IMG/VR virus record: IMGVR_UViG_3300048851_000132
Span: 1 to 51,522 of that record
From: a virus
Taxonomy: Duplodnaviria > Caudoviricetes
Length of the DNA stretch: 51,522 nucleotides
Reading direction: 5' to 3' (one strand)
The first letter of the stretch is position 1. Each line of letters begins with the position of its first letter. Both the position numbers and the translations under genes were made by a program. A model generated the notes under the pieces. The model did not search any database and was not told the DNA's origin. It saw nothing but the letters and a program-made list of their open reading frames with translations. Of the stretch, positions 1 through 51,522 are shown piece by piece.

Positions 1-126
1 GCCGCTATATCGACAGCTTCTACAATCCGCGGCGACGGCACTCAGCGCTAGGGTACCAGAGCCCTTGTGCCTTCGAAGCCGCGACATAGTTCAACAGCCG
101 CTCTCCACTTTCCAAGGACAAGTCCT
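1..126 (+). mobile_element. IS3-family insertion sequence, right end (OrfB C-terminus + right inverted repeat)
   Basis: Frame 3..89 reads RYIDSFYNPRRRHSALGYQSPCAFEAAT*, the typical IS3 OrfB ending. IRR 101-126 matches the reverse complement of IRL 51397-51422 at 20/26. GGG follows at 127-129 (TSD). Confidence 0.93.
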
Positions 127-2055
127 GGGATAGTCGGGCCCGATCATCACCGCATGCTCGCGCGCCAGCGCGAAGTCCAGCTGCCCCAGCGGCACACCCA
201 GCGCATTCGGCACATCCAGGGTGCCCAGCGCTCCCGTGGCATTGTCGCGCGCCCAGCCGCCGCTGATCTGGAACAGCAGGAACAGCGGCCGGTCAGCCTG
301 GCCGCCCAGCGTGGTGATGTCGGCCGCCAGGCTGTCGTCAAACGCGTTCAGCCCCACCCGATACCCAGCCCTGGTCGGCTGCGCGCCGGCCTGGTTGGTG
401 CTGTCGTACTGCCCTTGCTCGAACAGCACCGCCGGCACGCCATGGCTGCGGCCGCCCCGGTCGGGGCTGTTGCGCACAGCGGTCACCGCGTCGCGGTTGC
501 GGTTGTAGAGTTCCGGCGTGGCGCCTGGAGAGAGCTGCGCCAGTGTTCTGCCGCTGACGCCGGTCACCGTGCCGATCAGGGCGCGGTCCAGCAGCGTCAG
601 ATCGCGCCGTGCCATGCGCAGCCGGGCGAACCCGTACAGGAAGGCCGACATCATGGTCTCGCCAAGCGCCGGGGTATCGCGCGCGAGCGCGGCTTCCTCG
701 GCGTCGGTCAGGATGGCGCCGGTGCTGGCATGCTGCGTCACCTCGCGCAGCGGCCGGTAGGCGGCGCTGCCACCGGCCGGCGCCCAGCTGGTGGCGGTGG
801 AGCCATTCAGCGCAGCGCGCGGGCTGTTGCCGCACATGAAGACATTGCCGTAGCGCGCCGTGCGGGTCTGCACCGGATAGCTGCCCTGGCCAGTGCCGAA
901 GGACTGCGACGCCAGGATGAACTGGCAGACCTCGAAGAGCAGGCCGCGCCAGGCATGCACGGGCGTGTCCCGCAGGCTGGCGGAATAGGCGGCGCCCTGG
1001 GCGTTCAGGCGGGCGAGCAGGGCTGGGCTGTAGTCTCCGGAAGCGCTCTCGCCTCCTCCCGTCGTGGCGGAGCCGTCCAGGTCCTGGAACACCTCGCCCC
1101 ATTCGTTCTCGAACGAGAGGCCGGGGCGGTCGCTGGGCAACAGGGTCATGCCATGCATGGCCAGCCGGCCGGGCTCCGCGACGAGGGTGTTGCCGGCGGC
1201 ACCACCCGGCACCAGCGCCGCCGCCAGCGTGGCGGACAGCGCAGAGAACTGCGCCCAGTTCAGCGCGCCGTCCTCGCCGACTTCCCCCAGCACGCCATCG
1301 GCCGCATCGGTCCACTGGTAGGGCACGCCGGCGCCGACCAGCAGGCTCTGCAGCAGCGCGCCGAGGGCGGAGCGCATCGGCAGCTGATCGGTGATGCGCA
1401 GGCCCTGGAAGGCGGCCTCGCCCGCGCCGGTGATCTCGGCGATGACACCACCGTCCGGCGCTTCCAGCGTGAAGGCATCGCTGCCGCTGGCCGCCAGCAT
1501 GGTGCGCAGCCCATCCAGCAGGGCCATCAACACCGGCATCGCCGGGCTCTCATAGACCCAGGCGGTGTTGGCCGCGCTGCGCCGCCAGTTCTTGCCTTCG
1601 GCAATCGTGGTCGCCAGCATCAGCGGCCGCAGCGGCTGCGGCGGATTAGTGCCGGGGATGCTGGTCAGCGCATCCAGCTCCGCCTTGGTCATCACGGTGA
1701 TGGCGCTGCCGGCGGCATTGGCGCTGCTGGCCTGCGCGGCGGCTTCGGCGGCAAGCTGCGCCCCCGCCGCGACGTCCATCGCCAGCTGGGCCGCCCGCTC
1801 GCTGGTCCGCGCCTGATCGGCGGCATCGAGCGCCACGCGCTCGCTGGCCGCGACCACATCCAGATTGGCGGCCTTCAGCGCGCCCCAGGTGGTGTTGTAG
1901 GCGACGTCGCCCACCACCAGGGTCAGCAGGGCGTCGTCGGCCGGCGGGCGCTGCGCCAGCTTGTTCATGAAGCGGGCGCGCGCCACGGAGCCTTGCGGCA
2001 GATACAGGATCTCGCCCGCTGGCGTGGCCAGCGGCAGATCGGTGGTGTCGGACAT
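127..2055 (-). pseudogene. Tail-associated SGNH/sialate O-acetylesterase-like protein, N-terminal 643 codons, interrupted by IS3
   Basis: ILASQS and EQGQYD resemble the SASA/SGNH GQS and QGE blocks. The last 11 residues of ORF 91..2055 come from the IS. Removing the IS joins IGPDYP in frame to GMDLPSGHL at 51393. Confidence 0.75.
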
Positions 2056-2066
2056 GAAGGGCTCCG

Positions 2067-2411
2067 TCAGGCGATGACGTCGAAGAGCAGCCGGGCGGCG
2101 CCACAGCGCGGGCTGAGCACCGTGGCGCGGATCTCCCAGGCGCCGGCCTCCTCCAGCAGGAGATCGAGCGCAAAGACGCCGGGGCGGATCTCCGGCGTGC
2201 CGGGCTGCGCGAAGGCATCATCGGCGGCGCCAGGGCGGTCCACGGTGAAGGCGATGCCGCTGGCGCCGAGGACCGGCGCACCAGTTTCGGCGTCGGTCAG
2301 GGTGAGGAGGAGGCGGATGCCGTCCTGGCACCAGAAGCGCGGGCGCGGGACATCCTCGCGGCCGGCGATGCTCAGCCGCGCCTGCACGGCGGGCGGGTAG
2401 GGTCCGCTCAT
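2067..2411 (-). CDS. Hypothetical tail-region protein
   Basis: 114-aa ORF co-oriented with the tail operon, with an RBS (GGAGG) upstream. Confidence 0.7.
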   Translation of the reverse strand: MSGPYPPAVQARLSIAGREDVPRPRFWCQDGIRLLLTLTDAETGAPVLGASGIAFTVDRPGAADDAFAQPGTPEIRPGVFALDLLLEEAGAWEIRATVLSPRCGAARLLFDVIA

Positions 2412-2503
2412 GCGGGGCCTCCAACGGGGATCGCCGCAGCGCCTCGCGGCCTGCGGTGGTGATGCTCAGGGTGTGGGGCGGCCTTGCGCGGCCGGTGGCC
2501 GCG

Positions 2504-2971
2504 CTAGGGCAGCGGCGCCGTGGAGAGCACCTGCTCGGCGCGCTGCGGCGTGATCAGCTGCAGGCTCACCAACAGCGCCACGCCGGCGAGCAGATCGGGG
2601 TGGTCCAGCTCCACGATGTTGCCCGCGGCATTCAGGTCATCGAGGAAGACCTGCAGCGTGGGATCGCCGGCCGTCAGTGCCTGGCTCGCCGCCACGGTGA
2701 TGGCGCCGCGCTCCGCCCGCGTGAAGCGCTCGCGGAAGGTGCGCGCCGTGACGATCGTCACCGGCGCCAGTTCGGGCGCGGAGACGATCGGCGCGGAGAA
2801 GCGGGTGCCGTCAAAGACCCAGCCCGGCTGCACGGCCTCGGTATCAGCGCCTTGCAGCTCATGGCAGGTGTCGAGGAGGGCGGGGTGGAACATCTCGCGC
2901 AGATCGACGCCCTGGGGGGGCACGATGATCTCCGCCACCCGGCCATCCACGATGCGTGCGTAGCGTGCCAT
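2504..2971 (-). CDS. Putative tail fibre assembly/chaperone protein
   Basis: Starts MARYARIVDGRVAEII..FHP..V.PGW.FDG..F, a pattern typical of fibre assembly proteins. It immediately follows the fibre gene. Confidence 0.7.
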   Translation of the reverse strand: MARYARIVDGRVAEIIVPPQGVDLREMFHPALLDTCHELQGADTEAVQPGWVFDGTRFSAPIVSAPELAPVTIVTARTFRERFTRAERGAITVAASQALTAGDPTLQVFLDDLNAAGNIVELDHPDLLAGVALLVSLQLITPQRAEQVLSTAPLP

Positions 2972-2973
2972 GC

Positions 2974-3798
2974 TCAGTACTCCACGATCACGAGGCCGTC
3001 CGCGCCCTTGCCGCCCGGTCCGCCAATCGCGCCGCCACTGCCGCCACAGCCCGGCGAGCCGCCGCTGTGTCCGGCCGCCACGCCGATGTTGGGACCCGAC
3101 TTGGTGCCGCACCAGGCGGCGCCGCCGAAGCCACCGCCCATGACGCCGTCGGAATAGGGCTGGCCGAGGCCGCCGCCGGTGCCGCCGACCTGGAACTGGC
3201 CGCCGGCCGCGCCGCCGCCATTGCCAGCGGTGATGGCCGAGCCACTATTGGCGCCGGTGCCGCCCTGGCCACCGGCCGCGGAGAGCAGCGCGCCGAAGCT
3301 GCTGGCGCCGCCAACCGCGCCATCGCCCGCAGCGGTGCCGCCGGCACCGCCGGCACCAACCGTGACCTGGTAAACGGTTCCCGGCGTCACATCATAGACG
3401 CCCTCGACATAGCCGCCGCCGCCGCCGCCACTGCCGGCCGAATTGACGCCAAAGGTGCCGCCGCCGCCGCCGCCGGCGGCGATGACCTTCACCCGGATCC
3501 GGGTGACACCAGCGGGCACGGCCCAGGGGCCCGAGCTTTGGAAATAGGTAACGTGGGGCGCGAACAGAGCGCGCAAGGCGCTGAGCACCTGGCTCCAGTC
3601 GTCGCGGTTGGGGGTCAGGCCCGCCGCCAGGATGATGGAGATCAGCTCCTCCTGGATCGGGTTGAACTCGTCGGCGCCGAAGATCGAGGATTCTTGGCCG
3701 CCGGCGGGATCGCCATTGGTGCCGAAGCCGGGCGTGCCGATGGCAGCCGCCAGGGCCGGCTTCGCAGAGACCTGCGTGCCGTTCGCGATGCGTTGCAT
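2974..3798 (-). CDS. Glycine-rich tail fibre protein
   Basis: N-terminus MQRI..PGF..GDP..A..FN.IQEEL..I..AGL.P is a Mu-type fibre anchor. C-terminus is Gly-rich (VPAGVTRIRV..GGGGGG..G.VIVEY). Confidence 0.85.
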   Translation of the reverse strand: MQRIANGTQVSAKPALAAAIGTPGFGTNGDPAGGQESSIFGADEFNPIQEELISIILAAGLTPNRDDWSQVLSALRALFAPHVTYFQSSGPWAVPAGVTRIRVKVIAAGGGGGGTFGVNSAGSGGGGGGYVEGVYDVTPGTVYQVTVGAGGAGGTAAGDGAVGGASSFGALLSAAGGQGGTGANSGSAITAGNGGGAAGGQFQVGGTGGGLGQPYSDGVMGGGFGGAAWCGTKSGPNIGVAAGHSGGSPGCGGSGGAIGGPGGKGADGLVIVEY

Positions 3799-3806
3799 GG
3801 GGGTCC

Positions 3807-4406
3807 TCAGACGTACTGGAACAGCAGGATGGTGTGGGCCGGGGCGACCGAGCGCAGCTCGCACTCCAGCACCGCGTTGCCCCAGGAGCGGAAGCGCTCG
3901 CCGAGGCCGCTCTGGCCCAGGCGGAAAGGCCGCACCGTGGTGGCCGGCGCGCGGATGGCCCAGGCATGCGCCCAGGCTGCATGCCGCATGCGGTTGCCCA
4001 TGCGCATGGTGCCCAGGCGGGAGGGCGCGTACTGCCGGATGCTGACGGTGTAGCCGAGCTGGGCGGCGCGCTCGATGAAGTAGGCGGGCGTCTGGCCGCC
4101 GCGCGCGGTCAGCCGGGCCACCACCTGGCCACGCCGCTGCTGCAGCGTGGGCGCGGGGCCGGCGCAGGGGTCGGGCAGGCCGAGGGCGGCTTCCCATTCG
4201 GGCAGCAGCTCGTAGGCGGCGGCCGGAAAGGCATCCACCAGCAGGGCATCGGCGCGGGCGCGCAGGCGCGCCGCCGTGACCGCCACGCCCTGCAGGATCT
4301 GGCCCAGGGCGCTGCCGGTCTCGCGCGGCCAGACCACGCCAGGCGGCAGCAGCGCCTGCAGCGCCGTCTGGAACTCGGCCGCCGTGCGTTCAGGAGGGCT
4401 CGGCAT
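3807..4406 (-). CDS. Baseplate protein, YmfQ/DUF2313 (Mu gp48-like)
   Basis: LLPPG..WP, ELLPEWE..LGLPD.C and final PAHT..F.Y motifs, plus gene order. Confidence 0.9.
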   Translation of the reverse strand: MPSPPERTAAEFQTALQALLPPGVVWPRETGSALGQILQGVAVTAARLRARADALLVDAFPAAAYELLPEWEAALGLPDPCAGPAPTLQQRRGQVVARLTARGGQTPAYFIERAAQLGYTVSIRQYAPSRLGTMRMGNRMRHAAWAHAWAIRAPATTVRPFRLGQSGLGERFRSWGNAVLECELRSVAPAHTILLFQYV

Positions 4407-4408
4407 GG

Positions 4409-5524
4409 TCAGGACCAGGTGATGGTGTTGAGGGTGGCGAGCGAGCCGGTCGGCGCCACCACGGGCGCGGTGGGCGAAGCCAGCGTGTAGTGGCCGATGC
4501 CGGCGACGCTGGCGATGGCGCCGGTGATGTCGGATGGGTAGAGCGTGCCGCCTGGCGCCGCCGTGCGCCGCAGCATGCCGCGCACCGCCTCGGTGATGGC
4601 GGCGCGCAGCGTGGCGCTGTCGCCTTCGAGATCGGCGATGACGATGTTCAGCGGCAAGGGATTGGGCGCGCAGCTGAAGACCAGGGCGGTCACCGGCTGC
4701 AGCGGCAGGATGGCATCGGCGACGGTGCGCTGATCGCCTGCCGCCGGAGCGGTGCGCGTCTCGCCGGCGGCGCCACCATTGGTGCCCTGCGGAAAGCCGT
4801 TCTGCGCCGCCCGCACGTCATCGAGCATGGTGTAGACCACCACCGTGCCGGCGCCGGCGCCATTCGGGCTGACCCAGGCGCGGGTGACGCCGGGCACCGT
4901 CCTGGCCCAGGCGAGGTAATCGGTGGCAGAGCCACCCTGCGGGGGCGCGCGGTAGCGCTCCAGCATGCGGGTGCGGAAGTCGTCTTCTGGCTCCTCATCG
5001 GCGCCACCGGCGATTGGCGTCACCACCGTGCCGGCGGCATTCACCCCCGCCACGGCCGAGGCGATGACCATGCCGCCAGCCACCGCTGTGCTGCCGGCGG
5101 CACCAGCCTCCACGGCCCGGACGGAGACGAGCACCTGGCCGGCGGCATCCACCGTGGCGAGTGACGTGGTGACAAAGGCCAGGCCATCCGCCGCGCGGAC
5201 CAGCCGGGTGCCGTCCGGCATGATCGCGCCGGGGGTGCCGCTGAACCGCACCGCCGCCTCGCCGGCGGCGGTGCTGGCGGCGATGGGGTAGATGCCGACC
5301 AGCGCCGCCCAGGCGCGCAGGAACTCGCCCGTCGCGGTGGCCGGGTTGGACTGCCGAGCGATCCAGTCGAGATAACCGTAGAGGCCATCGACAAAGCCGG
5401 CGAAGACCTTGGCCAGGATGCGCAGCGGCGCGGTACGCAGCAGCACGAAATTGCCGGTGCTCTGCGCCACGTCATGGGCGCCCTGGGCAAACAGGGTTTT
5501 GAGGGTTGGACGCTGAAAGGGCAT
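4409..5524 (-). CDS. Baseplate J / Mu gp47-like wedge protein
   Basis: MPFQRPTL start, GGAD.E.DD.FR.R and PPQGGS..DY..WA..VPGVTRAWV motifs. Confidence 0.95.
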   Translation of the reverse strand: MPFQRPTLKTLFAQGAHDVAQSTGNFVLLRTAPLRILAKVFAGFVDGLYGYLDWIARQSNPATATGEFLRAWAALVGIYPIAASTAAGEAAVRFSGTPGAIMPDGTRLVRAADGLAFVTTSLATVDAAGQVLVSVRAVEAGAAGSTAVAGGMVIASAVAGVNAAGTVVTPIAGGADEEPEDDFRTRMLERYRAPPQGGSATDYLAWARTVPGVTRAWVSPNGAGAGTVVVYTMLDDVRAAQNGFPQGTNGGAAGETRTAPAAGDQRTVADAILPLQPVTALVFSCAPNPLPLNIVIADLEGDSATLRAAITEAVRGMLRRTAAPGGTLYPSDITGAIASVAGIGHYTLASPTAPVVAPTGSLATLNTITWS

Positions 5525-5527
5525 GGC

Positions 5528-5977
5528 TCAGGCTCCCTGCCACGCCCAGGCGGCGGTGACGGTCTCTTGGGTGCCATCCAGGCGATGGATGGTGACGGTG
5601 CCGGCGATGCGCGAGGGGCCCTGCCAGGCGGCCGCCACCTCGATGCGGGCGGCGATGCCGTCGGCGATCAGCCAGGCCAGGGCCTCGCGCATGTAGTCCT
5701 GCGCCAGGCGCAGCGTCTCCGGCAGGTGCTTGGCGCGCCGCAGCAGCCACAGGCGGGAGCCAATGGGCTGGTCGTCCAGCAGGTCGCCCCACCAGCCGCG
5801 GCGGTCGGTCTCGCCCGGCGGCAGCGTGTCGTCCGGGCCGGCGCGGCGGTCGGTGAAGAGGCTGACATAGACGGCGGTGACCAGCGGCGGCGCTTGCTCC
5901 AGCGCACCGCCGGGCAGCAGCGTCCAGTCGGCGCTGAAGCCGTCAGCGCTCCAGCGGATGGCGATGTCGCCGCTCAT
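5528..5977 (-). CDS. Mu gp46-like baseplate protein
   Basis: SLFTDRRA..DD..P...DRRGWWGD..IGSRLWLL.RAK signature. Confidence 0.95.
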   Translation of the reverse strand: MSGDIAIRWSADGFSADWTLLPGGALEQAPPLVTAVYVSLFTDRRAGPDDTLPPGETDRRGWWGDLLDDQPIGSRLWLLRRAKHLPETLRLAQDYMREALAWLIADGIAARIEVAAAWQGPSRIAGTVTIHRLDGTQETVTAAWAWQGA

Positions 5978-6483
5978 GGCTTGGGCTGCGCGGTGAAGCC
6001 ACCGCCACTCTCGACGCCGCCATGGATGTGCTGCTGCAGGCTGACCGTGCCGGCCAGCACGTCGCCGGCGGCCTCAATGCGGCCGGTGGTGGTCAGCAGC
6101 GGCGTGGTGATCTCGACCTTGGTGCTCGCCTTGATGGCGATGGTGCCGCCGCGCTTGATGTGGACGTGGTCACCCTCGTCGGTGTGGATGGCGACCTCGC
6201 CTTCGCGCAACTCGATCTGGTAGCGGGCATCGTTGGTGGCGATGATCAGGCCCTTGGAGCGGTCGCCAAAGGGAAAGACCATCACCGCCTGGGCGCCCGG
6301 CAGGGGCCGCGAGGTGATGCCGTAGTGGCCCAGCAGCGGCGTCTCGTCGCGGATCTCGGCGTCATCGATGCGGACCTGGGCGCGGCGCAGCGCCTTGCCG
6401 CCCAGGCCGGTGGTGGCCAGGATCCGCCCAAAGCCGCAGAGCGACAGCAGGCGGCCGGCCATGCGCTCCATGGCGCTGCTCAT
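5974..6483 (-). CDS. Baseplate central spike (Mu gp45/gpV-like)
   Basis: YG.TSRP.PGA, GDRS..IIA..D.RY, L..GEVAI and C-terminal H.H.GV motifs. ATGA overlap with the upstream gene. Confidence 0.92.
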   Translation of the reverse strand: MSSAMERMAGRLLSLCGFGRILATTGLGGKALRRAQVRIDDAEIRDETPLLGHYGITSRPLPGAQAVMVFPFGDRSKGLIIATNDARYQIELREGEVAIHTDEGDHVHIKRGGTIAIKASTKVEITTPLLTTTGRIEAAGDVLAGTVSLQQHIHGGVESGGGFTAQPKP

Positions 6484-7631
6484 GGGGTTTCTCCGGCGCG
6501 GTTCTGCGAGACGCTGCGCTGCATGTCGGCCAGCACCTGCGCGTCGAAGGGCTGCAGCACGATGGGCTCGGGCTCGAAAGCCTCGGCCGGCATCAGCACC
6601 AGCTCGGCGCGGGTGCCCTCGGCGCCGCGCAGATAGGTCACATCGGCGATGACCCATTCCACGTCGCTGATCTTGAGCTGCGGCAGATCCAGCGGCACCC
6701 GGGCATTCGGCTCCCAGAGGCGGCCGGCGGCATCGCGCCAGCTGTCCACCGTCACCACCAGCATGCGGCCGCGGCCGTTGCGGCGGTTGCGCTCCCAGAG
6801 CGCCCGCTGCTCGGCGATGTCCTGGCCGAACTGCATCTGATCCGAGACCAGCACCTTCGGCCGGAAGCGCCGGCCGGTGCCAGGCTTGTCGGCGCCGACG
6901 GTGACATCGGCCACCTGCACCCGCGTGTTGACGGTCTCGGCGCCGCCGGCGGCGTGGCTGATGTCCACCAGCAGGTCGGTGGGCGACCAGATCACCTCGT
7001 AGAGGCTGTAGCGCTGGTCCACGCTGAAGGTGGCCTGGGCGCGCTCCACATTGCCGGGCAGCGCGAGGCCGGAGGCCATGCGGTCGGTGCCGGCGCGCGA
7101 CAGCACCAGGTTCCCGTCGGCGCCCTCATAGGCCAGCATGGCTGAGTGGCGCGCGGCGCGCTCGATGATGTCCCAGCAGGTTTCGGTCAGGATGACGTTG
7201 AACTGCGGCACCGCCAGCCCGTCGCCGTCGCGGGCGGTGACCGCGATGTCGAAGAGGCCGCAGAGCTGCGCGACCAGGGCGCGGGTGCTGCTCTGCAGGA
7301 CCTGGTTGTGTGCGCCGCGCAGATAGGCGGAGCAATCCACCAGGTCCTGGCACTTGCCGCGCCCCACCGCCCGGATGACGTGGGAGCTGGGCGAAATCTC
7401 CGGGGCGTAGCGGTCGATGTAGCCGGTCACCACCACGTCGCCGCCGATCAGCACCTGGCAGGGCGCGCCGGCGCGGATCTCAGCCGCCTCCGCCTCGCCG
7501 GGGAAGCGCGCGGTGAACTGGATGTCGAAGTCGGAGGGGCAGCGCTCGATGCCGCGGCTGACGCGGATCTCCTGCCAGCCGGACAGGCGCTGGCCTTCGG
7601 ATACGAGCGTCAGCTCGCCGTCATCAGGCAT
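6480..7631 (-). CDS. Baseplate hub protein (Mu gp44/gpP-like)
   Basis: GW..I.V.R.IE, TGYID, GR.K..DLVDCSA and W...G.LW.PN..V motifs. Start reassigned to MPDDGEL. Confidence 0.93.
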   Translation of the reverse strand: MPDDGELTLVSEGQRLSGWQEIRVSRGIERCPSDFDIQFTARFPGEAEAAEIRAGAPCQVLIGGDVVVTGYIDRYAPEISPSSHVIRAVGRGKCQDLVDCSAYLRGAHNQVLQSSTRALVAQLCGLFDIAVTARDGDGLAVPQFNVILTETCWDIIERAARHSAMLAYEGADGNLVLSRAGTDRMASGLALPGNVERAQATFSVDQRYSLYEVIWSPTDLLVDISHAAGGAETVNTRVQVADVTVGADKPGTGRRFRPKVLVSDQMQFGQDIAEQRALWERNRRNGRGRMLVVTVDSWRDAAGRLWEPNARVPLDLPQLKISDVEWVIADVTYLRGAEGTRAELVLMPAEAFEPEPIVLQPFDAQVLADMQRSVSQNRAGETP

Positions 7632-7687
7632 GTCAAGGTTCCATCGAAAAGGCGCCCGAAGGCGCAGTGCTCTCAGAGTATCTAGCG

Positions 7688-7716
7688 TTGCGAGTGCCGC
7701 CAAATCGTTCTACAAC
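7688..7716 (+). promoter_or_regulatory. Putative sigma70 promoter of the antisense moron
   Basis: TTGCGA-17 bp-TACAAC upstream of the GGAGG RBS and ATG at 7750. Confidence 0.5.
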
Positions 7717-7749
7717 CAGAACATTATCATCTTGCCGACGGAGGCCGAC

Positions 7750-8172
7750 ATGTCGCGCTGGGTGGTGCTCACTAAGCCGGGCTTAAAAGCCGGGAAGGGC
7801 GGGGAGGAGCCGCCGAGTGGCCCGTTGGAACGCATCGCGAGATATGTTCCGGCTGAGATTATCTCTCCGTACACGATGCTCTTCGCTGCATTCGTCTCTC
7901 TTGTTAAAGGCCGAATCACTGCCGAGTACTGGCCGCTTGTGCCGGCGGCTCTTATGTTTCTCTTCTTTCTTGCCACAATCGCATACGTGTGGCGTGAGAC
8001 GAGCGGAGCCGTGCGGCGCGTCCACCTTATCGTGTCGCCCTTGGCTTTTCTTGCCTGGGCCTACCCAATATCCAGCGCCCTCCTCGGAGATTGGTTCGAT
8101 GGGATTGTTGCCTTGTCTGCCCAGGCTATCGTGATTTGCCTCTCGATCGCCTTGTGGCGTGAGCCAGGGTGA
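7750..8172 (+). CDS. Multi-pass membrane protein (ERIARYVPAE motif), accessory
   Basis: 140 aa with 3-4 hydrophobic helices, a good RBS and lower GC. Antisense to the tail operon. Confidence 0.8.
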   Translation: MSRWVVLTKPGLKAGKGGEEPPSGPLERIARYVPAEIISPYTMLFAAFVSLVKGRITAEYWPLVPAALMFLFFLATIAYVWRETSGAVRRVHLIVSPLAFLAWAYPISSALLGDWFDGIVALSAQAIVICLSIALWREPG

Positions 8173-8176
8173 AGAG

Positions 8177-9271
8177 ATGCACATCCTCCATCGCCGTCTG
8201 GATGAAGACACGGAACTTCGCGATGCGGTGTCTGGTTTGAGCGAGCGAATTCGAGGGAATCCTCTCAAACACGCCTTGATCCTCGACCTCAACCCGGTCT
8301 GGCTCACCTGCTACCAGATTTGGGCTGCTGGCTATGATCCGGATTTACTGATCCGGCATTGGCCTGTTTTTCCCAGCTGGAGCTTTCTCGAACTCAACGG
8401 CCTAACAGACAGCCTTGATCTAGAAAAGCGGTTCAATGCCGTAGATCATTTTACCATGGCGATCTTTGGCCGTGGAACGACCATGCAGCCTTATATGCTG
8501 CGCATTTATTCAAAGCCAATCCTTGAGCCGAATCCTTCACTTCTGGAATTGCGGGCCGCACTCGTCACTGCCGCCCGCGACGCGAAAATCCCAACGGTGG
8601 TGGAGATCCATACCCCAGCGCGGTTGATTGGAGCACCCGGGGATCGGGTACTGTCTTCCACTGGAAACATAGGAACGCTGGGTGGCTTTCTGAAGGATCC
8701 TGCCGCTGGCACGATTTATGGCATGACCTGCGGGCATGTCATTTCGAGCGGTACGGCCCTCACGCCTGCCGGATTGCTCGGCTCCTGCGTCAAAGCTGTC
8801 ACACCCGTAGCACTTCCAGCTGGGGTATCGTGCTGCACCGGATGCAACCACATGACCGAGATCGACCTCGCGCTGATCCAGGTTCAGGGAGCCACACCGG
8901 TCAACAAGGCCACCAGCATTGCTCAGACAGTCTCGAACAAGCAACTGGTCGTCATGGATGGAGCAACAACCGGCAGCGTCCGCTACGAAATCGGTGGTGC
9001 CGTCGTGGAGCAGGAGATCGACGGTTCCTGCTGGACACGCCTGTATCAGGTTCATGCACCAGTGAGCGCCAGCATCCTGCCAGTTTCTGTGAATGTTGCG
9101 ATAACGACGCTTCCAGCTAACGGCGACTCTGGTTCGTGGCTATTACGGGGTGGCTCGGAGTGGGCGGGCATGGTCGTAGCAGCGGACGCGCTTCATGGAT
9201 ATGCTCTGGCAGCAACAACCCTACAGGCGGAAGCCAGTAAATTGACTGGAACGGCGTTGGCGCTCGCGTGA
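8177..9271 (+). CDS. Trypsin-like (S1/Nal1-like) serine protease with unknown N-terminal domain
   Basis: GTLGG, TCGHV (His), EIDLAL (Asp) and GDSGS (Ser) catalytic motifs. No signal peptide visible. Confidence 0.88.
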   Translation: MHILHRRLDEDTELRDAVSGLSERIRGNPLKHALILDLNPVWLTCYQIWAAGYDPDLLIRHWPVFPSWSFLELNGLTDSLDLEKRFNAVDHFTMAIFGRGTTMQPYMLRIYSKPILEPNPSLLELRAALVTAARDAKIPTVVEIHTPARLIGAPGDRVLSSTGNIGTLGGFLKDPAAGTIYGMTCGHVISSGTALTPAGLLGSCVKAVTPVALPAGVSCCTGCNHMTEIDLALIQVQGATPVNKATSIAQTVSNKQLVVMDGATTGSVRYEIGGAVVEQEIDGSCWTRLYQVHAPVSASILPVSVNVAITTLPANGDSGSWLLRGGSEWAGMVVAADALHGYALAATTLQAEASKLTGTALALA

Positions 9272-9336
9272 TTGAGCGACAGCTTTGTCAGCATCCCTGC
9301 TAGTGCCTGTCTCGCCTTATCCAGAAGCGACCGCTG

Positions 9337-9894
9337 TTATCGACTCAACGCCTGAAAGATCGGCGGCAGGAAGAGGGGGTCTGGCGCATCGGCATAGGCG
9401 GCCAGCTGATCGGCGCGCTCCAGGTCCTGGTAGAGGCGGTAGGCCTGCACCAGGCTCGGCAGCGGCGCCGCGGTCTTCACCTCCACCAGCGCGGCCAGAT
9501 TGGCCGCCCGGGTGGTGAGGTCATTGGCCACGGCGGTCTTCAACGCCCGCAGGGCCGTCACCGCCGTGTCATCGATGCCGCCGGCGGCGAGGATCTCTTC
9601 CTCCAGGAGCCCACAGATCAGGTCCCGCAGGGCCACCGCATCGTCATAGGAGGCGGGGCTGCTGGCGGCGGCGGCGCGGGCCATCTCCACCAGCGCGGCA
9701 CGGCGGCACAGCGCCGCCACGGCCGTCTGCATGGTCGCCATGGCGGTGCCGATCGTGTCGGCCGCCGTGCTCTCCTCCGGCCGGTAGCGGGCCAGCGGCG
9801 CCAGCAGGCGGATGCGCTCGGCCGGATCATCGGCCACGGCCGCCACGGCGGCCGCCAGGCGGCGCACGGCCGCCGCGAAAGCGCTGCCGCTCAT
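9337..9894 (-). CDS. DNA circularization protein (Mu gpN/gp43), C-terminal part
   Basis: P.LV.AYRLY.D..RADQL...P.PLFLP C-terminal signature. The ATG overlaps the upstream TGA. Confidence 0.85.
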   Translation of the reverse strand: MSGSAFAAAVRRLAAAVAAVADDPAERIRLLAPLARYRPEESTAADTIGTAMATMQTAVAALCRRAALVEMARAAAASSPASYDDAVALRDLICGLLEEEILAAGGIDDTAVTALRALKTAVANDLTTRAANLAALVEVKTAAPLPSLVQAYRLYQDLERADQLAAYADAPDPLFLPPIFQALSR

Positions 9895-10652
9895 AACTTG
9901 GCGGCCAGTTTCTGCACGTCCTCGCCTCCCTGGCTGACCGCCGCCTGTGCCCGGCTGAGGCGGCTCAGCCCGCCGGCGACGCTGTTGTTGCCCTGGCTGA
10001 TGCGCGCCAGTGGCGAGCGCGCCCCGGTCAGGTAGCGGCTGAGCTTGTTGCCGACGCCCGGGATCAGCGAGCCCACCGAGCCGATGGCATTGGTGGCGCT
10101 GCCGACCAGCCGCGAGGCGGTGGAAGTCCAACCGCGCACCGTGGTCTGCGCCTGCCTGACCGCATTCAGGCCGCCCTGCGCCGCCACTTGGAGGCTGCCC
10201 AGGAAGGAGCCTTCCGAGGCGGCTTCCAGGGCGCTGGCCGCCTGCGCGACCGCATCACCGGTGGCGATGGCGCTGGCCGGGTAGAGGCGCTGCTCGCCTT
10301 CGACAAAGACGAAGCTCAGCTCGATCACCCGGCCCAGCTCATGCCGGGCGGAGGTGCCGAACTCGACCAGGGAGACCTGGCGCAGGCCGAGCGTCGGATG
10401 CACCAGCTCGCCCGGGCCTTCCTGCTCGGCCGCCTCAATCATCTCGTCCTGCTGCTGCGCGACGTCGTCGCCCACCAGGTAGCCGACCAGATGCATGCGG
10501 CGCGCGCCGCGCCCCAGGTCCTCGACCCAGACCGCATCGCGGAAGGGGTATTCATGCAGCGCGGTGCGGCGGCCGAAGCGGCTCTCGGTGACCAGCACGT
10601 CGAATTCGATGCCGCGCCAGGAAGCCCGGCGCAGCTCGTCTCTCCAGCCCAT
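9891..10652 (-). CDS. DNA circularization protein (Mu gpN/gp43), N-terminal part
   Basis: W...LR.AS.RG..F, GRR...HEYPFRD..VEDLGR and GPGELVHPTLG motifs. Confidence 0.93.
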   Translation of the reverse strand: MGWRDELRRASWRGIEFDVLVTESRFGRRTALHEYPFRDAVWVEDLGRGARRMHLVGYLVGDDVAQQQDEMIEAAEQEGPGELVHPTLGLRQVSLVEFGTSARHELGRVIELSFVFVEGEQRLYPASAIATGDAVAQAASALEAASEGSFLGSLQVAAQGGLNAVRQAQTTVRGWTSTASRLVGSATNAIGSVGSLIPGVGNKLSRYLTGARSPLARISQGNNSVAGGLSRLSRAQAAVSQGGEDVQKLAAKL

Positions 10653-12712
10653 CAGAGCCCTCCTGCCATGGCGCGCTCGACCCGCACGCCGCCCTCGGAG
10701 CGCGTGGTGGTGGTGGCGCGGGTGCCGGGCGGCAGGCCTTCCAGCCGCACCTTCACATCGACCTGCTGTGGCGGCGTAGCAGGAGGCGCTGGGTTGGCAG
10801 CGGGAGCGGGCGCCGCCGCCGCCGAGGCGAGCGGCGCTGGGGTGACGGCCGAAGGCGCTGCCACTGGTGCCGGAGCTGCGGCAGGCTGTACCGCCTGCGG
10901 GGCGGCCAGCTGCGGCAGCATGGCGGTCGCGGTGCGGGCACGGGCGGCGGCCTCGCCCTCAGCGTTGGCCGGCCGCTCGTAGCGGCGTGACACCACCGCG
11001 CCGGCCTCGGCCGCCGTGCGGGTGTTGCGCAGCGCCTCGCCGGCGGCGCGCTCCTGGCCCTGCGTCAACTCGTAGTGGACGAAGCCGAGCTGCTCCTGGA
11101 AGGAAGCCTGCTGGATCGGCTTGCCCGCCCAGAGCCGGAAGGCGCGCTGCCGATCCGGGTGCCACTGCGCTAGGCCGAAGGCGCGGCCGCCATCGCCGCG
11201 CGCCTGGTGGTCCAGGCCGGCGCCGCTCTCATGCCGCAGGTTGGCCACCACGCCGGCGGACTGCGCCGCCGTCCAGCCCTTCTCACGGAAGAAGCCGAAG
11301 GCCTCACGCTGCCGCTCGGTGGCTTCCTCGCGGGTGTAGGCGCGAGCCGGGCCGCCCGGCGTCAGGTTGCGCCGCAGGGCGGCCGTCAGGCCGCTCAGCA
11401 GGCTGGGGGCGTCCGGCCCGGGGGTATCCACCGCCGGGGCGCCGTAGAAGCCACCCAAGGCGCCACGTTGGCCGAAGTTGCGCCGCTGCTCGGCCTGCTT
11501 CTCCGGGCTGTTGTCGCGCTGCTCGCCCAGCTTGTTCATGGCCATCACCCCACCGACGGCGGCGGTGATGCCGGCGGCGCCGGTGACGCCGAGCAAGCGG
11601 GCCGCCCAGATCGGCAGCCGGAAGGCGCCCAGCGCGCCGAGCGCGCCGACGATGCCGGTCAGCGGCGTCAGCAGCTGCAGCGCCAGCACGGCGCCCAGCG
11701 TCTTGGCGGCGGTCTCCCAGCCGCCCATCCAGGCAATGGTGCTTTCCACGCCCCGGCAGATGCCCAGGATCTTGTCGCCCAGCTTCTGCAACCCGCCGCC
11801 GGAGACAAAGCGATCCACGGCGCCGGCCAGCTTGGTGACGATCTCCTCGACACGCTGACCGATCATCTCGCGGTTGGCGGCGATCCAGTTGGCCAGGCGC
11901 TCCAGCAGCGGGCTGATCACCGGCGCCAGGCGCTGGGCAATGGTGTTGACCAGCCCTTCGCCGGCCATCTGCAGGTGCGTCTGCGCCAGCTCGAACTTCT
12001 TGGCCGCCTCAGCGCCCTGTTCGGTCACCAGGCCAAAGCGGCGGGCATCGGCCTCCCAGACGCGCAAGCCGGCCGAGCCCTGCTTCAGGAAGGGCAGCAG
12101 CGAGGCCGGCAGGCGCAGCGCCGACATGACGCGCGCCTGCAGGCGGGGGTCGGAGATCCGCGCGATGCCATCCGCCACCTCGGGCAGCGCATCGGAGGCC
12201 GAGCGCGCCTTGCTCTCGGCATCGCGCATGGCCACGCCGAGCAGCTGGAAATACTGTAGCGCATTGGCGTCGCGGCCACCCACGGCGTCCGACAGGGCGT
12301 CGCCCAGGCCTTCCATGCCGGAGGCCATGTCCTCGGCCGAGGCACCGGCCAGGCGGGCGGCGCCCTGCATCGCCAGCAGGCCGGCCACGCTGGTCTGCAC
12401 CCGGTAAGCCGTGTTGCTGAGCTGGGTGCCAAAGGCGGCCCAGCGGCTGGCCAGATGCACCACGCCGGCCACCGAGCCCGCCGCCGTCAGCGCGCTCAGC
12501 GGCGGGATGATCTGCGCCATGGAGCGGGCGACGCCGCGCGCGGCGGTGCCCAGCGCCGTCAGGCCGCTCACCCGGGCGACATTGCTGCCGAGCCGGGAAA
12601 AGCTGTTCTGCACCCGCAGCGCCGAGGCGTTGATGCGGGCTAGCGGCGCGGTGATGCCGTCCACGGCGCGCAGCGTGATGCTGAGGGCGCCGCCATTGAC
12701 CGTGCTGGCCAT
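10652..12712 (-). CDS. Tape measure protein with C-terminal phage tail lysozyme domain
   Basis: Ala-rich helical protein at the TMP position. GVVANLRHESG..GDGG.AFGLAQW..YERP motifs of the Phage_lysozyme2 type. Confidence 0.9.
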   Translation of the reverse strand: MASTVNGGALSITLRAVDGITAPLARINASALRVQNSFSRLGSNVARVSGLTALGTAARGVARSMAQIIPPLSALTAAGSVAGVVHLASRWAAFGTQLSNTAYRVQTSVAGLLAMQGAARLAGASAEDMASGMEGLGDALSDAVGGRDANALQYFQLLGVAMRDAESKARSASDALPEVADGIARISDPRLQARVMSALRLPASLLPFLKQGSAGLRVWEADARRFGLVTEQGAEAAKKFELAQTHLQMAGEGLVNTIAQRLAPVISPLLERLANWIAANREMIGQRVEEIVTKLAGAVDRFVSGGGLQKLGDKILGICRGVESTIAWMGGWETAAKTLGAVLALQLLTPLTGIVGALGALGAFRLPIWAARLLGVTGAAGITAAVGGVMAMNKLGEQRDNSPEKQAEQRRNFGQRGALGGFYGAPAVDTPGPDAPSLLSGLTAALRRNLTPGGPARAYTREEATERQREAFGFFREKGWTAAQSAGVVANLRHESGAGLDHQARGDGGRAFGLAQWHPDRQRAFRLWAGKPIQQASFQEQLGFVHYELTQGQERAAGEALRNTRTAAEAGAVVSRRYERPANAEGEAAARARTATAMLPQLAAPQAVQPAAAPAPVAAPSAVTPAPLASAAAAPAPAANPAPPATPPQQVDVKVRLEGLPPGTRATTTTRSEGGVRVERAMAGGL

Positions 12713-12873
12713 CAGCCTTCTCCTCGGCCAGCAGAGCGCCGGCGCAGCTCACCCACCCACCACAGCAGCCGCGTGATGGGCAGGCGGTCGATGTCAGACG
12801 GGCCCCACCCGGTCGCGAAGGCGAGTTCGCTGATCAGTTCCCGCCAGCGGTGTCCGGGGAGGGCGGCGTAAAA
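12712..12873 (-). CDS. GpE'/gpT-like tail chaperone extension (probable -1 frameshift product)
   Basis: LAFATGWGPSDIDRLPITRLLWW resembles the GpE family. It lies in the -1 frame overlapping the chaperone's end and has no clear start of its own. Confidence 0.65.
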   Translation of the reverse strand, partial: FYAALPGHRWRELISELAFATGWGPSDIDRLPITRLLWWVGELRRRSAGRGEG

Positions 12874-13151
12874 GGCGCGAAGTAGTCGGAGGCGCGCTCC
12901 AGCACCCGCTGCGGCAGCTTCAGCATCACCTGCGCCGGCGTGTTGGACACGCGCTGGATCAGCTTGACGGCCTGATCGAAGGGATCCGCGACCTTGCGGG
13001 CCTCCAGCAGGTCCTCGACCGTCGGTTCGCGCAGGGTCAGGCTGTCGTAGGTCTGCTGGTTCCACTCCACCGCCGGGAAGCGGATGCGCTTCGGCGGCAG
13101 GACGTCGAGGATCTCTTCCTCGACGGTCAGATCATGCTGCAGATCAGTCAT
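12834..13151 (-). CDS. Tail assembly chaperone (FluMu gp41-like)
   Basis: LTLREPTVEDL motif. Lies between tube and TMP. Confidence 0.85.
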   Translation of the reverse strand: MTDLQHDLTVEEEILDVLPPKRIRFPAVEWNQQTYDSLTLREPTVEDLLEARKVADPFDQAVKLIQRVSNTPAQVMLKLPQRVLERASDYFAPFTPPSPDTAGGN

Positions 13152-13512
13152 CGCGCACATCCTCACCCTCGAAGCGCACCGCGTAGGTGGCCTCGCTCGC
13201 GTCCACTTCGGCGGAATCGACATGGCACAGGTCGGTGCCGCTCACCCGCTTGCCATTGGCCAGCTGCAGGGTGATCGAGACCGAGACCATGTCCTGGAAG
13301 CCCGAAAGCGAGGTGCCGGCCTCGTCGCGCAGCACCGCCTCGATAAAGCCCGGGGTGACTTCCTCGCTGTAGCCATGGATGCGATCCATGCCCTTCAGCG
13401 TGGTGCGCTTGACCTTGGCCACGCCATACTTCGGCTGAGAGACCAGCGGATACTGGACACCATCGATCCAGATCCAGGCGCGCCCGGAGATGCGCTGCAT
13501 TGCGCCCGACAT
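13144..13512 (-). CDS. Tail tube protein (Mu gpM-like)
   Basis: G.A.I.IDG, G.D.IHGYSE...PGFIE and T.QLANGK motifs. Confidence 0.92.
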   Translation of the reverse strand: MSGAMQRISGRAWIWIDGVQYPLVSQPKYGVAKVKRTTLKGMDRIHGYSEEVTPGFIEAVLRDEAGTSLSGFQDMVSVSITLQLANGKRVSGTDLCHVDSAEVDASEATYAVRFEGEDVRDD

Positions 13513-13515
13513 GGA

Positions 13516-14988
13516 TTAACCCTCCGCGTTGCGGGGCTGAACCGCCACGGCGAGCTGCCGCAGCTGGTCGATGGGGATGATCGGCAGCAGCGCGTCCACG
13601 CGGCAGCGGTTGGAGCCGTTGCGCTGCACCAGCAGCGAGGCCTTGAACTGCTCGTAGTTCTGCACGAAGCCATCACGCTCCAGGGCGCGGTAGCGACCCA
13701 GGATGGCGTCACGGATGACGGCGGGCGTGACGATGTTGCTGCCGGCGGCGAAGTTGGTGCCGTCGCTGGCCAGCTTGAAGCGGCCGAAGGTGTTGGTGAT
13801 GAAGCCGCGCAGATCCCGGATCACATAGGCGATCGTGTAGAGCCGTTCGACATAGAGGTAGCTGTCGTCGGGCTGCCCCAGCGCGTTCTTCTGATAGGTG
13901 GTGACAATGGTCTCGGTGGTGACCGTGCCATCATCGCCCACCCTAAAGGCGCTCAGCCCGTCCCAGAGCAGCACATTGCGCTCGGTCATGGTGAAGCGCT
14001 TCTCCACCGGCGGCGCCAGCATGTCGAGCGCCAGGCCATGCAGCGGCAGGCCCGGATCGGCGCGCAGGCTGACGGCGCAGGCGCCGCAGAAGTTGGCCGC
14101 CACCAGCCAGGCCGGGGTCGGGCTGCCGTCGAAGGGCAGTACGCTGACATGCGCGTCGTTGCGTGCCAGGCCGAAGGTGGTGGCGGCCGCCAGCGTGCCC
14201 CGGAAGGCGGTGAAAGCGCCGCCATAGAGCATGCGGTCCCAGCTCCAGCGCGCGGCCAGGAAGCTCTTCATCGCGTCCAGGCTGGCGCTGTCGGTATAGG
14301 GCAGGGCGATGAAGTCGAATTCCATGTCACCCAGCGCCGCCAGCGCCGTGTCGAGCGCCGGATTGGCGGTGCCGCCACTCATCGCCGTCAGCGTCACCGC
14401 CAGGCCGGCCGGAGTGCTCTCGCCGCCGGCGGCGCCCCGGTAGTTCAGCCGCAGGTCGATGTCGTTGCCGGCCAGGCCCTTGTTCTTGGCGGTCAGTGTC
14501 ACCGTGCTGGTGGTGGCCGCGGCGGTCACCGGCAGATCGGCGGCGGCATTGATCGCGGCGGCGATGGCGGTGGCCACCTGCGCCGTGCTCAGGGCGGCGG
14601 AGACCAGCACCTGCACCGGCATGCCGGCGACGTAGAGGTTGAGCGTGCCAGTGACGGTCGGCGCGGCGGTGACGGCGAGGCTGCCGGTGGCCGCGACGGC
14701 CGCGCCGGCATCGGCCAGCGGCAGCAGGTAGACCTCGCCGAAGGAATCGCGCTTGCGGTACCACTCCGCCATCAGCGCCAGCATGGAGCCGGCGCCGGCG
14801 GCGGTCTTCGCGCCGGAGAGGCTGGACAGGATGACCGGCTTGCCGGCCTCCAGCGTGCCCGAGCTGAGCTGCTGGCCGATGATCAGCGTGCGCTGGTTCT
14901 GCTGGCCGCTGTTGGCGCGGCTGTTGTCCAGCTCGGCGAAGAACAGCGGCAGGCGCAGATTGGACGGGATCTCGCGGAAGTTCACCAT
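13516..14988 (-). CDS. Contractile tail sheath protein (Mu gpL-like)
   Basis: F..IPSNLR.PLF.AE.DNS.A, GAGSML..M, TAKNKG..GNDI and TTYQKNA.G..D.SYL motifs. Confidence 0.96.
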   Translation of the reverse strand: MVNFREIPSNLRLPLFFAELDNSRANSGQQNQRTLIIGQQLSSGTLEAGKPVILSSLSGAKTAAGAGSMLALMAEWYRKRDSFGEVYLLPLADAGAAVAATGSLAVTAAPTVTGTLNLYVAGMPVQVLVSAALSTAQVATAIAAAINAAADLPVTAAATTSTVTLTAKNKGLAGNDIDLRLNYRGAAGGESTPAGLAVTLTAMSGGTANPALDTALAALGDMEFDFIALPYTDSASLDAMKSFLAARWSWDRMLYGGAFTAFRGTLAAATTFGLARNDAHVSVLPFDGSPTPAWLVAANFCGACAVSLRADPGLPLHGLALDMLAPPVEKRFTMTERNVLLWDGLSAFRVGDDGTVTTETIVTTYQKNALGQPDDSYLYVERLYTIAYVIRDLRGFITNTFGRFKLASDGTNFAAGSNIVTPAVIRDAILGRYRALERDGFVQNYEQFKASLLVQRNGSNRCRVDALLPIIPIDQLRQLAVAVQPRNAEG

Positions 14989-15164
14989 CAGGCCTGGCTT
15001 TCCGTCTTCGGCGCGGGGGCCGGGGTGGTGGCCTCGACCACGTCGCCATCGGCGAGGCGGCGCAGCCAGTAATCGGAGCGCGGCACCGTCCGGCCCTCGG
15101 CGGGCAGGAAGTCGCGCAGCTCGGGGTCGCGCACGGCGAGCCCGGGCCCGGGTTTCAGCGTCAT
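14988..15164 (-). CDS. DUF2635-like small tail protein (Mu gp38-like)
   Basis: KP.PG..VRDP...LP.EG..V....YW.RR..DGDV signature. Confidence 0.88.
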   Translation of the reverse strand: MTLKPGPGLAVRDPELRDFLPAEGRTVPRSDYWLRRLADGDVVEATTPAPAPKTESQA

Positions 15165-15172
15165 GGGGGCTC

Positions 15173-15703
15173 CTATGGGGCCGCGGCGGAGGGGTCCGGG
15201 GTGACCCGGAAGAACAGGACGGGCTGCTCGCAATCGATCACCGGCGGCGGCAAGCGGTAGATCTCGTGCCAGCGCATGTCGAAGGCGATCAGCGCCTGGC
15301 CGAGCGCCCGCTCGCCGCTGCGGGCGTCGATGTTCAGCGTGGTTTTCACACTGGCGATGCGCTCGATGCGGCCGGTGTCGGGGTCGAGCAGCTCGGGCGC
15401 GGTCATCACCGCGATGCAGACCGCTTCGCAGAAGCGCTCCAGCTCCGCCTCGACTTCCACGCTGCGCCGGGAGGCGGCCTCGGTCTTGATCTGCACCGCC
15501 ATGGTGCAGGCCACCGCGTAGGTTTCGCTCTGCTGGTCGGTAAGGGTCTTTTCTTCCTCGTAGCCATAGACCAGCGCGGCGGTCACCTCGGCCTCCTGCA
15601 CCGGCCAGTCGCGGGCGCGGAAGACGCGGCCGCCCAGCTCGGGCAGGCGCCGCTGCAGCACGGCGGCCACGATGTCGCGCACACCGGCGCGGAAGTCGCT
15701 CAT
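15173..15703 (-). CDS. Putative tail terminator/completion protein
   Basis: Position between the head-tail joining gene and the sheath, with a GRVF..R.WP motif. Confidence 0.65.
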   Translation of the reverse strand: MSDFRAGVRDIVAAVLQRRLPELGGRVFRARDWPVQEAEVTAALVYGYEEEKTLTDQQSETYAVACTMAVQIKTEAASRRSVEVEAELERFCEAVCIAVMTAPELLDPDTGRIERIASVKTTLNIDARSGERALGQALIAFDMRWHEIYRLPPPVIDCEQPVLFFRVTPDPSAAAP

Positions 15704-16038
15704 GGCCCGGCACTCGCCAGAAAGCCGAGCGGCAGCACCAGCCAGCCCAGGCCGTCCGGCTGCACGTCGGTGATGTCGAAGGCGCGGCCGAGGATCTGCG
15801 CGCGATCCGTCGCGCGCAGCTCCACGCCGGGCGGCAGGTCGGCCTGCCGAATGCCCAGCACCGTCTTCTTGATGGAAAAGGGCGCGCCGTCCTCGCCCAT
15901 CGCCTCGATCTGGAAGCGGTCGAAGATGCCGTCGATCTCGATCAGCTTCTCGCCGCCGCGCTGGATCAGCACGCGGCCTTCGACGGCAAAGGCCTTCAGG
16001 ATGGCGGCGCTGGTCAGCGCGTCGAAATCAACAGCCAT
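15700..16038 (-). CDS. Head-tail joining protein (lambda gpFII-like)
   Basis: GIFD and DVQPDG.G...L motifs. Follows the major capsid gene. Confidence 0.75.
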   Translation of the reverse strand: MAVDFDALTSAAILKAFAVEGRVLIQRGGEKLIEIDGIFDRFQIEAMGEDGAPFSIKKTVLGIRQADLPPGVELRATDRAQILGRAFDITDVQPDGLGWLVLPLGFLASAGP

Positions 16039-16053
16039 GGCGGTGGCCGGCTC

Positions 16054-17088
16054 TTACGAGCCGACCTTGCCCCGCTGCAGCATTTCCGGCCGCGTGCAGA
16101 TATGCAGCGGGTAGGAGTAGACCTCCTGGCGCCACCAGGCATTGCGGTCGCGGTCGAAGATCGGCTGCACATAGATCGGCTTGCCGGGGGTGTTCACCCA
16201 CTCGAAGTTCTCGCCCGGCGCCAGCGCGCGCTCGAAGACGCCCGGGGCGCCGACGGGGAAGAACTTCACCTTGTCCGAGGCCACCGCGATGGTGCTGTTG
16301 TCGTTGGAGCCCTGGTAGTTCTTCCAGTCGATGCCGCCGAAGGGCATGGAGGCAAAGGCCGAACCCTGGCGCAGCTCCTGCGCCGCCTGCCAGTTGAAGT
16401 AGGTCTTCACCACGTCCTGGTGGCTGATCAGCGCATCCCAGAACTCGTCACCGCAGATGGCCTGCACGCGGGTGCTGGGCGTCCAGGCACCCTGCGAGGC
16501 GCGCATCATGGCGCGCACCACGGCGTTGCACTTCTTGCGCAGGTCGCCATCCTTGGGCGAGGTGGCATTCAGGTTGAAGGCGATCTCGGCCGGCTGGGTG
16601 ACGCCGAATTCCTCGAACCAGTCGTAGAGCACCGAGCCATCGGCATCGAGCAGGATGCCCTGCACGGCGCCGAGGCGGTGCAGCTCCCAGGTGTATTCCA
16701 TGTTGCTGGTCAGGCCGGTCGGGCCGGCGAGGCGCCGCGCCACCTCGGTCTGCAGCTGCATCATCACGGATTCCTGGCCGAACTCGCGGATGTTCTGCAG
16801 CTCGGAGGCCATGATGGTGTCGCCATGCGCCAGGCGGTGCGCCTCGAAATAGCGCATCGTGCGCTTCTCGGTGGTGCGCTCCTTCAGCGGCGCGCCGCGC
16901 TCGCTGGTCGGAATCACCGTCAGCTTGCCGTTGCGCTCCTCGACGGCCAGCGCCGTGGTGCGGATCGGCTTGTCGGTGAAGATGTTCAGCTCACCGAGGC
17001 CGGTGGGCAGATAGGGGGTGCGCTCGACGAAGGTCGTCAGCTCGATGGTCGAGAAGGCGTCGTCGCGGAACAGATTCAGGATGGTCAC
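16054..17088 (-). CDS. Major capsid protein (lambda gpE family)
   Basis: F..DAFS...LT, T.E.HR.GA..G..LDADG..YD.F.EFG and S.PL..CTRP motifs. GTG start with a GGAG RBS. Confidence 0.95.
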   Translation of the reverse strand: MTILNLFRDDAFSTIELTTFVERTPYLPTGLGELNIFTDKPIRTTALAVEERNGKLTVIPTSERGAPLKERTTEKRTMRYFEAHRLAHGDTIMASELQNIREFGQESVMMQLQTEVARRLAGPTGLTSNMEYTWELHRLGAVQGILLDADGSVLYDWFEEFGVTQPAEIAFNLNATSPKDGDLRKKCNAVVRAMMRASQGAWTPSTRVQAICGDEFWDALISHQDVVKTYFNWQAAQELRQGSAFASMPFGGIDWKNYQGSNDNSTIAVASDKVKFFPVGAPGVFERALAPGENFEWVNTPGKPIYVQPIFDRDRNAWWRQEVYSYPLHICTRPEMLQRGKVGS

Positions 17089-17220
17089 GGAGGATGCTCC
17101 AGCCGCTGGCGCCGCGCCAAGCGGCGCGGCCAGGGCATGCGAAGGGGAGGAGCAGGCGGTCACGCGGCGGCGAACTTGCGGATTTGCGCAAGTTCGCTCT
17201 TCACCGCGCGAGGCTGCGGA

Positions 17221-17607
17221 TCAGCGGGCGATGATGCCCTTGGCGCGCAGGTCGGCGATGCCGGCGGTCTTGCCGGCGGCATCCACCGCGGCGTCCCAGC
17301 GCAGCTCGGAGGCATTCACCTCGGCGTCGCGGCTGACGAGGGTGACCGTCTTCTGCCCACCGGCCGGCACGATCACCGAGCCATAGAGGATGCAGGAGGC
17401 GGCTTCGCTGCCATCGGTGCCGGCATTGTCGTAGGGCGCCAGGCTGCCGTCGGCGCTCAGCGTCGCCAGCACCAGGCCGGCATCCAGCACCAGGTCGGCG
17501 CCGCCAGCGTTCTTGATGATGCCGGTGTCGCGCGAGCGGAAGCCATTGGCTTCGCTGATCAGGAAAGCGCCGTTGTAGAAGCGCTCGGAGATGACGGGGG
17601 AGACCAT
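17221..17607 (-). CDS. Head decoration protein (lambda gpD-like)
   Basis: FLISEANG.RSR, AG.VL, DGSE.A..IL, R.AEV and GII.R motifs. Confidence 0.92.
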   Translation of the reverse strand: MVSPVISERFYNGAFLISEANGFRSRDTGIIKNAGGADLVLDAGLVLATLSADGSLAPYDNAGTDGSEAASCILYGSVIVPAGGQKTVTLVSRDAEVNASELRWDAAVDAAGKTAGIADLRAKGIIAR

Positions 17608-17622
17608 GGTGTCGGTCCTTCC

Positions 17623-18474
17623 TTACTTGCGGCCGATGCCGGCGCGCTGAGCGGCCGCATCCCAGGAGTTGGCCTTGGCCTGGCGGCCGGAGGGCGGCGG
17701 CGGCGCGAAGGCGCTGGGGCGGTGGCCGCCATAGGCGCCCATGCGCTCACCCAGGCCGCCGGTGGAAGCGGAGGCCTCTTCCTGCGGCAGGGTCTTCAGC
17801 ACGCCGATGGCCTGGCTGGCGCTCATCTTGGTGTTGAAGGCGAGGTTGGCGGCAGCGGCGACACGGCCGGCGGCGTGCTTGGAGCCGAAGATCGCAGCGC
17901 AGCGGGCGCGCTCGCGCTTGCGGGCGGCGCGGGCCTTGGGGTCGCGGTCGTCCTCGTCGTCCTGCCGCTCCTCCTCGTCCTCGTCGTCATCCTCGGCGGC
18001 GGTGCGGCGGCCCTTGGGACCGTCTTCCTCGTCGTCGTCATCCTCGGCGCGGCGGCCCTTCGCCTTGCGGCTCTTGGGCGCGTCGTCCTCGTCGTCGTCA
18101 TCCTCAGCGCGGCGACCCTTGGCCTTGCGGCTCTTGGGCGCATCGTCCTCGTCGTCGTCATCCTCGGCGCGGCGACCCTTGGCCTTGCGGCTCTTAGGGG
18201 CGTCGTCCTCGTCGTCGTCCTCGGCGCGGCGACCCTTCGCCTTGCGGCTCTTGGGCGCGTCATCGTCGTCGTTGTCGTCGTCCTCGGCGCGGCGACCCTT
18301 GGCCTTGCGGCTCTTGGGGGCGTCGTCGTCCTGGTCGTCGTCTTCGGCACGGCGGCCCTTGGCCTTGCGGCTCTTGGGCGCGTCGTCCTGGTCTTCATCC
18401 TCGGCGCGGGCGTGGGTGGCGGCAGGGCCGAGCAGATGCGCGAAGCTCAGGGCCCGCAGCATGGAACGGGGCAT
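17623..18474 (-). CDS. Putative capsid scaffold (Nu3-like) with charged tandem repeats
   Basis: Lies between the S49 protease and gpD. ERARC.AI..S..A.GR..A..LA..T.MS..A resembles the gpC/Nu3 C-terminus. Confidence 0.7.
   Translation of the reverse strand: MPRSMLRALSFAHLLGPAATHARAEDEDQDDAPKSRKAKGRRAEDDDQDDDAPKSRKAKGRRAEDDDNDDDDAPKSRKAKGRRAEDDDEDDAPKSRKAKGRRAEDDDDEDDAPKSRKAKGRRAEDDDDEDDAPKSRKAKGRRAEDDDDEEDGPKGRRTAAEDDDEDEEERQDDEDDRDPKARAARKRERARCAAIFGSKHAAGRVAAAANLAFNTKMSASQAIGVLKTLPQEEASASTGGLGERMGAYGGHRPSAFAPPPPSGRQAKANSWDAAAQRAGIGRK
17975..18406 (-). repeat. Coding tandem repeat, ~57-63 bp unit (AEDDD.DD.APKSRKAKGRR), 6 full + 2 degenerate copies
   Basis: Repeated CCCTT(G/C)GCCTTGCGGCTCTT core at ~60-bp intervals from 18056 to 18375. 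Confidence 0.95.
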
Positions 18475-18517
18475 CAGTACCTCGTAGGGGTCAGGGGGGC
18501 GCCGTGAAGCGGCGCGG

Positions 18518-19399
18518 TCAGAGCGAGCGGAGCAGATCCGCCATGGCGGCGTTCGGGGCGCGCACCGCGTCCGCGAAGCCGATCTCGACACCGGCGGCGC
18601 CGAGGAAGGTGCCGGCCTTGGTGCCGCGCACCACGGAAGCCTTCAGGTCCCGGTTGCGAGCCACCGTCTCGATGAACAACTCGCCCATCGTGTCGATATC
18701 GGCCTGCATGCGGCCGAGCGCGCCCTTGCTGAGCGGCTCGACTTCATTGCCCTCGGCCTTGAACTCGCCGTAGCGGATCACCGTGACGGTGAGGCCGGCC
18801 TTGCCTAGCGCCTGCGACATGTCGCAGTGCATGCCGATGACGCCGACGCTGCCGGTGCCGCCGGTGCGGGGCACGGTGATGTGGTCGCAGGCGCTGGCCA
18901 GCGCGTAGGCGGCCGAATAGGCGCTCTCATCCAGGATGGCCCAGAGCGGCTTCTCACCGCGCATGCGGAAGACCATGTCGGCCAGGTCGAAGCAGCCGGC
19001 GACCTCGCCGCCCGGGCTGTCGATCAGCAGCGCGATGGCCTCGACCTCGGGGTCATCCAGCGCCGCCAGCAGGTTCAGCCGGATGCCGTCATAGCCTGTC
19101 ATGCCGCTATAGGGGCGGAGCGTGCCGAGCTTCTGCACCAGGGTGCCCGTGACGGGCACCAGGGCCACGCCGTTGACCACCTCGTAGGGGCGGTCCTCGG
19201 CGCGGCGGCTGAAGGACCGGCCGCCCTCGTCTTCCTGGTCGAAGGCGCCCGGCTTCAGCCCCAGCATCTCGCCGCCTCGGAACAGATGGGCGATGCCGAG
19301 CCGATCGGCCAGCGCTGCCATCACCACCTCGGCCTTGCCGGGGTGGATGGCGATGGGGGTGTTGAAGAGCCGCTGCGCCAGGTGTGGGAAGTGGTTCAC
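18518..19399 (-). CDS. S49 family prohead protease (lambda gpC-like)
   Basis: IDSPGGEVAG, AYSAAYALASA and GSVGV motifs. Confidence 0.95.
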   Translation of the reverse strand: MNHFPHLAQRLFNTPIAIHPGKAEVVMAALADRLGIAHLFRGGEMLGLKPGAFDQEDEGGRSFSRRAEDRPYEVVNGVALVPVTGTLVQKLGTLRPYSGMTGYDGIRLNLLAALDDPEVEAIALLIDSPGGEVAGCFDLADMVFRMRGEKPLWAILDESAYSAAYALASACDHITVPRTGGTGSVGVIGMHCDMSQALGKAGLTVTVIRYGEFKAEGNEVEPLSKGALGRMQADIDTMGELFIETVARNRDLKASVVRGTKAGTFLGAAGVEIGFADAVRAPNAAMADLLRSL

Positions 19400-19605
19400 G
19401 CCGGCCGCCCGTGCTTCAGCGCTGCGACCACCAGCACGGTCCCGCCCGCCACAATGGCGGCCATCAGCAGCAGGCTCAGGATGACGGCGGCGATGATGCC
19501 GCCGACAGCCCCAAGACCCACCATGACCAGGATAGCAACGGCCGCCGCCAGCGCCCGCAGCAGGGTGACAAAAGCCCGCACCAGCGGGCGCAACAGCGCG
19601 GTCAT
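19396..19605 (-). CDS. Small hydrophobic membrane protein
   Basis: 69 aa, almost entirely hydrophobic, with start/stop overlaps to both neighbours. Confidence 0.6.
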   Translation of the reverse strand: MTALLRPLVRAFVTLLRALAAAVAILVMVGLGAVGGIIAAVILSLLLMAAIVAGGTVLVVAALKHGRPA

Positions 19606-19892
19606 CGCACGTTCTCCAGGGTGTCCCAGCCCGGCGGCGCCAGGTCGGAGATCACCGGCGTGAAGGCCTCGCCAGGCCAGAGGGTGGGCATGGGGCCGGG
19701 CTGGTTCATGGCGGCCCGCAATTCCGCCATCGCCTCTGGGCTCAGCGGCGGGATGTGGATCGCGTGCAAGTCGGCCAGCAGAGCCTCACCGTGCCGGAGC
19801 CGCCCCGGCCCGGGCAGAACATTGGGCGCCGCCGCGGCGAGCGGCAGCGCCGCCAGCAGGCCCAGGAGCCGGCGGCGTTCGGTGGTCTTCAT
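19602..19892 (-). CDS. Hypothetical protein with Tat-like leader
   Basis: RRRLLGLLAALPLAAAA N-terminus. Co-oriented in the head operon. Confidence 0.6.
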   Translation of the reverse strand: MKTTERRRLLGLLAALPLAAAAPNVLPGPGRLRHGEALLADLHAIHIPPLSPEAMAELRAAMNQPGPMPTLWPGEAFTPVISDLAPPGWDTLENVR

Positions 19893-19902
19893 GCGATGCC
19901 TT

Positions 19903-21591
19903 TCAGGTGCCGTCGCGGTTGGGCTGCGGGTCGGGGCGCTGCTGGTTCTGGTAGAGCGGCGAGCCCATGGCCCAGGTCGGCAGCGCGAGGCCGCGCCGCT
20001 TCATCATCGCGACCTCCAGCTGGCGCTGGTCGAGGACCTCCTCATAGTCGCGGCCCTGCTCGGCGCATTCGTCTTCCAGCGTGCCAAAGCCCGCCTCCAT
20101 GCCCAGCACCGCGCCCTGGCGCTCGGCCACCGGGTCCACCCAGCCACGCGCCGGGCCGATCCAGCGGCAGGCCATGTAGGCGGTTCGCATCTCGGCGAAG
20201 GCGGGCGCGTTGCGCGGCAGCGGCACCCGCCCCAGCTCGATGGCCTCTTCCAGCCAGGCGCCATAGATCGGGTTGGCGAAGCCAATGGCAAAGTTGTCGC
20301 GCCGGCGCTTCAGTGTCTTCCAGGCCTCCAACATCGCCGCGCGGGCGCTGCTGTAATTGGTCTTGCTGTAGTCCCAGCTCAGCTGCTCGGCCGATTGGCC
20401 GGTGGCCGCCGCGAAGCGCCGCAGCACCGCGCCCTGGAAGGCTTCAAAGCCGCTGTTCGGTCGCGTCGCGGTGACCGATTTCACTTCCTCGCCCGGCGCC
20501 AGGGTTGGCAGCCGCACGCCGTTCAGGCTGAGCGGGTTAGTGTCGTGATGATCCTTGCGGACCTGCTGATAGGCGCTGAGCGTGTCATCCTCGTTGAGGA
20601 TGTTCGTCATGTCCGCCGGGTCCAGCGGGCTCTGGATGAAGGTGGCGAAGATGGTCTGCAGCAGTGCCTGCTGCAGCTCGGCCTGGTCATAGCGCGAGAG
20701 CATGCGCATGGCGCCCAGCACCGAGGTCAGGATGCTGGTGCCGCGATGCTGGGTGCGCCGCTCCGGCTCGAAGTCGTGCACCACCACCGGGCGGCCCCAG
20801 GGCGTCTCGCGCTCGAAGTAGTCCCAACGCTGGGATTCGACGGCGAGGTGGGTATCGCCCTCGTGCGCCTGGCGGATGTGGTAGCCCACCGTGACGCCAA
20901 GGCCGTCAAGCTGGCAGCCGCCGCGCAGGCCTCCAGTGTCCATCTGCCGATACGGGTTCGACAGCCGGTCGGGATCGACCATCTGCACCGCCGTGGCGTA
21001 GCGGGCACCACCGGCATAGACCCGCTCCGGCAGCCAGAGCAGTGGTGCGATGGCATCGCCGTCCACCAGCTTGTGCCGCAATGCCAGCCAGAACATCTGC
21101 GTCATGGTCAGCTGCCGGGCGGCGTCGCAATGCTTGCCGGCGTCATTGGCCCACATGCGCCATTCGGCCTCAGCCGCGCGGCCGAATTCATCGGCCCAGG
21201 TGGCGTCGAAGCGGCCGCCGCCCATCAGTGCCAGGGCGCGGTAGTCGGGCTTGGCGACCAGGCGGAACTGCGAGCCCACCGCGCTGTCCACGATGCGGGT
21301 GATGCCGCCGGAGGCCCAGCCGTCGTTGCGCACCACATCGCGCGAGCGCGCGACCATGCGGTCACGGTCGTTGTTGATCTCGCCGTCGGCCGAGCGGAGC
21401 CAGGGGTTCCAGTCCCCCATCTCCTGGCCAAAGAGGTTGGCGGCGTCATAGGCGAAGCCGCCCGCCATGCCGCCCATGCTGGGGCCGCCGTTGTGGCCCA
21501 TGCGGGAGCGGGAGGGCGTTTTGGCCTGCGCCGGCACCGCCGTCGCCTTGGCCGCCGGGCGAGCAGCGGCGCGGGGCTTGCGAGGGCTCAC
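19903..21591 (-). CDS. Portal protein (lambda gpB family)
   Basis: AR.RD..RND, Q.RG, DYS..NYSSAR and W..P.RGWVDP..E motifs. Confidence 0.97.
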   Translation of the reverse strand: MSPRKPRAAARPAAKATAVPAQAKTPSRSRMGHNGGPSMGGMAGGFAYDAANLFGQEMGDWNPWLRSADGEINNDRDRMVARSRDVVRNDGWASGGITRIVDSAVGSQFRLVAKPDYRALALMGGGRFDATWADEFGRAAEAEWRMWANDAGKHCDAARQLTMTQMFWLALRHKLVDGDAIAPLLWLPERVYAGGARYATAVQMVDPDRLSNPYRQMDTGGLRGGCQLDGLGVTVGYHIRQAHEGDTHLAVESQRWDYFERETPWGRPVVVHDFEPERRTQHRGTSILTSVLGAMRMLSRYDQAELQQALLQTIFATFIQSPLDPADMTNILNEDDTLSAYQQVRKDHHDTNPLSLNGVRLPTLAPGEEVKSVTATRPNSGFEAFQGAVLRRFAAATGQSAEQLSWDYSKTNYSSARAAMLEAWKTLKRRRDNFAIGFANPIYGAWLEEAIELGRVPLPRNAPAFAEMRTAYMACRWIGPARGWVDPVAERQGAVLGMEAGFGTLEDECAEQGRDYEEVLDQRQLEVAMMKRRGLALPTWAMGSPLYQNQQRPDPQPNRDGT

Positions 21592-21845
21592 CGGAACCTC
21601 ACCGCAATGGCGTCTTGTGCGACGCCCAGCGCCAGGTTGATCTGGCGGATCAGGAGTCGGATCTTGGTGTCATCCGCCGCCGTATAGGTGACGGAGCGAG
21701 ATCCGGTGCCCTGGGCATAGGCCACCGTGACCGCCTTCTCGCCGGCCGCCAGCGACAGCAGCGCCTCCTGCAGCGCCGCGCGGCGCGCGATCAGCAGGTC
21801 GCGCGACATGCCGGCGAAGGTGCCGCTCTGAATAGTTCCCGACAT
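21588..21845 (-). CDS. gpW-like head completion protein
   Basis: 85 aa between terminase and portal, with G.K.V.V.Y..G.RSV.YT.A motif. Confidence 0.85.
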   Translation of the reverse strand: MSGTIQSGTFAGMSRDLLIARRAALQEALLSLAAGEKAVTVAYAQGTGSRSVTYTAADDTKIRLLIRQINLALGVAQDAIAVRFR

Positions 21846-21855
21846 GCTGTCCTCA

Positions 21856-23988
21856 TCAGGCCCAGCGCGATTTGCGCGCGACGGCCTTTGGTGGAGGCGG
21901 CGCGGCCGGCGGGGCCGGCTCGCCTGCCGTGGCAGGGATGGCGCGGCGCTGGAGATCCTCCGGCGTCGCCTGATAGGGCTGGGCGGCCTCCTCGGCGCGG
22001 CGGTTGAGGCCAAGGCCGAAGTGCAGCAGGCCGCAGAGCGCGGCATAGGCGTAGACCCGGCAGTCCAGCGCCTCGTTGCGCCGGCCGGGCAGCTGCACCC
22101 AGACCCGGTACTTGCGGCCACCGGCCTCGCGCACGTCCAGGCGCTCGGCCAGCAGGTGGGCGTACCAGTTGATGTCGCGGTCATGCGGCACGTGCATGTA
22201 GCCGGCGCCCGGTGCCTCGATCGCCAGCCGGGCCCGGATCACGTCCTTGGCCGCGTTCACGCCGAGCATGATCGGGCGATAGCTGGCCTTGGTGCGCGAC
22301 ATCGGCCGCTTGGTCGGCCAGACCGGGTTGCGCACGCCGTTCTGCGCGCTCTCGCCCTTGATGCCCCAAATCTTGCGGCCGAGCCGCGCCTTGCAGAACT
22401 CGTAGACCTTCTGCGTGTTCTGGCCACCGGTATCGATGCAGGTGGCCGCGATGACGAAAGGCTTGCCGTCATCGCGCAGGAAGGTCTGCTTCAGGTAGGC
22501 GTCGACCTTGTCCCAGACCACGTCGGTGTTGGCGTCGCCCTCGATGACCTCGTAGGCGACCGACCAGGATTCCTCGTTGCGGCCCCAGCCCACTACCTCC
22601 AGCTCGACACGATCCGGCTGCACGTCCACGCCGCAGGTCAGGATGGCGACGCCATGCGGCACCTGGCCCGCCCATTGCTCGCCACGCTCGGCCAGCTTCT
22701 CCAGCACCAGCGCCTTGCCGCCATGGGCGCGGTAGGGCAGCCCGGCCTGGGTATTCCACCAGGCCTGCAGCCGGTCCTCGTCGCCCTGTGCCGCCAGCCA
22801 CTTCTCAGCGATGTCGCTGGGCTTGTCCTTCTGCCAGGGGCTGAACAGCTTGCCGGCCTGGAAGCCGGCGTGCTTGTTCGGCACCGCCCAGCTGCCGCAG
22901 TGGGCGCATTTGGCGCGGTAGACGGCCCAGCGAGGCCCCTGCCACCAGTCCCAGACCTGCAGCACCGAATCCAGCACCGGGCTGCCCTCCCGCGCCGCGC
23001 GCCAAGCGCGTTCATAGGCCTCCAGCGGAAACTGCAACTCGCCGCAGCACTTGAAGGGCTTCGTCTGATGGTGCCGCGTGGTCTGCAGCGCCTTCAGGCG
23101 CTCGCCTTCCACCCAGGGCCGCCGGCACGCCTCGCACCAGATCTGCGCCGTCTCCGGGCGGTGCGTCACGCCCTGCGGCGTAACGTCCTTGTCCCAATCG
23201 ACGTGCTTGAAGAAATCCAGGAACTGCCGGTGCCGGCAGTGCGGACACTGCACCGAGCCACGCCGCTGGTCGCTCTCGGCATAGCTGGCGGCGATGCGGC
23301 TTTCGTCCTCGACGGTCGGCGAGCAGACCCGCAGGGACAACCAGTTGAGCGCGAAGCTGGCGGTGCGTTCCTCGGCCAGCGCGATGGGGTCGCCTTCGCG
23401 GGTGACCGGGTATTTGTCCACCTCGTCGCAGAGCAGCACCCGGATCGGCCGGCGCGCCAGGTTGTCCGGGCTGCCGGCACCCGCCAGCGCCAGGAAGCCG
23501 CCGGGGAAGCTCTTGAAGAGCAGCGTCTCGTCGGCCTTGCGCGTCTTGGCGGTGCCGATCAGTGGCTTGAGCGCGGGCGTCGCCCGCACCATCGGCGTGA
23601 TGCGCTCTTTCGAGAACTGCTCGGCCGCCGCTTCCTTCGGCTGCAGCAGCAGCATCGGGCAGGGATCGAGATGGGCGAAGTAGCCGAAGACGTTCTCCAG
23701 CAGTGCCGTCTTCAGCAGCTGCGTCGAAACCATCACCGAGATGATGTGAACGCCCGGCTCGGTCACCGCCATCATCGGCCCGCGGGCCACCTCGACGGTA
23801 CCGGTGCTCCAGTCGCCGCTGTTGCTGCCTGCTTCCTTGGCCAGCTTGCGGTTGTTGTCGGCCCAATCCGGGACGCTGATGCGGGGCGGCGGGGTCCAGC
23901 CCTTCTGGGCGGAGAGCCAAAGGCGGTCAGTCTTCGGTGAAGGCGGTCGGCTTTGGCTCTCCGAGCCGCACAAGCTGCTGGTGGACAT
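21856..23988 (-). CDS. Terminase large subunit (lambda GpA family)
   Basis: TQLLKT Walker A variant, DEVDKYP Walker B, SPT, CPHC, GVDVQ.D, IDTGG and RNEALDC motifs. Confidence 0.97.
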   Translation of the reverse strand: MSTSSLCGSESQSRPPSPKTDRLWLSAQKGWTPPPRISVPDWADNNRKLAKEAGSNSGDWSTGTVEVARGPMMAVTEPGVHIISVMVSTQLLKTALLENVFGYFAHLDPCPMLLLQPKEAAAEQFSKERITPMVRATPALKPLIGTAKTRKADETLLFKSFPGGFLALAGAGSPDNLARRPIRVLLCDEVDKYPVTREGDPIALAEERTASFALNWLSLRVCSPTVEDESRIAASYAESDQRRGSVQCPHCRHRQFLDFFKHVDWDKDVTPQGVTHRPETAQIWCEACRRPWVEGERLKALQTTRHHQTKPFKCCGELQFPLEAYERAWRAAREGSPVLDSVLQVWDWWQGPRWAVYRAKCAHCGSWAVPNKHAGFQAGKLFSPWQKDKPSDIAEKWLAAQGDEDRLQAWWNTQAGLPYRAHGGKALVLEKLAERGEQWAGQVPHGVAILTCGVDVQPDRVELEVVGWGRNEESWSVAYEVIEGDANTDVVWDKVDAYLKQTFLRDDGKPFVIAATCIDTGGQNTQKVYEFCKARLGRKIWGIKGESAQNGVRNPVWPTKRPMSRTKASYRPIMLGVNAAKDVIRARLAIEAPGAGYMHVPHDRDINWYAHLLAERLDVREAGGRKYRVWVQLPGRRNEALDCRVYAYAALCGLLHFGLGLNRRAEEAAQPYQATPEDLQRRAIPATAGEPAPPAAPPPPKAVARKSRWA

Positions 23989-24628
23989 AAGGGGTCATCG
24001 CCTCGACGACTTTGGCCGCGTCCAGGCCCAGGTCGGCTGCCAGAAGCGGCCCGATCTTTGTTGGCCAATTGGTCCAGGCGTCGCGCCATTGCCGCGCCGC
24101 CTCGAACAGCACGTTTTCGGCCAGGGCCAGCTCGATCAAGGCGCCGGCGCGCTTCTGGGCATCGAGCGCCTGCTTCAGGGCCAGGGCGGCCGCCTTCACG
24201 CGCTCGGAGGTGGCGAGCGCTGGGAAGTCGCCGCTCAGCACCCGGCGGGCGAATTCGTCGAAGTCGATGCTTTCGCCGTCTTCGCCCTCACCCTCGGCGG
24301 CGCGGCGGCGCTTCAGGGCGCCACCATGCGGCTGGCCTTCCAGCGCCTCCTGGGGCCCGCCAGGTGCGGACACCGGCGGGGTGCTGGTGCGGACAGTAGG
24401 TGCGGACATGTCCGCACGCATGTCCGCAGCCGTGTCCGCACGCCGGTTGGCCTTGCGCCAGCCGGTGCCGACCAGCGCGGGCGGCAGCTTCCCATCGGGG
24501 AAAGGGGTGAGATATCCGCCACTTATGGCGCGGCGGATGATCTTGTCGCTGACGCCTTCGCGGCGGGCAAACTCGCGAATGGAGATGCCGTCCGCAGCGG
24601 GTGCGGACACTGCGGACACTGCGGACAT
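23927..24628 (-). CDS. Terminase small subunit
   Basis: N-terminal HTH (SIREFARREGVS...IRRAI..G) and RDAW..WP motif. Directly upstream of TerL. Confidence 0.85.
   Translation of the reverse strand: MSAVSAVSAPAADGISIREFARREGVSDKIIRRAISGGYLTPFPDGKLPPALVGTGWRKANRRADTAADMRADMSAPTVRTSTPPVSAPGGPQEALEGQPHGGALKRRRAAEGEGEDGESIDFDEFARRVLSGDFPALATSERVKAAALALKQALDAQKRAGALIELALAENVLFEAARQWRDAWTNWPTKIGPLLAADLGLDAAKVVEAMTPYVHQQLVRLGEPKPTAFTED
24365..24627. repeat. Cluster of TGCGGACA direct/inverted repeats (candidate cosB-like TerS binding sites)
   Basis: TGCGGACA at 24365, 24388, 24401, 24602, 24611, 24620. Inverse TGTCCGCA at 24409, 24421, 24433, with a 1-mismatch copy at 24589. Confidence 0.7.
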
Positions 24629-24654
24629 GATTTCATACCCCGTAGCTGGAGGTG

Positions 24655-24704
24655 GGCGGGGGGGCGAATTGTCCCGCAGGCCCCTACCCCCCGAGGAAGG
24701 ACCC
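24655..24704 (-). other. Predicted cos site (cosQ + cosN)
   Basis: Minus-strand GGGTCCT (24704-24698) is identical to lambda cosQ and lies ~70 bp upstream of terS. By lambda spacing the nick falls near 24678 (TGCGGGACAATTCGC). Confidence 0.7.
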
Positions 24705-24794
24705 AAGAAGGGGGGGCCTGCCCTGTCAGCTAAGGTAATGAGAGGTGGCAGGAGGGATGGATGACAGCTGAGCACAGCTGGAGCACCGGCTCCC

Positions 24795-25001
24795 GGCCTG
24801 CCATTCCACCGCAGCGGTACGAAGCACCGGCCGCCTGCCCGGCCTGGATCTACAACAACCGCAATCGCGTTGAGCGGCTCTGGGCGAGGCTGAAGGAATG
24901 GCGCGCCGTCGCCACGCGCAATGAGAAAACCGCCCGATCCTTCCTCGGCGTCCTCTGCCTGGCCGCCCTGCTCGATTGGCTTAAGAGCTAACGGACCCTA
25001 G
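24795..25001 (+). mobile_element. IS5-family (IS427-like) transposase 3' remnant
   Basis: Y.NRNRVERLWARLKEWRAVATR.EKTARSFLG...LAA..DW is the IS5 C-terminus. No N-terminal part is present. Confidence 0.88.
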
Positions 25002-25160
25002 CGAGGCGCCAGCTAAGCTGGAAGAATTCAGCCCGGAGCTAAAGTATTAAAGAAAATATTAAAATAAGTTCACGGGTTTGAATACTTTGATGGTATACCT
25101 TCATTGGGCGGCCGTCAGGTTGTCTGCCGGACACCCGACTTTACAGTCAGAGGGTGTGCC

Positions 25161-25478
25161 ATGTTAATCCATGTAAAACTTCTTGCCGTAGCGGCAAGTC
25201 TCGGAATGGTGGCCTCGGCGTCTGCTGCCGGACAGGTCGTCCCCAGCTACACGCAAGGCGAAAGCTTTTCTGTTGCTCTGGACCCCAGCCGTGCCAACAA
25301 CCTGGTTGGGGGTGGCCTTCTGCGCGTCTCGGGCGGCAGCGAGGGCATAGAGTACGACGATAGTTACTGGATCGGCCAAACCACTAGCTTCCCAAGCCGG
25401 ATAGGAGGTGGGGAAGGCGGGGGCATAGTCTATGCCACAACTCAGGCTTCCGTCCCAAGAACTAGCATGCGGCGTTGA
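25161..25478 (+). CDS. Hypothetical secreted protein (moron)
   Basis: Signal peptide ending ASASA. Preceded by an AT-rich promoter-like stretch at 25040-25100. Confidence 0.65.
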   Translation: MLIHVKLLAVAASLGMVASASAAGQVVPSYTQGESFSVALDPSRANNLVGGGLLRVSGGSEGIEYDDSYWIGQTTSFPSRIGGGEGGGIVYATTQASVPRTSMRR

Positions 25479-25733
25479 CGGTGGTCGTTGCCGCTAGGCT
25501 GCTCGGGAGCAGCAAGGGCACTACTTGGCCGCTCCCCCCTAGGCTGGCTTCCAGTGCAACTCATGTGGCCGGGCGGAGTGGTCGAAGCGGTCTCCTGGGC
25601 CTCCCGCTTGCACCACTCTCGGATGGTTTGGCTGCTCACCCCCAGGGGCTAGGTCGGCACGCTGCAGAGCTCGGTGGAGCAGGCGATCTCGCCACAGCCT
25701 GCTCCGTTTAAGTGGATCGGGAGCTAACAGGCT

Positions 25734-26321
25734 CTAGGACCTGATTGTCGCCTTCGCCAGCGACTGGCGGAAGGCGGCCGGCCAAGTGGCCTGGGCCACC
25801 TTGAGGGCGCGTGCCTTGAAGCCGAAGCGCGGCTTGTAGGTCGCCTTGGATGCGTAGAAGGCCAGCAGCTTGGTGGCGCCGCCCTTCAGGCGCTGCCAGA
25901 GACCCGGCACGCCATCGATCTTGCCGCTGAAGGTGGCTGGCTTGGCGCGCGCCACAGCCACCGCACCCCTCGGCATGTTGCCGTACTGGTTCCGCCGGAT
26001 CTGGCGCGGCAGCAGGATGGCCCGCTTCTTCGGCTGCCGGGTGCCGCCGGTCTCCTGCAGCTCCAGGTACTCGGCCTGCTTGTCTTTCACGAAGACCCGC
26101 GCTTCCAGCGTCGCCTTGGTGGCGCGCTGGACGCCGATGCTGTTCATGGTGAAGGGCGTCGGCTTGTCGAAGATGCTGGGCAGCTGCCGCCGCACCGCGA
26201 TCTGCGCGGCGGCGGCAGTGTCGTTCAGCGCCTGGGCGGCCGCGAAAGGCACCTGCTTCCGCGCCAGGTCATCCAGTGCCCGGGTCATGGGTCGGAAGTC
26301 GGCGCGGAAGTCAGGCTTCAC
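25734..26321 (-). CDS. Phage minor tail/neck protein (gpZ-like)
   Basis: KQVPFA.AQALNDTA, FD.PTPFT and Y.PRF.F motifs, typical of the gene upstream of cos in alphaproteobacterial lambdoids. Start uncertain. Confidence 0.7.
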   Translation of the reverse strand: MKPDFRADFRPMTRALDDLARKQVPFAAAQALNDTAAAAQIAVRRQLPSIFDKPTPFTMNSIGVQRATKATLEARVFVKDKQAEYLELQETGGTRQPKKRAILLPRQIRRNQYGNMPRGAVAVARAKPATFSGKIDGVPGLWQRLKGGATKLLAFYASKATYKPRFGFKARALKVAQATWPAAFRQSLAKATIRS

Positions 26322-26532
26322 GGAATGCGCCGCAGGCAGGATACGACTCACGGTCACGCAACCTACGAGAGCATTTCGTGTTGATTCTCAACCAGAGATT
26401 GCGGTCTTTCAAAAGGGCAAGGCATCATGTTGGCTACCGTCGGGACTATCGCTGCTACCGCTCTCGTGGCGCCATTGGCCGCAGCCGCCCTGGTAGGGCT
26501 GAGCGTGGTAGGTGTGGCAGTGGCTGGGCACC

Positions 26533-26859
26533 TCACGAACCTTGCTCCAAAGCTGCCCTTCCTGGCAGAGCCCGCGGAAGCGGCACCTGCACCAGCTCAC
26601 CGCTGGCCAGCTTCTCGTTGATGACCCGCTGGTCATCGCGCAGCAGCCAGTTGGCCAGCAGGTAAACCGGCGTGCCGTGCGGGCGGTGCATGAAGCCGGT
26701 GGACCGATCAGCCACCGCATGCACCTCCTGCCCCTCGGGCGTCCGGTACTGGCCGTGCCCCGTTGGTTCCCAGCCGAACTCGGCGGTCACCAGCTGGTGC
26801 GCCTTGGCCATGCTGCGGGAGACCAGCAGCGCCACGGGGCGCGCCAGGACCTCCGACAT
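26533..26859 (-). CDS. Hypothetical phage protein
   Basis: 108 aa, translationally coupled to the upstream gene. Confidence 0.65.
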   Translation of the reverse strand: MSEVLARPVALLVSRSMAKAHQLVTAEFGWEPTGHGQYRTPEGQEVHAVADRSTGFMHRPHGTPVYLLANWLLRDDQRVINEKLASGELVQVPLPRALPGRAALEQGS

Positions 26860-27098
26860 CAGTGGCCGCGCGCCAGGCGCTTCGCGTTCTTCCGCGCGCG
26901 CTTGGCTTCCGCCGCTTCGATAGCCAGGAAGTCGCTGGCGCCCATACGCTTCGGACCACGGCGGGGCTCGCTGCGAATGGCCTGGCGGGTGATCTCGCCC
27001 GCCACCACGATGCGGCGGCTGGTCTCAGAGCTGCTGGGCCGCAGGATCATGCCGGCCGCCGCGAGGGCGGCACCGAGAATGCGCATCGACCGCAGCAT
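26859..27098 (-). CDS. Hypothetical phage protein
   Basis: 79 aa with TGATG coupling on both sides. Confidence 0.6.
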   Translation of the reverse strand: MLRSMRILGAALAAAGMILRPSSSETSRRIVVAGEITRQAIRSEPRRGPKRMGASDFLAIEAAEAKRARKNAKRLARGH

Positions 27099-27457
27099 CA
27101 GCGGACCTCCAGCATGGTGTAGGCCTTGCGACCTTCCTTGCCGGGCATATGCTTCCCGACCATGGAGCGCGTGATCTTCGGCCCCACCGTCTCCGGCAGC
27201 TCGGCCACGTCGGTGCGCGTCAGCACATGCGTGCCGGCATAGGCGACGGACGCATCGCCCATCGCCTGCAGCAGCACCGGCTTGATCTCCTTGAGCCGCT
27301 TCTCCAGCCGGTTCTTCTCTGGCGCGGCCTTGGCGTACTCGGCGGCCAGCTTCACCAGCGCCGGGTCGGTGATGACCGGATAGTTGGTGCCGGCGGGCGC
27401 CGCCGGCGCCGGATCCGCCGCGGCCTTCTTGGCGCGCGGCTTCGGGGTGGTGACCAT
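27098..27457 (-). CDS. Hypothetical phage protein
   Basis: 119 aa, coupled to the recombinase gene. Confidence 0.7.
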   Translation of the reverse strand: MVTTPKPRAKKAAADPAPAAPAGTNYPVITDPALVKLAAEYAKAAPEKNRLEKRLKEIKPVLLQAMGDASVAYAGTHVLTRTDVAELPETVGPKITRSMVGKHMPGKEGRKAYTMLEVR

Positions 27458-28173
27458 CAGGCGGAAGTCCTCTTCAGGATGCGGGCCACCTGCACGGGGT
27501 GCCAGACGTCACCGCCGGCAGGTGTGCGGATGCCGCGCGCGGTCAGCGCCTCGGCGATCTGCGAGTGGTTGGCGCAGCCGGCCTTCCGCGCCGCCAGGAT
27601 GGCGGGCAGCACATCGCGGGCGTGCTGCGCGGCCTTGGCGACGCGGATCTCGGTGGCCTGGCTGACGGCAGCGCCGTCGCCGGCGCGGAGCTTCGGGTTG
27701 CCGAGCTTCACGCCGCGCGCCTTGGCCGCCTGCAAGGCAGCCCTGGTGCGCGCCGAGATCATCTCGCGCTCATGCTCGGCGACGGCGGCCAGGATGTGGA
27801 TGGTGAGGCGGCTGGCATGCGGGTTGTCGCAAGCGACGAACTCGATGCCGGCTTCCATCAGGTTGGAGACGAAGGCGACGTTGCGGGCCAGCCGATCCAG
27901 CTTGGCGATCACCAGCGTGGCGCGGCGCGACCGGCAGGCGGCGATGGCCGCGAGGATCTGGGGGCGGTCATTCTTCTTGCCGCTCTCCACCTCCCGGAAC
28001 ACGTCCAGGATGCGACCGCCGGCGGCGCGCACATGGCGCTCAACCGCCTCTTGCTGGGCCTCTAATCCGAGGCCGCTGGCGCCCTGCTTGTCGGTGGAGA
28101 CGCGGTAGTAGGCGACGAACCCCGGAACGCCGTCCCCGCCCCCCAGCCTCTTCAGCGGGGTTTTGCGGGCCAT
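27457..28173 (-). CDS. Serine recombinase (resolvase/invertase family) 1
   Basis: YYRVSTDKQG.SGLGLEAQ, E.ESG, KLDRLAR, ERE.IS.RT..AL..AKARG..LGNP motifs. Confidence 0.95.
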   Translation of the reverse strand: MARKTPLKRLGGGDGVPGFVAYYRVSTDKQGASGLGLEAQQEAVERHVRAAGGRILDVFREVESGKKNDRPQILAAIAACRSRRATLVIAKLDRLARNVAFVSNLMEAGIEFVACDNPHASRLTIHILAAVAEHEREMISARTRAALQAAKARGVKLGNPKLRAGDGAAVSQATEIRVAKAAQHARDVLPAILAARKAGCANHSQIAEALTARGIRTPAGGDVWHPVQVARILKRTSA

Positions 28174-28206
28174 TCTGGATCCCGATTATGGGTCGGAGGG
28201 GGTGAA

Positions 28207-28237
28207 CACTACGAAACGTCCGTTTGACGAAATGTGC
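28207..28237. other. hix/res-like serine-recombinase crossover site
   Basis: AAACG-TC-CGTTT palindrome (28214-28225) with a 2-bp centre, ~40 bp upstream of the recombinase 1 start. Compare the hix/gix core AAACC-AA-GGTTT. Confidence 0.65.
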
Positions 28238-28275
28238 GGACAGGCGCTTGATGCTCAGGCAGTCGAAAGGGATGC

Positions 28276-28491
28276 TTGATGCCCCTGACCGATGACGATA
28301 GGCGGGATGTCAAAGATCAGCTCCGCGACATCATCCGACGCTCCGCAATCACAGGGCAGTACGACAGCCCAGAGACCGCCGCCGCGCTCGTGGTGCTGGT
28401 GATCTGCCGCGAACTCGGCGTTCCGCAGGAAGACGTGCCTGCTGTGCTGCAGAAAGGATTGCAGCGGTGGGGTGGCGAACCGTCACAGTGA
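28276..28491 (+). CDS. Hypothetical protein
   Basis: 71-aa ORF with protein-like composition, divergent from recombinase 1. Confidence 0.55.
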   Translation: MMPLTDDDRRDVKDQLRDIIRRSAITGQYDSPETAAALVVLVICRELGVPQEDVPAVLQKGLQRWGGEPSQ

Positions 28492-28682
28492 CGAGTGCCG
28501 CTGGCAATCGGTCGTTGCGGCCGTTGGTACAGCGGCGCCCTTTGGCGGAGGCGAAAGGGTCGGCGTAACGACGACACCGAGCGCCGCGCTGCTGAGCCCC
28601 TGCAGGGCTTCGCAGTCCGGATGGTTCACGCCGCAGATGCGCCCTTGCAGGCCGCGCGATGCCGGGCAGGTGCATGCGTACA

Positions 28683-29063
28683 TCAGGCCGCCAGCTCCAG
28701 CTGCCGCGTGGTGACGATGCCCTTGATCTGCAGCGGCCAGGTCAGCCGGGTCAGCGCTTCCTGCCACAGGCGATGATCGCCCTGGTGGCGGAGGCGATCT
28801 GGCGCGCTTTGCCGCTCGCCCCAGAGGCGCAGCACGCGCGCATGCTCCAGGTAGATGCGACGCTGGCGGTAGAGCCGGTCGATGCACTTCAGCACATCGT
28901 CCGGCTCACACGGGCGCGCGACACCTTCGACCGTGAGGACAGGCCCGGCGCCGTCACGGCGTGCGATCAGCACCGCCATGGTCCAGAGCCATGCCTCTTC
29001 AGCGGAGGCGAAGGGTCGCGCGCCCTCCAGCACGGCCTCGGCCGTGTCTGTGGAAGGGGGCAT
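28683..29063 (-). CDS. Conserved hypothetical protein (PF.SAEEAW.W / RPCEPDD family)
   Basis: Motif pattern recalled from Rhodospirillales hypothetical proteins. First gene after the putative late promoter. Confidence 0.75.
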   Translation of the reverse strand: MPPSTDTAEAVLEGARPFASAEEAWLWTMAVLIARRDGAGPVLTVEGVARPCEPDDVLKCIDRLYRQRRIYLEHARVLRLWGERQSAPDRLRHQGDHRLWQEALTRLTWPLQIKGIVTTRQLELAA

Positions 29064-29104
29064 TTCGGGTTTTCCAGGTGGATCGCCGGCGGCTCAGGAG
29101 CCCT

Positions 29105-29190
29105 GAAACGCAAAGCGCCCGGAACCGTGGGGCTCCGGGAGCAATTGTGGCGGTGCGGTTTGCTTACCGTTTTCGCCGCCGCCACGTCAA
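29105..29190 (-). promoter_or_regulatory. Putative late promoter plus attenuating terminator (pR'/tR'-like)
   Basis: Minus-strand TTGACG overlaps the stop of the upstream regulator gene. It is followed by a CCCGGA..TCCGGG hairpin and a T-rich tract (CTTTGCGTTT). Confidence 0.55.
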
Positions 29191-29921
29191 GTCATGTCGA
29201 TGCCCCAGCGCTCCGCCAGATGGCGCAGGGCCTGCACCAGGGCCTCGGCCCGCGCCGCCTGCCCGCGCACCGTCAGTTCCTCCAAGCACAGGCCGGTCAG
29301 CAGCTCGTCGCCCGGATAGCCGATCTCTTCCATCAGCCGGTTCCAGGCGCGACGGGCCTTGGCCATGCCGTCGCTCATCTCGGCGACGCCGGTGCCGTTG
29401 CGGCCGATCTGCGCCACCTTGGAGGAGAACAGCCCGGCATCGTTGAACAGCCCCAGCAGCTTGTTCGCCGCGGCATACTGCCAGTCGTTCAGCTGGCCGT
29501 TGTCCCACATCCGGTCGATCAGGTGGCTGTCGGCGAACTGACGGGTCAGCGCCGCTTTCAGGGTGTCGTCGGACAAAAAGGCGATGGGCACCAGGCGCTG
29601 CGGCCGGGCCAGCATCGCGGTCAGGTCCTCGTCCTCCTCGCCATCCTGCCGCTGGCGCAGGATCTCGCTGGCCAGCGCACGGGACTGCCGCTCGCGCTCC
29701 AGCGCCTCGGCGCGCTGCTGCCGCGCAGTGTCCGCCACCTCGTCGGGGCAGACCCATGGCTTCGGCAGGTCCTGGCGGGCTTCATCGAAGACCACCACTT
29801 CGGCCGGCTGGTTGTCCTGCCGGGGCATGGCGCCCGCCGGCAGGGTCAAAGTGTTGCGCTGAACCGGCGCCGCCTCGGCTGCGCCCGTAACCAAGATTGC
29901 CGCTACGGCCGTGGCCGTCAT
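29187..29921 (-). CDS. Putative late-gene regulator (DUF6456-like, Q position)
   Basis: IDRM...GQL...QYAAA..L and terminal L..AL..LA..W pattern. Lies after the replication gene and before a promoter/terminator. Confidence 0.6.
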   Translation of the reverse strand: MTATAVAAILVTGAAEAAPVQRNTLTLPAGAMPRQDNQPAEVVVFDEARQDLPKPWVCPDEVADTARQQRAEALERERQSRALASEILRQRQDGEEDEDLTAMLARPQRLVPIAFLSDDTLKAALTRQFADSHLIDRMWDNGQLNDWQYAAANKLLGLFNDAGLFSSKVAQIGRNGTGVAEMSDGMAKARRAWNRLMEEIGYPGDELLTGLCLEELTVRGQAARAEALVQALRHLAERWGIDMT

Positions 29922-30067
29922 GTCCGCCCCCGCGCCGGAGCCCCCTTCGGCGCGGAACGAGAATAGAAGATGCTCACGGCCGCGTGAAGAAAAATCCAGC
30001 CCCAGGTTGGGTTGGCCGGAATAATTAGGGTCGAAATGCCCGGTTCCTGAGACGCCCTGGATGCCCA

Positions 30068-31153
30068 TTAGGCGCACTGCCGGGCCGGCTCGGCCACCTG
30101 CAGCATGATCCCTCGGCACTCCGGCAGCAGCGCCCGGCAGGCCCCCTCGATCTGCGGCTTGAAGCGGCCCGCCACGTGGTCGCGATGGAAGCGGCCCGGG
30201 GCGGCGATCAGGGCATAGCCTTCCTCGACCCCCAGCAGCACCAGGCGGCTCAGCCAGGCGCGGTATTCCGCTGTCTCGATCTGCTGCCGCAGAGCGGCAT
30301 GCACCCCGCACCACGCGGCGTTGAGGCTGGCGATCTCGCAGGCCGGGGCCGCCGCCTCGGCTGGCTCGGCCGCTGCCGACGTCGCACTGGCCGCCGGGGC
30401 TGATCCCGTCACCCCAGCCCGCTCGGCGTTCTCGTCGCACCAGATCCGCCAGCGGGCCGAGACGTCGGCCAGCGGACGGCCGGAGGCGAGGAAGTGGTCC
30501 CGGAAGCGGCGGGCGACCGGCTTGGGATCCAGTCCGAGGCTGCGGGCGTAGTTCCGGTCCTCCTCCGATGGCTGCCAATCCCGATCTAGGGGGCGGGGGG
30601 TCGCGCGCGCCTGCGCGCCCTCCCCCCTGGTGGTTCTTTGGTGGTTCTCTGGTGGTTGGGGTGCAGATGGCGCACCGAAAACTGACGAAATTTGCACCGC
30701 TGAAACCACGGAATTTGCACCGCAATCGGGCGCTTCATCGACTGCTGGCTTGGGTGCGCCATTTGCACCACAAGCAGATGAAGTGACAGGTACTTCAGAA
30801 GCTTCCTGCTGCAAGCGATGTTTTTTATAAGCCCGACGCGCGCTGCGGGTCTGCGGTGCAGACGGCGCACCCAAAAGCGGCTTGGTCAGGTTCAGGTGGC
30901 GGTTCAGCCGGTAGCGCGAGGATGTGCGATGGCGGCGCATGACGACGATCAGCCCCATCTCCTCCAGCACCGCCAGGGCATCCAGCACGGCGCGCTTCGA
31001 CAGGCTGGTGCAGTCGCTGAGCGTCTCCACCGAAGGCCAGCACTCGTCCCGCTCGTCAGCGAAGTCCGCCAGCTCGCGCAGCACGCTGCGCGGTGACGGC
31101 TTGATCCGGGTCCGGTGCATGCCCTTGACCCAATTCATGCAGGGGATGCTCAT
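30068..31153 (-). CDS. Phage replication initiator (N-terminal HTH, C-terminal DnaA_N-like domain)
   Basis: VL..LAD.AD...CWPS..TL...T.LS.R.V..AL..LE..GLI winged HTH. C-terminal W..V...LR..I....Y..W...L..AP..F..D.V. Confidence 0.85.
   Translation of the reverse strand: MSIPCMNWVKGMHRTRIKPSPRSVLRELADFADERDECWPSVETLSDCTSLSKRAVLDALAVLEEMGLIVVMRRHRTSSRYRLNRHLNLTKPLLGAPSAPQTRSARRAYKKHRLQQEASEVPVTSSACGANGAPKPAVDEAPDCGANSVVSAVQISSVFGAPSAPQPPENHQRTTRGEGAQARATPRPLDRDWQPSEEDRNYARSLGLDPKPVARRFRDHFLASGRPLADVSARWRIWCDENAERAGVTGSAPAASATSAAAEPAEAAAPACEIASLNAAWCGVHAALRQQIETAEYRAWLSRLVLLGVEEGYALIAAPGRFHRDHVAGRFKPQIEGACRALLPECRGIMLQVAEPARQCA
30660..30871. repeat. Iteron-like repeats inside the initiator gene (lytic origin)
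   Basis: GGTGC-N7-GCACC palindromes at 30660, 30753, 30855, with half-sites AATTTGCACC at 30689 and 30712. Analogous to lambda ori inside gene O. Confidence 0.7.
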
Positions 31154-31325
31154 GGCCGTTATCCAGCAAGCCGCCTGCGGTCGCACACACGCGACCGCAG
31201 GAAAGACGGGAAGCAGGGAATCAGGCGCCCGCCGCCACCCTGGGGATGTGCAGGGGATGTCGCGGCGGCGGGTCGCCCCTCGCCCACACGAAGGGGGTTC
31301 GGGGGCGAGATCTCGGAAAGGGGTG

Positions 31326-31844
31326 TCATGCGGCAGCTGCGAGTTGGGAGGCGCTGGCGAGCTGCGCCGCCACGGCCGCCAGCACATCCTCGGACTGGGC
31401 ATGCAGCTCCAGCGTCTCACGCTGGATCTGGACCAGGTCTTCGGCGCACAGGCGGCCATCGGCGAGCCCATCGGCGAAGACCCGGGCCACATCGGCGCTC
31501 TCGGCCGCCAACTCCGCCAGCTCCCGCACCACACACTGGCCGGCGCCCAGATCGGGCTGCACCAGCGCCAGGCCATGGAGGCGCGCCAGCTCGGCGGTGA
31601 CCAGCTGGGCACCAGCGACACGTTCCAGCCGCACGATCAGATCCGGCGGCAGAAACTGCTGGCAATTCGGATTCTGGTAGTTGGAAAGCTGCGAGCGCCG
31701 CACGCGGCGGCCGCCATCCGTGCGCAACACTGCGACCGTTGCTTCCAGGCCGCCCAGGCGCTCGATCAGCTGCCGCGTGGCGCCCTTCAGGGCGCGGGCT
31801 TCGGCCTCAGCGCGCTGCGCCAGGTCATGTGAATTGCCGGTCAT
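31326..31844 (-). CDS. CII-like regulatory protein
   Basis: LK.ATR.LI...GG, LS.Y..P....F.P.D...LE...G...VT..LA and LADG motifs. Lies downstream of cro. Confidence 0.7.
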   Translation of the reverse strand: MTGNSHDLAQRAEAEARALKGATRQLIERLGGLEATVAVLRTDGGRRVRRSQLSNYQNPNCQQFLPPDLIVRLERVAGAQLVTAELARLHGLALVQPDLGAGQCVVRELAELAAESADVARVFADGLADGRLCAEDLVQIQRETLELHAQSEDVLAAVAAQLASASQLAAAA

Positions 31845-32110
31845 ATGGACACGCTCCAGTTTACCGGGGCGCAGCGGCTGGGCAGGCTCTGCGCATGGTG
31901 AAGACCATCGACAGGGGACGCGGGCGTGGGGTGTGCCGGCGTCTCCCCCTCCATTGGCGGCAGCGCTTCCTGTTCGTGCCGGGCAACAGCACGGCGCAGG
32001 GGGCGCTGCATGCCGTGCGTCTCGACGCGCCGGATGGTCTCCGCACAGGGCGCAGGGGGCGCCTGGTGCCGGCGGGCAAGCCGATGGAGGGGAACTTCGG
32101 CGGCGGGCAT
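31841..32110 (-). CDS. Hypothetical protein
   Basis: 89-aa ORF with ATGA overlap to the CII-like gene. Weak support. Confidence 0.4.
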   Translation of the reverse strand: MPAAEVPLHRLARRHQAPPAPCAETIRRVETHGMQRPLRRAVARHEQEALPPMEGETPAHPTPASPVDGLHHAQSLPSRCAPVNWSVSI

Positions 32111-32434
32111 AGCAAAGGCTCCAGATGCCAGCGCTCAGCTGGCGGCCGTCAGGACAAGCGCGCAGCGCTTCAGCATCCGCGCTTCGACAGGCGAAGCGGC
32201 AGAGAGGCCGAGAGGCATAGCGAAAGGGTTCAGCGATCCGCGCGCGGAGCCGCCGGCAGGCCCGAGAGGGCTGGATGCTCAGGGCGCGGTCGCTTTCCTC
32301 CTGCGGAAACGCGAATTGCGTCCTGCGTAAATTCCAGGACGCAGGTCCTGTAGGAGGGAAAGGAGGCCGACCGTCATGGTTTCAGGCCACGCCCGACAGG
32401 CTGCGGCAGCAGCCAGTGTCTAAATGCCGCTGCA

Positions 32435-32686
32435 TCAGGCGGGCTCCGGAGCAACTGGCATCAGTACGGGCATACCTTCTCGAGCTAAGCGCCGAGCGCG
32501 ATCCAGAGCCAAATCCTGCACAGTCACCGTGCCTTTAGAGGTAGCTGCAACTTCGGTCCAACGAACATCAGGAACACCATGCTTCCTCCACGAAGCGAGC
32601 GTGCGCACGGAAATCCCCACTTCCTCGCGGAAGGGAGCCGGGCCGCCGGCAGCGGTGATGGCCGCTTCAAGGGGTGTTCCGATCAT
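32435..32686 (-). CDS. Cro-like repressor
   Basis: AI..AGG...F...VGIS...L.SW...GVP HTH, divergent from the CI-like gene. Confidence 0.85.
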   Translation of the reverse strand: MIGTPLEAAITAAGGPAPFREEVGISVRTLASWRKHGVPDVRWTEVAATSKGTVTVQDLALDRARRLAREGMPVLMPVAPEPA

Positions 32687-32695
32687 GCGCCCATG

Positions 32696-32770
32696 ATGCA
32701 GAATTTCTGCATTCCGTCAATCCAATACTCTGCAACGCACGAAAGGTCAGAGCGGTGCAGAATTTCTGCC
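32696..32770. promoter_or_regulatory. OR-like operator region
   Basis: ATGCAGAATTTCTGCAT (32696-32712), TGCAGAATTTCTGCC (32756-32770) and a degenerate middle site. Minus-strand -35 TTGACG at 32720-32715. Confidence 0.85.
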
Positions 32771-33049
32771 ATGAATAGCAGTGACCATAAGCGCCAGGTC
32801 GGACGAAACCTTTCCCTGCTCTGCCAAGCGATCGGCAGCACGGATGCCGAGATCGCCAGATCGGTCGGCGTCAGCAACAGCAAGCTGGGAAACTGGAAAC
32901 GAGGCGATAACTACATCGACCCCTACGTCGCGACGCAGCTGTGCGACCGCTATGGCGTCACCATGGATTGGATCTTCCGTGGAAAGCTGTATGGACTTCC
33001 AAAAGAACTGGCAGACAAGATCTCAAGCCTGATGGTGCTCCCCCGATAG
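32771..33049 (+). CDS. CI-like XRE HTH repressor (short, no S24 peptidase domain)
   Basis: AEIARSVGVS...LGNW.RG and L...YGVT.DWIF.G motifs. 92 aa, flanked by operators. Confidence 0.85.
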   Translation: MNSSDHKRQVGRNLSLLCQAIGSTDAEIARSVGVSNSKLGNWKRGDNYIDPYVATQLCDRYGVTMDWIFRGKLYGLPKELADKISSLMVLPR

Positions 33050-33182
33050 GCGGGTTCTACCTTCCGAGCGATCTCGTCTAGCCGCGGGTGCATGGTGGCG
33101 AGTCTCCTTCTGATTTCCCTTGCCAGGGAAGCACATAAGAACAATACGTGAACAGTCTAAACCTGCCGGGGCTGTTTGCACA

Positions 33183-33234
33183 ATGCAGGAAATCTGCATT
33201 TATCCTTTGACGATATGCAGAAATACTGCACTAT
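33183..33234 (+). promoter_or_regulatory. OL-like operators and early promoter
   Basis: ATGCAGGAAATCTGCAT (33183-33199) and ATGCAGAAATACTGCAC (33215-33231) flank TTGACG (33207-33212). Confidence 0.85.
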
Positions 33235-33263
33235 GCCGCCACACCCCGTGTGAGGAGGCCTCA

Positions 33264-33668
33264 GTGGCAGTCTCGATCAGCGTTTCTCCGGTTGCCTCGG
33301 CGACCGTCGCCCGCCCCGCTCTGCTGTCCTTCCTGGCGGTCGCCGCCGCTGGCATGACGCAGCGCTGGCGCCAGCAGACCCGCTCCACCATCCAGCTCGT
33401 CCGCAACGCCCGGGCGCAGCTGCTCGCCGAAGCCGCCCGCCGCGAGGCAGCCCGGCGCCGCCAGCTGCGCGACCGCCGGCCTCTCGCCAGCGCATCGCGC
33501 GGTGTCGCCCACCTGCAGATGCTCGCGGCGGAGAACTGGGCGCTGGCCTACGACGCCATGGCCAATGGTCATCGCGACACGGCCGCCGAGCGTCGGGCGG
33601 AAGCCGTGTGGTTCACGACCGAAGCGCGCAACCGCGCCGCCTTCGCCGCTCTCTGGCCGGAGGTCTGA
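33264..33668 (+). CDS. Hypothetical early protein
   Basis: GTG start after a GAGGAGG RBS. First gene of the early operon. Confidence 0.7.
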   Translation: MAVSISVSPVASATVARPALLSFLAVAAAGMTQRWRQQTRSTIQLVRNARAQLLAEAARREAARRRQLRDRRPLASASRGVAHLQMLAAENWALAYDAMANGHRDTAAERRAEAVWFTTEARNRAAFAALWPEV

Positions 33669-33671
33669 GGC

Positions 33672-34046
33672 ATGCTCCCTCGCCTTCCCCTCCGCATGGT
33701 GCCGCCGGATCCGCAGCAGGATGGCGCGGCCGCGGCGATCACCGGCCAGATGATGGACGAGCGCGATCACTACCGCGCCGCTCTGCTCTGGGCCTGGAGT
33801 GCCGAGCGCTGCGCTTCCGGCGAGGTCCTGCTGCGCGCTGCCTTGGGCGAACTGGGCCCCGGCATGCATCGCGAGCCGCCTGCCATGGAGGACCTGTCCC
33901 GGTTGGTGCGCCTGCTGCGCACCATGCCCTGGGCGCGTGAAGGCTTCCTCGACCTCGGTCGTGACAGCGAGGCCTGGAAGGTCGCCGGCAATGTCCTCTG
34001 CGAAGCGGCGGGCCTGCCCGACCCCTGGCTGTGGGGGCGTTCCTGA
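33672..34046 (+). CDS. Hypothetical early protein
   Basis: 124-aa ORF with operon spacing. Confidence 0.7.
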   Translation: MLPRLPLRMVPPDPQQDGAAAAITGQMMDERDHYRAALLWAWSAERCASGEVLLRAALGELGPGMHREPPAMEDLSRLVRLLRTMPWAREGFLDLGRDSEAWKVAGNVLCEAAGLPDPWLWGRS

Positions 34047-34609
34047 TAGACCTGTTCGGGTTTTCGGCTCCGAAAACGACGCCGCCAGCGCGGCGGTCAG
34101 CGCCGGCGCTCGGTCGCATCACCGCGACCGCTCCGGTGCAGGAGGTTCCGCCGCCAGTGGTGGCATTGCCGCCGCAGCGGCCCGCCCTGCCCGCCCGTAC
34201 CACCCGCGACAGCCAGGATATCCAGGACGTCACCGATGGTGCCGCCATCACCGTTGCCAGCATCCTGGAAGGCTTCACGCTGCAGGGGCCGGGCAACGCC
34301 TATGCCGGGGCCTCGCTGCGCCAGGTGATCCGCTGGATTGTGCGCGGCCTGGACGCCGATGGTTGGCTGCGGCCGGCGCCGGAGCCCGGTGCGCCTTCGC
34401 GCTTCCTGGTGGCGTTGCATCCGCCGGTGGCCTGCCCGCTGGAGGTCTACCAGCTGCTGACGCAGATGGAGGCAGCCATCAGCGCCGGCCAGATCATCGC
34501 GGGTCCAGGCCAGGACCACACCGCGCTCACCGCCTGGGCCGCCCATGCCCGCCGCACGCTGCACCAGCATCGCGCGGTGACTCAGGCGCGGAGTGAGCCG
34601 CATGCCTGA
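34031..34609 (+). CDS. Hypothetical early protein
   Basis: 192-aa ORF overlapping its neighbours. Confidence 0.65.
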   Translation: MGAFLIDLFGFSAPKTTPPARRSAPALGRITATAPVQEVPPPVVALPPQRPALPARTTRDSQDIQDVTDGAAITVASILEGFTLQGPGNAYAGASLRQVIRWIVRGLDADGWLRPAPEPGAPSRFLVALHPPVACPLEVYQLLTQMEAAISAGQIIAGPGQDHTALTAWAAHARRTLHQHRAVTQARSEPHA

Positions 34610-35258
34610 CGGGATCCTGCGCTCAACCACCCGCGTCACCACCGTGCGCGAGCTGGCGCTGCGCTTGCTGGCGGGGCAGCAGCTGACGCATTGCCATGGC
34701 GCCGGCTGGTCTGTGGGGCCGGAGCTGGTGCCGGTGGATGCGAGCGTTCTGCGCCAGCTGCAGACGGGCTTCCGCCTGGTACCGGGTGGCGATGCCCTGC
34801 CCGGCTTCGCGGCCTCGATGTCGCAGACGATGGTGCTGGAGCCGCTGCGCAACAACGACGACGTACTGGGCCAACTGCGCCCGGCTGTGCGCGCCGCCGG
34901 TGGCCCCACCGCCTATGCCCGCCAGCATGGCTTGTCGAAGTCGTCCGTGGTGATGGTCGAGGGCGCCAGCCGCGACATGACGCCAGCTGTGGCGGCAACG
35001 CTCGGCATGGTGCCCTACACGGCCTGGAAGCCTGCGTCGCCTGCGGCCAAGTCGCCCGCCACACGGCAGCCCCGCCAGTCCCGTCCCTTTGAGGACTGGA
35101 TGCTGCGCTTCAACCGGCTGCTGCGTCAGGCGACCTCGGATCGCGTGCGCGAAACGGCAGCGATGCGTCCCCAACGGTGGAAGGATTGCTGGTCGGAGGG
35201 AATGACGCCGCAGGAGGCCTACGACCGACACTGCAAGCCGTGGGAAGACGCCGCGTGA
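34602..35258 (+). CDS. Hypothetical early protein (possible HTH)
   Basis: GGPTAYARQHGLSKSSV is HTH-like. GGAG RBS and coupling overlap. Confidence 0.65.
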   Translation: MPDGILRSTTRVTTVRELALRLLAGQQLTHCHGAGWSVGPELVPVDASVLRQLQTGFRLVPGGDALPGFAASMSQTMVLEPLRNNDDVLGQLRPAVRAAGGPTAYARQHGLSKSSVVMVEGASRDMTPAVAATLGMVPYTAWKPASPAAKSPATRQPRQSRPFEDWMLRFNRLLRQATSDRVRETAAMRPQRWKDCWSEGMTPQEAYDRHCKPWEDAA

Positions 35259-35521
35259 CAGCGATGCGCGGCAAACTGCTGCGCTGCGAGCCGATGCTGA
35301 GCGAGCAGGAGCGACACCTGCTCGACATCGAGGAAGCCCGCTTGCAGGGCTTCCAGGATGGACACGCGGAAGGTGTGCGCAATGCCCTGACGGCGGTGCG
35401 TCGCGCCGCTGACAGTCAGGCGGTGCGCTGGCGCGGGATGGCATCGAAGGAAGCCATTCAAACCGCCTGCGACGAATTCATCGAGATCTTGGCACCCAAA
35501 GAAGGGACGAGCCGTGGCTGA
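35255..35521 (+). CDS. Hypothetical early protein
   Basis: GTGA overlap with the upstream stop. Confidence 0.55.
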   Translation: MTAMRGKLLRCEPMLSEQERHLLDIEEARLQGFQDGHAEGVRNALTAVRRAADSQAVRWRGMASKEAIQTACDEFIEILAPKEGTSRG

Positions 35522-35744
35522 TACTGAGAGCATCAAGGCGCGCATCCGCTTGGTGCCTAGCAGGAGCCTGGCGCGGCCCACCTGCCCTCAGGTCAGCAGC
35601 TCAGTGCAGCCAGCAGCAAAGACCACAGATAGTAGAGCAAGAAAGCGCATGGCCGACATTCGTTTGCTTCGGTGACGTCATCCTGCACTCTGTGGAACGG
35701 CATATCGAGGGCCCTTCTCCTCCTAGCCCCGAAAGGCGAGCACT

Positions 35745-35963
35745 TTGGACAATCCCCTCCCCGACTTTTTCCTGCGTCTGGAAGAAGCCTCCGCCGCATC
35801 AGCAGCGGTAGACGACTTCGACGTGAATAGCGCCGATCCAGCAAGCGCAGCCACTTTTGCGAAGTTGGTGGCTGAGCAGGCTGAGGCAGCGGTGGAGTTA
35901 GTTCGCTACGTTCAAGAACAAGGCGAGGCGATCATCGCTGCCCTTTCCTCACCGCCTGTCTAA
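35745..35963 (+). CDS. Hypothetical protein
   Basis: 72-aa acidic/helical ORF. Confidence 0.5.
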   Translation: MDNPLPDFFLRLEEASAASAAVDDFDVNSADPASAATFAKLVAEQAEAAVELVRYVQEQGEAIIAALSSPPV

Positions 35964-36009
35964 CCCCGGTTTTGCAGAAGCTGAGCGATGCTACAGATCT
36001 TCAGCAGCG

Positions 36010-36198
36010 TCATTTGAGTTTTGGCTTGAAGGTGTTGGCCGCTTTGGGTGGTAGCAGTTCTTTGTCGCCGAAGCGGATTGCCGCATCTACTGCAATTGCA
36101 GCTTCGACATACCAAGACCGGACTTCATCCGTCTCAGAATCCCATTCCGTGTCTGGGCAGAATAGCTTGTGGAGACGCACTGCGATGGCAACGCTCAT
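36010..36198 (-). CDS. Hypothetical protein
   Basis: 62-aa lower-GC ORF with protein-like composition. Confidence 0.45.
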   Translation of the reverse strand: MSVAIAVRLHKLFCPDTEWDSETDEVRSWYVEAAIAVDAAIRFGDKELLPPKAANTFKPKLK

Positions 36199-36357
36199 GA
36201 TGCCTGTTCCCAGCCCAATCAGGTTAATGCACGGCGATGCACGGCCGCGACCCGAGGCAAGGGAGGCATCTGCTGTTTATCACAGCACGAGCCGAGGGAA
36301 TACATCATACCAGAAGGGTGAAAACCCATGGGAACTCGCGTCCGAAAGGCGAACACC

Positions 36358-36666
36358 ATGAGCGTGATAGAAGAGGTCGCTGCCGAGCGGCGCCGCCAGA
36401 TCGAAGCTGAAGGCTGGACGCCCGAGCATGACGACCAGCATGCGGATGGGCAGATGGCCAAGGCTGCGGCCTGCTATGCAGCCACTGGCGCGATCCCTCC
36501 CGAGAAGCTGACAGCCAAGGCTGGGGACCTGATGACACGGACTTGGCCGTGGGAGCGGAGCTGGTGGAAGCCGCGCGGTGGCCGCAAGGATCTAGTCCGC
36601 GCAGCGGCGCTGATCGTCGCCGAGATCGAGCGGCTGGACCGAGCTGCCGCCCGCAACTCGCCATAA
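36358..36666 (+). CDS. Conserved phage protein of unknown function
   Basis: AERRRQI..EGWTPEHDD.H..G..A.AAACYA..WPW...WWKP..R.DLVRAAALI.AEIERLDR is a widespread phage motif. Confidence 0.88.
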   Translation: MSVIEEVAAERRRQIEAEGWTPEHDDQHADGQMAKAAACYAATGAIPPEKLTAKAGDLMTRTWPWERSWWKPRGGRKDLVRAAALIVAEIERLDRAAARNSP

Positions 36667-36708
36667 CTTCTGACACCTTGCAACAACCACCACGCGGCAG
36701 ATGACGCA

Positions 36709-37308
36709 ATGAAGATCGGATACATGCGGGAGAGCGCGGCGGGCCCGTCATTGGCAGAGCAGCAGGCCCTGCTGCGCCTGGCCGGCATCGAGGACTTTAG
36801 CAGGCACGCCCCGGTCTATACCGACCGCCGCCGCAAGGGTCCGACCGCCACGACACCAGAGCGCGATGCCATGGTGCGCATCCTGCGGCCGGGTGATGTG
36901 GTGATCATCGCGAAGGCCACGCGCCTCGGCACCAGCCGGGCCGACGTGCTGAAGGCCATGGCCGCCATCACGGCGCGTGGCGCGGCGATCCATGACGCCG
37001 AGGTCGGGCAGGATGTGCAGCTGCACCCCGACGCCGTGCCGGCCATCGCCTTTGCCGATCGGGCGGAGAGTGGCGCCAAGCGGGAACAGGCCGCGAGGAT
37101 GCATGTCCGGAAGGTGGCGCTGGGCGTGACCGGCGGCCGGCCGGAGCGGCTGCAGGGCAACACGAAGGCGGCCGCCGCGGCGGCCTGGGCAGATCTCACC
37201 AAGACCGTCCAGCAGGTGGCGGTCGAGTTCAACGTAGGGGCACGGACACTCTATCGGCTGTTCGGGCCGAAGGGCACGCCCCGCTTTGGCAAGAAGGCTC
37301 AACCATGA
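36709..37308 (+). CDS. Serine recombinase 2 (Pin/Hin-like with C-terminal HTH)
   Basis: MKIGYMRES, LRPGD.V.I....RLG and GGRP hinge, plus a C-terminal HTH (VA.EFNVG.RTLYR). Confidence 0.9.
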   Translation: MKIGYMRESAAGPSLAEQQALLRLAGIEDFSRHAPVYTDRRRKGPTATTPERDAMVRILRPGDVVIIAKATRLGTSRADVLKAMAAITARGAAIHDAEVGQDVQLHPDAVPAIAFADRAESGAKREQAARMHVRKVALGVTGGRPERLQGNTKAAAAAAWADLTKTVQQVAVEFNVGARTLYRLFGPKGTPRFGKKAQP

Positions 37309-37607
37309 GCGAACAACAGACGGCCCGGCAGTTTCCCACCCGGCGGCTTCAATCCCGATCACTGAGGGCAGGGCCTAGGACGTCATCTCAGGAGAGCGGA
37401 TGACTTCGTTGCTGCGGGCCGAACTCGAAACCGGCTGCCTGAAGGAAGCACTCCAAAGGAGTGCCCTGTACCGTCAGATGGTGCCCCCGCGTGTCCTTCC
37501 ACGCCGCCGCAGCCAGAGGATCATAGCACGGGTGCGCTCACCCCCTGCACAAGATTACGACAGTCCCAAAATCCGGCTCCTGATCCAGCGAATGAAGGAC
37601 AGACGGT

Positions 37608-37847
37608 ATGAGTGACCAACAAACGGCCGCGAACTGCGGCAAGCGCAAGCCTTCGCCAGAGTACTGGTGGGCTGAGGAGATCCAATCCGGAAAGGTCATG
37701 CCAGTAGAAGTCATCAGAGAGCAGTCAGATGGGGTCAACGACAGCGTCGTTATGATCGGAGATGAGGGCAAGTGGGATGTGAAGTTCTACAGGCTGATCG
37801 AACAGCTGCACCCGCCCGGCCGGAAGGCGGTGGCAGATGAGCGATGA
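37608..37847 (+). CDS. Hypothetical protein (array ORF, MSDQQTA start)
   Basis: 79 aa with an RBS. Its stop overlaps the next array motif. Confidence 0.7.
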   Translation: MSDQQTAANCGKRKPSPEYWWAEEIQSGKVMPVEVIREQSDGVNDSVVMIGDEGKWDVKFYRLIEQLHPPGRKAVADER

Positions 37848-37986
37848 AACGGCCGCCCAGCCCGCACCATGCAGATGGTGCAGTAGCCGAGGCTAGTACT
37901 GGGCTGCCGGACCAGGCGAGCGGTACCAGGAGCGGTGCGACGTGTGCCTGCCGCCCGAGACGGAGGAAAGCCGCGATGGCCAATGA
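37837..37986 (+). pseudogene. Small CxxC..CxxC Zn-finger ORF with in-frame TAG
   Basis: Translates MSDETAAQPAPCRWCSSRG*YWAAGPGERYQERCDVCLPPETEESRDGQ*. Confidence 0.5.
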
Positions 37987-38020
37987 TCCTCAAACGGCCG
38001 AGATAATGAGGCCGGATTAC

Positions 38021-38212
38021 CTATTCTGCGCCAGAATTACGGGCCTTCCATAGACGGTACTCCGGCTGGAGTTTAAGTGTAACGTAGATGATGAGGATCA
38101 CTAGCAGCGTCAGCATTGTTATAAACAAGGAGGCGGGCATACTCAGGCGGTTCATTATCAAATTCAGGAAGATAAAAACCGCAAATCCCGCACATATCTT
38201 CGCTGAAAGCAC
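38021..38212 (-). CDS. Small AT-rich membrane protein
   Basis: Two hydrophobic helices, low GC, antisense within the array. Confidence 0.55.
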   Translation of the reverse strand: MLSAKICAGFAVFIFLNLIMNRLSMPASLFITMLTLLVILIIYVTLKLQPEYRLWKARNSGAE

Positions 38213-38331
38213 AACTATCTCTCCAATGATTCACTTATGACGCGCCAAGTTAAATAGAAGCTTGGGAATAAGCTACCAGGTTACTTCTGCTTGGCAACGA
38301 CAGAAGCAGAAGCGCACTACTGGAGAGCCGC

Positions 38332-38529
38332 ATGATATATGACCAGCAAACAGCCGAGCCGACCGCCTCTTCCCCGCGCGAGGTCTTGGTCCGCGTCAGG
38401 GCTGCGCTGAGGACCTGCCTTTTGGACGCACCCGGAGACCTCGCCCGGCCCGAGCGCCGGTCTGTGCTAGAACGCCGTATCGCCGAGTGCTCGCACGCGA
38501 TCGCACAGATGGGTGCCGCCCATGGCTGA
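38332..38529 (+). CDS. Hypothetical protein (array ORF)
   Basis: 65 aa with a GGAG RBS and MIYDQQTA start. Confidence 0.6.
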   Translation: MIYDQQTAEPTASSPREVLVRVRAALRTCLLDAPGDLARPERRSVLERRIAECSHAIAQMGAAHG

Positions 38530-38739
38530 ACAGCAGATGGCCTACCCTGAGGATGCGGAGGAGCACGCAAGCGCATTGGAAGAGGCGGTGTATGCGCAAC
38601 CCTCCCCGCCCACCGTAGCGACCATTGCCAACGAACTCGGCTGGCCAGCCCCTGGCCGTGGCTGAGGCCGTAGGGGCTCATTACTGGATGTTCCTGAGCG
38701 GAGACCTGTCCAGCCCGGAGACCACCAGGATCGAAACTG

Positions 38740-39051
38740 ATGGCGAGTGATCAGCAAACGACGGCCTGCCCTGGGTGCGATGACGCTGGGCACTTCGCTG
38801 CGTTCGTTGACCGAGAAGATAAAGGGCACTTCGACCCTGCTCTGCGCTGCTTCCTCTGCGGCGGTTCGGGGCGCGTCAGCGCCCAGACTGCGGAATGGCA
38901 CGCGCGAGGCCGGGCATTGAGGGACGCACGCCGCTCGCGGGGCGAGAGCGTCTTCGACCTGGCGAAGCGACTGGGCCTGAGCTCCTCCCAAGTCAGCGCC
39001 ATGGAGGTCGGCCTCGCTGACTCCTCACCTTTGGAGGTCGCTGATGACTGA
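38740..39051 (+). CDS. Zn-finger + XRE-HTH protein (array ORF)
   Basis: CPGC..G and CFLCGGSG followed by GRALRDAR..RG.S..DLAKRLGLS..VSAME.G. Confidence 0.8.
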   Translation: MASDQQTTACPGCDDAGHFAAFVDREDKGHFDPALRCFLCGGSGRVSAQTAEWHARGRALRDARRSRGESVFDLAKRLGLSSSQVSAMEVGLADSSPLEVADD

Positions 39052-39055
39052 CCAG

Positions 39056-39134
39056 CAAACGACCCTAGATGCACAGATGGATAGATATACATCTGTATAG
39101 ATGCACATCCAACCATCTATCCGTCATTGGACCA
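39056..39134. repeat. Centromere-like array, duplicated copy
   Basis: 79 bp, 69/79 identical to 39580-39658, with 4-bp periodic GATG/ACAT/ATCT units. Confidence 0.85.
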
Positions 39135-39161
39135 TATGCGACCGAAGCAGCTGAGGCGATC

Positions 39162-39392
39162 TCAGCCTTGGCCGTAGAGAGCCAAGCGAAGAGCTTCCAC
39201 CTCATGATCAGCCAGAACGATCTGGAGGTTCTGCTTGCCAACGGTAGGGGTCTCCATGCTGGCAATTTGGCTGAGCCGCCGGATGATGATTTCAGCACCT
39301 GAGCGACCGCGGCCCGTCTGGCCTTCTAGTGCTTTCAAAGCTGACGCGCACAGCACAGCGAGATCTGCGCTGTTGATCTGAATCGTGGCCAT
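39162..39392 (-). CDS. Hypothetical protein
   Basis: 76 aa (MATIQINSAD...) with a GAGGAG RBS. Lies between the two 79-bp copies. Confidence 0.65.
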   Translation of the reverse strand: MATIQINSADLAVLCASALKALEGQTGRGRSGAEIIIRRLSQIASMETPTVGKQNLQIVLADHEVEALRLALYGQG

Positions 39393-39579
39393 CCGACTCC
39401 TCGCCCACCGTTGGACGCGCACCTGATAAGGGCGCGGCTTAAAGAACGTGGGACAGCCGAATGAGTTGGAGCCATAGGACCCGCGCAGAGACGGCAAGCA
39501 GGTCGTGGGCGTGCCAGAATCAGGGTCGGACATCCCTGCCGTTCCTGGCGAAAACCTATCGGCAGCCTGCACATATCGT

Positions 39580-39658
39580 CAAACGACCCCGGATGCACAT
39601 ATGGATGGATATACATTTGTATAGATGCACATCCATCTATCTATCCTTTACTGGACCA
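39580..39658. repeat. parS/parC-like centromere downstream of the par operon
   Basis: AT-rich 4-bp periodic repeats (GATGCACATATGGATGGATATACAT...) abutting the stop of the RHH gene. Confidence 0.75.
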
Positions 39659-39950
39659 GTTTCTTGTTCTTTGCCAACCACATATCCAACGCCTCTGAGA
39701 CGATTGCTTGCTTTTGCCGACCGGTGCGGAAGCGGTGGAGAGCCAAGGCCTCGGCCTGTTCAGCCGAGAGCTTGAAGTTCATCGAGCCAGGCCGAGACAC
39801 GGATGGAGTCAGCGCCGGGGCTGGAGCCGGCGGCGGCTCGACCGCCAGAGGCATGGGCGGAGGGTTCTCCGCCCGCTCGATGGGCGGCGGCGCATCCAGG
39901 GGCCCCTTGGCGAAGATAGCGTCGAACTTGCTGCCAGGCCGCTTGGTCAC
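39648..39950 (-). CDS. ParG-like ribbon-helix-helix centromere-binding protein
   Basis: Pro-rich flexible N-terminus and C-terminal MNFKLS.E...AL...KQAIV.EALD.WL RHH pattern. Coupled to parA. Confidence 0.8.
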   Translation of the reverse strand: MTKRPGSKFDAIFAKGPLDAPPPIERAENPPPMPLAVEPPPAPAPALTPSVSRPGSMNFKLSAEQAEALALHRFRTGRQKQAIVSEALDMWLAKNKKLVQ

Positions 39951-40543
39951 GCGGTGATCTCCTTGCCGACTGCTTCATAGGCCTCCCAGGCTCGGGCCGA
40001 GCCCTTCTCTTTTGGCACGCCACGAACGGAGACGCCGTTGCTGGCTGCGTGCTCGAAAACCTTCAGCCGCGGCACCTGCCCGGTGAACACCGGGATGCCT
40101 TGGGAGGTGAGGACCTGGCGCAGCTGCTCACCATCCGTCTCTGGCGACGGCGGAACCTTGACGAGCAGCACACGGTGCTTGCCCGGAGCCAACTCCTTGG
40201 CCGCGCGCAGAGTGTCGACGAGCACATCTGTTTCCAGGGTGGCCGGGACGGTGGGAATCACCAGCAGGTCGCAGCCCTGAGCCAGGGCCTCGAAGTCCGC
40301 CGATCCCGGACGGGCTTCAGTGTCGACGACGACGTGTGTGAAGGAGCGGGCCTTGTAGGCGCCAGCCTCGACCGGGACGACCTCGAAAGCGAAGCCACCG
40401 CGCTTGGCCCAGGCCGTGCTGGAGCGGTTCGGGTCACCATCGATCAGCAGCGTCGGAGCGAGCGTCTGCAGGTACTCTGCCAAGTGCACCGCTGTCGTCG
40501 TTTTGCCTACGCCGCCTTTGTAACTCGCGACCGTGATGTACAT
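39947..40543 (-). CDS. parA: ParA partition ATPase (type Ib)
   Basis: KGGVGKTT deviant Walker A, LLIDGDPN and VVVDT. Short, with no N-terminal HTH. Confidence 0.95.
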   Translation of the reverse strand: MYITVASYKGGVGKTTTAVHLAEYLQTLAPTLLIDGDPNRSSTAWAKRGGFAFEVVPVEAGAYKARSFTHVVVDTEARPGSADFEALAQGCDLLVIPTVPATLETDVLVDTLRAAKELAPGKHRVLLVKVPPSPETDGEQLRQVLTSQGIPVFTGQVPRLKVFEHAASNGVSVRGVPKEKGSARAWEAYEAVGKEITA

Positions 40544-40612
40544 CTGTGCGGACATCCATCCATATGTGCAGATGTACATTTACACATATGGATGTACATC
40601 TGTACATCGATA
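40535..40612. repeat. parS/operator array upstream of parA
   Basis: GATGTACAT x3 and related 4-bp periodic units, same family as 39580-39658. Confidence 0.8.
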
Positions 40613-40910
40613 TTTAGGTGAGCTGATCGCGATAAAGCCCTGTTTCCGATTGGTTGCGTGGTGGGCAAGAGTCCTGCATTGTGCCGCGATGATCTTGGAG
40701 AGCCGCTCAATCCTGAGCAAAGCATAGCCCTAGAACGACGAAACCCCGCGCTTGCCGGCGCGGGGCTTGTCGGACCCGCCGGAGCGGATCGGAAACCAAT
40801 GACGTTGGTACTCCCGATCCTACATCGCCGAATCTGCCGCGCAAGAGGATTTTGCGTGAACGGGTGAGGCTTGCCGGCTGGTCCTCGGGCCAACCGAAGG
40901 AGGATCGGCT

Positions 40911-41459
40911 GTGCCGATCTCACGATCACGCCCGGCGCGTGCCGGGTCTGTGCGCGTTGCCGCCTGGCAGCGCCAGCGCCTCGGCGATGCCGACCGCCGC
41001 CGCATCATGGAAGCCGCGCGCCGCCTGGAGCGGCGCAGCCACCAGCCGGGGATGCATGGCGGCGCCCTGCGCCGCACCGGCATCCTGGTGCTCTGGACGC
41101 TGCTCTATCGTGGGCCGTCGCGGCATGGGGTCTGCGATCCCAGCCTCGGCCAGCTGGCCGCCTGGTCTGGCTGCGCCCGCTCCACCGTGCAGCTCGCCCT
41201 GCAGCGCATCGAGGCCGCTGGCATCATGGGCCACGTCCGCCGTGGCCTGACGGTCGCCGGCCGCTGGTGCCAGTGGACCTCGGCCTATCTCTTCGCCAGC
41301 CCGGCGCAATGGGCCGTAAGCGATACCGAGGCTCGGTCAGCCGAAGTCTCTCAGGAGAAAAAGAAGCTTAGGGAAGAAGGCGGGGGAGGGGAGGGGAGCG
41401 CCCTGCCAGCGACCGAGCACGCCGCGCTGGCGGCGAAATGGGGAGTGGCGATGGTCTAA
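40911..41459 (+). CDS. Putative plasmid replication initiator (HTH type)
   Basis: G.L...G..VL..LL...G.CDPS...LA..SGC.RSTV..AL.R.E.AG and Q.TSAY.F resemble HTH Reps of small alphaproteobacterial plasmids. Divergent from parA. Confidence 0.7.
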   Translation: MPISRSRPARAGSVRVAAWQRQRLGDADRRRIMEAARRLERRSHQPGMHGGALRRTGILVLWTLLYRGPSRHGVCDPSLGQLAAWSGCARSTVQLALQRIEAAGIMGHVRRGLTVAGRWCQWTSAYLFASPAQWAVSDTEARSAEVSQEKKKLREEGGGGEGSALPATEHAALAAKWGVAMV

Positions 41460-41485
41460 GGCCGGCGCGGCCTCCGCGGCAGCCC

Positions 41486-41731
41486 TCAGACAACCGGCGG
41501 CGGCAGGTCGCCGCGGTCCAACCAGTGGTCGATGATGGGGAACCATGCCTCGTGGTGGCCCAGGTAGGTGCCGTCAAGCGGGTGGCCCGGCATCACCAGG
41601 CGGTTGGTCTTGCCCCAGGAGCGCACGGTGGCGCCACGGTAGCACCAGATCTTCCAGGGGCCGTCCTCCGCCAGCTGGTGCGGCACGTGGGGTGGCGGCA
41701 GTTCGGGAGAGGATCGGGTCATGCCACCCAT
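41486..41731 (-). CDS. Hypothetical protein
   Basis: 81-aa ORF with protein-like composition. Confidence 0.55.
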   Translation of the reverse strand: MGGMTRSSPELPPPHVPHQLAEDGPWKIWCYRGATVRSWGKTNRLVMPGHPLDGTYLGHHEAWFPIIDHWLDRGDLPPPVV

Positions 41732-41762
41732 GTAGCACGCGCCAGGACGGCACCCCGCTGAT

Positions 41763-41819
41763 GATTGCGGCAGCCCAGCGAGGGCTCGACGGGGGACACG
41801 ATAAGCGGGCGTTATCGTG
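41763..41819 (+). repeat. Bipartite boundary repeat A (GATTGCGGCA-N39-TTATCGTG; core CACGATAA-N7-TTATCGTG)
   Basis: Perfect 8-bp inverted repeat with a 7-bp spacer. The motif recurs at 43060, 44660 and 46732. Confidence 0.8.
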
Positions 41820-41860
41820 CTTGAGAAGCAGATCCGAAGGGTGGCTTTGCTAAAGCGCCC

Positions 41861-42988
41861 ATGGCGGATAGCCTGAGTTCAGGAACGACGGATACCCTAT
41901 TTGGGAGGCAGCCACTGCAACCGATCACCAAAGGGCGCTCAATCCGGCTCTACCTCGTTGATGGCACTCCAACCGGGTTGATCACCGCAGAGATTGTGAA
42001 CTGGACAGGGCACGTGATTCTAGCGCCAAGGTCGCGCTTGGCAGACCTGCTCCAGCGCAAAGAGCCCCTACGAACAGGAGTATACTTCCTATTCGGGCCA
42101 GACCCGAACGATCCAGCACAGACGCTTCTCTATATCGGTGAAAGTGAGAATGTCGGGAAGCGTTTAACCCAGCACAATAAAGACAATGAGAAATCATTTT
42201 GGGAACGAGTATGCATCGTTACGAGTAAAGATCAAAACATTACGAAAGGGCATGGAAAATATCTTGAAAGCCGGCTGATCGAAATTGCCAAACGAGCTGG
42301 TAGAGCCAAAATTACCAATGGAACATCCCCTGAATATGGATGGTTACCGGAAGCCGATCTGGCGGATATGGAGTTCTTTCTCGAACAGGTTAAAGTTATT
42401 CTTCCTGTTCTAGGTCTTGATTTTCTGAGAGACACCGTTTTTATTAATGTTACTGCTAAGCCACAGGTGGCGAATGCTGAGGCAGCCAAAGTATCACTGG
42501 AGAGCCTTGGCTTGGTGCCACCTGCAACTACCGCGCGGCAACTAACTACAGTTCGAACGGAGCTAGGAGAAAGTCCCGTTTCCTTTCCTAAGGAAATGCC
42601 GCCAACCGTTGACCAAGATAAGCCTGTCTTCGAGATCAGGGACCTGAAATCTGACCTAGTCGCCTACGCTCAAGAGATTGCAGGCGAGATGGTGGTCCTC
42701 TCCGGCTCAAAGGCACGCATTGAAGAGGGTACTTCATTTACAACCTCACAGAAGCAACTGCGGAACAGCCTACGACAAAAGGGCATCTTGGCTGATGACC
42801 CAAACAGCTCGAACCACTACATCTTCACCGCCGACGTACCCTTCAGCAGCCCAAGTCAGGCCTCTGTCATCATCCTCGGACGATCAGACAATGGCCGCCT
42901 GTCCTGGCGAACCATGAACGGGGGAATGACCTACCAGAAGTGGCAGGAGGATCAGATCAGCAAGCTTCCTTCCAGTACTTCAGAGTAG
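41861..42988 (+). CDS. GIY-YIG nuclease fused to DUF4357 (RAMA-like) domain
   Basis: GVYFL...YIGESENV..RL.QH, YLE..LI and C-terminal VL.GS.A..F..D..F.SPS.A...I.GRS.NG..W. Confidence 0.9.
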   Translation: MADSLSSGTTDTLFGRQPLQPITKGRSIRLYLVDGTPTGLITAEIVNWTGHVILAPRSRLADLLQRKEPLRTGVYFLFGPDPNDPAQTLLYIGESENVGKRLTQHNKDNEKSFWERVCIVTSKDQNITKGHGKYLESRLIEIAKRAGRAKITNGTSPEYGWLPEADLADMEFFLEQVKVILPVLGLDFLRDTVFINVTAKPQVANAEAAKVSLESLGLVPPATTARQLTTVRTELGESPVSFPKEMPPTVDQDKPVFEIRDLKSDLVAYAQEIAGEMVVLSGSKARIEEGTSFTTSQKQLRNSLRQKGILADDPNSSNHYIFTADVPFSSPSQASVIILGRSDNGRLSWRTMNGGMTYQKWQEDQISKLPSSTSE

Positions 42989-43059
42989 CCGAGGCTTATG
43001 TATGGAACGTCGGTGCATGGACCGTAGGCCTGCTCAGGATCGAACCCACCGTTAAGTCG

Positions 43060-43116
43060 GATTGCGGCAACTGCCCGCCAGCAGTCCCATGCGACACTGG
43101 TTGAAGGATTATCGTG
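43060..43116 (+). repeat. Bipartite boundary repeat B
   Basis: GATTGCGGCA at 43060 and TTATCGTG at 43109, the same 49-nt offset as repeat A. Confidence 0.8.
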
Positions 43117-43263
43117 CTGCTGCGCCTATGGAAGCTGCAGTCGGGCTGCCCGTGTCGGGATCTGCGTGGCAGAATGTCACCGCCGGGACGAGGTCCAGAA
43201 ATGGTTCTGACGCCGGCGCTTGGGCCTCTGCTATGCAGCACAGCCCCTTTCTGGAGAGAATGC

Positions 43264-43638
43264 ATGTTCACCCACGTCATGATCGGCAGCAACGACCTGG
43301 AGCGGGCTCGGGACTTCTATGACGCCACTTTCGCCGCGTTGGGAGGCCAGCCCGGCGACATGGATGCCAGAGGTCGGCTGATCTATACCCACGCGGGTGG
43401 TCGGCTGATGATCACGAAGCCGATCAATGGCAATCCGGCGACCGCAGCCAATGGCGGGACGATTGGTCTCGCCGCTGCGAGCCGAGAGCATGTTCTCGCG
43501 TGGCACGAGGCCGGCACCGCGCATGGTGGTACCGCGATCGAAAGCCCGCCTGCGGAGCGCCCAAACGGGGCCTTTGTCGCTTACCTGCGCGATCCAGACG
43601 GAAACAAGCTCACCGCGCGAACTCAGGCGACGAAGTAA
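43264..43638 (+). CDS. VOC/glyoxalase family protein
   Basis: F.HV.IGSNDLE.A..FYDA, NG..IG..A and Y.RDPDGNK motifs. Confidence 0.95.
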   Translation: MFTHVMIGSNDLERARDFYDATFAALGGQPGDMDARGRLIYTHAGGRLMITKPINGNPATAANGGTIGLAAASREHVLAWHEAGTAHGGTAIESPPAERPNGAFVAYLRDPDGNKLTARTQATK

Positions 43639-43713
43639 GCGTCGGCCGCGGTATCAGTCCGGCTTGGGTCGACAGCAGTCAGGGCCGGCAGCACGTATCG
43701 GCTGTCAAAGAAA

Positions 43714-43743
43714 CAGCCTGGCAGGGGCGAGCCTGCCAGGCTG
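43714..43743. terminator. Intrinsic terminator-like hairpin
   Basis: CAGCCTGGCAGG-6 nt-CCTGCCAGGCTG perfect 12-bp stem. T-rich tail on the minus strand. Confidence 0.6.
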
Positions 43744-43959
43744 ATCTGGTTCTGCTTGCTCCCTTCCACGCTGGCTGTCTGGCCAGCGCCGGTCCGATCA
43801 GGGCCTGTCACCAGTTAGGGCGTTCACCACGCCGCCGCAGTGCGCATGGTGTAGCAGGCCCTGCTTAACGCCCGGTAAAGGCAGCGCCGCTTTTCTGCGC
43901 GACGCAGGATGGCACGCCCCCGTCTCGGTAGCTGGCTGGCCACCCGCTATGCTCCGCCC

Positions 43960-44649
43960 ATGCTGATGCTCTTCCGCCGCCTGCTGCTGGCCGCCCTGCT
44001 GCTCACCACCGCGCCCGCCCTCGCCGCCGATCTTCTCGGACAGGTGGTGGGCATCCAGGATGGCGACACCCTGACCCTGCTAACGCCGAAGCACCGGCAG
44101 GTGCGGGTACGCCTCTACGGCATTGATGCCCCGGAGAGCCGACAGCCCTACGGCACCCGGGCGCAGCAGGAGCTCTCGGCATTGGCCTTCCGCCAGCAGG
44201 TCCGCGTGACGGTGGAAGACACCGACCAGTACGGCCGCACCGTCGGCCGGGACTGGGCCGGATCGCTCGACGTCAATGCCGAGTTGATCCGCCGTGGCGC
44301 TGCCTGGGTCTATCGCCAGTACAACCGTGATCCGGCGCTACTGCCGCTTGAGGCGGAGGCCCGTCAGGCCAGGCGCGGCCTCTGGGCTATGCCGGCCAGC
44401 GAGCAGGTGCCGCCCTGGGTCTGGCGGCGGAACGGCGGCCGGGCGACCGCGACCCCGCAGCCATCAGCAGCGGGAAGGGCAGGGGCTACGGCGCCATCCG
44501 GTAGTACCGCCGGCCTAAGTTGCGGCAGCAAGCGCTCCTGCACCCAGATGAGCAGCTGCGCCGAGGCGCAGTTCTACTTCCGCCAATGCGGCCTGAGCCG
44601 GCTGGATGGCGACCGTGATGGGGTGCCGTGCGAGCGGCTGTGCCGCTGA
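43960..44649 (+). CDS. Secreted thermonuclease (SNase) with Excalibur domain
   Basis: Signal peptide, DGDT, RLYGIDAPE, D.YGR and A...RGLW motifs, with C-terminal LDGDRDGVPCE. Confidence 0.95.
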   Translation: MLMLFRRLLLAALLLTTAPALAADLLGQVVGIQDGDTLTLLTPKHRQVRVRLYGIDAPESRQPYGTRAQQELSALAFRQQVRVTVEDTDQYGRTVGRDWAGSLDVNAELIRRGAAWVYRQYNRDPALLPLEAEARQARRGLWAMPASEQVPPWVWRRNGGRATATPQPSAAGRAGATAPSGSTAGLSCGSKRSCTQMSSCAEAQFYFRQCGLSRLDGDRDGVPCERLCR

Positions 44650-44659
44650 CAGGATGCCG

Positions 44660-44716
44660 GATTGCGGCAACTTCTGCTGGGTCCATCCCTCAGCACGCGA
44701 GTCAAAGCTTATCGTG
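44660..44716 (+). repeat. Bipartite boundary repeat C
   Basis: GATTGCGGCA at 44660 and TTATCGTG at 44709 (49-nt offset). Core CACGCGAG-N7-TTATCGTG. Confidence 0.8.
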
Positions 44717-44983
44717 TATTGGTTGCCTTCGACGGGGTGAGGAGATTGGCCATCCCCGGACTTGATCGATGGTCAGGGGCATTAAAGTGGTCCTTGGGTT
44801 GCGCGGGCGCGTAGACATAGGTCAGCCGGATACCGTTCGCATCCGCAATGCTGTAGCCGCCGCGGGTTCGGACTGCTGCTCAGGAGCCGAGCACGATCGG
44901 CACAATTGGAACATAATAAGAACTTCGCGTACGGTAAAGTTGTGGAGTTGCCAGAATGCATGCACGCATGCGATCATGCGGTC

Positions 44984-45190
44984 ATGAATCGCAGGCAGCC
45001 TGTCGCGACTGATGGTCTTCTCTTCGCTGATCCGAAGGAGCCTCTTCAGGTGCGCATACCGTCCGGCATCAAGCGCCGTTTCAAGGCTGCCGCCGCGATG
45101 CGCGGGATTGAGCCGAACGCGCTGTTCGTCGAGGTTTGGGAACACTATGAGCGCACCAGAGGCGACGACGCCGTGCGAGAGGGTCCATAG
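44984..45190 (+). CDS. Small RHH-like regulator upstream of the methyltransferase
   Basis: PLQVRIP..IKRRFK..A..RG....LF RHH pattern. CATG repeats just upstream. Confidence 0.7.
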   Translation: MNRRQPVATDGLLFADPKEPLQVRIPSGIKRRFKAAAAMRGIEPNALFVEVWEHYERTRGDDAVREGP

Positions 45191-45850
45191 ATGAGCGCCA
45201 AAGAAGCTCCCGACGCTGGTAAGGACCTGCTGTCCAGCGTTAGCAACAAGACCTTTAAGACCATACTTGCAGACCCGCCGTGGCAGTTCATCAACCGCAC
45301 CGGAAAGGTCGCACCGGAGCACCGCAGGCTGGCGCGGTATGGCACAATGGACCTTCCGGCAATCTGTGCCCTTCCTGTAGAGAGGATCGCGGCGTCTACG
45401 GCTCACCTCTATCTGTGGGTGCCGAACGCGCTTCTGCCCGACGGTCTGCAGGTCATGAAGGCGTGGGGCTTCACCTACAAGGCGAACATCGTTTGGCGGA
45501 AAATCCGCAAGGATGGCGGTAGCGATGGGCGTGGCGTGGGCTTCTATTTCCGCAACGTCACGGAGATTCTGCTCTTCGGCACGCGCGGAAAGAATGCTCG
45601 GACGCTTCAGCGCGGACGGACGCAGGTGAATTACCTCGAAACCCGCAAGCGCGAACACAGCCGGAAACCGGACGAGATTTACGAGATCATCGAGGCATGC
45701 AGCCCAGGCCCGCGGATCGAGCTGTTCGCTCGTGGCGTGCTGCCCGGCTGGACATCATGGGGCAATCAGGCCGACGAGAGCTATGAGCCGACATGGGACA
45801 CCTATGCCCATAACTCGGCATCCCAGCGCCGGCTGATAGCGGCGGAGTAG
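45191..45850 (+). CDS. MT-A70 family N6-adenine methyltransferase
   Basis: ILADPPW, HLYLW, WGF.Y, EHSRKP and ELFAR motifs. Confidence 0.95.
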   Translation: MSAKEAPDAGKDLLSSVSNKTFKTILADPPWQFINRTGKVAPEHRRLARYGTMDLPAICALPVERIAASTAHLYLWVPNALLPDGLQVMKAWGFTYKANIVWRKIRKDGGSDGRGVGFYFRNVTEILLFGTRGKNARTLQRGRTQVNYLETRKREHSRKPDEIYEIIEACSPGPRIELFARGVLPGWTSWGNQADESYEPTWDTYAHNSASQRRLIAAE

Positions 45851-46618
45851 TTATTCTTCGCTCTCGTCGTCGCCCTCGTCGTCGCTGCCAGCGTCGAGGG
45901 GGACGGCTCCCGCTGTTTTCTTGCCTTTGGCCTTCCGCTTGGCATCGCGCTCAGCCTTAGCGGCGAACGCAGCAGCCAAGGCATCAGGACCATCATCGAC
46001 ATAGAGCTTGGGCGAGATCGCAAAAGTCAGTACCGGACAACCGCCACCCCCTCCGCCCTCAAGACGTGGCCATAGGCGGTTGTGATGGGTCGTAGTCGCG
46101 CCGTAACTCTTACCCTTCCCCAAACTATTGAAAATGCCCTGCAGGTCCCAAGATCGGGTTATGATGACGCCAACGTCTATAGTCCGAAGTTCAAACAAAA
46201 GACGAAAATTGTTAAGGTCGCGATCAAAAAATGGGTCTTTGTTATTCCATTCAAGTTCAAGAGCTACCCGACCCTTAAAGCAATCAACGAGATGTGTGGG
46301 ACTGTTATACTTATATTTATCGGTGAATGCGGTCTTTTTCTTACGCTCAGACCCTTCTTTGATCGAGATCGTTGTTTGAAATCCCTTCTCTTCCCAGCCG
46401 CGCGAATCGAACGCGGCGTTGATGCCTTTCGAGATGGGCGAGAGACCTTCTCCGGCGGTCAGAACCTCCGATTTGAGAAGGCGGAAATTGCGTAGGACTT
46501 CAACGATATCTGTCCATTCCGACGGGCATGCAGTCTGCAGTATGCCCGTTGCATTGCGCCATTCTTTGACCTGGTAGAGGTCGCGAAGATCTTCAGGGAT
46601 CAGGTGTTCAGTCGCCAT
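45851..46618 (-). CDS. BglII/BstYI-family type II restriction endonuclease
   Basis: H.VD..K.RVALE.EWNNKDPF.DRDL..F PD-(D/E)xK-like motif. Convergent with the MTase. Confidence 0.9.
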   Translation of the reverse strand: MATEHLIPEDLRDLYQVKEWRNATGILQTACPSEWTDIVEVLRNFRLLKSEVLTAGEGLSPISKGINAAFDSRGWEEKGFQTTISIKEGSERKKKTAFTDKYKYNSPTHLVDCFKGRVALELEWNNKDPFFDRDLNNFRLLFELRTIDVGVIITRSWDLQGIFNSLGKGKSYGATTTHHNRLWPRLEGGGGGGCPVLTFAISPKLYVDDGPDALAAAFAAKAERDAKRKAKGKKTAGAVPLDAGSDDEGDDESEE

Positions 46619-46731
46619 GATGGCAGAGTGCATCCCTGGCGCGGATTTTGCTACCCTGAGTCGTAATGAGCGAGTTTAAAAAGGCGAGGTGCAGCGGCGC
46701 TTCAGTCAGAAGCATGTCCGCTTCGTCTCAC

Positions 46732-46791
46732 CATTGCGGATCGCCAGGCTGAACGCTCTGAACGAAGTCATCATAACCAAGCCTAATCGTG
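46732..46791 (+). repeat. Bipartite boundary repeat D (degenerate)
   Basis: CATTGCGGAT at 46732. Core CATCATAA-N7-TAATCGTG at 46769-46791 (offset 52). Confidence 0.6.
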
Positions 46792-46930
46792 CTTAACTGT
46801 GTTAAGCAACCTACCATTCAGCCTACGCACCCGACCAATGGCAACCTGCATAAGCCTACAGATTCACCATACTAAACGACTTACGTTAAGTCGCGTTGAT
46901 TGATGGCGGAGCCTGTGCTATCTTGAGCGA

Positions 46931-47215
46931 ATGGAGCTCGAATTCGAGGATCATCGTGCAGCACTGATTGAAACCGATCGGGCTGCTGACACTCGCCTGC
47001 CTGTTGCAGTCATTCAGACTGCTCGGCACCGGCTGACCCTGATTCGAGCAGCCCCAGATGGGCGAGCACTCCGGAATTGGAAAAGCCTTGGCTTCAGCAT
47101 GGCGCCTGCCGTGGGAGCAGCTGTGAGGATTAATGAACGCTGGAGCATGCGCCTGCGCCTTGATGACTTTGATAGTCCGAAAAAGGTAACAGTCGTGAGT
47201 CTAGTAGAACATTGA
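46931..47215 (+). CDS. HigB-like (RelE-fold) toxin
   Basis: MELEF.D, RL..I.AA...L...KSL and VRIN..W pattern. Precedes the HigA-like gene. Confidence 0.75.
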   Translation: MELEFEDHRAALIETDRAADTRLPVAVIQTARHRLTLIRAAPDGRALRNWKSLGFSMAPAVGAAVRINERWSMRLRLDDFDSPKKVTVVSLVEH

Positions 47216-47234
47216 ACGCCAGCGGAGAGAATAG

Positions 47235-48368
47235 ATGACGATTATGCAGAATGTTAGCGTTGATCCGCCAGGTGTTTACATCAAAGCTGAGATAGATGCG
47301 CGAGGGTGGACACAGCGAGACTTAGCTTTCATCCTTGGGCAAACTGAGCAACAGCTTAGCCCGCTTTTGTCTGGGAAGAGGGCCATTACTCCAGACATGG
47401 CGCGGTTGCTCGGGGACGCTTTCGATATGCCAGCGCAGTTTTTTGCAAACCTGCAAAGTCTCTACGACTTGGCAAATGCGAAGCAGCCCGACCCAGCAGT
47501 GCGTACTCGTGCTATACTACAGGCTACCTATCCAGTTCGCGATATGATACGCCGCGGCTGGATCGAGGACGGTGAAGCATCACTTCTGCAACTTCAAATC
47601 GACCGATTTTTCGAAGTTGCGAACGATGACGTTTCAGGAAAAAGAGTGTCGTTCGCTGCCAAGAGAGCCAGCTATGATGAGACGCCTCCTCATCAGCTAG
47701 CTTGGGTATTCCGTGTTCGCCAATTGGCAAGGCAAGTTGATGTGGCGCCGTTTTTTGCCGAAAAATTGCGTTCTTCTCTGGTGCGTCTTAAGCATCTTAT
47801 GGTTGACGTAGAAGCTGTTCAAGAAGTTCCAGTAATATTGGCTGAGGCAGGCGTTAGGTTCGTACTCGTTGAAACACTGCCTAATGCGAAGATCGATGGG
47901 GTTTGCACTTGGCTTGGAGAGAACTCGCCAGTTATAGGAATGTCAACTCTATACGACAGAGTTGATAATTTCTGGTTTGTTCTTCGTCATGAGATTGAGC
48001 ATGTCCTAAGAGGACATGGGAAGTCATCTGCTGTCGGCATCATTGATCACCTTGTCGGAGATGCTGCTTCTGAAGACCAGAATGTGGATGAAGAAGAGAG
48101 AGTTGCAAATTTTGCAGCAGCAGATTTTTGCGTTCCTAAGCAGAAGATGGACTCATTCTATGCCAGAAAGCACCCTTATTTTTCAGAAAGAGATGTGATT
48201 GGCTTTGCATCTCTCATGCAGATCCACCCAGGCATAGCGGTTGGGCAGCTTCAACGCAGATTAGGCCGCTATGATTACCTGCGGAAATACCAAGTCCCTA
48301 TCAGGAGGCATGTGTTGGAACATGCTTTGGTAGATGGCTGGGGGCAAGTGGCAAACTCTGATCTCTAA
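47235..48368 (+). CDS. HigA-like HTH fused to ImmA/IrrE metallopeptidase
   Basis: PPG.YIK.E...RGWTQ.DLA..GKR.IT..MA..L HTH, followed by IDG and DNFWF.LRHEIEH (HExxH). Confidence 0.92.
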   Translation: MTIMQNVSVDPPGVYIKAEIDARGWTQRDLAFILGQTEQQLSPLLSGKRAITPDMARLLGDAFDMPAQFFANLQSLYDLANAKQPDPAVRTRAILQATYPVRDMIRRGWIEDGEASLLQLQIDRFFEVANDDVSGKRVSFAAKRASYDETPPHQLAWVFRVRQLARQVDVAPFFAEKLRSSLVRLKHLMVDVEAVQEVPVILAEAGVRFVLVETLPNAKIDGVCTWLGENSPVIGMSTLYDRVDNFWFVLRHEIEHVLRGHGKSSAVGIIDHLVGDAASEDQNVDEEERVANFAAADFCVPKQKMDSFYARKHPYFSERDVIGFASLMQIHPGIAVGQLQRRLGRYDYLRKYQVPIRRHVLEHALVDGWGQVANSDL

Positions 48369-48388
48369 CACCGTTCCAAGAGAGAAAA

Positions 48389-48877
48389 ATGGCAAAATAT
48401 TCTGAACAGATGCAGCAGATTTTTGCCCGATACACGGCCGAAGTTGATGCGTCACCAGTTTCGCTAGACCAAGTTGCTGCATGGGCTATTCGGGAAGGTT
48501 TGTGGAAGCCTTCACCTCGAGATGTGGCAAAAATCTGCAGAGCAGATCTGGCAGATAGTTTGCGTCAGGAGAAGCGCACTGATTCCAAAGGACGCTCTTA
48601 TCGCGCTAAGCATTCTGTTCGATCCAAGGAAAATGGTTTGCCTTTGATGTTGTGGGCCGACATCGATAGTGCTCCCCGCTCCTTCATGGTGAAATCTTTC
48701 GCGCAACGCAGGAAGGCGATTGTTAACGATTGCTTCCAGATCAAGCAGGATGTCGACCACTTTAATGACGAACGTAGCGCGGATCAGCCAATTCAACTCG
48801 TTCTGGATTTCACGGATGACGTGGCGGAGTTGGAAGCTGTTAAGCGCAATCCTGAAGATGACGAAGACGCCGCGTAG
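48389..48877 (+). CDS. Hypothetical protein, third gene of the HigB-HigA/IrrE operon
   Basis: 162 aa, low GC like the operon, starting 20 bp downstream. Confidence 0.8.
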   Translation: MAKYSEQMQQIFARYTAEVDASPVSLDQVAAWAIREGLWKPSPRDVAKICRADLADSLRQEKRTDSKGRSYRAKHSVRSKENGLPLMLWADIDSAPRSFMVKSFAQRRKAIVNDCFQIKQDVDHFNDERSADQPIQLVLDFTDDVAELEAVKRNPEDDEDAA

Positions 48878-48943
48878 GCATGAGGCTTAGGCCATATGCC
48901 GATGCCGCTGCTGGCGGCACTGACCGGGCTGAGCGAGAGCGGA

Positions 48944-49381
48944 TCAGCCCCTGCGCATCATCTCCGCCATGCGAGCGGCGCGGGCCGGCGTCTGCCGCGC
49001 CCAAAGCGAGTTGAGCATGCCTTGCGCGGCGGCCGCGTAATCGCCGCGCTGCACGGCCGCCAAGGTGCCCTTGAAGCCCAGCAGCCCAGCGATGCCCATC
49101 TGGAAGGCCATGGCCTGCAGCACCACCTGGCGAGCTTCGCTAAGGCGGGCGGACCAGGGCAGGGCCTGCGCCACCTGGGCGCGGACTTCGGCCAGGTCGT
49201 TCTCCAGCAGCACGCGGGCCTCGGCCTCGGTGATGCCCTTGCGGTCGAGGCAGCGGCCGATGCCGATGGTGGGATGGCCCACCACCGTCATGCCGGGCAG
49301 CAGCGGCTTGCCGGTGGCGTCGTCATAGACCGCCAGGCGCAGGCCCTCTTCGCGCTCCAGCAGCGCCCCCAGCGCGCTCAC
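48944..49381 (-). CDS. Endolysin (T4-lysozyme-like muramidase)
   Basis: EEGLRL.VY.D..G..TIGIGR, MAFQMG and S.WARQTP.RA motifs. Confidence 0.93.
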   Translation of the reverse strand: MSALGALLEREEGLRLAVYDDATGKPLLPGMTVVGHPTIGIGRCLDRKGITEAEARVLLENDLAEVRAQVAQALPWSARLSEARQVVLQAMAFQMGIAGLLGFKGTLAAVQRGDYAAAAQGMLNSLWARQTPARAARMAEMMRRG

Positions 49382-49554
49382 TGTGCGGGCTTCTCGGGGA
49401 ACAGGATGGCGGCGGCGCCGGCGGCGGCGACACCGACATCGACGATGCCGGACCAGGCATCGGGGGCGATCTTGATGCCGAAGAGGGAGAGCAGGAGGGC
49501 GAGGCCTGCCCAGGTCGAGCGCTCGCGCAGCCGCGCGGCCACTTGCTGCAGCAT
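49378..49554 (-). CDS. Holin-like small membrane protein
   Basis: RL.E.STWAGL with two TM helices. ATGA overlap with the endolysin. Confidence 0.7.
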   Translation of the reverse strand: MLQQVAARLRERSTWAGLALLLSLFGIKIAPDAWSGIVDVGVAAAGAAAILFPEKPAQ

Positions 49555-49637
49555 GATGGTCTCCAGGTTGGTTGTGGGTGCGCGGCGTGACCCGGCCGGG
49601 CGCGGGAAGGGGGCGCGGTCGCGTGGGTGCGACCGGC

Positions 49638-49952
49638 TCAGGGCTTGGTGCGGCGGAGCTGCGGCACCAGGGTCTCCAGCAGCGGCTCCAGCCGCTCGGG
49701 GCCGTAGCGGCCGAGCAGCGCGATCAGCACCACGGCGCCGCCACCTTGCAGGCTCAGCCAGTCGGCCAGGCCCCAACCCATCAGGCCGAGAGCAGCGGTG
49801 ACCGGCACCTCCCAGAAGAGGGTCCAGAGGATGAAGTGCAGGGTCAGGCCACGCCGTGCGGCGCGCAGCATCAGGGTGAAGCGGCCGGCGGCCGCCGCGG
49901 CGATCGCCATCAGCAGGTCATCCAACGCGGGAGGGGGATCGAACATCGGCAT
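49638..49952 (-). CDS. Putative holin
   Basis: 104 aa with ~3 TM segments, in the lysis cluster. Confidence 0.65.
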   Translation of the reverse strand: MPMFDPPPALDDLLMAIAAAAAGRFTLMLRAARRGLTLHFILWTLFWEVPVTAALGLMGWGLADWLSLQGGGAVVLIALLGRYGPERLEPLLETLVPQLRRTKP

Positions 49953-50069
49953 GGGGGGTCCTCGCCCGCGCAGGCGGGCTCTCAGCGCCGGGCGCTGTGG
50001 GGGTGCATCTTGGATGGCAGCGCCAGGGCCGAGGCGGTCAGGGCGGGGCGTGTGGCGCGCCCGCAGCGG

Positions 50070-50816
50070 TCACCCCAGCGTCAGTCCCTTGAAGGCTGCG
50101 CGCGCCGCCAGCCATTCGGCCAGGATCTTCCGCTCGGCGGCCGCGGGCAGCCGGCTCATGATGACGCCGTTGGAGAGATCGAACAGGCCGGCATAGCCGC
50201 CGCCAGCCCGCTGGCCGAAGTACCAGGGCACGGCGCTGAACAGCCGCGGATAGGTCATGGTGGCCGTCTTGAAGACGCTGGCGGTGTAGTCCTCGAAGAT
50301 CACGCTGCCAGCCGCATCGTGCCCGGCCAGGATGACGCGCCACTTCGTCAGATCCACGGCCGCGCTATGGCCCAGGCGGGCGCTCACGGCCGCGCCGTTG
50401 TTGATCTCGCTCCAGCCGAAGTAGAGCGTGTTCGGCGCGTAGGTGTAGAGCCGCGAGCCCGGATTGGGTGAAGCGGTGTCGAGGTTCGAGGCGATGATGG
50501 CCTTTGTGGCCGTGGTCTGCGTGTCGCTCAGCACCCGCACGACCATGGCGACCAGCTGTGCCGGCGTGTCGGCCAGGTCGGTCAGGATCTGGTGGGTGCC
50601 GGTGGTCAGCGAGACGTAGCTCTCCGCCACACCGATGGTGCCGATCTGCGAGGCCGGCGCCGCCTTTGCAACGCGGTTCTGCAGGGAGCGGGCGAGATCC
50701 ACACCATCATCGAACCAGCCGACGATGCCGGCGGCGTCGATGGGGAAGTTCTGCCGCAGGATCTTGGTCGGCTTGGCGCCGGGCAGGATGGCGCGCACGC
50801 CAGGGCTGAGGGCCAT
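50070..50816 (-). CDS. Hypothetical tail-associated protein (possible lectin-like beta fold)
   Basis: 248 aa with a GAGGAG RBS, directly downstream of the esterase C-terminal half. Confidence 0.7.
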   Translation of the reverse strand: MALSPGVRAILPGAKPTKILRQNFPIDAAGIVGWFDDGVDLARSLQNRVAKAAPASQIGTIGVAESYVSLTTGTHQILTDLADTPAQLVAMVVRVLSDTQTTATKAIIASNLDTASPNPGSRLYTYAPNTLYFGWSEINNGAAVSARLGHSAAVDLTKWRVILAGHDAAGSVIFEDYTASVFKTATMTYPRLFSAVPWYFGQRAGGGYAGLFDLSNGVIMSRLPAAAERKILAEWLAARAAFKGLTLG

Positions 50817-50829
50817 GGACGATCTCCTC

Positions 50830-51396
50830 TCAGGTCAGATCGGTGTCGTCAGCGATCGGCCACACGCCGATGACCGACCAGTTTTCGAGGGTGAGCGGCT
50901 GGCCCACCAGTTCCGGCACCGCCTCCGCCGGGTATTGCCCGGTGGTGTCGCCGCCGGCCTGGTAGAGGTAGCGGTCATCCGCCACAGCCGGATCGCTGTC
51001 GCAGATGTTGGTGATGCCGTTGTGGTAGGTCCGCGAGCCGAGCATGGCGAAGGCCGGGCCCACGATGTCGCGGCCGACCGTCCAGCTCAGCAGGTTGCTG
51101 CCCACCACGGCGACGCTGAGGACCGGCACCCGCCCGGCGGCATCCCAGACCAGCAGGCCGGCATCGGCCGTGTAGCTGGCCAGCGCCATGCCGCTGTAAG
51201 CTGGCTGGAGGCGGATCGCCCCGCGCGGCGTGTGGAACACGCCCGAGACGGTGCGGCCCTTCCAGCCCCAGCGCAGCGGCCGGCACGGCTCATGCCGTTC
51301 GCCGGCGGCAATGCGGTCCAGCACCTTGGCCGCCTGGGCGCCGAGCAGCCGCTCGGCATTGGCGGTCAGGTGCCCGCTGGGCAGGTCCATGCCGGG
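50830..51396 (-). pseudogene. C-terminal part of the IS-interrupted SGNH esterase-like tail protein
   Basis: Contains the D..GHL...G catalytic-His block missing from the 127-2055 half. Joins it in frame across the GGG TSD. Confidence 0.8.
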
Positions 51397-51522
51397 TGGA
51401 CTTCTCCGGGAGAAGTGGAGAGTGCTCAGGTAAGGTCATGATGATCGGGAGGACGCGATGGGAGATCCACGTCAGCGGGGGTGGACGGAGGAGTTCAAGC
51501 GGGAGGCGGTCCGGCTACTCGC
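51397..51522 (+). mobile_element. IS3-family insertion sequence, left end (IRL + OrfA start)
   Basis: TG-initiated 26-bp IR preceded by GGG. OrfA from 51458 reads MGDPRQRGWTEEFKREAVRLL. Confidence 0.93.

Follow-up and report, generated by a model that had tools for sequence, protein, structure and literature searches.

A stop/start/leader motif at the heads of unrelated small genes in a group of soil phages, and its candidate role at cassette junctions

Phage accessory regions show the fastest turnover of anti-defence and host-takeover genes, and, to our knowledge, little is understood of how phages slot in new genes and express them. Several short elements offer points of comparison. The half-sites of invertases contain an AAAC string, the leader of T7 gene 10 is an example of a downstream box or A/C-rich enhancer, and the T4 internal proteins carry a capsid-targeting leader. 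The available part of the report on the SAS and ESAS elements of Cluster K mycobacteriophages describes a short asymmetric repeat of single orientation, set at a constant short spacing from the starts of non-structural genes of different families; SAS lies 3–7 bp 5′ of the start, contains the Shine–Dalgarno core, is sometimes overlapped by the upstream stop codon and is essentially absent from the host genome (PMC3203893). PeSL elements of T4-type phages, each a promoter plus a terminator stem-loop in intergenic DNA, are presented in the accessible sections of their source as regulatory motifs that recur between the small, non-essential ORFs of hyperplastic regions, where inter-repeat recombination accounts for insertions, deletions and replacements among close relatives (PMC2839356). 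ACA motifs are treated as translational enhancers in the accessible portion of another source (PMC3879156).

Here, a 51.5-kb virus record (hereafter the window, or W) was analysed. The sequence ATG-NNT-GAY-CNN-CAAACGRCC heads eight consecutive ORF starts at 37305–39044, with spacings of 303, 229, 139, 356, 190, 218, 304 and 525 nt in order (Table 1). The coordinates and the near-identical openings were as given in the original prediction, and the start-less ninth copy that it placed after the eighth start is present. Units of about 140–525 bp, unlike in G+C, orientation and intactness, had also been described; the spacings of 139–525 nt agree with this, the units vary in G+C and orientation, with ORFs on the minus strand, and several motif-led ORFs are stubs of 18–32 aa. 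A search of the whole record found no motif copies outside the array. CARCARAYGRCS gave five matches (0.36 expected; five or more in 0 of 100 shuffles), and GACCAGCAAACGGCC with up to three mismatches gave 11 (2.74 expected; 11 or more in 0 of 100 shuffles), seven of which lie on the + strand inside 37311–39064. Exact CAAACGRCC occurs four times, all inside 37620–39588, against 0.77 expected, and four was reached by one of 100 shuffles. The number of convincing minus-strand matches in the window was zero, and neither inverse nor reverse-complement copies of the core were found within its array.

In an information-content profile of 31 aligned rows, of which four were anchored a few bases off, conservation extends from the ATG to +21. 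Information is high from ATG to GCC and about zero from the following base onward, so the similarity does end right after the core, as had been claimed; 5′ of the ATG, there is merely generic purine richness. An RBS-like purine-rich stretch precedes seven of the eight starts of the window, being weak at 38522. Each unit was found to carry the RBS, ATG and leader of the next, as predicted, together with the upstream stop and about seven codons. An A/C-rich stretch follows the start codon in a genome of otherwise 67% G+C.

Table 1. Coordinates of the array and its neighbours in the window
Feature	Position	Strand	Remarks
'Recombinase 2', 199-aa resolvase-like protein	36709–37308	+	Catalytic domain and C-terminal HTH; Pfam Resolvase 5e-11
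Motif copy 1 (ATGAGCGAACAACAGACGGCC)	37305–37325	+	Heads 32-aa ORF (37305–37403)
71-aa ORF without motif	37400–37615	+	Inside unit 1
Motif copy 2 (37608–37628)	37608–37847	+	Heads 79-aa ORFan
Motif copy 3, shortened (ATGAGCGATGAAACGGCC)	37837–37896	+	Heads 19-aa stub
Motif copy 4 (ATGGCCAATGATCCTCAAACGGCC)	37976–38053	+	Heads 25-aa stub entering low-G+C DNA
63-aa hydrophobic ORF	38021–38212	-	Inside low-G+C unit 4
Motif copy 5 (38332–38355)	38332–38529	+	Heads 65-aa ORF
Motif copy 6 (ATGGCTGAACAGCAGATGGCC)	38522–38750	+	Heads 47-aa ORF (to 38665)
Motif copy 7 (38740–38763)	38740–39051	+	Heads 103-aa protein
Motif copy 8 (ATGACTGACCAGCAAACGACC)	39044–39100	+	Heads 18-aa terminal stub entering partition-site-like repeats
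76-aa ORF	39162–39392	-	Inside unit 8; no family match
ATG-less motif copy (CGTCAAACGACC)	39577–39588	+	
Partition module bounding the array	39592–40607	-	Pfam CbiA/ParA families; iteron-like repeats 39592–39658 and 40535–40607; 100-aa ORF 39648–39950; ParA 39947–40579

Within the array, the ORF at 37608 is linked to its upstream ORF by the 8-nt stop/start overlap ATGAGTGA. The 71-aa ORF contains an element of about 45 nt (37488–37530) that is common to the related locus L019, where it is inverted, and a 131-nt stretch (37410–37540) that is also present in a contig of metagenome run X4. In the sixth unit, a second frame (38625–38750) reaches the next start, so 38522–38750 may be one frameshifted gene. 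The 103-aa protein has a Zn-ribbon-like N-terminus; its matches to Pfam HTH_31 and HTH_25 (1e-4) fall short of the curated cut-offs. A tag-like DPPTA is retained in one homologue, P0022 (67% identity). The 76-aa ORF was also found in other contigs of runs X1 and X2. At the ATG-less copy, a 79-nt direct repeat pairs with 39056–39134 (87% identity) and begins exactly at CAAACGACC. Some array genes lack the motif, for example those at 37400 in the window and at about 7860 in L019.

In at least 11 related loci, the motif likewise stands at the start of other ORFs that are unrelated. We tabulated 37 motif-led starts from 13 sources (one row was mis-anchored and one was weak): the core is at codon 5 in 27, a TGA is embedded in 28, and 36 copies run in the direction of their array, while 11 of the motif-led ORFs are stubs of at most 25 aa. 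Terminal stubs of 8–25 aa end the arrays of W, L001, L002, L008, L042 and L045; in L003, the last motif heads a 72-aa ORF with a poor coding signature, and there is no terminal stub. Further ATG-less copies were found at 4893 in L002 and at 8753 in L019, and L019 also holds an inverted motif copy together with its stub. In L038, the most distant lineage, the core differs, ...AAAACCACC being present twice. The motif persists in L085 where genes lack a stop/start overlap; that array lies 3′ of a phage-integrase-like ORF, identified by reading its translation, and the array of L056 is directly 3′ of an unrelated gene. In the phage-plasmid-like members, including W, the array sits between the early genes and the partition locus.

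The motif is tied to real-looking starts and heads unrelated genes in many related elements; its carriers are a group of soil phages in which unrelated small accessory genes share a 21-base stop/start/leader. The probable hosts are Acetobacteraceae from the Roseomonas/Pseudoroseomonas group. A 16-nt pattern had four matches in the 6.1-Mb host-type genome G001, all in such arrays, and the reversed control had none. Among 80 unrelated phage loci (783 kb) with the same upstream gene family, just two had clustered copies.

Relatives with a 90–97% identical recombinase and conserved flanks carry gene sets that are entirely different, and a few of the cassettes were met again in other contexts. Between W and L001, L002 or L003, homology ends inside the first motif, at 37315–37325, and between W and L002 it resumes at 39597, just past the last one. 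The right-hand junctions of at least six backbones (W, L001, L002, L008, L042 and L045) lie within a few bases of the core end. Metagenome runs were compared as assembled contigs: in X2, the dominant variant joins 37297 to 39603, with a flank depth of about 4100–4400 against 227 for the W array, and a 500-nt contig of X4 matches W solely at 37613–37855, from motif to motif. Excision products were absent from these contigs, a form of data unable to reveal circles or rare joints. Near-identical backbones differ in gene content, and their breakpoints fall at the motif. The prediction that differences would break at the motif holds for W against L001–L003 but not for all variation, an X2 joint (37349 to 37565) being one example. 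Taken together, the alignments support an array that behaves as exchangeable units joined at the motif, and related phages apparently swap gene sets there.

The gene abutting the array, 'recombinase 2' of the original prediction, overlaps motif copy 1 with its stop codon, and its product gave an end-to-end profile match to γδ resolvase and Gin. It has the R and S, but both the D67 and the R71 position are occupied by T. In a MAFFT alignment of the family (130 of 147 sequences kept by length, columns set on the L042 enzyme), Ser is present in 21, D67 in 6, R68 in 22 and R71 in 5 of 45 representatives; in the array-bearing relatives L019 and L038, the nucleophile Ser is replaced by Cys and Asp, respectively. 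Judged by these residues, the family is catalytically degenerate. A resolvase-family gene abuts or just precedes the array in seven loci, two kinds sharing the same genomic slot: degenerate in W, L001–L003, L019 and L038, and canonical in L042 (221–859). The window encodes a further canonical serine recombinase at 27457–28173. Arrays occur with or without a resolvase-family gene: no PF00239 match was obtained in the array-bearing G402, G404 and G413 (each rated 100% complete by CheckV), and in G405 (100% complete) the degenerate protein is the only one of the family. Of the original prediction, the exchangeable units joined at the motif are upheld, but a serine recombinase as their driver is not supported, given the degenerate residues and the arrays in three records rated complete without a PF00239 match. 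A hix/gix-type, resolvase/invertase half-site is not supported either: the information content is about zero after GCC, and the motif shows no dyad or second half-site in the profile. 'Recombinase 2' is probably not the enzyme doing the swapping; most likely, it is what remains of a resolvase that now binds DNA, as a regulator or architectural protein, and not the catalyst.

Seven of the eight start regions fold no better than shuffles (z +0.09 to +1.64), as expected of open initiation regions, and over all eight there was no excess folding (z -0.50 to +1.64). Complementarity to 16S rRNA, taken from the same-genus genome L152, was at chance: the duplex reached -16.5 kcal/mol against -16.7 ± 2.1 for shuffles, 100 of 200 shuffles were as good, and the best reverse-complement match of the core had two mismatches. 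No promoter-like sites were detected, and there were three terminator-like sites (3.4 expected), none of them at + strand junctions. No Rfam match exceeded the gathering score, and no common RNA structure or stem-loop was found.

How does this locus compare with the described systems? As far as the accessible text on SAS goes, the motif is similarly an asymmetric, one-orientation repeat in fixed register to the starts of unrelated genes, is in places overlapped by the upstream stop and is rare in the host-type genome G001; unlike SAS, it starts at the ATG and not at the RBS position, is translated as a common 7-residue leader and coincides with breakpoints between related genomes. As with PeSL, so far as its source was available, the repeats bound differences between close relatives, but here there is no promoter, terminator or stem-loop, and the repeat is a coding in-frame stop/start/leader. 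The co-oriented, promoterless and highly variable cassettes, the junction element at each cassette's 3′ end and the variation of array content between otherwise similar backbones recall an integron. However, no IntI-type tyrosine recombinase adjoins the array, the abutting gene being of the Resolvase family, and no tyrosine-recombinase family came up when 30 window ORFs were scanned with Pfam. An attC-like imperfect palindrome and an inverse core are both lacking, and no conserved sequence extends across the junction; the junction lies inside a reading frame and supplies the start codon, and no recombinase is common to all arrays. The AAAC string in the core and the adjoining resolvase-family genes resemble res site I, hix and gix, but the copies are direct repeats and do not form two inverted half-sites around a central dinucleotide; the degenerate adjacent family and the arrays in genomes without a Resolvase domain are also unlike serine-recombinase systems. 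The A/C-rich post-start stretch and starts no more structured than shuffles are as in A/C-rich enhancers, within the part of PMC3879156 considered. Unlike a downstream box, 16S rRNA complementarity is at chance, and exact conservation of 9 nt exceeds what an enhancer needs.

Based on the above, we suggest, with about an even chance of being right, that the motif acts as a portable module providing in-frame translational coupling and a leader, and that it marks the junctions of exchangeable accessory-gene cassettes. Its roughly 21 nt hold the stop of gene n (the TGA inside ATGNNTGA), the start of gene n+1 and its first 6–7 codons, giving a leader M-x-D-Q/P-Q-T-A that closes with the core CAAACGRCC, and would mark where the small accessory genes of a hypervariable array join. 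Each newly placed gene body would remain translated and coupled with the gene next to it; the probable means is either an A/C-rich start region free of structure or a trans-acting factor recognising the core. Recombination between motifs, most simply by short homology or microhomology between co-infecting relatives, would swap, delete, invert or add units. Because the 3′ end of a unit holds the next start module, exchange would stay in frame and always leave one terminal stub. The tag also stands at different distances from one and the same Pfam domain, DUF4326, which starts at residue 15 in L019 and at residue 50 in L042, in line with this proposal. Against this proposal, uninterrupted identity between copies is often just 9–15 nt, which is short for RecA-type homologous recombination, and a generic unstructured start needs no exact CAAACGRCC. 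None of the scanned ORFs was recognised as encoding a single-strand annealing protein; moreover, some variation breaks away from the motif, and some array genes lack it.

The clustered right-hand junctions fit a targeted cut more naturally than random illegitimate events. This brings up a dedicated site-specific system analogous to an integron, which we consider unlikely: a recombinase would recognise the asymmetric core and exchange strands at its 3′ edge, so that circular cassettes, each a gene body together with the start module that follows, are inserted and excised. The sharp loss of similarity at one position in all copies, the junctions of at least six backbones at the core end, the ATG-less copies (W, L002 and L019), the inverted copy with its stub, the 79-nt duplication starting exactly at CAAACGACC and the altered core repeated in L038 all suit it, as do the seven arrays at or just 3′ of a resolvase-family gene. 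Candidates for the enzyme would be the resolvase-like neighbour of the array, a canonical serine recombinase (that of W or L042) or a host enzyme. The missing dyad, second half-site and inverse core count against such a system, together with the genomes rated complete without PF00239 or with the degenerate protein alone and the substituted nucleophile and scarce D67 and R71. A related and likewise improbable proposal is integrase-less in-frame gene capture in temperate phages and phage-plasmids, in which a core of 9–21 nt would be cut or exchanged at its 3′ edge, and start-less bodies would be inserted, excised, inverted and reshuffled, being translated from the preceding cassette's stop/start/leader. 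The enzyme may be one of the host's, or the degenerate resolvase-like DNA-binding protein may direct it to the core.

It is quite unlikely, in our estimation, that the motif is a purely regulatory start-associated sequence, comparable to T4 RegA targets or mycobacteriophage SAS, with modularity as a by-product. In that case, a single trans-acting factor would bind the core and jointly control the translation or transcription of all the genes; it might be an RNA-binding protein from phage or host, a small RNA or, at the DNA level, the resolvase-like HTH protein. The fixed register to starts, the nearly single orientation, the nucleotide-level conservation, the confinement to arrays in the host genome and persistence in distant phages without stop/start overlap (L085) agree with this, and SAS, as partly covered in PMC3203893, is a precedent. 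Yet terminal stubs, ATG-less copies and breakpoints at the motif would be left unexplained; W holds no complementary sequence able to encode an antisense RNA, RNA structure and Rfam gave nothing, and no protein was identified as common to all array-bearing phages. That the peptide M-x-D-Q-Q-T-A is itself functional, for instance as a targeting, packaging or degradation tag resembling the leader of T4 internal proteins, is very improbable. It is indeed common to unrelated proteins, including DUF4326 and an HTH protein, but synonymous sites are equally conserved: the Gln codon is CAA in 26 of 37 starts (against 5.8% of the 379 Gln codons across 29 genes of the window), and the Thr codon is ACG in 25 of 37 (32% of 488 Thr codons in the same genes). 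Amino-acid-changing variants at the Gln position (GAA, AAA, CGA and CCC; six) are as frequent as synonymous CAG (five), and 11 of the 37 ORFs are stubs. The motif is conserved as nucleotides rather than as a peptide.

In these phages, one short element supplies the stop, start and leader for whatever gene body comes after it, and it falls at the exchange points of co-occurring phage strains. A sizeable family of resolvase-like proteins, apparently no longer catalytic, also came to light in the comparison. If the motif is a translation module, it would offer an experimentally simple handle on an unexplained class of start-associated sequences; if it is a recombination site, it would represent a new cassette system, and the gene-capture system, if true, would amount to an independently evolved counterpart of the integron in function.

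The eight ORF starts and the ninth, ATG-less copy that the original prediction had listed downstream of the resolvase-like gene recombinase 2 were all found at their positions, forming an array at 37305–39590. The conserved block extends from the ATG to GCC (ATG-NNT-GAY-CNN-CAA-ACG-RCC). Similarity among the copies is gone from the base directly after GCC, and 5′ of the ATG nothing is conserved except an RBS-like purine run. The block further includes the stop of the preceding ORF, in the form ATGNNTGA or a variant of 11 nt; each junction thus combines a stop, a start and 6–7 codons. The exact core CAAACGRCC is present in four copies in the window, all within 37620–39588. Against shuffle controls of the window, a degenerate 12-mer gave 5 matches (0.36 expected) and a 15-mer with up to three mismatches gave 11 (2.74 expected), 7 of them inside the array. 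Based on these controls and the 80 control loci described below, chance or low complexity was ruled out as the origin of the motif.

Two units of the array have features of their own. In unit 6 (38522–38750), two overlapping frames (38522–38665 and 38625–38750) jointly cover the unit, which may point to a frameshift in the gene or to an error in the sequence. Partition-site-like iterons are present as a 79-nt direct duplication (39056–39134 and 39580–39658, 87% identity), each duplicate beginning exactly at CAAACGACC, and the two flank a 524-bp unit with a minus-strand 76-aa ORF. Beyond parA, additional iterons are arranged as a palindrome (40535–40607).

The motif belongs to a phage group and not to the genome of the window alone. 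Three viral contigs (L001–L003) encode a recombinase 2 that is 90–97% identical to that of the window; more distant relatives were found in a metagenome contig (L019, 75%), in locus L038 (47%) and on a scaffold of Pseudoroseomonas wenyumeiae (L008, 73%). Motif-led ORFs follow recombinase 2 in all six, and the genes differ in each. Arrays also occur in L042 and L045, two more contigs of the same bacterial genome. The distant phages L048, L056 and L085 have 3–5 motif-like starts in succession. Within this 6.1-Mb genome (G001), a 16-nt pattern had just four matches, each in an array, and its reversed control none. Among 80 control phage loci sharing a common upstream gene family (783 kb), clustered copies were found in only two. 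Loci related through the Rep-like protein (L051–L054) contained no clear arrays, so not every member of the group has one. Two matches outside the known relatives, obtained in a first motif scan of viral contigs, looked like chance. A second scan returned 17 stretches, 13 of them new; most of the new ones were single, had no RBS or lay in low-G+C contigs, L056 was a real array, and L055, L059 and L067 had one RBS-led copy in common.

In total, 37 starts from 13 sources were tabulated, including one mis-anchored and one weak row. The core begins at codon 5 in 27 of the 37, and the embedded TGA is present in 28. Eleven motif-led ORFs are stubs of at most 25 aa; the remainder encode 32–219 aa, and the coding signature of many is good. 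Their products include the Pfam domain DUF4326 (two arrays) and an HTH-like protein. A word-indexed, length-limited search of 5.8 billion proteins yielded no homologue for a 79-aa cassette protein and one for a 103-aa protein.

Comparison with the relatives revealed modular exchange. The window and L001–L003 share 91–94% identity through the recombinase gene, and homology stops at 37315–37325, within the first motif. With L002 it restarts at 39597, 9 bases 3′ of the last, ATG-less core, and between these breakpoints nothing is shared. Four runs (X1–X4) were available as contigs only, in which parts without cover carry no meaning. The dominant variant in X2 joins 37297 to 39603, and the conserved flanks reach a depth of ~4100–4400 vs 227 for the window's array; in X1 the depths are ~385 and 29. 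A 500-nt contig of X4 matches only 37613–37855, which corresponds to a single motif-bounded unit. In the RNA-library run X3, 36710–36777, 37006–37393 and 39330–39548 were covered at a depth of 2–3; this cover may stem from carried-over DNA and does not count as evidence that the region is expressed. The original prediction had expected breaks at the motif; this is borne out by the relatives, whose homology ends inside its first copy, but not by an X2 joint of 37349 to 37565, which lies off the motif. Some genes within arrays also lack it.

Individual units recur in other settings. The first L001 cassette was found again, shortened, in L042; DUF4326 is present in both L019 and L042 with the tag attached at different points; and part of unit 1 of the window is inverted in L019, beside an inverted motif copy. 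A DUF4326 remnant upstream of position 8800 in L008 was not confirmed. Where the end of the array can be seen among the close relatives (the window, L001, L002, L008, L042 and L045), the last motif heads a stub of 8–25 aa running into unrelated backbone, and that of L003 heads a 72-aa ORF with a poor coding signature. Such terminal stubs are expected if the start module of the next unit sits at the 3′ end of each unit.

It should be noted that unrelated array units have in common a ~45-nt element (37488–37530 in the window, within 37410–37540; inverted at 9041–9080 in L019), composed of a small hairpin (GCGTG-TCCTTC-CACGC) and then CGCCGCAGC...ATCATAGCA. It is also present in a 1341-nt X4 contig, where it is deeper than its surroundings. 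Low-G+C inserts with minus-strand genes lie in or at the end of the relatives' arrays (L019, 8340–10700; L002, 5400–6120; L047, 5650–7300) and resemble genes that were acquired separately.

The window is a whole virus record of 51.5 kb with ~67% G+C and two resolvase-family genes. Judging by coding signature and ORF sizes, structural and tail genes presumably occupy the minus strand at 0–29 kb; the plus strand holds an early or plasmid-like region.

Annotated replication, partition and recombinase genes of the window
Feature	Coordinates	Strand	Evidence
Replication-initiator-like protein	30068–31621	−	Profile matches
ParA	39947–40579	−	Pfam; iteron-like repeats on either side
Rep-like HTH_36 protein	40911–41459		Pfam
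Recombinase 1	27457–28173	−	Pfam Resolvase (4e-31); PHROG 'DNA invertase' (2.8e-36); canonical small serine recombinase
Recombinase 2	36709–37308	+	Pfam Resolvase (5e-11)

A Roseomonas-like bacterium of the family Acetobacteraceae is the probable host, since homologues of recombinase 2 are assigned to Teichococcus/Pseudoroseomonas wenyumeiae and one locus, L008, was found on a 36.8-kb scaffold from this species. Among annotated plasmids and phages, no close DNA relatives of the window were found except at the 36.3–36.7-kb gene. This gene (36328–36666) encodes a 112-aa protein that matches the C-terminal part of many far longer, functionally uncharacterised PHROG families. With >587 viral contigs carrying it, the domain is very common among phages; in L056 it stands directly 5′ of the array. 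Just past the Rep-like gene lie genes for a GIY-YIG/DUF4357 protein and a secreted-type staphylococcal-nuclease/Excalibur-domain protein (41861–42988 and 43909–44649). An MT-A70 methyltransferase gene (45191–45850, +, 8e-31) adjoins one for a BglII-like restriction endonuclease (45851–46633, −, 5e-38). This likely restriction–modification pair borders a low-G+C (~51%) island at 46–49 kb that also carries an HTH and M78-peptidase protein (47235–48368). The best inverted repeat as an invertase site for recombinase 1 pairs 23846–23872 with 24838–24864 (27 nt, 81% complementary, separated by 965 nt). Large ORFs of tail-fibre size lie nearby, and the repeat could delimit an invertible host-range segment or be due to chance.

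The original prediction had a serine recombinase driving the array at invertase-type half-sites, and neither proposal was supported. Recombinase 2 aligns over its full length with gamma-delta resolvase and Gin and has Thr at both the D67 and R71 positions. The nucleophile position is not invariant, nor nearly so, across 15 close homologues; L019 has Cys and L038 has Asp there, yet both have arrays. When 1.84 billion representatives were searched with a profile, 49 proteins reached E ≤ 1e-30 and 299 reached ≤ 1e-10. Of the best 45 full-length proteins, 21 have Ser at the nucleophile position and the others Thr, Asp, Ala, Met, Gly or further residues, with D67 retained in 6, R68 in 22 and R71 in 5. 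This wide loss of catalytic positions suggests that the family is a sizeable clade of pseudo-recombinases, most simply retained for a non-catalytic, DNA-binding role. Its N-terminus is typically GYIRxSKAGPSxxEQ (recombinase 2 and proteins P0024–P0169). The motif itself has no dyad and no second half-site. Moreover, the arrays are independent of resolvases: three virus records rated 100% complete, G402 (L056), G404 (L048) and G413 (L085), contain motif-led arrays and no PF00239 match, and G405 (L001), also 100% complete, encodes the degenerate protein only. The first motif of L056 shares bases with the stop codon of a gene unrelated to resolvases, and the array of L085 comes after an ORF whose translation resembles a phage integrase. 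No single-strand annealing protein or other recombination gene was recognised with Pfam and PHROGs among the ORFs scanned.

With regard to known systems, the proposed likeness to an integron stands insofar as the motif bounds modular units and works somewhat alike; by the tests for membership, the array is neither an integron nor a serine-recombinase site system. Cluster K mycobacteriophages have start-associated sequences that follow the same logic, but their repeat lies upstream of the ATG (PMC3203893), whereas here it runs from the ATG on. In the PeSL cassettes of T4-type phages, repeats likewise bound modular exchanges; those consist of a promoter and a terminator (PMC2839356), and the present motif is neither. 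The main texts searched contained no account of this motif, of an in-frame cassette array or of a translated stop/start/leader repeat at cassette junctions; the supplementary tables of the Cluster K paper might hold additional parallels.

As for what is conserved, codon usage points to nucleotides and not to a peptide. In 29 window genes (379 Gln and 488 Thr codons), CAA makes up 5.8% of Gln codons vs 26 of 37 motif positions, and ACG 32% of Thr codons vs 25 of 37; amino-acid-changing variants of the motif are as common as synonymous CAG. Because of this, a functional peptide tag (an M-x-D-Q-Q-T-A-type leader) is unlikely, and having been rejected on the codon statistics it keeps only a very slight chance. 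A structured RNA was also rejected, no fold being common to the start regions. Rfam gave no family, only sub-threshold miRNA-like matches on the partition repeats; pairing with 16S rRNA of a same-genus genome (the G001 assembly having no 16S gene) was not above chance; and no reverse-strand match within the window indicated an antisense partner. That the motif is purely a regulatory binding site seems improbable.

A dedicated site-specific recombination system acting at the motif is somewhat less improbable, though still doubtful. The identity tracts between motif copies are uncomfortably short for exchange by short homology, and at least six different motif-to-backbone junctions share one base position, a pattern better explained by a targeted cut; the standing of this alternative comes from these two observations. 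A link to a recombinase is also kept alive by L042, where a canonical Hin-like enzyme occupies the genomic slot of the degenerate protein and likewise abuts an array, a placement that we read as a conserved genome position. We put at about even the chance that the motif is instead a portable in-frame module for translational coupling and leader supply. This module would ensure termination–reinitiation and an open A/C-rich start for any gene body placed behind it, and the exchange, we infer, would proceed through short homology. Being repeated, the module would also give co-infecting relatives a site for swapping, deleting, inverting or adding units in frame.

Follow-up and report, generated by a model that had tools for sequence, protein, structure and literature searches.

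The bipartite repeat that punctuates the cargo region of the window (the whole 51.5-kb record analyzed here) is probably a double-stranded site-specific recombination site bounding mobile cassettes, in what would be a new integron-like system. The repeat, which separates the defence genes of this phage-plasmid, looks like the docking site for an Xer-like tyrosine recombinase whose gene lies elsewhere, and the intervening genes therefore probably move as swappable cassettes. The first-pass annotation had suggested a cassette system with a tyrosine-recombinase-type core and an enzyme supplied in trans, and the arrays, the homology breakpoints and the adjacency of the site to a recombinase gene support it.

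The bipartite repeat in the window

The pattern GATTGCGGCA-N39-TTATCGTG has exactly three copies in the window, at 41763, 43060 and 44660, all on the + strand and each with an exact 10-mer GATTGCGGCA. TTATCGTG occurs five times against 0.32 expected (0 of 100 shuffles reached five), and three of these occurrences start 49 nt after the start of the 10-mer, leaving a gap of 39 nt. With a gap of N36-42, the joint pattern was found three times forward, and not at all in reverse or in the backwards control. The fixed 49-nt offset reported at first was thus confirmed. The copies had also been called intergenic and of one orientation, which holds for these three with the start of the VOC gene set at 43264, and the core of copy 1 is, as claimed, a perfect CACGATAA-N7-TTATCGTG palindrome of which copies 2 and 3 retain only the right arm. 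The sites are as follows.

41763-41820, + strand: site 1, the backbone ('attI-like') copy; cmsearch 51.8 bits
41763-41774, + strand: site 1 Box A, GATTGCGGCAGC
41797-41804, + strand: site 1 left arm, CACGATAA
41805-41811, + strand: site 1 spacer, 7 nt
41812-41820, + strand: site 1 right arm, TTATCGTGC
43037-43117, + strand: site 2, left arm degenerate; cmsearch 46.2 bits
43037-43047, + strand: site 2 Box 0, GGATCGAACCC
43060-43071, + strand: site 2 Box A
43109-43117, + strand: site 2 right arm, TTATCGTGC
43663-43704, + strand: candidate vestigial, internally collapsed fifth site, between the VOC and nuclease genes
44660-44717, + strand: site 3; cmsearch 52 bits
44660-44671, + strand: site 3 Box A
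44693-44697, + strand: site 3 GCACG
44709-44717, + strand: site 3 right arm, TTATCGTGT
46732-46792, + strand: possible degenerate site 4, CATTGCGGAT ... CATCATAA-N7-TAATCGTGC

The sequence of the degenerate copy annotated at 46732 with an offset of 52 is present (CATTGCGGAT at 46732 and TAATCGTG at 46784, 77% over 22 nt against copy 1), but nhmmer gave E=11 and cmsearch at E<=1 no match, and we regard it as no more than a plausible degenerate site. The candidate vestigial site was picked out by reading the sequence and had no match to the cmsearch model; in it a Box 0-like CTTGGGTCGAC is followed by GGCAG joined straight to CACG and TATCGGCTG, and the homology of the nuclease cassette with L165 starts a few bases past it. 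At the right border of the cargo region (48.9 kb), a site was looked for and none was seen.

Cargo modules and backbone

The sites separate the following modules from one another and from the backbone.

39947-41731, mixed strands: backbone adjoining the array
39947-40579, - strand: backbone ParA
40911-41459, + strand: backbone small HTH_36/lambda-O-like 'Rep'
41486-41731, - strand: backbone conserved 81-aa ORF
41861-42988, + strand: cassette 1 gene, GIY-YIG/DUF4357 protein
43264-43638, + strand: cassette 2 gene, VOC/glyoxalase-fold protein (PF00903)
43909-44649, + strand: cassette 3 gene, thermonuclease (SNase) with an Excalibur domain
44906-46633, mixed strands: cassette 4, type II restriction-modification module
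44906-45190, + strand: cassette 4, 94-aa ORF, no family match
45191-45850, + strand: cassette 4, MT-A70 methyltransferase (MTase_II, E 9.6e-88)
45851-46633, - strand: cassette 4, BglII-like endonuclease
46931-48877, + strand: last module, a 94-aa ORF, a 377-aa HTH_3 + M78 protein and a 162-aa ORF

The GC content changes abruptly at the sites (about 48% in the cassette 1 gene versus 70% for the backbone) and is back to about 70% beyond 48.9 kb. The backbone is conserved with L128 and L197 as far as site 1, the VOC gene recurs in L166 alone between two sites, and the nuclease gene recurs with its downstream site in L165 and L171. The GIY-YIG/DUF4357 protein matches the PADLOC candidate defence family PDC-S14 (E 2.4e-115). 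In the last module the sole component matched is B, with a PD-Lambda-2_B match at E 1.2e-42, and the module looks like a three-gene PD-Lambda-2 system rather than HigBA. Most of the original module labels stood (GIY-YIG/DUF4357, VOC, SNase with Excalibur, MT-A70, BglII, HTH_3 with M78), but 'RHH' and 'HigB', given to the two 94-aa ORFs, gained no support. The idea of a specifically defence cargo did not survive either, as the cargo of the family is mixed and includes GNAT, VOC, nuclease, SLT and hydrolase genes as well.

The window had been described as free of recombinases. Our search found no tyrosine recombinase encoded in the window, and the enzyme must therefore act in trans, but two serine recombinases are present. 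Five relatives likewise encode no tyrosine recombinase.

Distribution of the repeat family

The window copies belong to a family with a unit of about 60-100 nt, in which a one-sided accessory arm, GATTGCGGCAAC, often preceded by an optional GGGTCGAACC box, lies about 21 nt to the left of a 9-7-9 dyad, GCACGATAA-N7-TTATCGTGC, with two inverted 9-nt arms around a spacer of 7 nt (rarely 8). The family was found in 11 of 23 genomes of one Roseomonas-group genus, in 3 of 151 genomes of a family-level sample and in 5 of 9 IMG/VR relatives with the same Rep; the copies detected with model R1 number 19, 8, 8 and 1 in four genomes of the Roseomonas group. The first-pass annotation had suggested a scan of relatives and other plasmids, and both carry the motif; most copies form arrays of uniform orientation, located on ParA/Rep plasmids and in the relatives of this phage-plasmid. 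At eight Rep-bearing loci, all 19 model matches are on the Rep strand, at a spacing of 0.5-3.5 kb inside the arrays, with one L198 copy upstream of Rep. Most array copies have a degenerate left arm, and the spacer varies within one array, both of which would slow exchange.

The association with Rep raises the alternative that the repeat is a plasmid maintenance site (a Rep-binding origin, a copy-control or a multimer-resolution site) that was duplicated with neighboring DNA. At 8 of 11 Rep loci, including one whose Rep is only 68% identical to that of the window, the small HTH_36/lambda-O-like Rep has exactly one full palindrome downstream, at a distance of 21-1268 nt; at a further locus, L219, the palindrome adjoins a Rep-like ORF of 38% identity to the Rep of the window, and every site is co-oriented with Rep. 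Among motif-positive genomes 10 of 11 have Rep (E<=1e-40), and among motif-negative ones 5 of 12 (Fisher 0.03). However, the palindrome is also present on RepA_C-type plasmids (L165, L168) and beside the recombinase on chromosome-sized contigs (e.g. 116 kb, 78 kb) where the Rep search was negative, and the array copies, 0.5-3.5 kb apart amid unrelated genes, are not iteron-like. A maintenance site would leave cassettes with an arm at both borders unexplained, and a role in multimer resolution fits a recombination site and is not a true rival. We consider this alternative very unlikely.

Homology breakpoints at the right arm

Among 591 clustered blastn HSP ends, 13 fall within 5 nt of the last base of the right arm, against 0.69 expected (binomial 6e-13), although BLAST alignments end there partly because the arm itself is conserved. 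These ends span 13 of 50 sites, and the crossover can be placed only to within about 16 nt. Up to the arm, L142 and L148 share 99.5% identity; past it they show no relation. Homology with L128 and L197 stops at 41820/41821 in site 1, and homology with L171 and L165 stops at 44716 in site 3. A 485-nt unit recurs on two contigs of a single genome with unrelated flanks; its homology begins within the left site at TTATCGT and ends with TTATCGTGC in the right one, which places a right arm at each border. Cargo swaps had been expected at the N7 spacer; their observed position is the spacer/right-arm end of the core. As a counter-case, at three paralogous loci of one genome it is the downstream flank, not the upstream one, that is shared along with the motif. 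We saw no recombination product (an excised circle, an empty sister-strain site or a joint in reads), and the assembled contigs showed no clean joint at the motifs.

The first-pass annotation had named a shared operator as its alternative, and we retain it as an unlikely rival. Here transcription of the flanking modules would be controlled by a dimeric regulator that occupies the dyad while a second factor binds Box A, and swapping would only appear to occur at the motif since the motif is the sole conserved intergenic sequence. The motif is indeed intergenic and dyad-symmetric with fixed spacing, 16 of 24 downstream neighbors (about two-thirds, on crude ORF calls) are co-oriented with it, and single chromosomal copies occupy divergent promoter regions, one of them in front of a GntR/FCD gene. 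On the other hand, the other 8 neighbors are convergent, such as the L128 AAA_28 gene that ends 36 nt past the arm, and the sigma-70-like hexamer pairs at three places in 41400-47300 include none at the three motif copies. Moreover, the breakpoints are sharp, although the conserved boxes measure just 12, 5 and 9 nt, less than RecA-type exchange requires. A recombinase-side site upstream of a vapBC-int operon could serve autoregulation through the RHH antitoxin or the integrase, but a site adjoins the recombinase without vapBC as well, in L227 and, at 1-104 nt, in L259, L263 and L268-L270.

Probable link to an Xer-like tyrosine recombinase

The recombination-site reading is further favored by the location of the motif elsewhere. 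At 6 of 19 genus loci, one Xer-like recombinase family has a 9-7-9 palindrome, with an inner TAA-N7-TTA, a short way upstream, and the same architecture is upstream of the recombinase at 8 of 30 family-wide loci versus 0 of 30 downstream (the sets overlap by two loci); the site is absent from the examined flanks at the remaining 13 of 19 and 22 of 30. By eye, a Box A-like GGTTGCC, which reads GGATTGCC at one locus, could be picked out at all six genus loci; it lies toward the recombinase, 19-20 nt away from the arm. At adjacent gene-site pairs, transcription of the recombinase points away from the site. The earlier suggestion that the motif would sit upstream of a tyrosine recombinase was thus borne out in architecture, and the arm sequences agree with the phylogeny of the enzyme.

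Mapped on the recombinase tree, the five arm variants can be explained by just 4 changes, the minimum (shuffled mean 7.2, 0 of 200 as low), and recombinases of this class (>=72% identity) are found in 11 of 11 motif-positive versus 3 of 12 motif-negative genus genomes (Fisher 3e-4), with both associations confounded by shared descent. In the motif-richest genomes, G001 and G002, the recombinase copies have no site nearby, and in G169 the arms of the plasmid-type copy differ from those of the site beside its own recombinase.

A passive or selfish intergenic repeat (MITE/REP/RIME-like), or an element end moved by an HUH enzyme or a serine recombinase, would need no link to the Xer-like enzyme. 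The repeat is dispersed, clade-restricted and intergenic, its boxes occur in mosaic, the window carries its two serine recombinases, and a serine-recombinase fragment lies inside one L169 array. Yet no fold is conserved beyond the short dyad (single-strand fold z-scores -4.5 to +1.5, most -2 to 0), Rfam gave no match for the repeat, and copies are few, 1-19 per genome. Serine recombinases cross over at a central 2 bp, for which an odd-length 9-7-9 core is unsuited, and the resolvase gene of the window is missing from the flanks of the array-bearing relatives L198 and L202. As such a repeat would also leave the recombinase adjacency and the arm co-variation unexplained, we consider it very unlikely.

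Proposed mechanism and comparison with known systems

We propose that a simple Xer-like recombinase, about 345 aa long, whose gene lies on host replicons and is absent from this element, would bind the arms, cut the site and exchange strands at the spacer/right-arm boundary, so that each cassette would extend between successive right arms and might be excised as a circle. The 3' end of each cassette would bear its own accessory arm, variable stretch and left arm, like attC on an integron cassette. Cassettes would pile up head to tail at a backbone site adjoining Rep/ParA of plasmids and phage-plasmids, and those in the window may have imported PDC-S14, the VOC protein, the nuclease, the restriction-modification system and the PD-Lambda-2-like system.

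Such arrays resemble integrons in having cassettes of mostly 1-3 genes, head to tail, with sites in one orientation; a site at the cassette 3' end with proposed exchange at its far (right) end; a primary site in the backbone; a simple tyrosine recombinase related to Xer, whose gene points away from the site where the two are adjacent; and GNAT, VOC/glyoxalase, toxin-antitoxin and restriction-modification genes as typical cargo. Unlike integrons, the arrays adjoin Rep/ParA on plasmids and phage-plasmids without a recombinase gene, and the recombinase scores 49 bits against a cut-off of 220 with the integron-integrase/XerA model. An integron attC identity was rejected: the repeat has no RYYYAAC/GTTRRRY cores and, in place of a whole-site hairpin with extrahelical bases, a fixed-length double-strand dyad with a one-sided arm.

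The Acinetobacter dif modules described in PMC13141974 likewise comprise plasmid cargo between short recombinase sites that is shuffled among plasmids, with a backbone of a small Rep and a small ORF, an enzyme supplied by the host, and toxin-antitoxin and defence-type cargo; pdif sites are built as 11-6-11, their XerC and XerD arms differ from each other and resemble the host dif, and their orientation alternates between C and D modules. The first-pass annotation had likened the core to dif/pdif. The dyad core stands, but identity with an Xer dif/pdif site was rejected: the arms here are palindromic and differ from the dif found in R. marmotae, the spacer is 7 nt (rarely 8), not 6, there is a fixed accessory arm, and orientation does not alternate (19 of 19 Rep-locus sites in one direction).

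CIMEs have no integrase of their own. Direct repeats of an att site flank them, they accumulate at one target, and the tyrosine integrase of a related element mobilizes them in trans; in integrative elements the integrase gene adjoins its own att site. The present arrays share with such tandem accretion the integrase-less units between direct repeats, the single target and the proposed mobilization in trans, but each unit has about the size of a single gene, plasmids and phage-plasmids, not a tRNA gene, serve as the target, and the recombinase, in which only SAM_1 and catalytic domains were found, has no arm-binding domain. PeSL (promoter-early stem-loop) repeats, which flank mobile ORFs in T4-like phages, are also short conserved intergenic repeats punctuating a hyperplastic phage cargo region. 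PeSLs are promoters with stem-loops, thought to work through homologous or copy-choice exchange, whereas the repeat here has neither a promoter consensus nor a conserved stem-loop other than the dyad, and a candidate site-specific enzyme exists.

The window and its two-part repeat

In its IMG/VR record the window is a 'linear' sequence of 51,522 bases with a CheckV completeness of 100 and a G+C content of 66.7%. Its genes for replication, partition and recombination include:

27457-28173, minus strand, serine recombinase with a strong resolvase match (E 4.4e-31)
36709-37308, plus strand, serine recombinase (DNA-invertase PHROG) with 91-94% DNA-level conservation in three relatives
39947-40579, minus strand, ParA
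40911-41459, plus strand, small HTH_36/lambda-O-like protein (Rep)

Because the window encodes Mu/P2-type baseplate proteins and a second, larger protein with HTH_36 and DnaA_N domains in addition to ParA and Rep, we read it as a tailed phage-plasmid. Rep recurs at 68-90% identity in nine IMG/VR records, three of which have terminal repeats, and the nearest named sequences are Roseomonas plasmids, matching at Rep. Megablast of the cargo region matched no phage record, and its plasmid matches were gene-sized only (Rep and VOC). Dense inverted repeats lie directly upstream of parA (40533-40609, with 31-nt arms at 40545-40606), and a perfect 17-nt inverted copy is found at 39594-39610 on the far side of the operon of parA and a 100-aa ORF; these repeats resemble parS-type centromere sites placed on both sides of the partition genes. 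The only Rfam matches, at this palindrome near 40.5 kb, were weak and spurious (microRNA).

The sequence GATTGCGGCA occurs exactly at 41763, 43060 and 44660, and TTATCGTG occurs five times in the window versus 0.32 expected. The joint pattern of GATTGCGGCA, a 39-nt gap and TTATCGTG was found three times on the forward strand, never on the reverse strand and never in the backwards control, so the two-part repeat of the first-pass annotation, with its fixed spacing and single orientation, is confirmed in three exact copies. Also as described there, copy 1 has the perfect core CACGATAA-N7-TTATCGTG, and copies 2 and 3 keep the right arm alone. A degenerate copy at 46732 has the sequence claimed for it but no significance as a match (nhmmer E = 11; no cmsearch match at E ≤ 1). 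By reading, we found a collapsed copy between the VOC and nuclease genes (43663-43704). Elsewhere, the tail-gene region (7971-8035) has an inverted Box A-like GATTGTGGCA on the minus strand, followed 47 nt later by an intergenic TTATCGTGT; this pair is at odds with the motif in its orientation and was not reported by the motif model.

Distribution and architecture of the site

A search for the exact pattern in one genome per species returned at least 120 matches, by our estimate about the number expected by chance. Among the matches listed, only five Roseomonas-group loci are real relatives, and these have further features in common. Nine exact-pattern matches in viral contigs were rejected because they look like chance, and a corrected strict pattern found no match in the viral contigs scanned. 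A sequence-only motif model, R1, identified 19, 8, 8 and 1 copies in four Roseomonas-group genomes, and found copies in 11 of the 23 genomes of the genus and in only 3 of 151 in a family-wide sample.

The consensus consists of an optional GGGTCGAACC (Box 0), about 15 nt, GATTGCGGCAAC (Box A), about 21 variable nt, the left arm GCACG(ATAA), 7-8 nt, and the right arm TTATCGTGC. The distance from Box A to the arm is fixed at 38-40 nt, and part of the copies are the palindrome alone. The spacer of full palindromes is 7 nt in copy 1 and most others, 6 nt in locus L205 and 8 nt in loci L128 and L164; in most array copies the left arm is degenerate, and spacers vary inside one array. The site thus has the two inverted arms of 9-13 nt and the 6-8-nt spacer of a simple tyrosine-recombinase core. 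DNA folds of 28 copies gave no conserved whole-site structure beyond the dyad, in which only a local GCACG...CGTGC stem recurs (z-scores from -4.5 to +1.5), and no Rfam family was found at the motif. A literature search on the motif words and on Roseomonas plasmid repeat cassettes gave no description, the motif words returning only primers and guides.

Borders and cargo of the putative cassettes

Homology between the window and related loci breaks at the motif. For L197 and L128, which have Rep, an 81-aa ORF and site 1 in common with the window, it stops at 41820/41821, and for L171 and L165, which have the nuclease and site 3 in common, it stops at 44716. Across 40 loci, 13 of 591 clustered HSP ends were at most 5 nt away from the right arm's last base, versus 0.69 expected (binomial 6e-13). 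The breakpoints are one-sided: nine pairs have a common upstream flank and motif and end there, and only three pairs, all paralogues in one genome, have the motif and downstream flank in common, starting near Box A. In one genome, two contigs have 99.5% identity as far as the arm and no relation beyond it. The cleanest case is a 485-nt unit on two contigs of genome G160: homology begins with TTATCGT in the left site, ends with TTATCGTGC in the right site, and gives way to unrelated sequence on either side. Likewise, L166 has VOC as the only gene between two sites, and in L165 the nuclease is again accompanied by its downstream site. Taken together, the breakpoints and recurring units suggest that a cassette extends from right arm to right arm, in which case its 3' end would bear Box 0, Box A, the variable stretch and the left arm. 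Since the arm itself is conserved, BLAST places the crossover only within the spacer and arm (about 16 nt).

Two public soil runs contain the window stretch as contigs with no joint at the motifs, and no recombination product was seen among the public-run contigs, the only material searched for one. One low-depth contig of run X1 jumps from the nuclease gene's end (44645) to 41628 in the 81-aa ORF region ('goes back 3018'), near sites 3 and 1 and not at them. Relative to the neighbouring cargo, depth in the two soil runs was about 20-fold for the Rep region (40255-41607) and about 4- to 5-fold for the VOC-nuclease region (43267-44585), with depths summed over contigs and indicative only; this suggests that the Rep and VOC-nuclease pieces sit in many other elements of the same communities.

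Arrays with copies 0.5-3.5 kb apart occur on small ParA/Rep contigs and in phage-plasmid relatives, and all 19 copies of the eight Rep-bearing loci are on the Rep strand. Array genes are diverse across the family (GNAT, PEP-CTERM, cytidylyltransferase, SLT, VOC, nuclease and hydrolases). The array in the window is defence-heavy, with PDC-S14 (E 2.4e-115), an MT-A70/BglII restriction-modification pair and a homologue of PD-Lambda-2_B (E 1.2e-42). The last of these replaces the 'HigB-HigA/IrrE' label previously given to 46931-48877: the match is to PD-Lambda-2 component B, in a set of three ORFs as in PD-Lambda-2, and the flanking 94-aa and 162-aa ORFs had no match. Steps in G+C content between 46% and 71% fall at sites, and the backbone level is regained after 48.9 kb; no site was found at the right border of the window cargo. 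A 12-bp GC-rich hairpin at 43714-43743, at the start of the nuclease cassette, is conserved in L165 and has a terminator score on the minus strand.

The sharp cassette borders weaken the reading of the motif as an operator or promoter, and so does the local sequence. In 41400-47300, hexamers of the -35/-10 type 16-18 nt apart are not at any motif, the three promoter-like sites there lying elsewhere, and in the alignments the position 17 nt ahead of TATCGT has no hexamer that is conserved. Furthermore, the downstream neighbours are convergent in 8 of 24 cases, a tally based on crude ORF calls. Contigs from RNA libraries cover parts of the restriction-modification and last modules at low depth and prove neither transcription nor a start site.

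A candidate recombinase family

The first-pass annotation had stated that no recombinase is encoded in the window. For tyrosine recombinases this is correct: six-frame translation gave no PF00589 match, and the same was true of five relatives. Target sites of the two serine recombinases were not found, no motif-like half-site lies near either gene, and these genes are not consistently present where arrays occur. Among the tyrosine recombinases of genomes G001-G003, no consistent link to the motif was seen except for the family that was followed up.

This family consists of simple tyrosine recombinases of about 345 aa with a SAM_1 and a catalytic domain. They score 40-54 bits with the XerC/XerD models (cut-offs near 330) and 42-49 bits with the integron-integrase/XerA model (cut-off 220), and occur in 19 of the 23 genomes of the genus and in 45 of 201 of a family sample. 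In 6 of the 19 genus loci the recombinase gene is preceded, at 130-930 nt, by a 9-7-9 palindrome and is transcribed away from this site; all six have a GGTTGCC-type Box A 19-20 nt off on the gene side (read by eye from printed sequences), and two have a FitA-RHH/PIN pair between the site and the gene. Family-wide, the palindrome is upstream of the recombinase in 8 of 30 loci, two of which are already among the six genus loci, and downstream in none of 30; five of the eight are within 104 nt. The spacer is 7 nt at all six genus and all eight family-wide sites, which are in loci L208, L227, L228, L232, L237, L240, L259, L260, L263 and L268-L270. Most recombinase loci are without a detectable site. 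A recombinase linked to a cognate site was found elsewhere and not in the window.

The arms of these sites follow the enzymes. Arm types CACGATAA, CACGCTAA, CCCGATAA, CGCGATAA and CGTGATAA need four changes on the recombinase tree, which is the minimum; shuffling gave a mean of 7.2, and none of 200 shuffles was as low as four. The CACGCTAA/TTAGCGTG variant is a symmetric change of both arms and is common to both copies in genome G159. The enzyme type of genomes G165 and G007 has an adjacent site of the GCACGATAA type. The at-least-72% enzyme class is present in 11 of 11 motif-positive versus 3 of 12 motif-negative genomes (Fisher 3e-4, a value that ignores relatedness). Genome G169 has a plasmid-type site unlike the site beside its own enzyme.

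A passive repeat would leave the link to the recombinase without explanation. A site related to Rep or to the origin accounts for the palindrome beside Rep; of the 11 Rep loci, eight have one full copy downstream of that gene. However, full palindromes are also on RepA_C plasmids, and such a site would not account for copies on other replicon types, copies beside the recombinase, or the cassettes. We consider site-specific cassette recombination at the motif the probable mechanism. That the Xer-like family of about 345 aa supplies the enzyme is roughly an even call.

Comparison with integrons and dif modules

To our knowledge, site-specific recombination drives only a small number of cassette systems, mainly integrons and the dif modules of Acinetobacter. 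Both have shaped views on the spread of accessory and resistance genes.

The arrays here resemble integrons in their workings: the site is at the 3' end of the cassette, all sites are in the same orientation, the backbone has a docking site, and the candidate enzyme is Xer-related. The site itself is different. An attC site has an RYYYAAC inverse core and a GTTRRRY core, whereas the motif, as aligned in sets of 11 and 39 copies, ends in GATTGCGGCAAC on the left and TTATCGTGC on the right; no G is conserved directly ahead of TTAT, and the two ends are not complementary. Unlike attC, which forms an imperfect hairpin of variable length over the whole site, the motif has no such fold, and the IntI-type integrase that adjoins an integron array is absent from the window and from five relatives. 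By sequence and structure, the site does not qualify as attC, nor the enzyme as IntI, on any count.

The dif and pdif sites have an 11-6(8)-11 structure with arms matching the host XerC/XerD, whereas the motif has TTATCGTGC as its right arm and a 7-nt spacer. In candidate dif sites from three R. marmotae replicons the spacer is 6 nt long and the terminal sequence is TTATGTAAAAT or TTATGTAATAT; because of these other arms and the shorter spacer, Xer acting at dif-type sites is not our model. A canonical Xer-like site was found in only one related locus, L198. In pdif arrays, site orientation alternates between C and D modules (PMC13141974); in contrast, the motif has one orientation in 19 of 19 sites in eight Rep loci. 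Acinetobacter dif modules have a similar ecology, but the motif fails their defining site features.

The earlier proposal of a cassette system with a tyrosine-recombinase-type core and an enzyme supplied in trans is largely supported. In its full form our proposal, which we hold to be about evenly balanced between right and wrong, is that Acetobacteraceae have a previously undescribed integron-like cassette system in which Xer-like recombinases of host replicons, acting in trans, would recognise a 9-7-9 core as double-stranded DNA, together with an accessory arm on one side. They would load and shuffle single- to few-gene cassettes at a docking site next to the replication module, both in plasmids and in tailed phage-plasmids, and the latter would thereby capture anti-phage systems such as PDC-S14, restriction-modification and PD-Lambda-2. 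If true, this would be a third, mechanistically distinct cassette system, in which a double-strand dyad site is combined with an accessory arm and served by a Xer-like enzyme family of its own, and cassette capture would have evolved repeatedly. It would also explain in concrete terms how phage-plasmids and small plasmids of Acetobacteraceae, from soil and from hosts, gain defence systems, and would provide a simple sequence signature of mobile cargo in metagenomes. Pairs of site and enzyme with co-varying arms could serve as a natural orthogonal recombinase set.

Variant sites

Locus L174 (G171:C11, about 100823-100889) has a GCACGCTAA-type palindrome with Box A on both flanks, inverted and equidistant, directly downstream of a Rep pseudogene. 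The one-sided cassette sites might derive from a symmetric 'parent' form of this two-sided kind. In L202 (11802-11824) and L045 (1486-1511) the core is a hybrid, its left arm being of the CCCGATAA type and its right arm TTATCGTG. Such hybrids might be either exchange products between arm classes or merely copies with decayed left arms.
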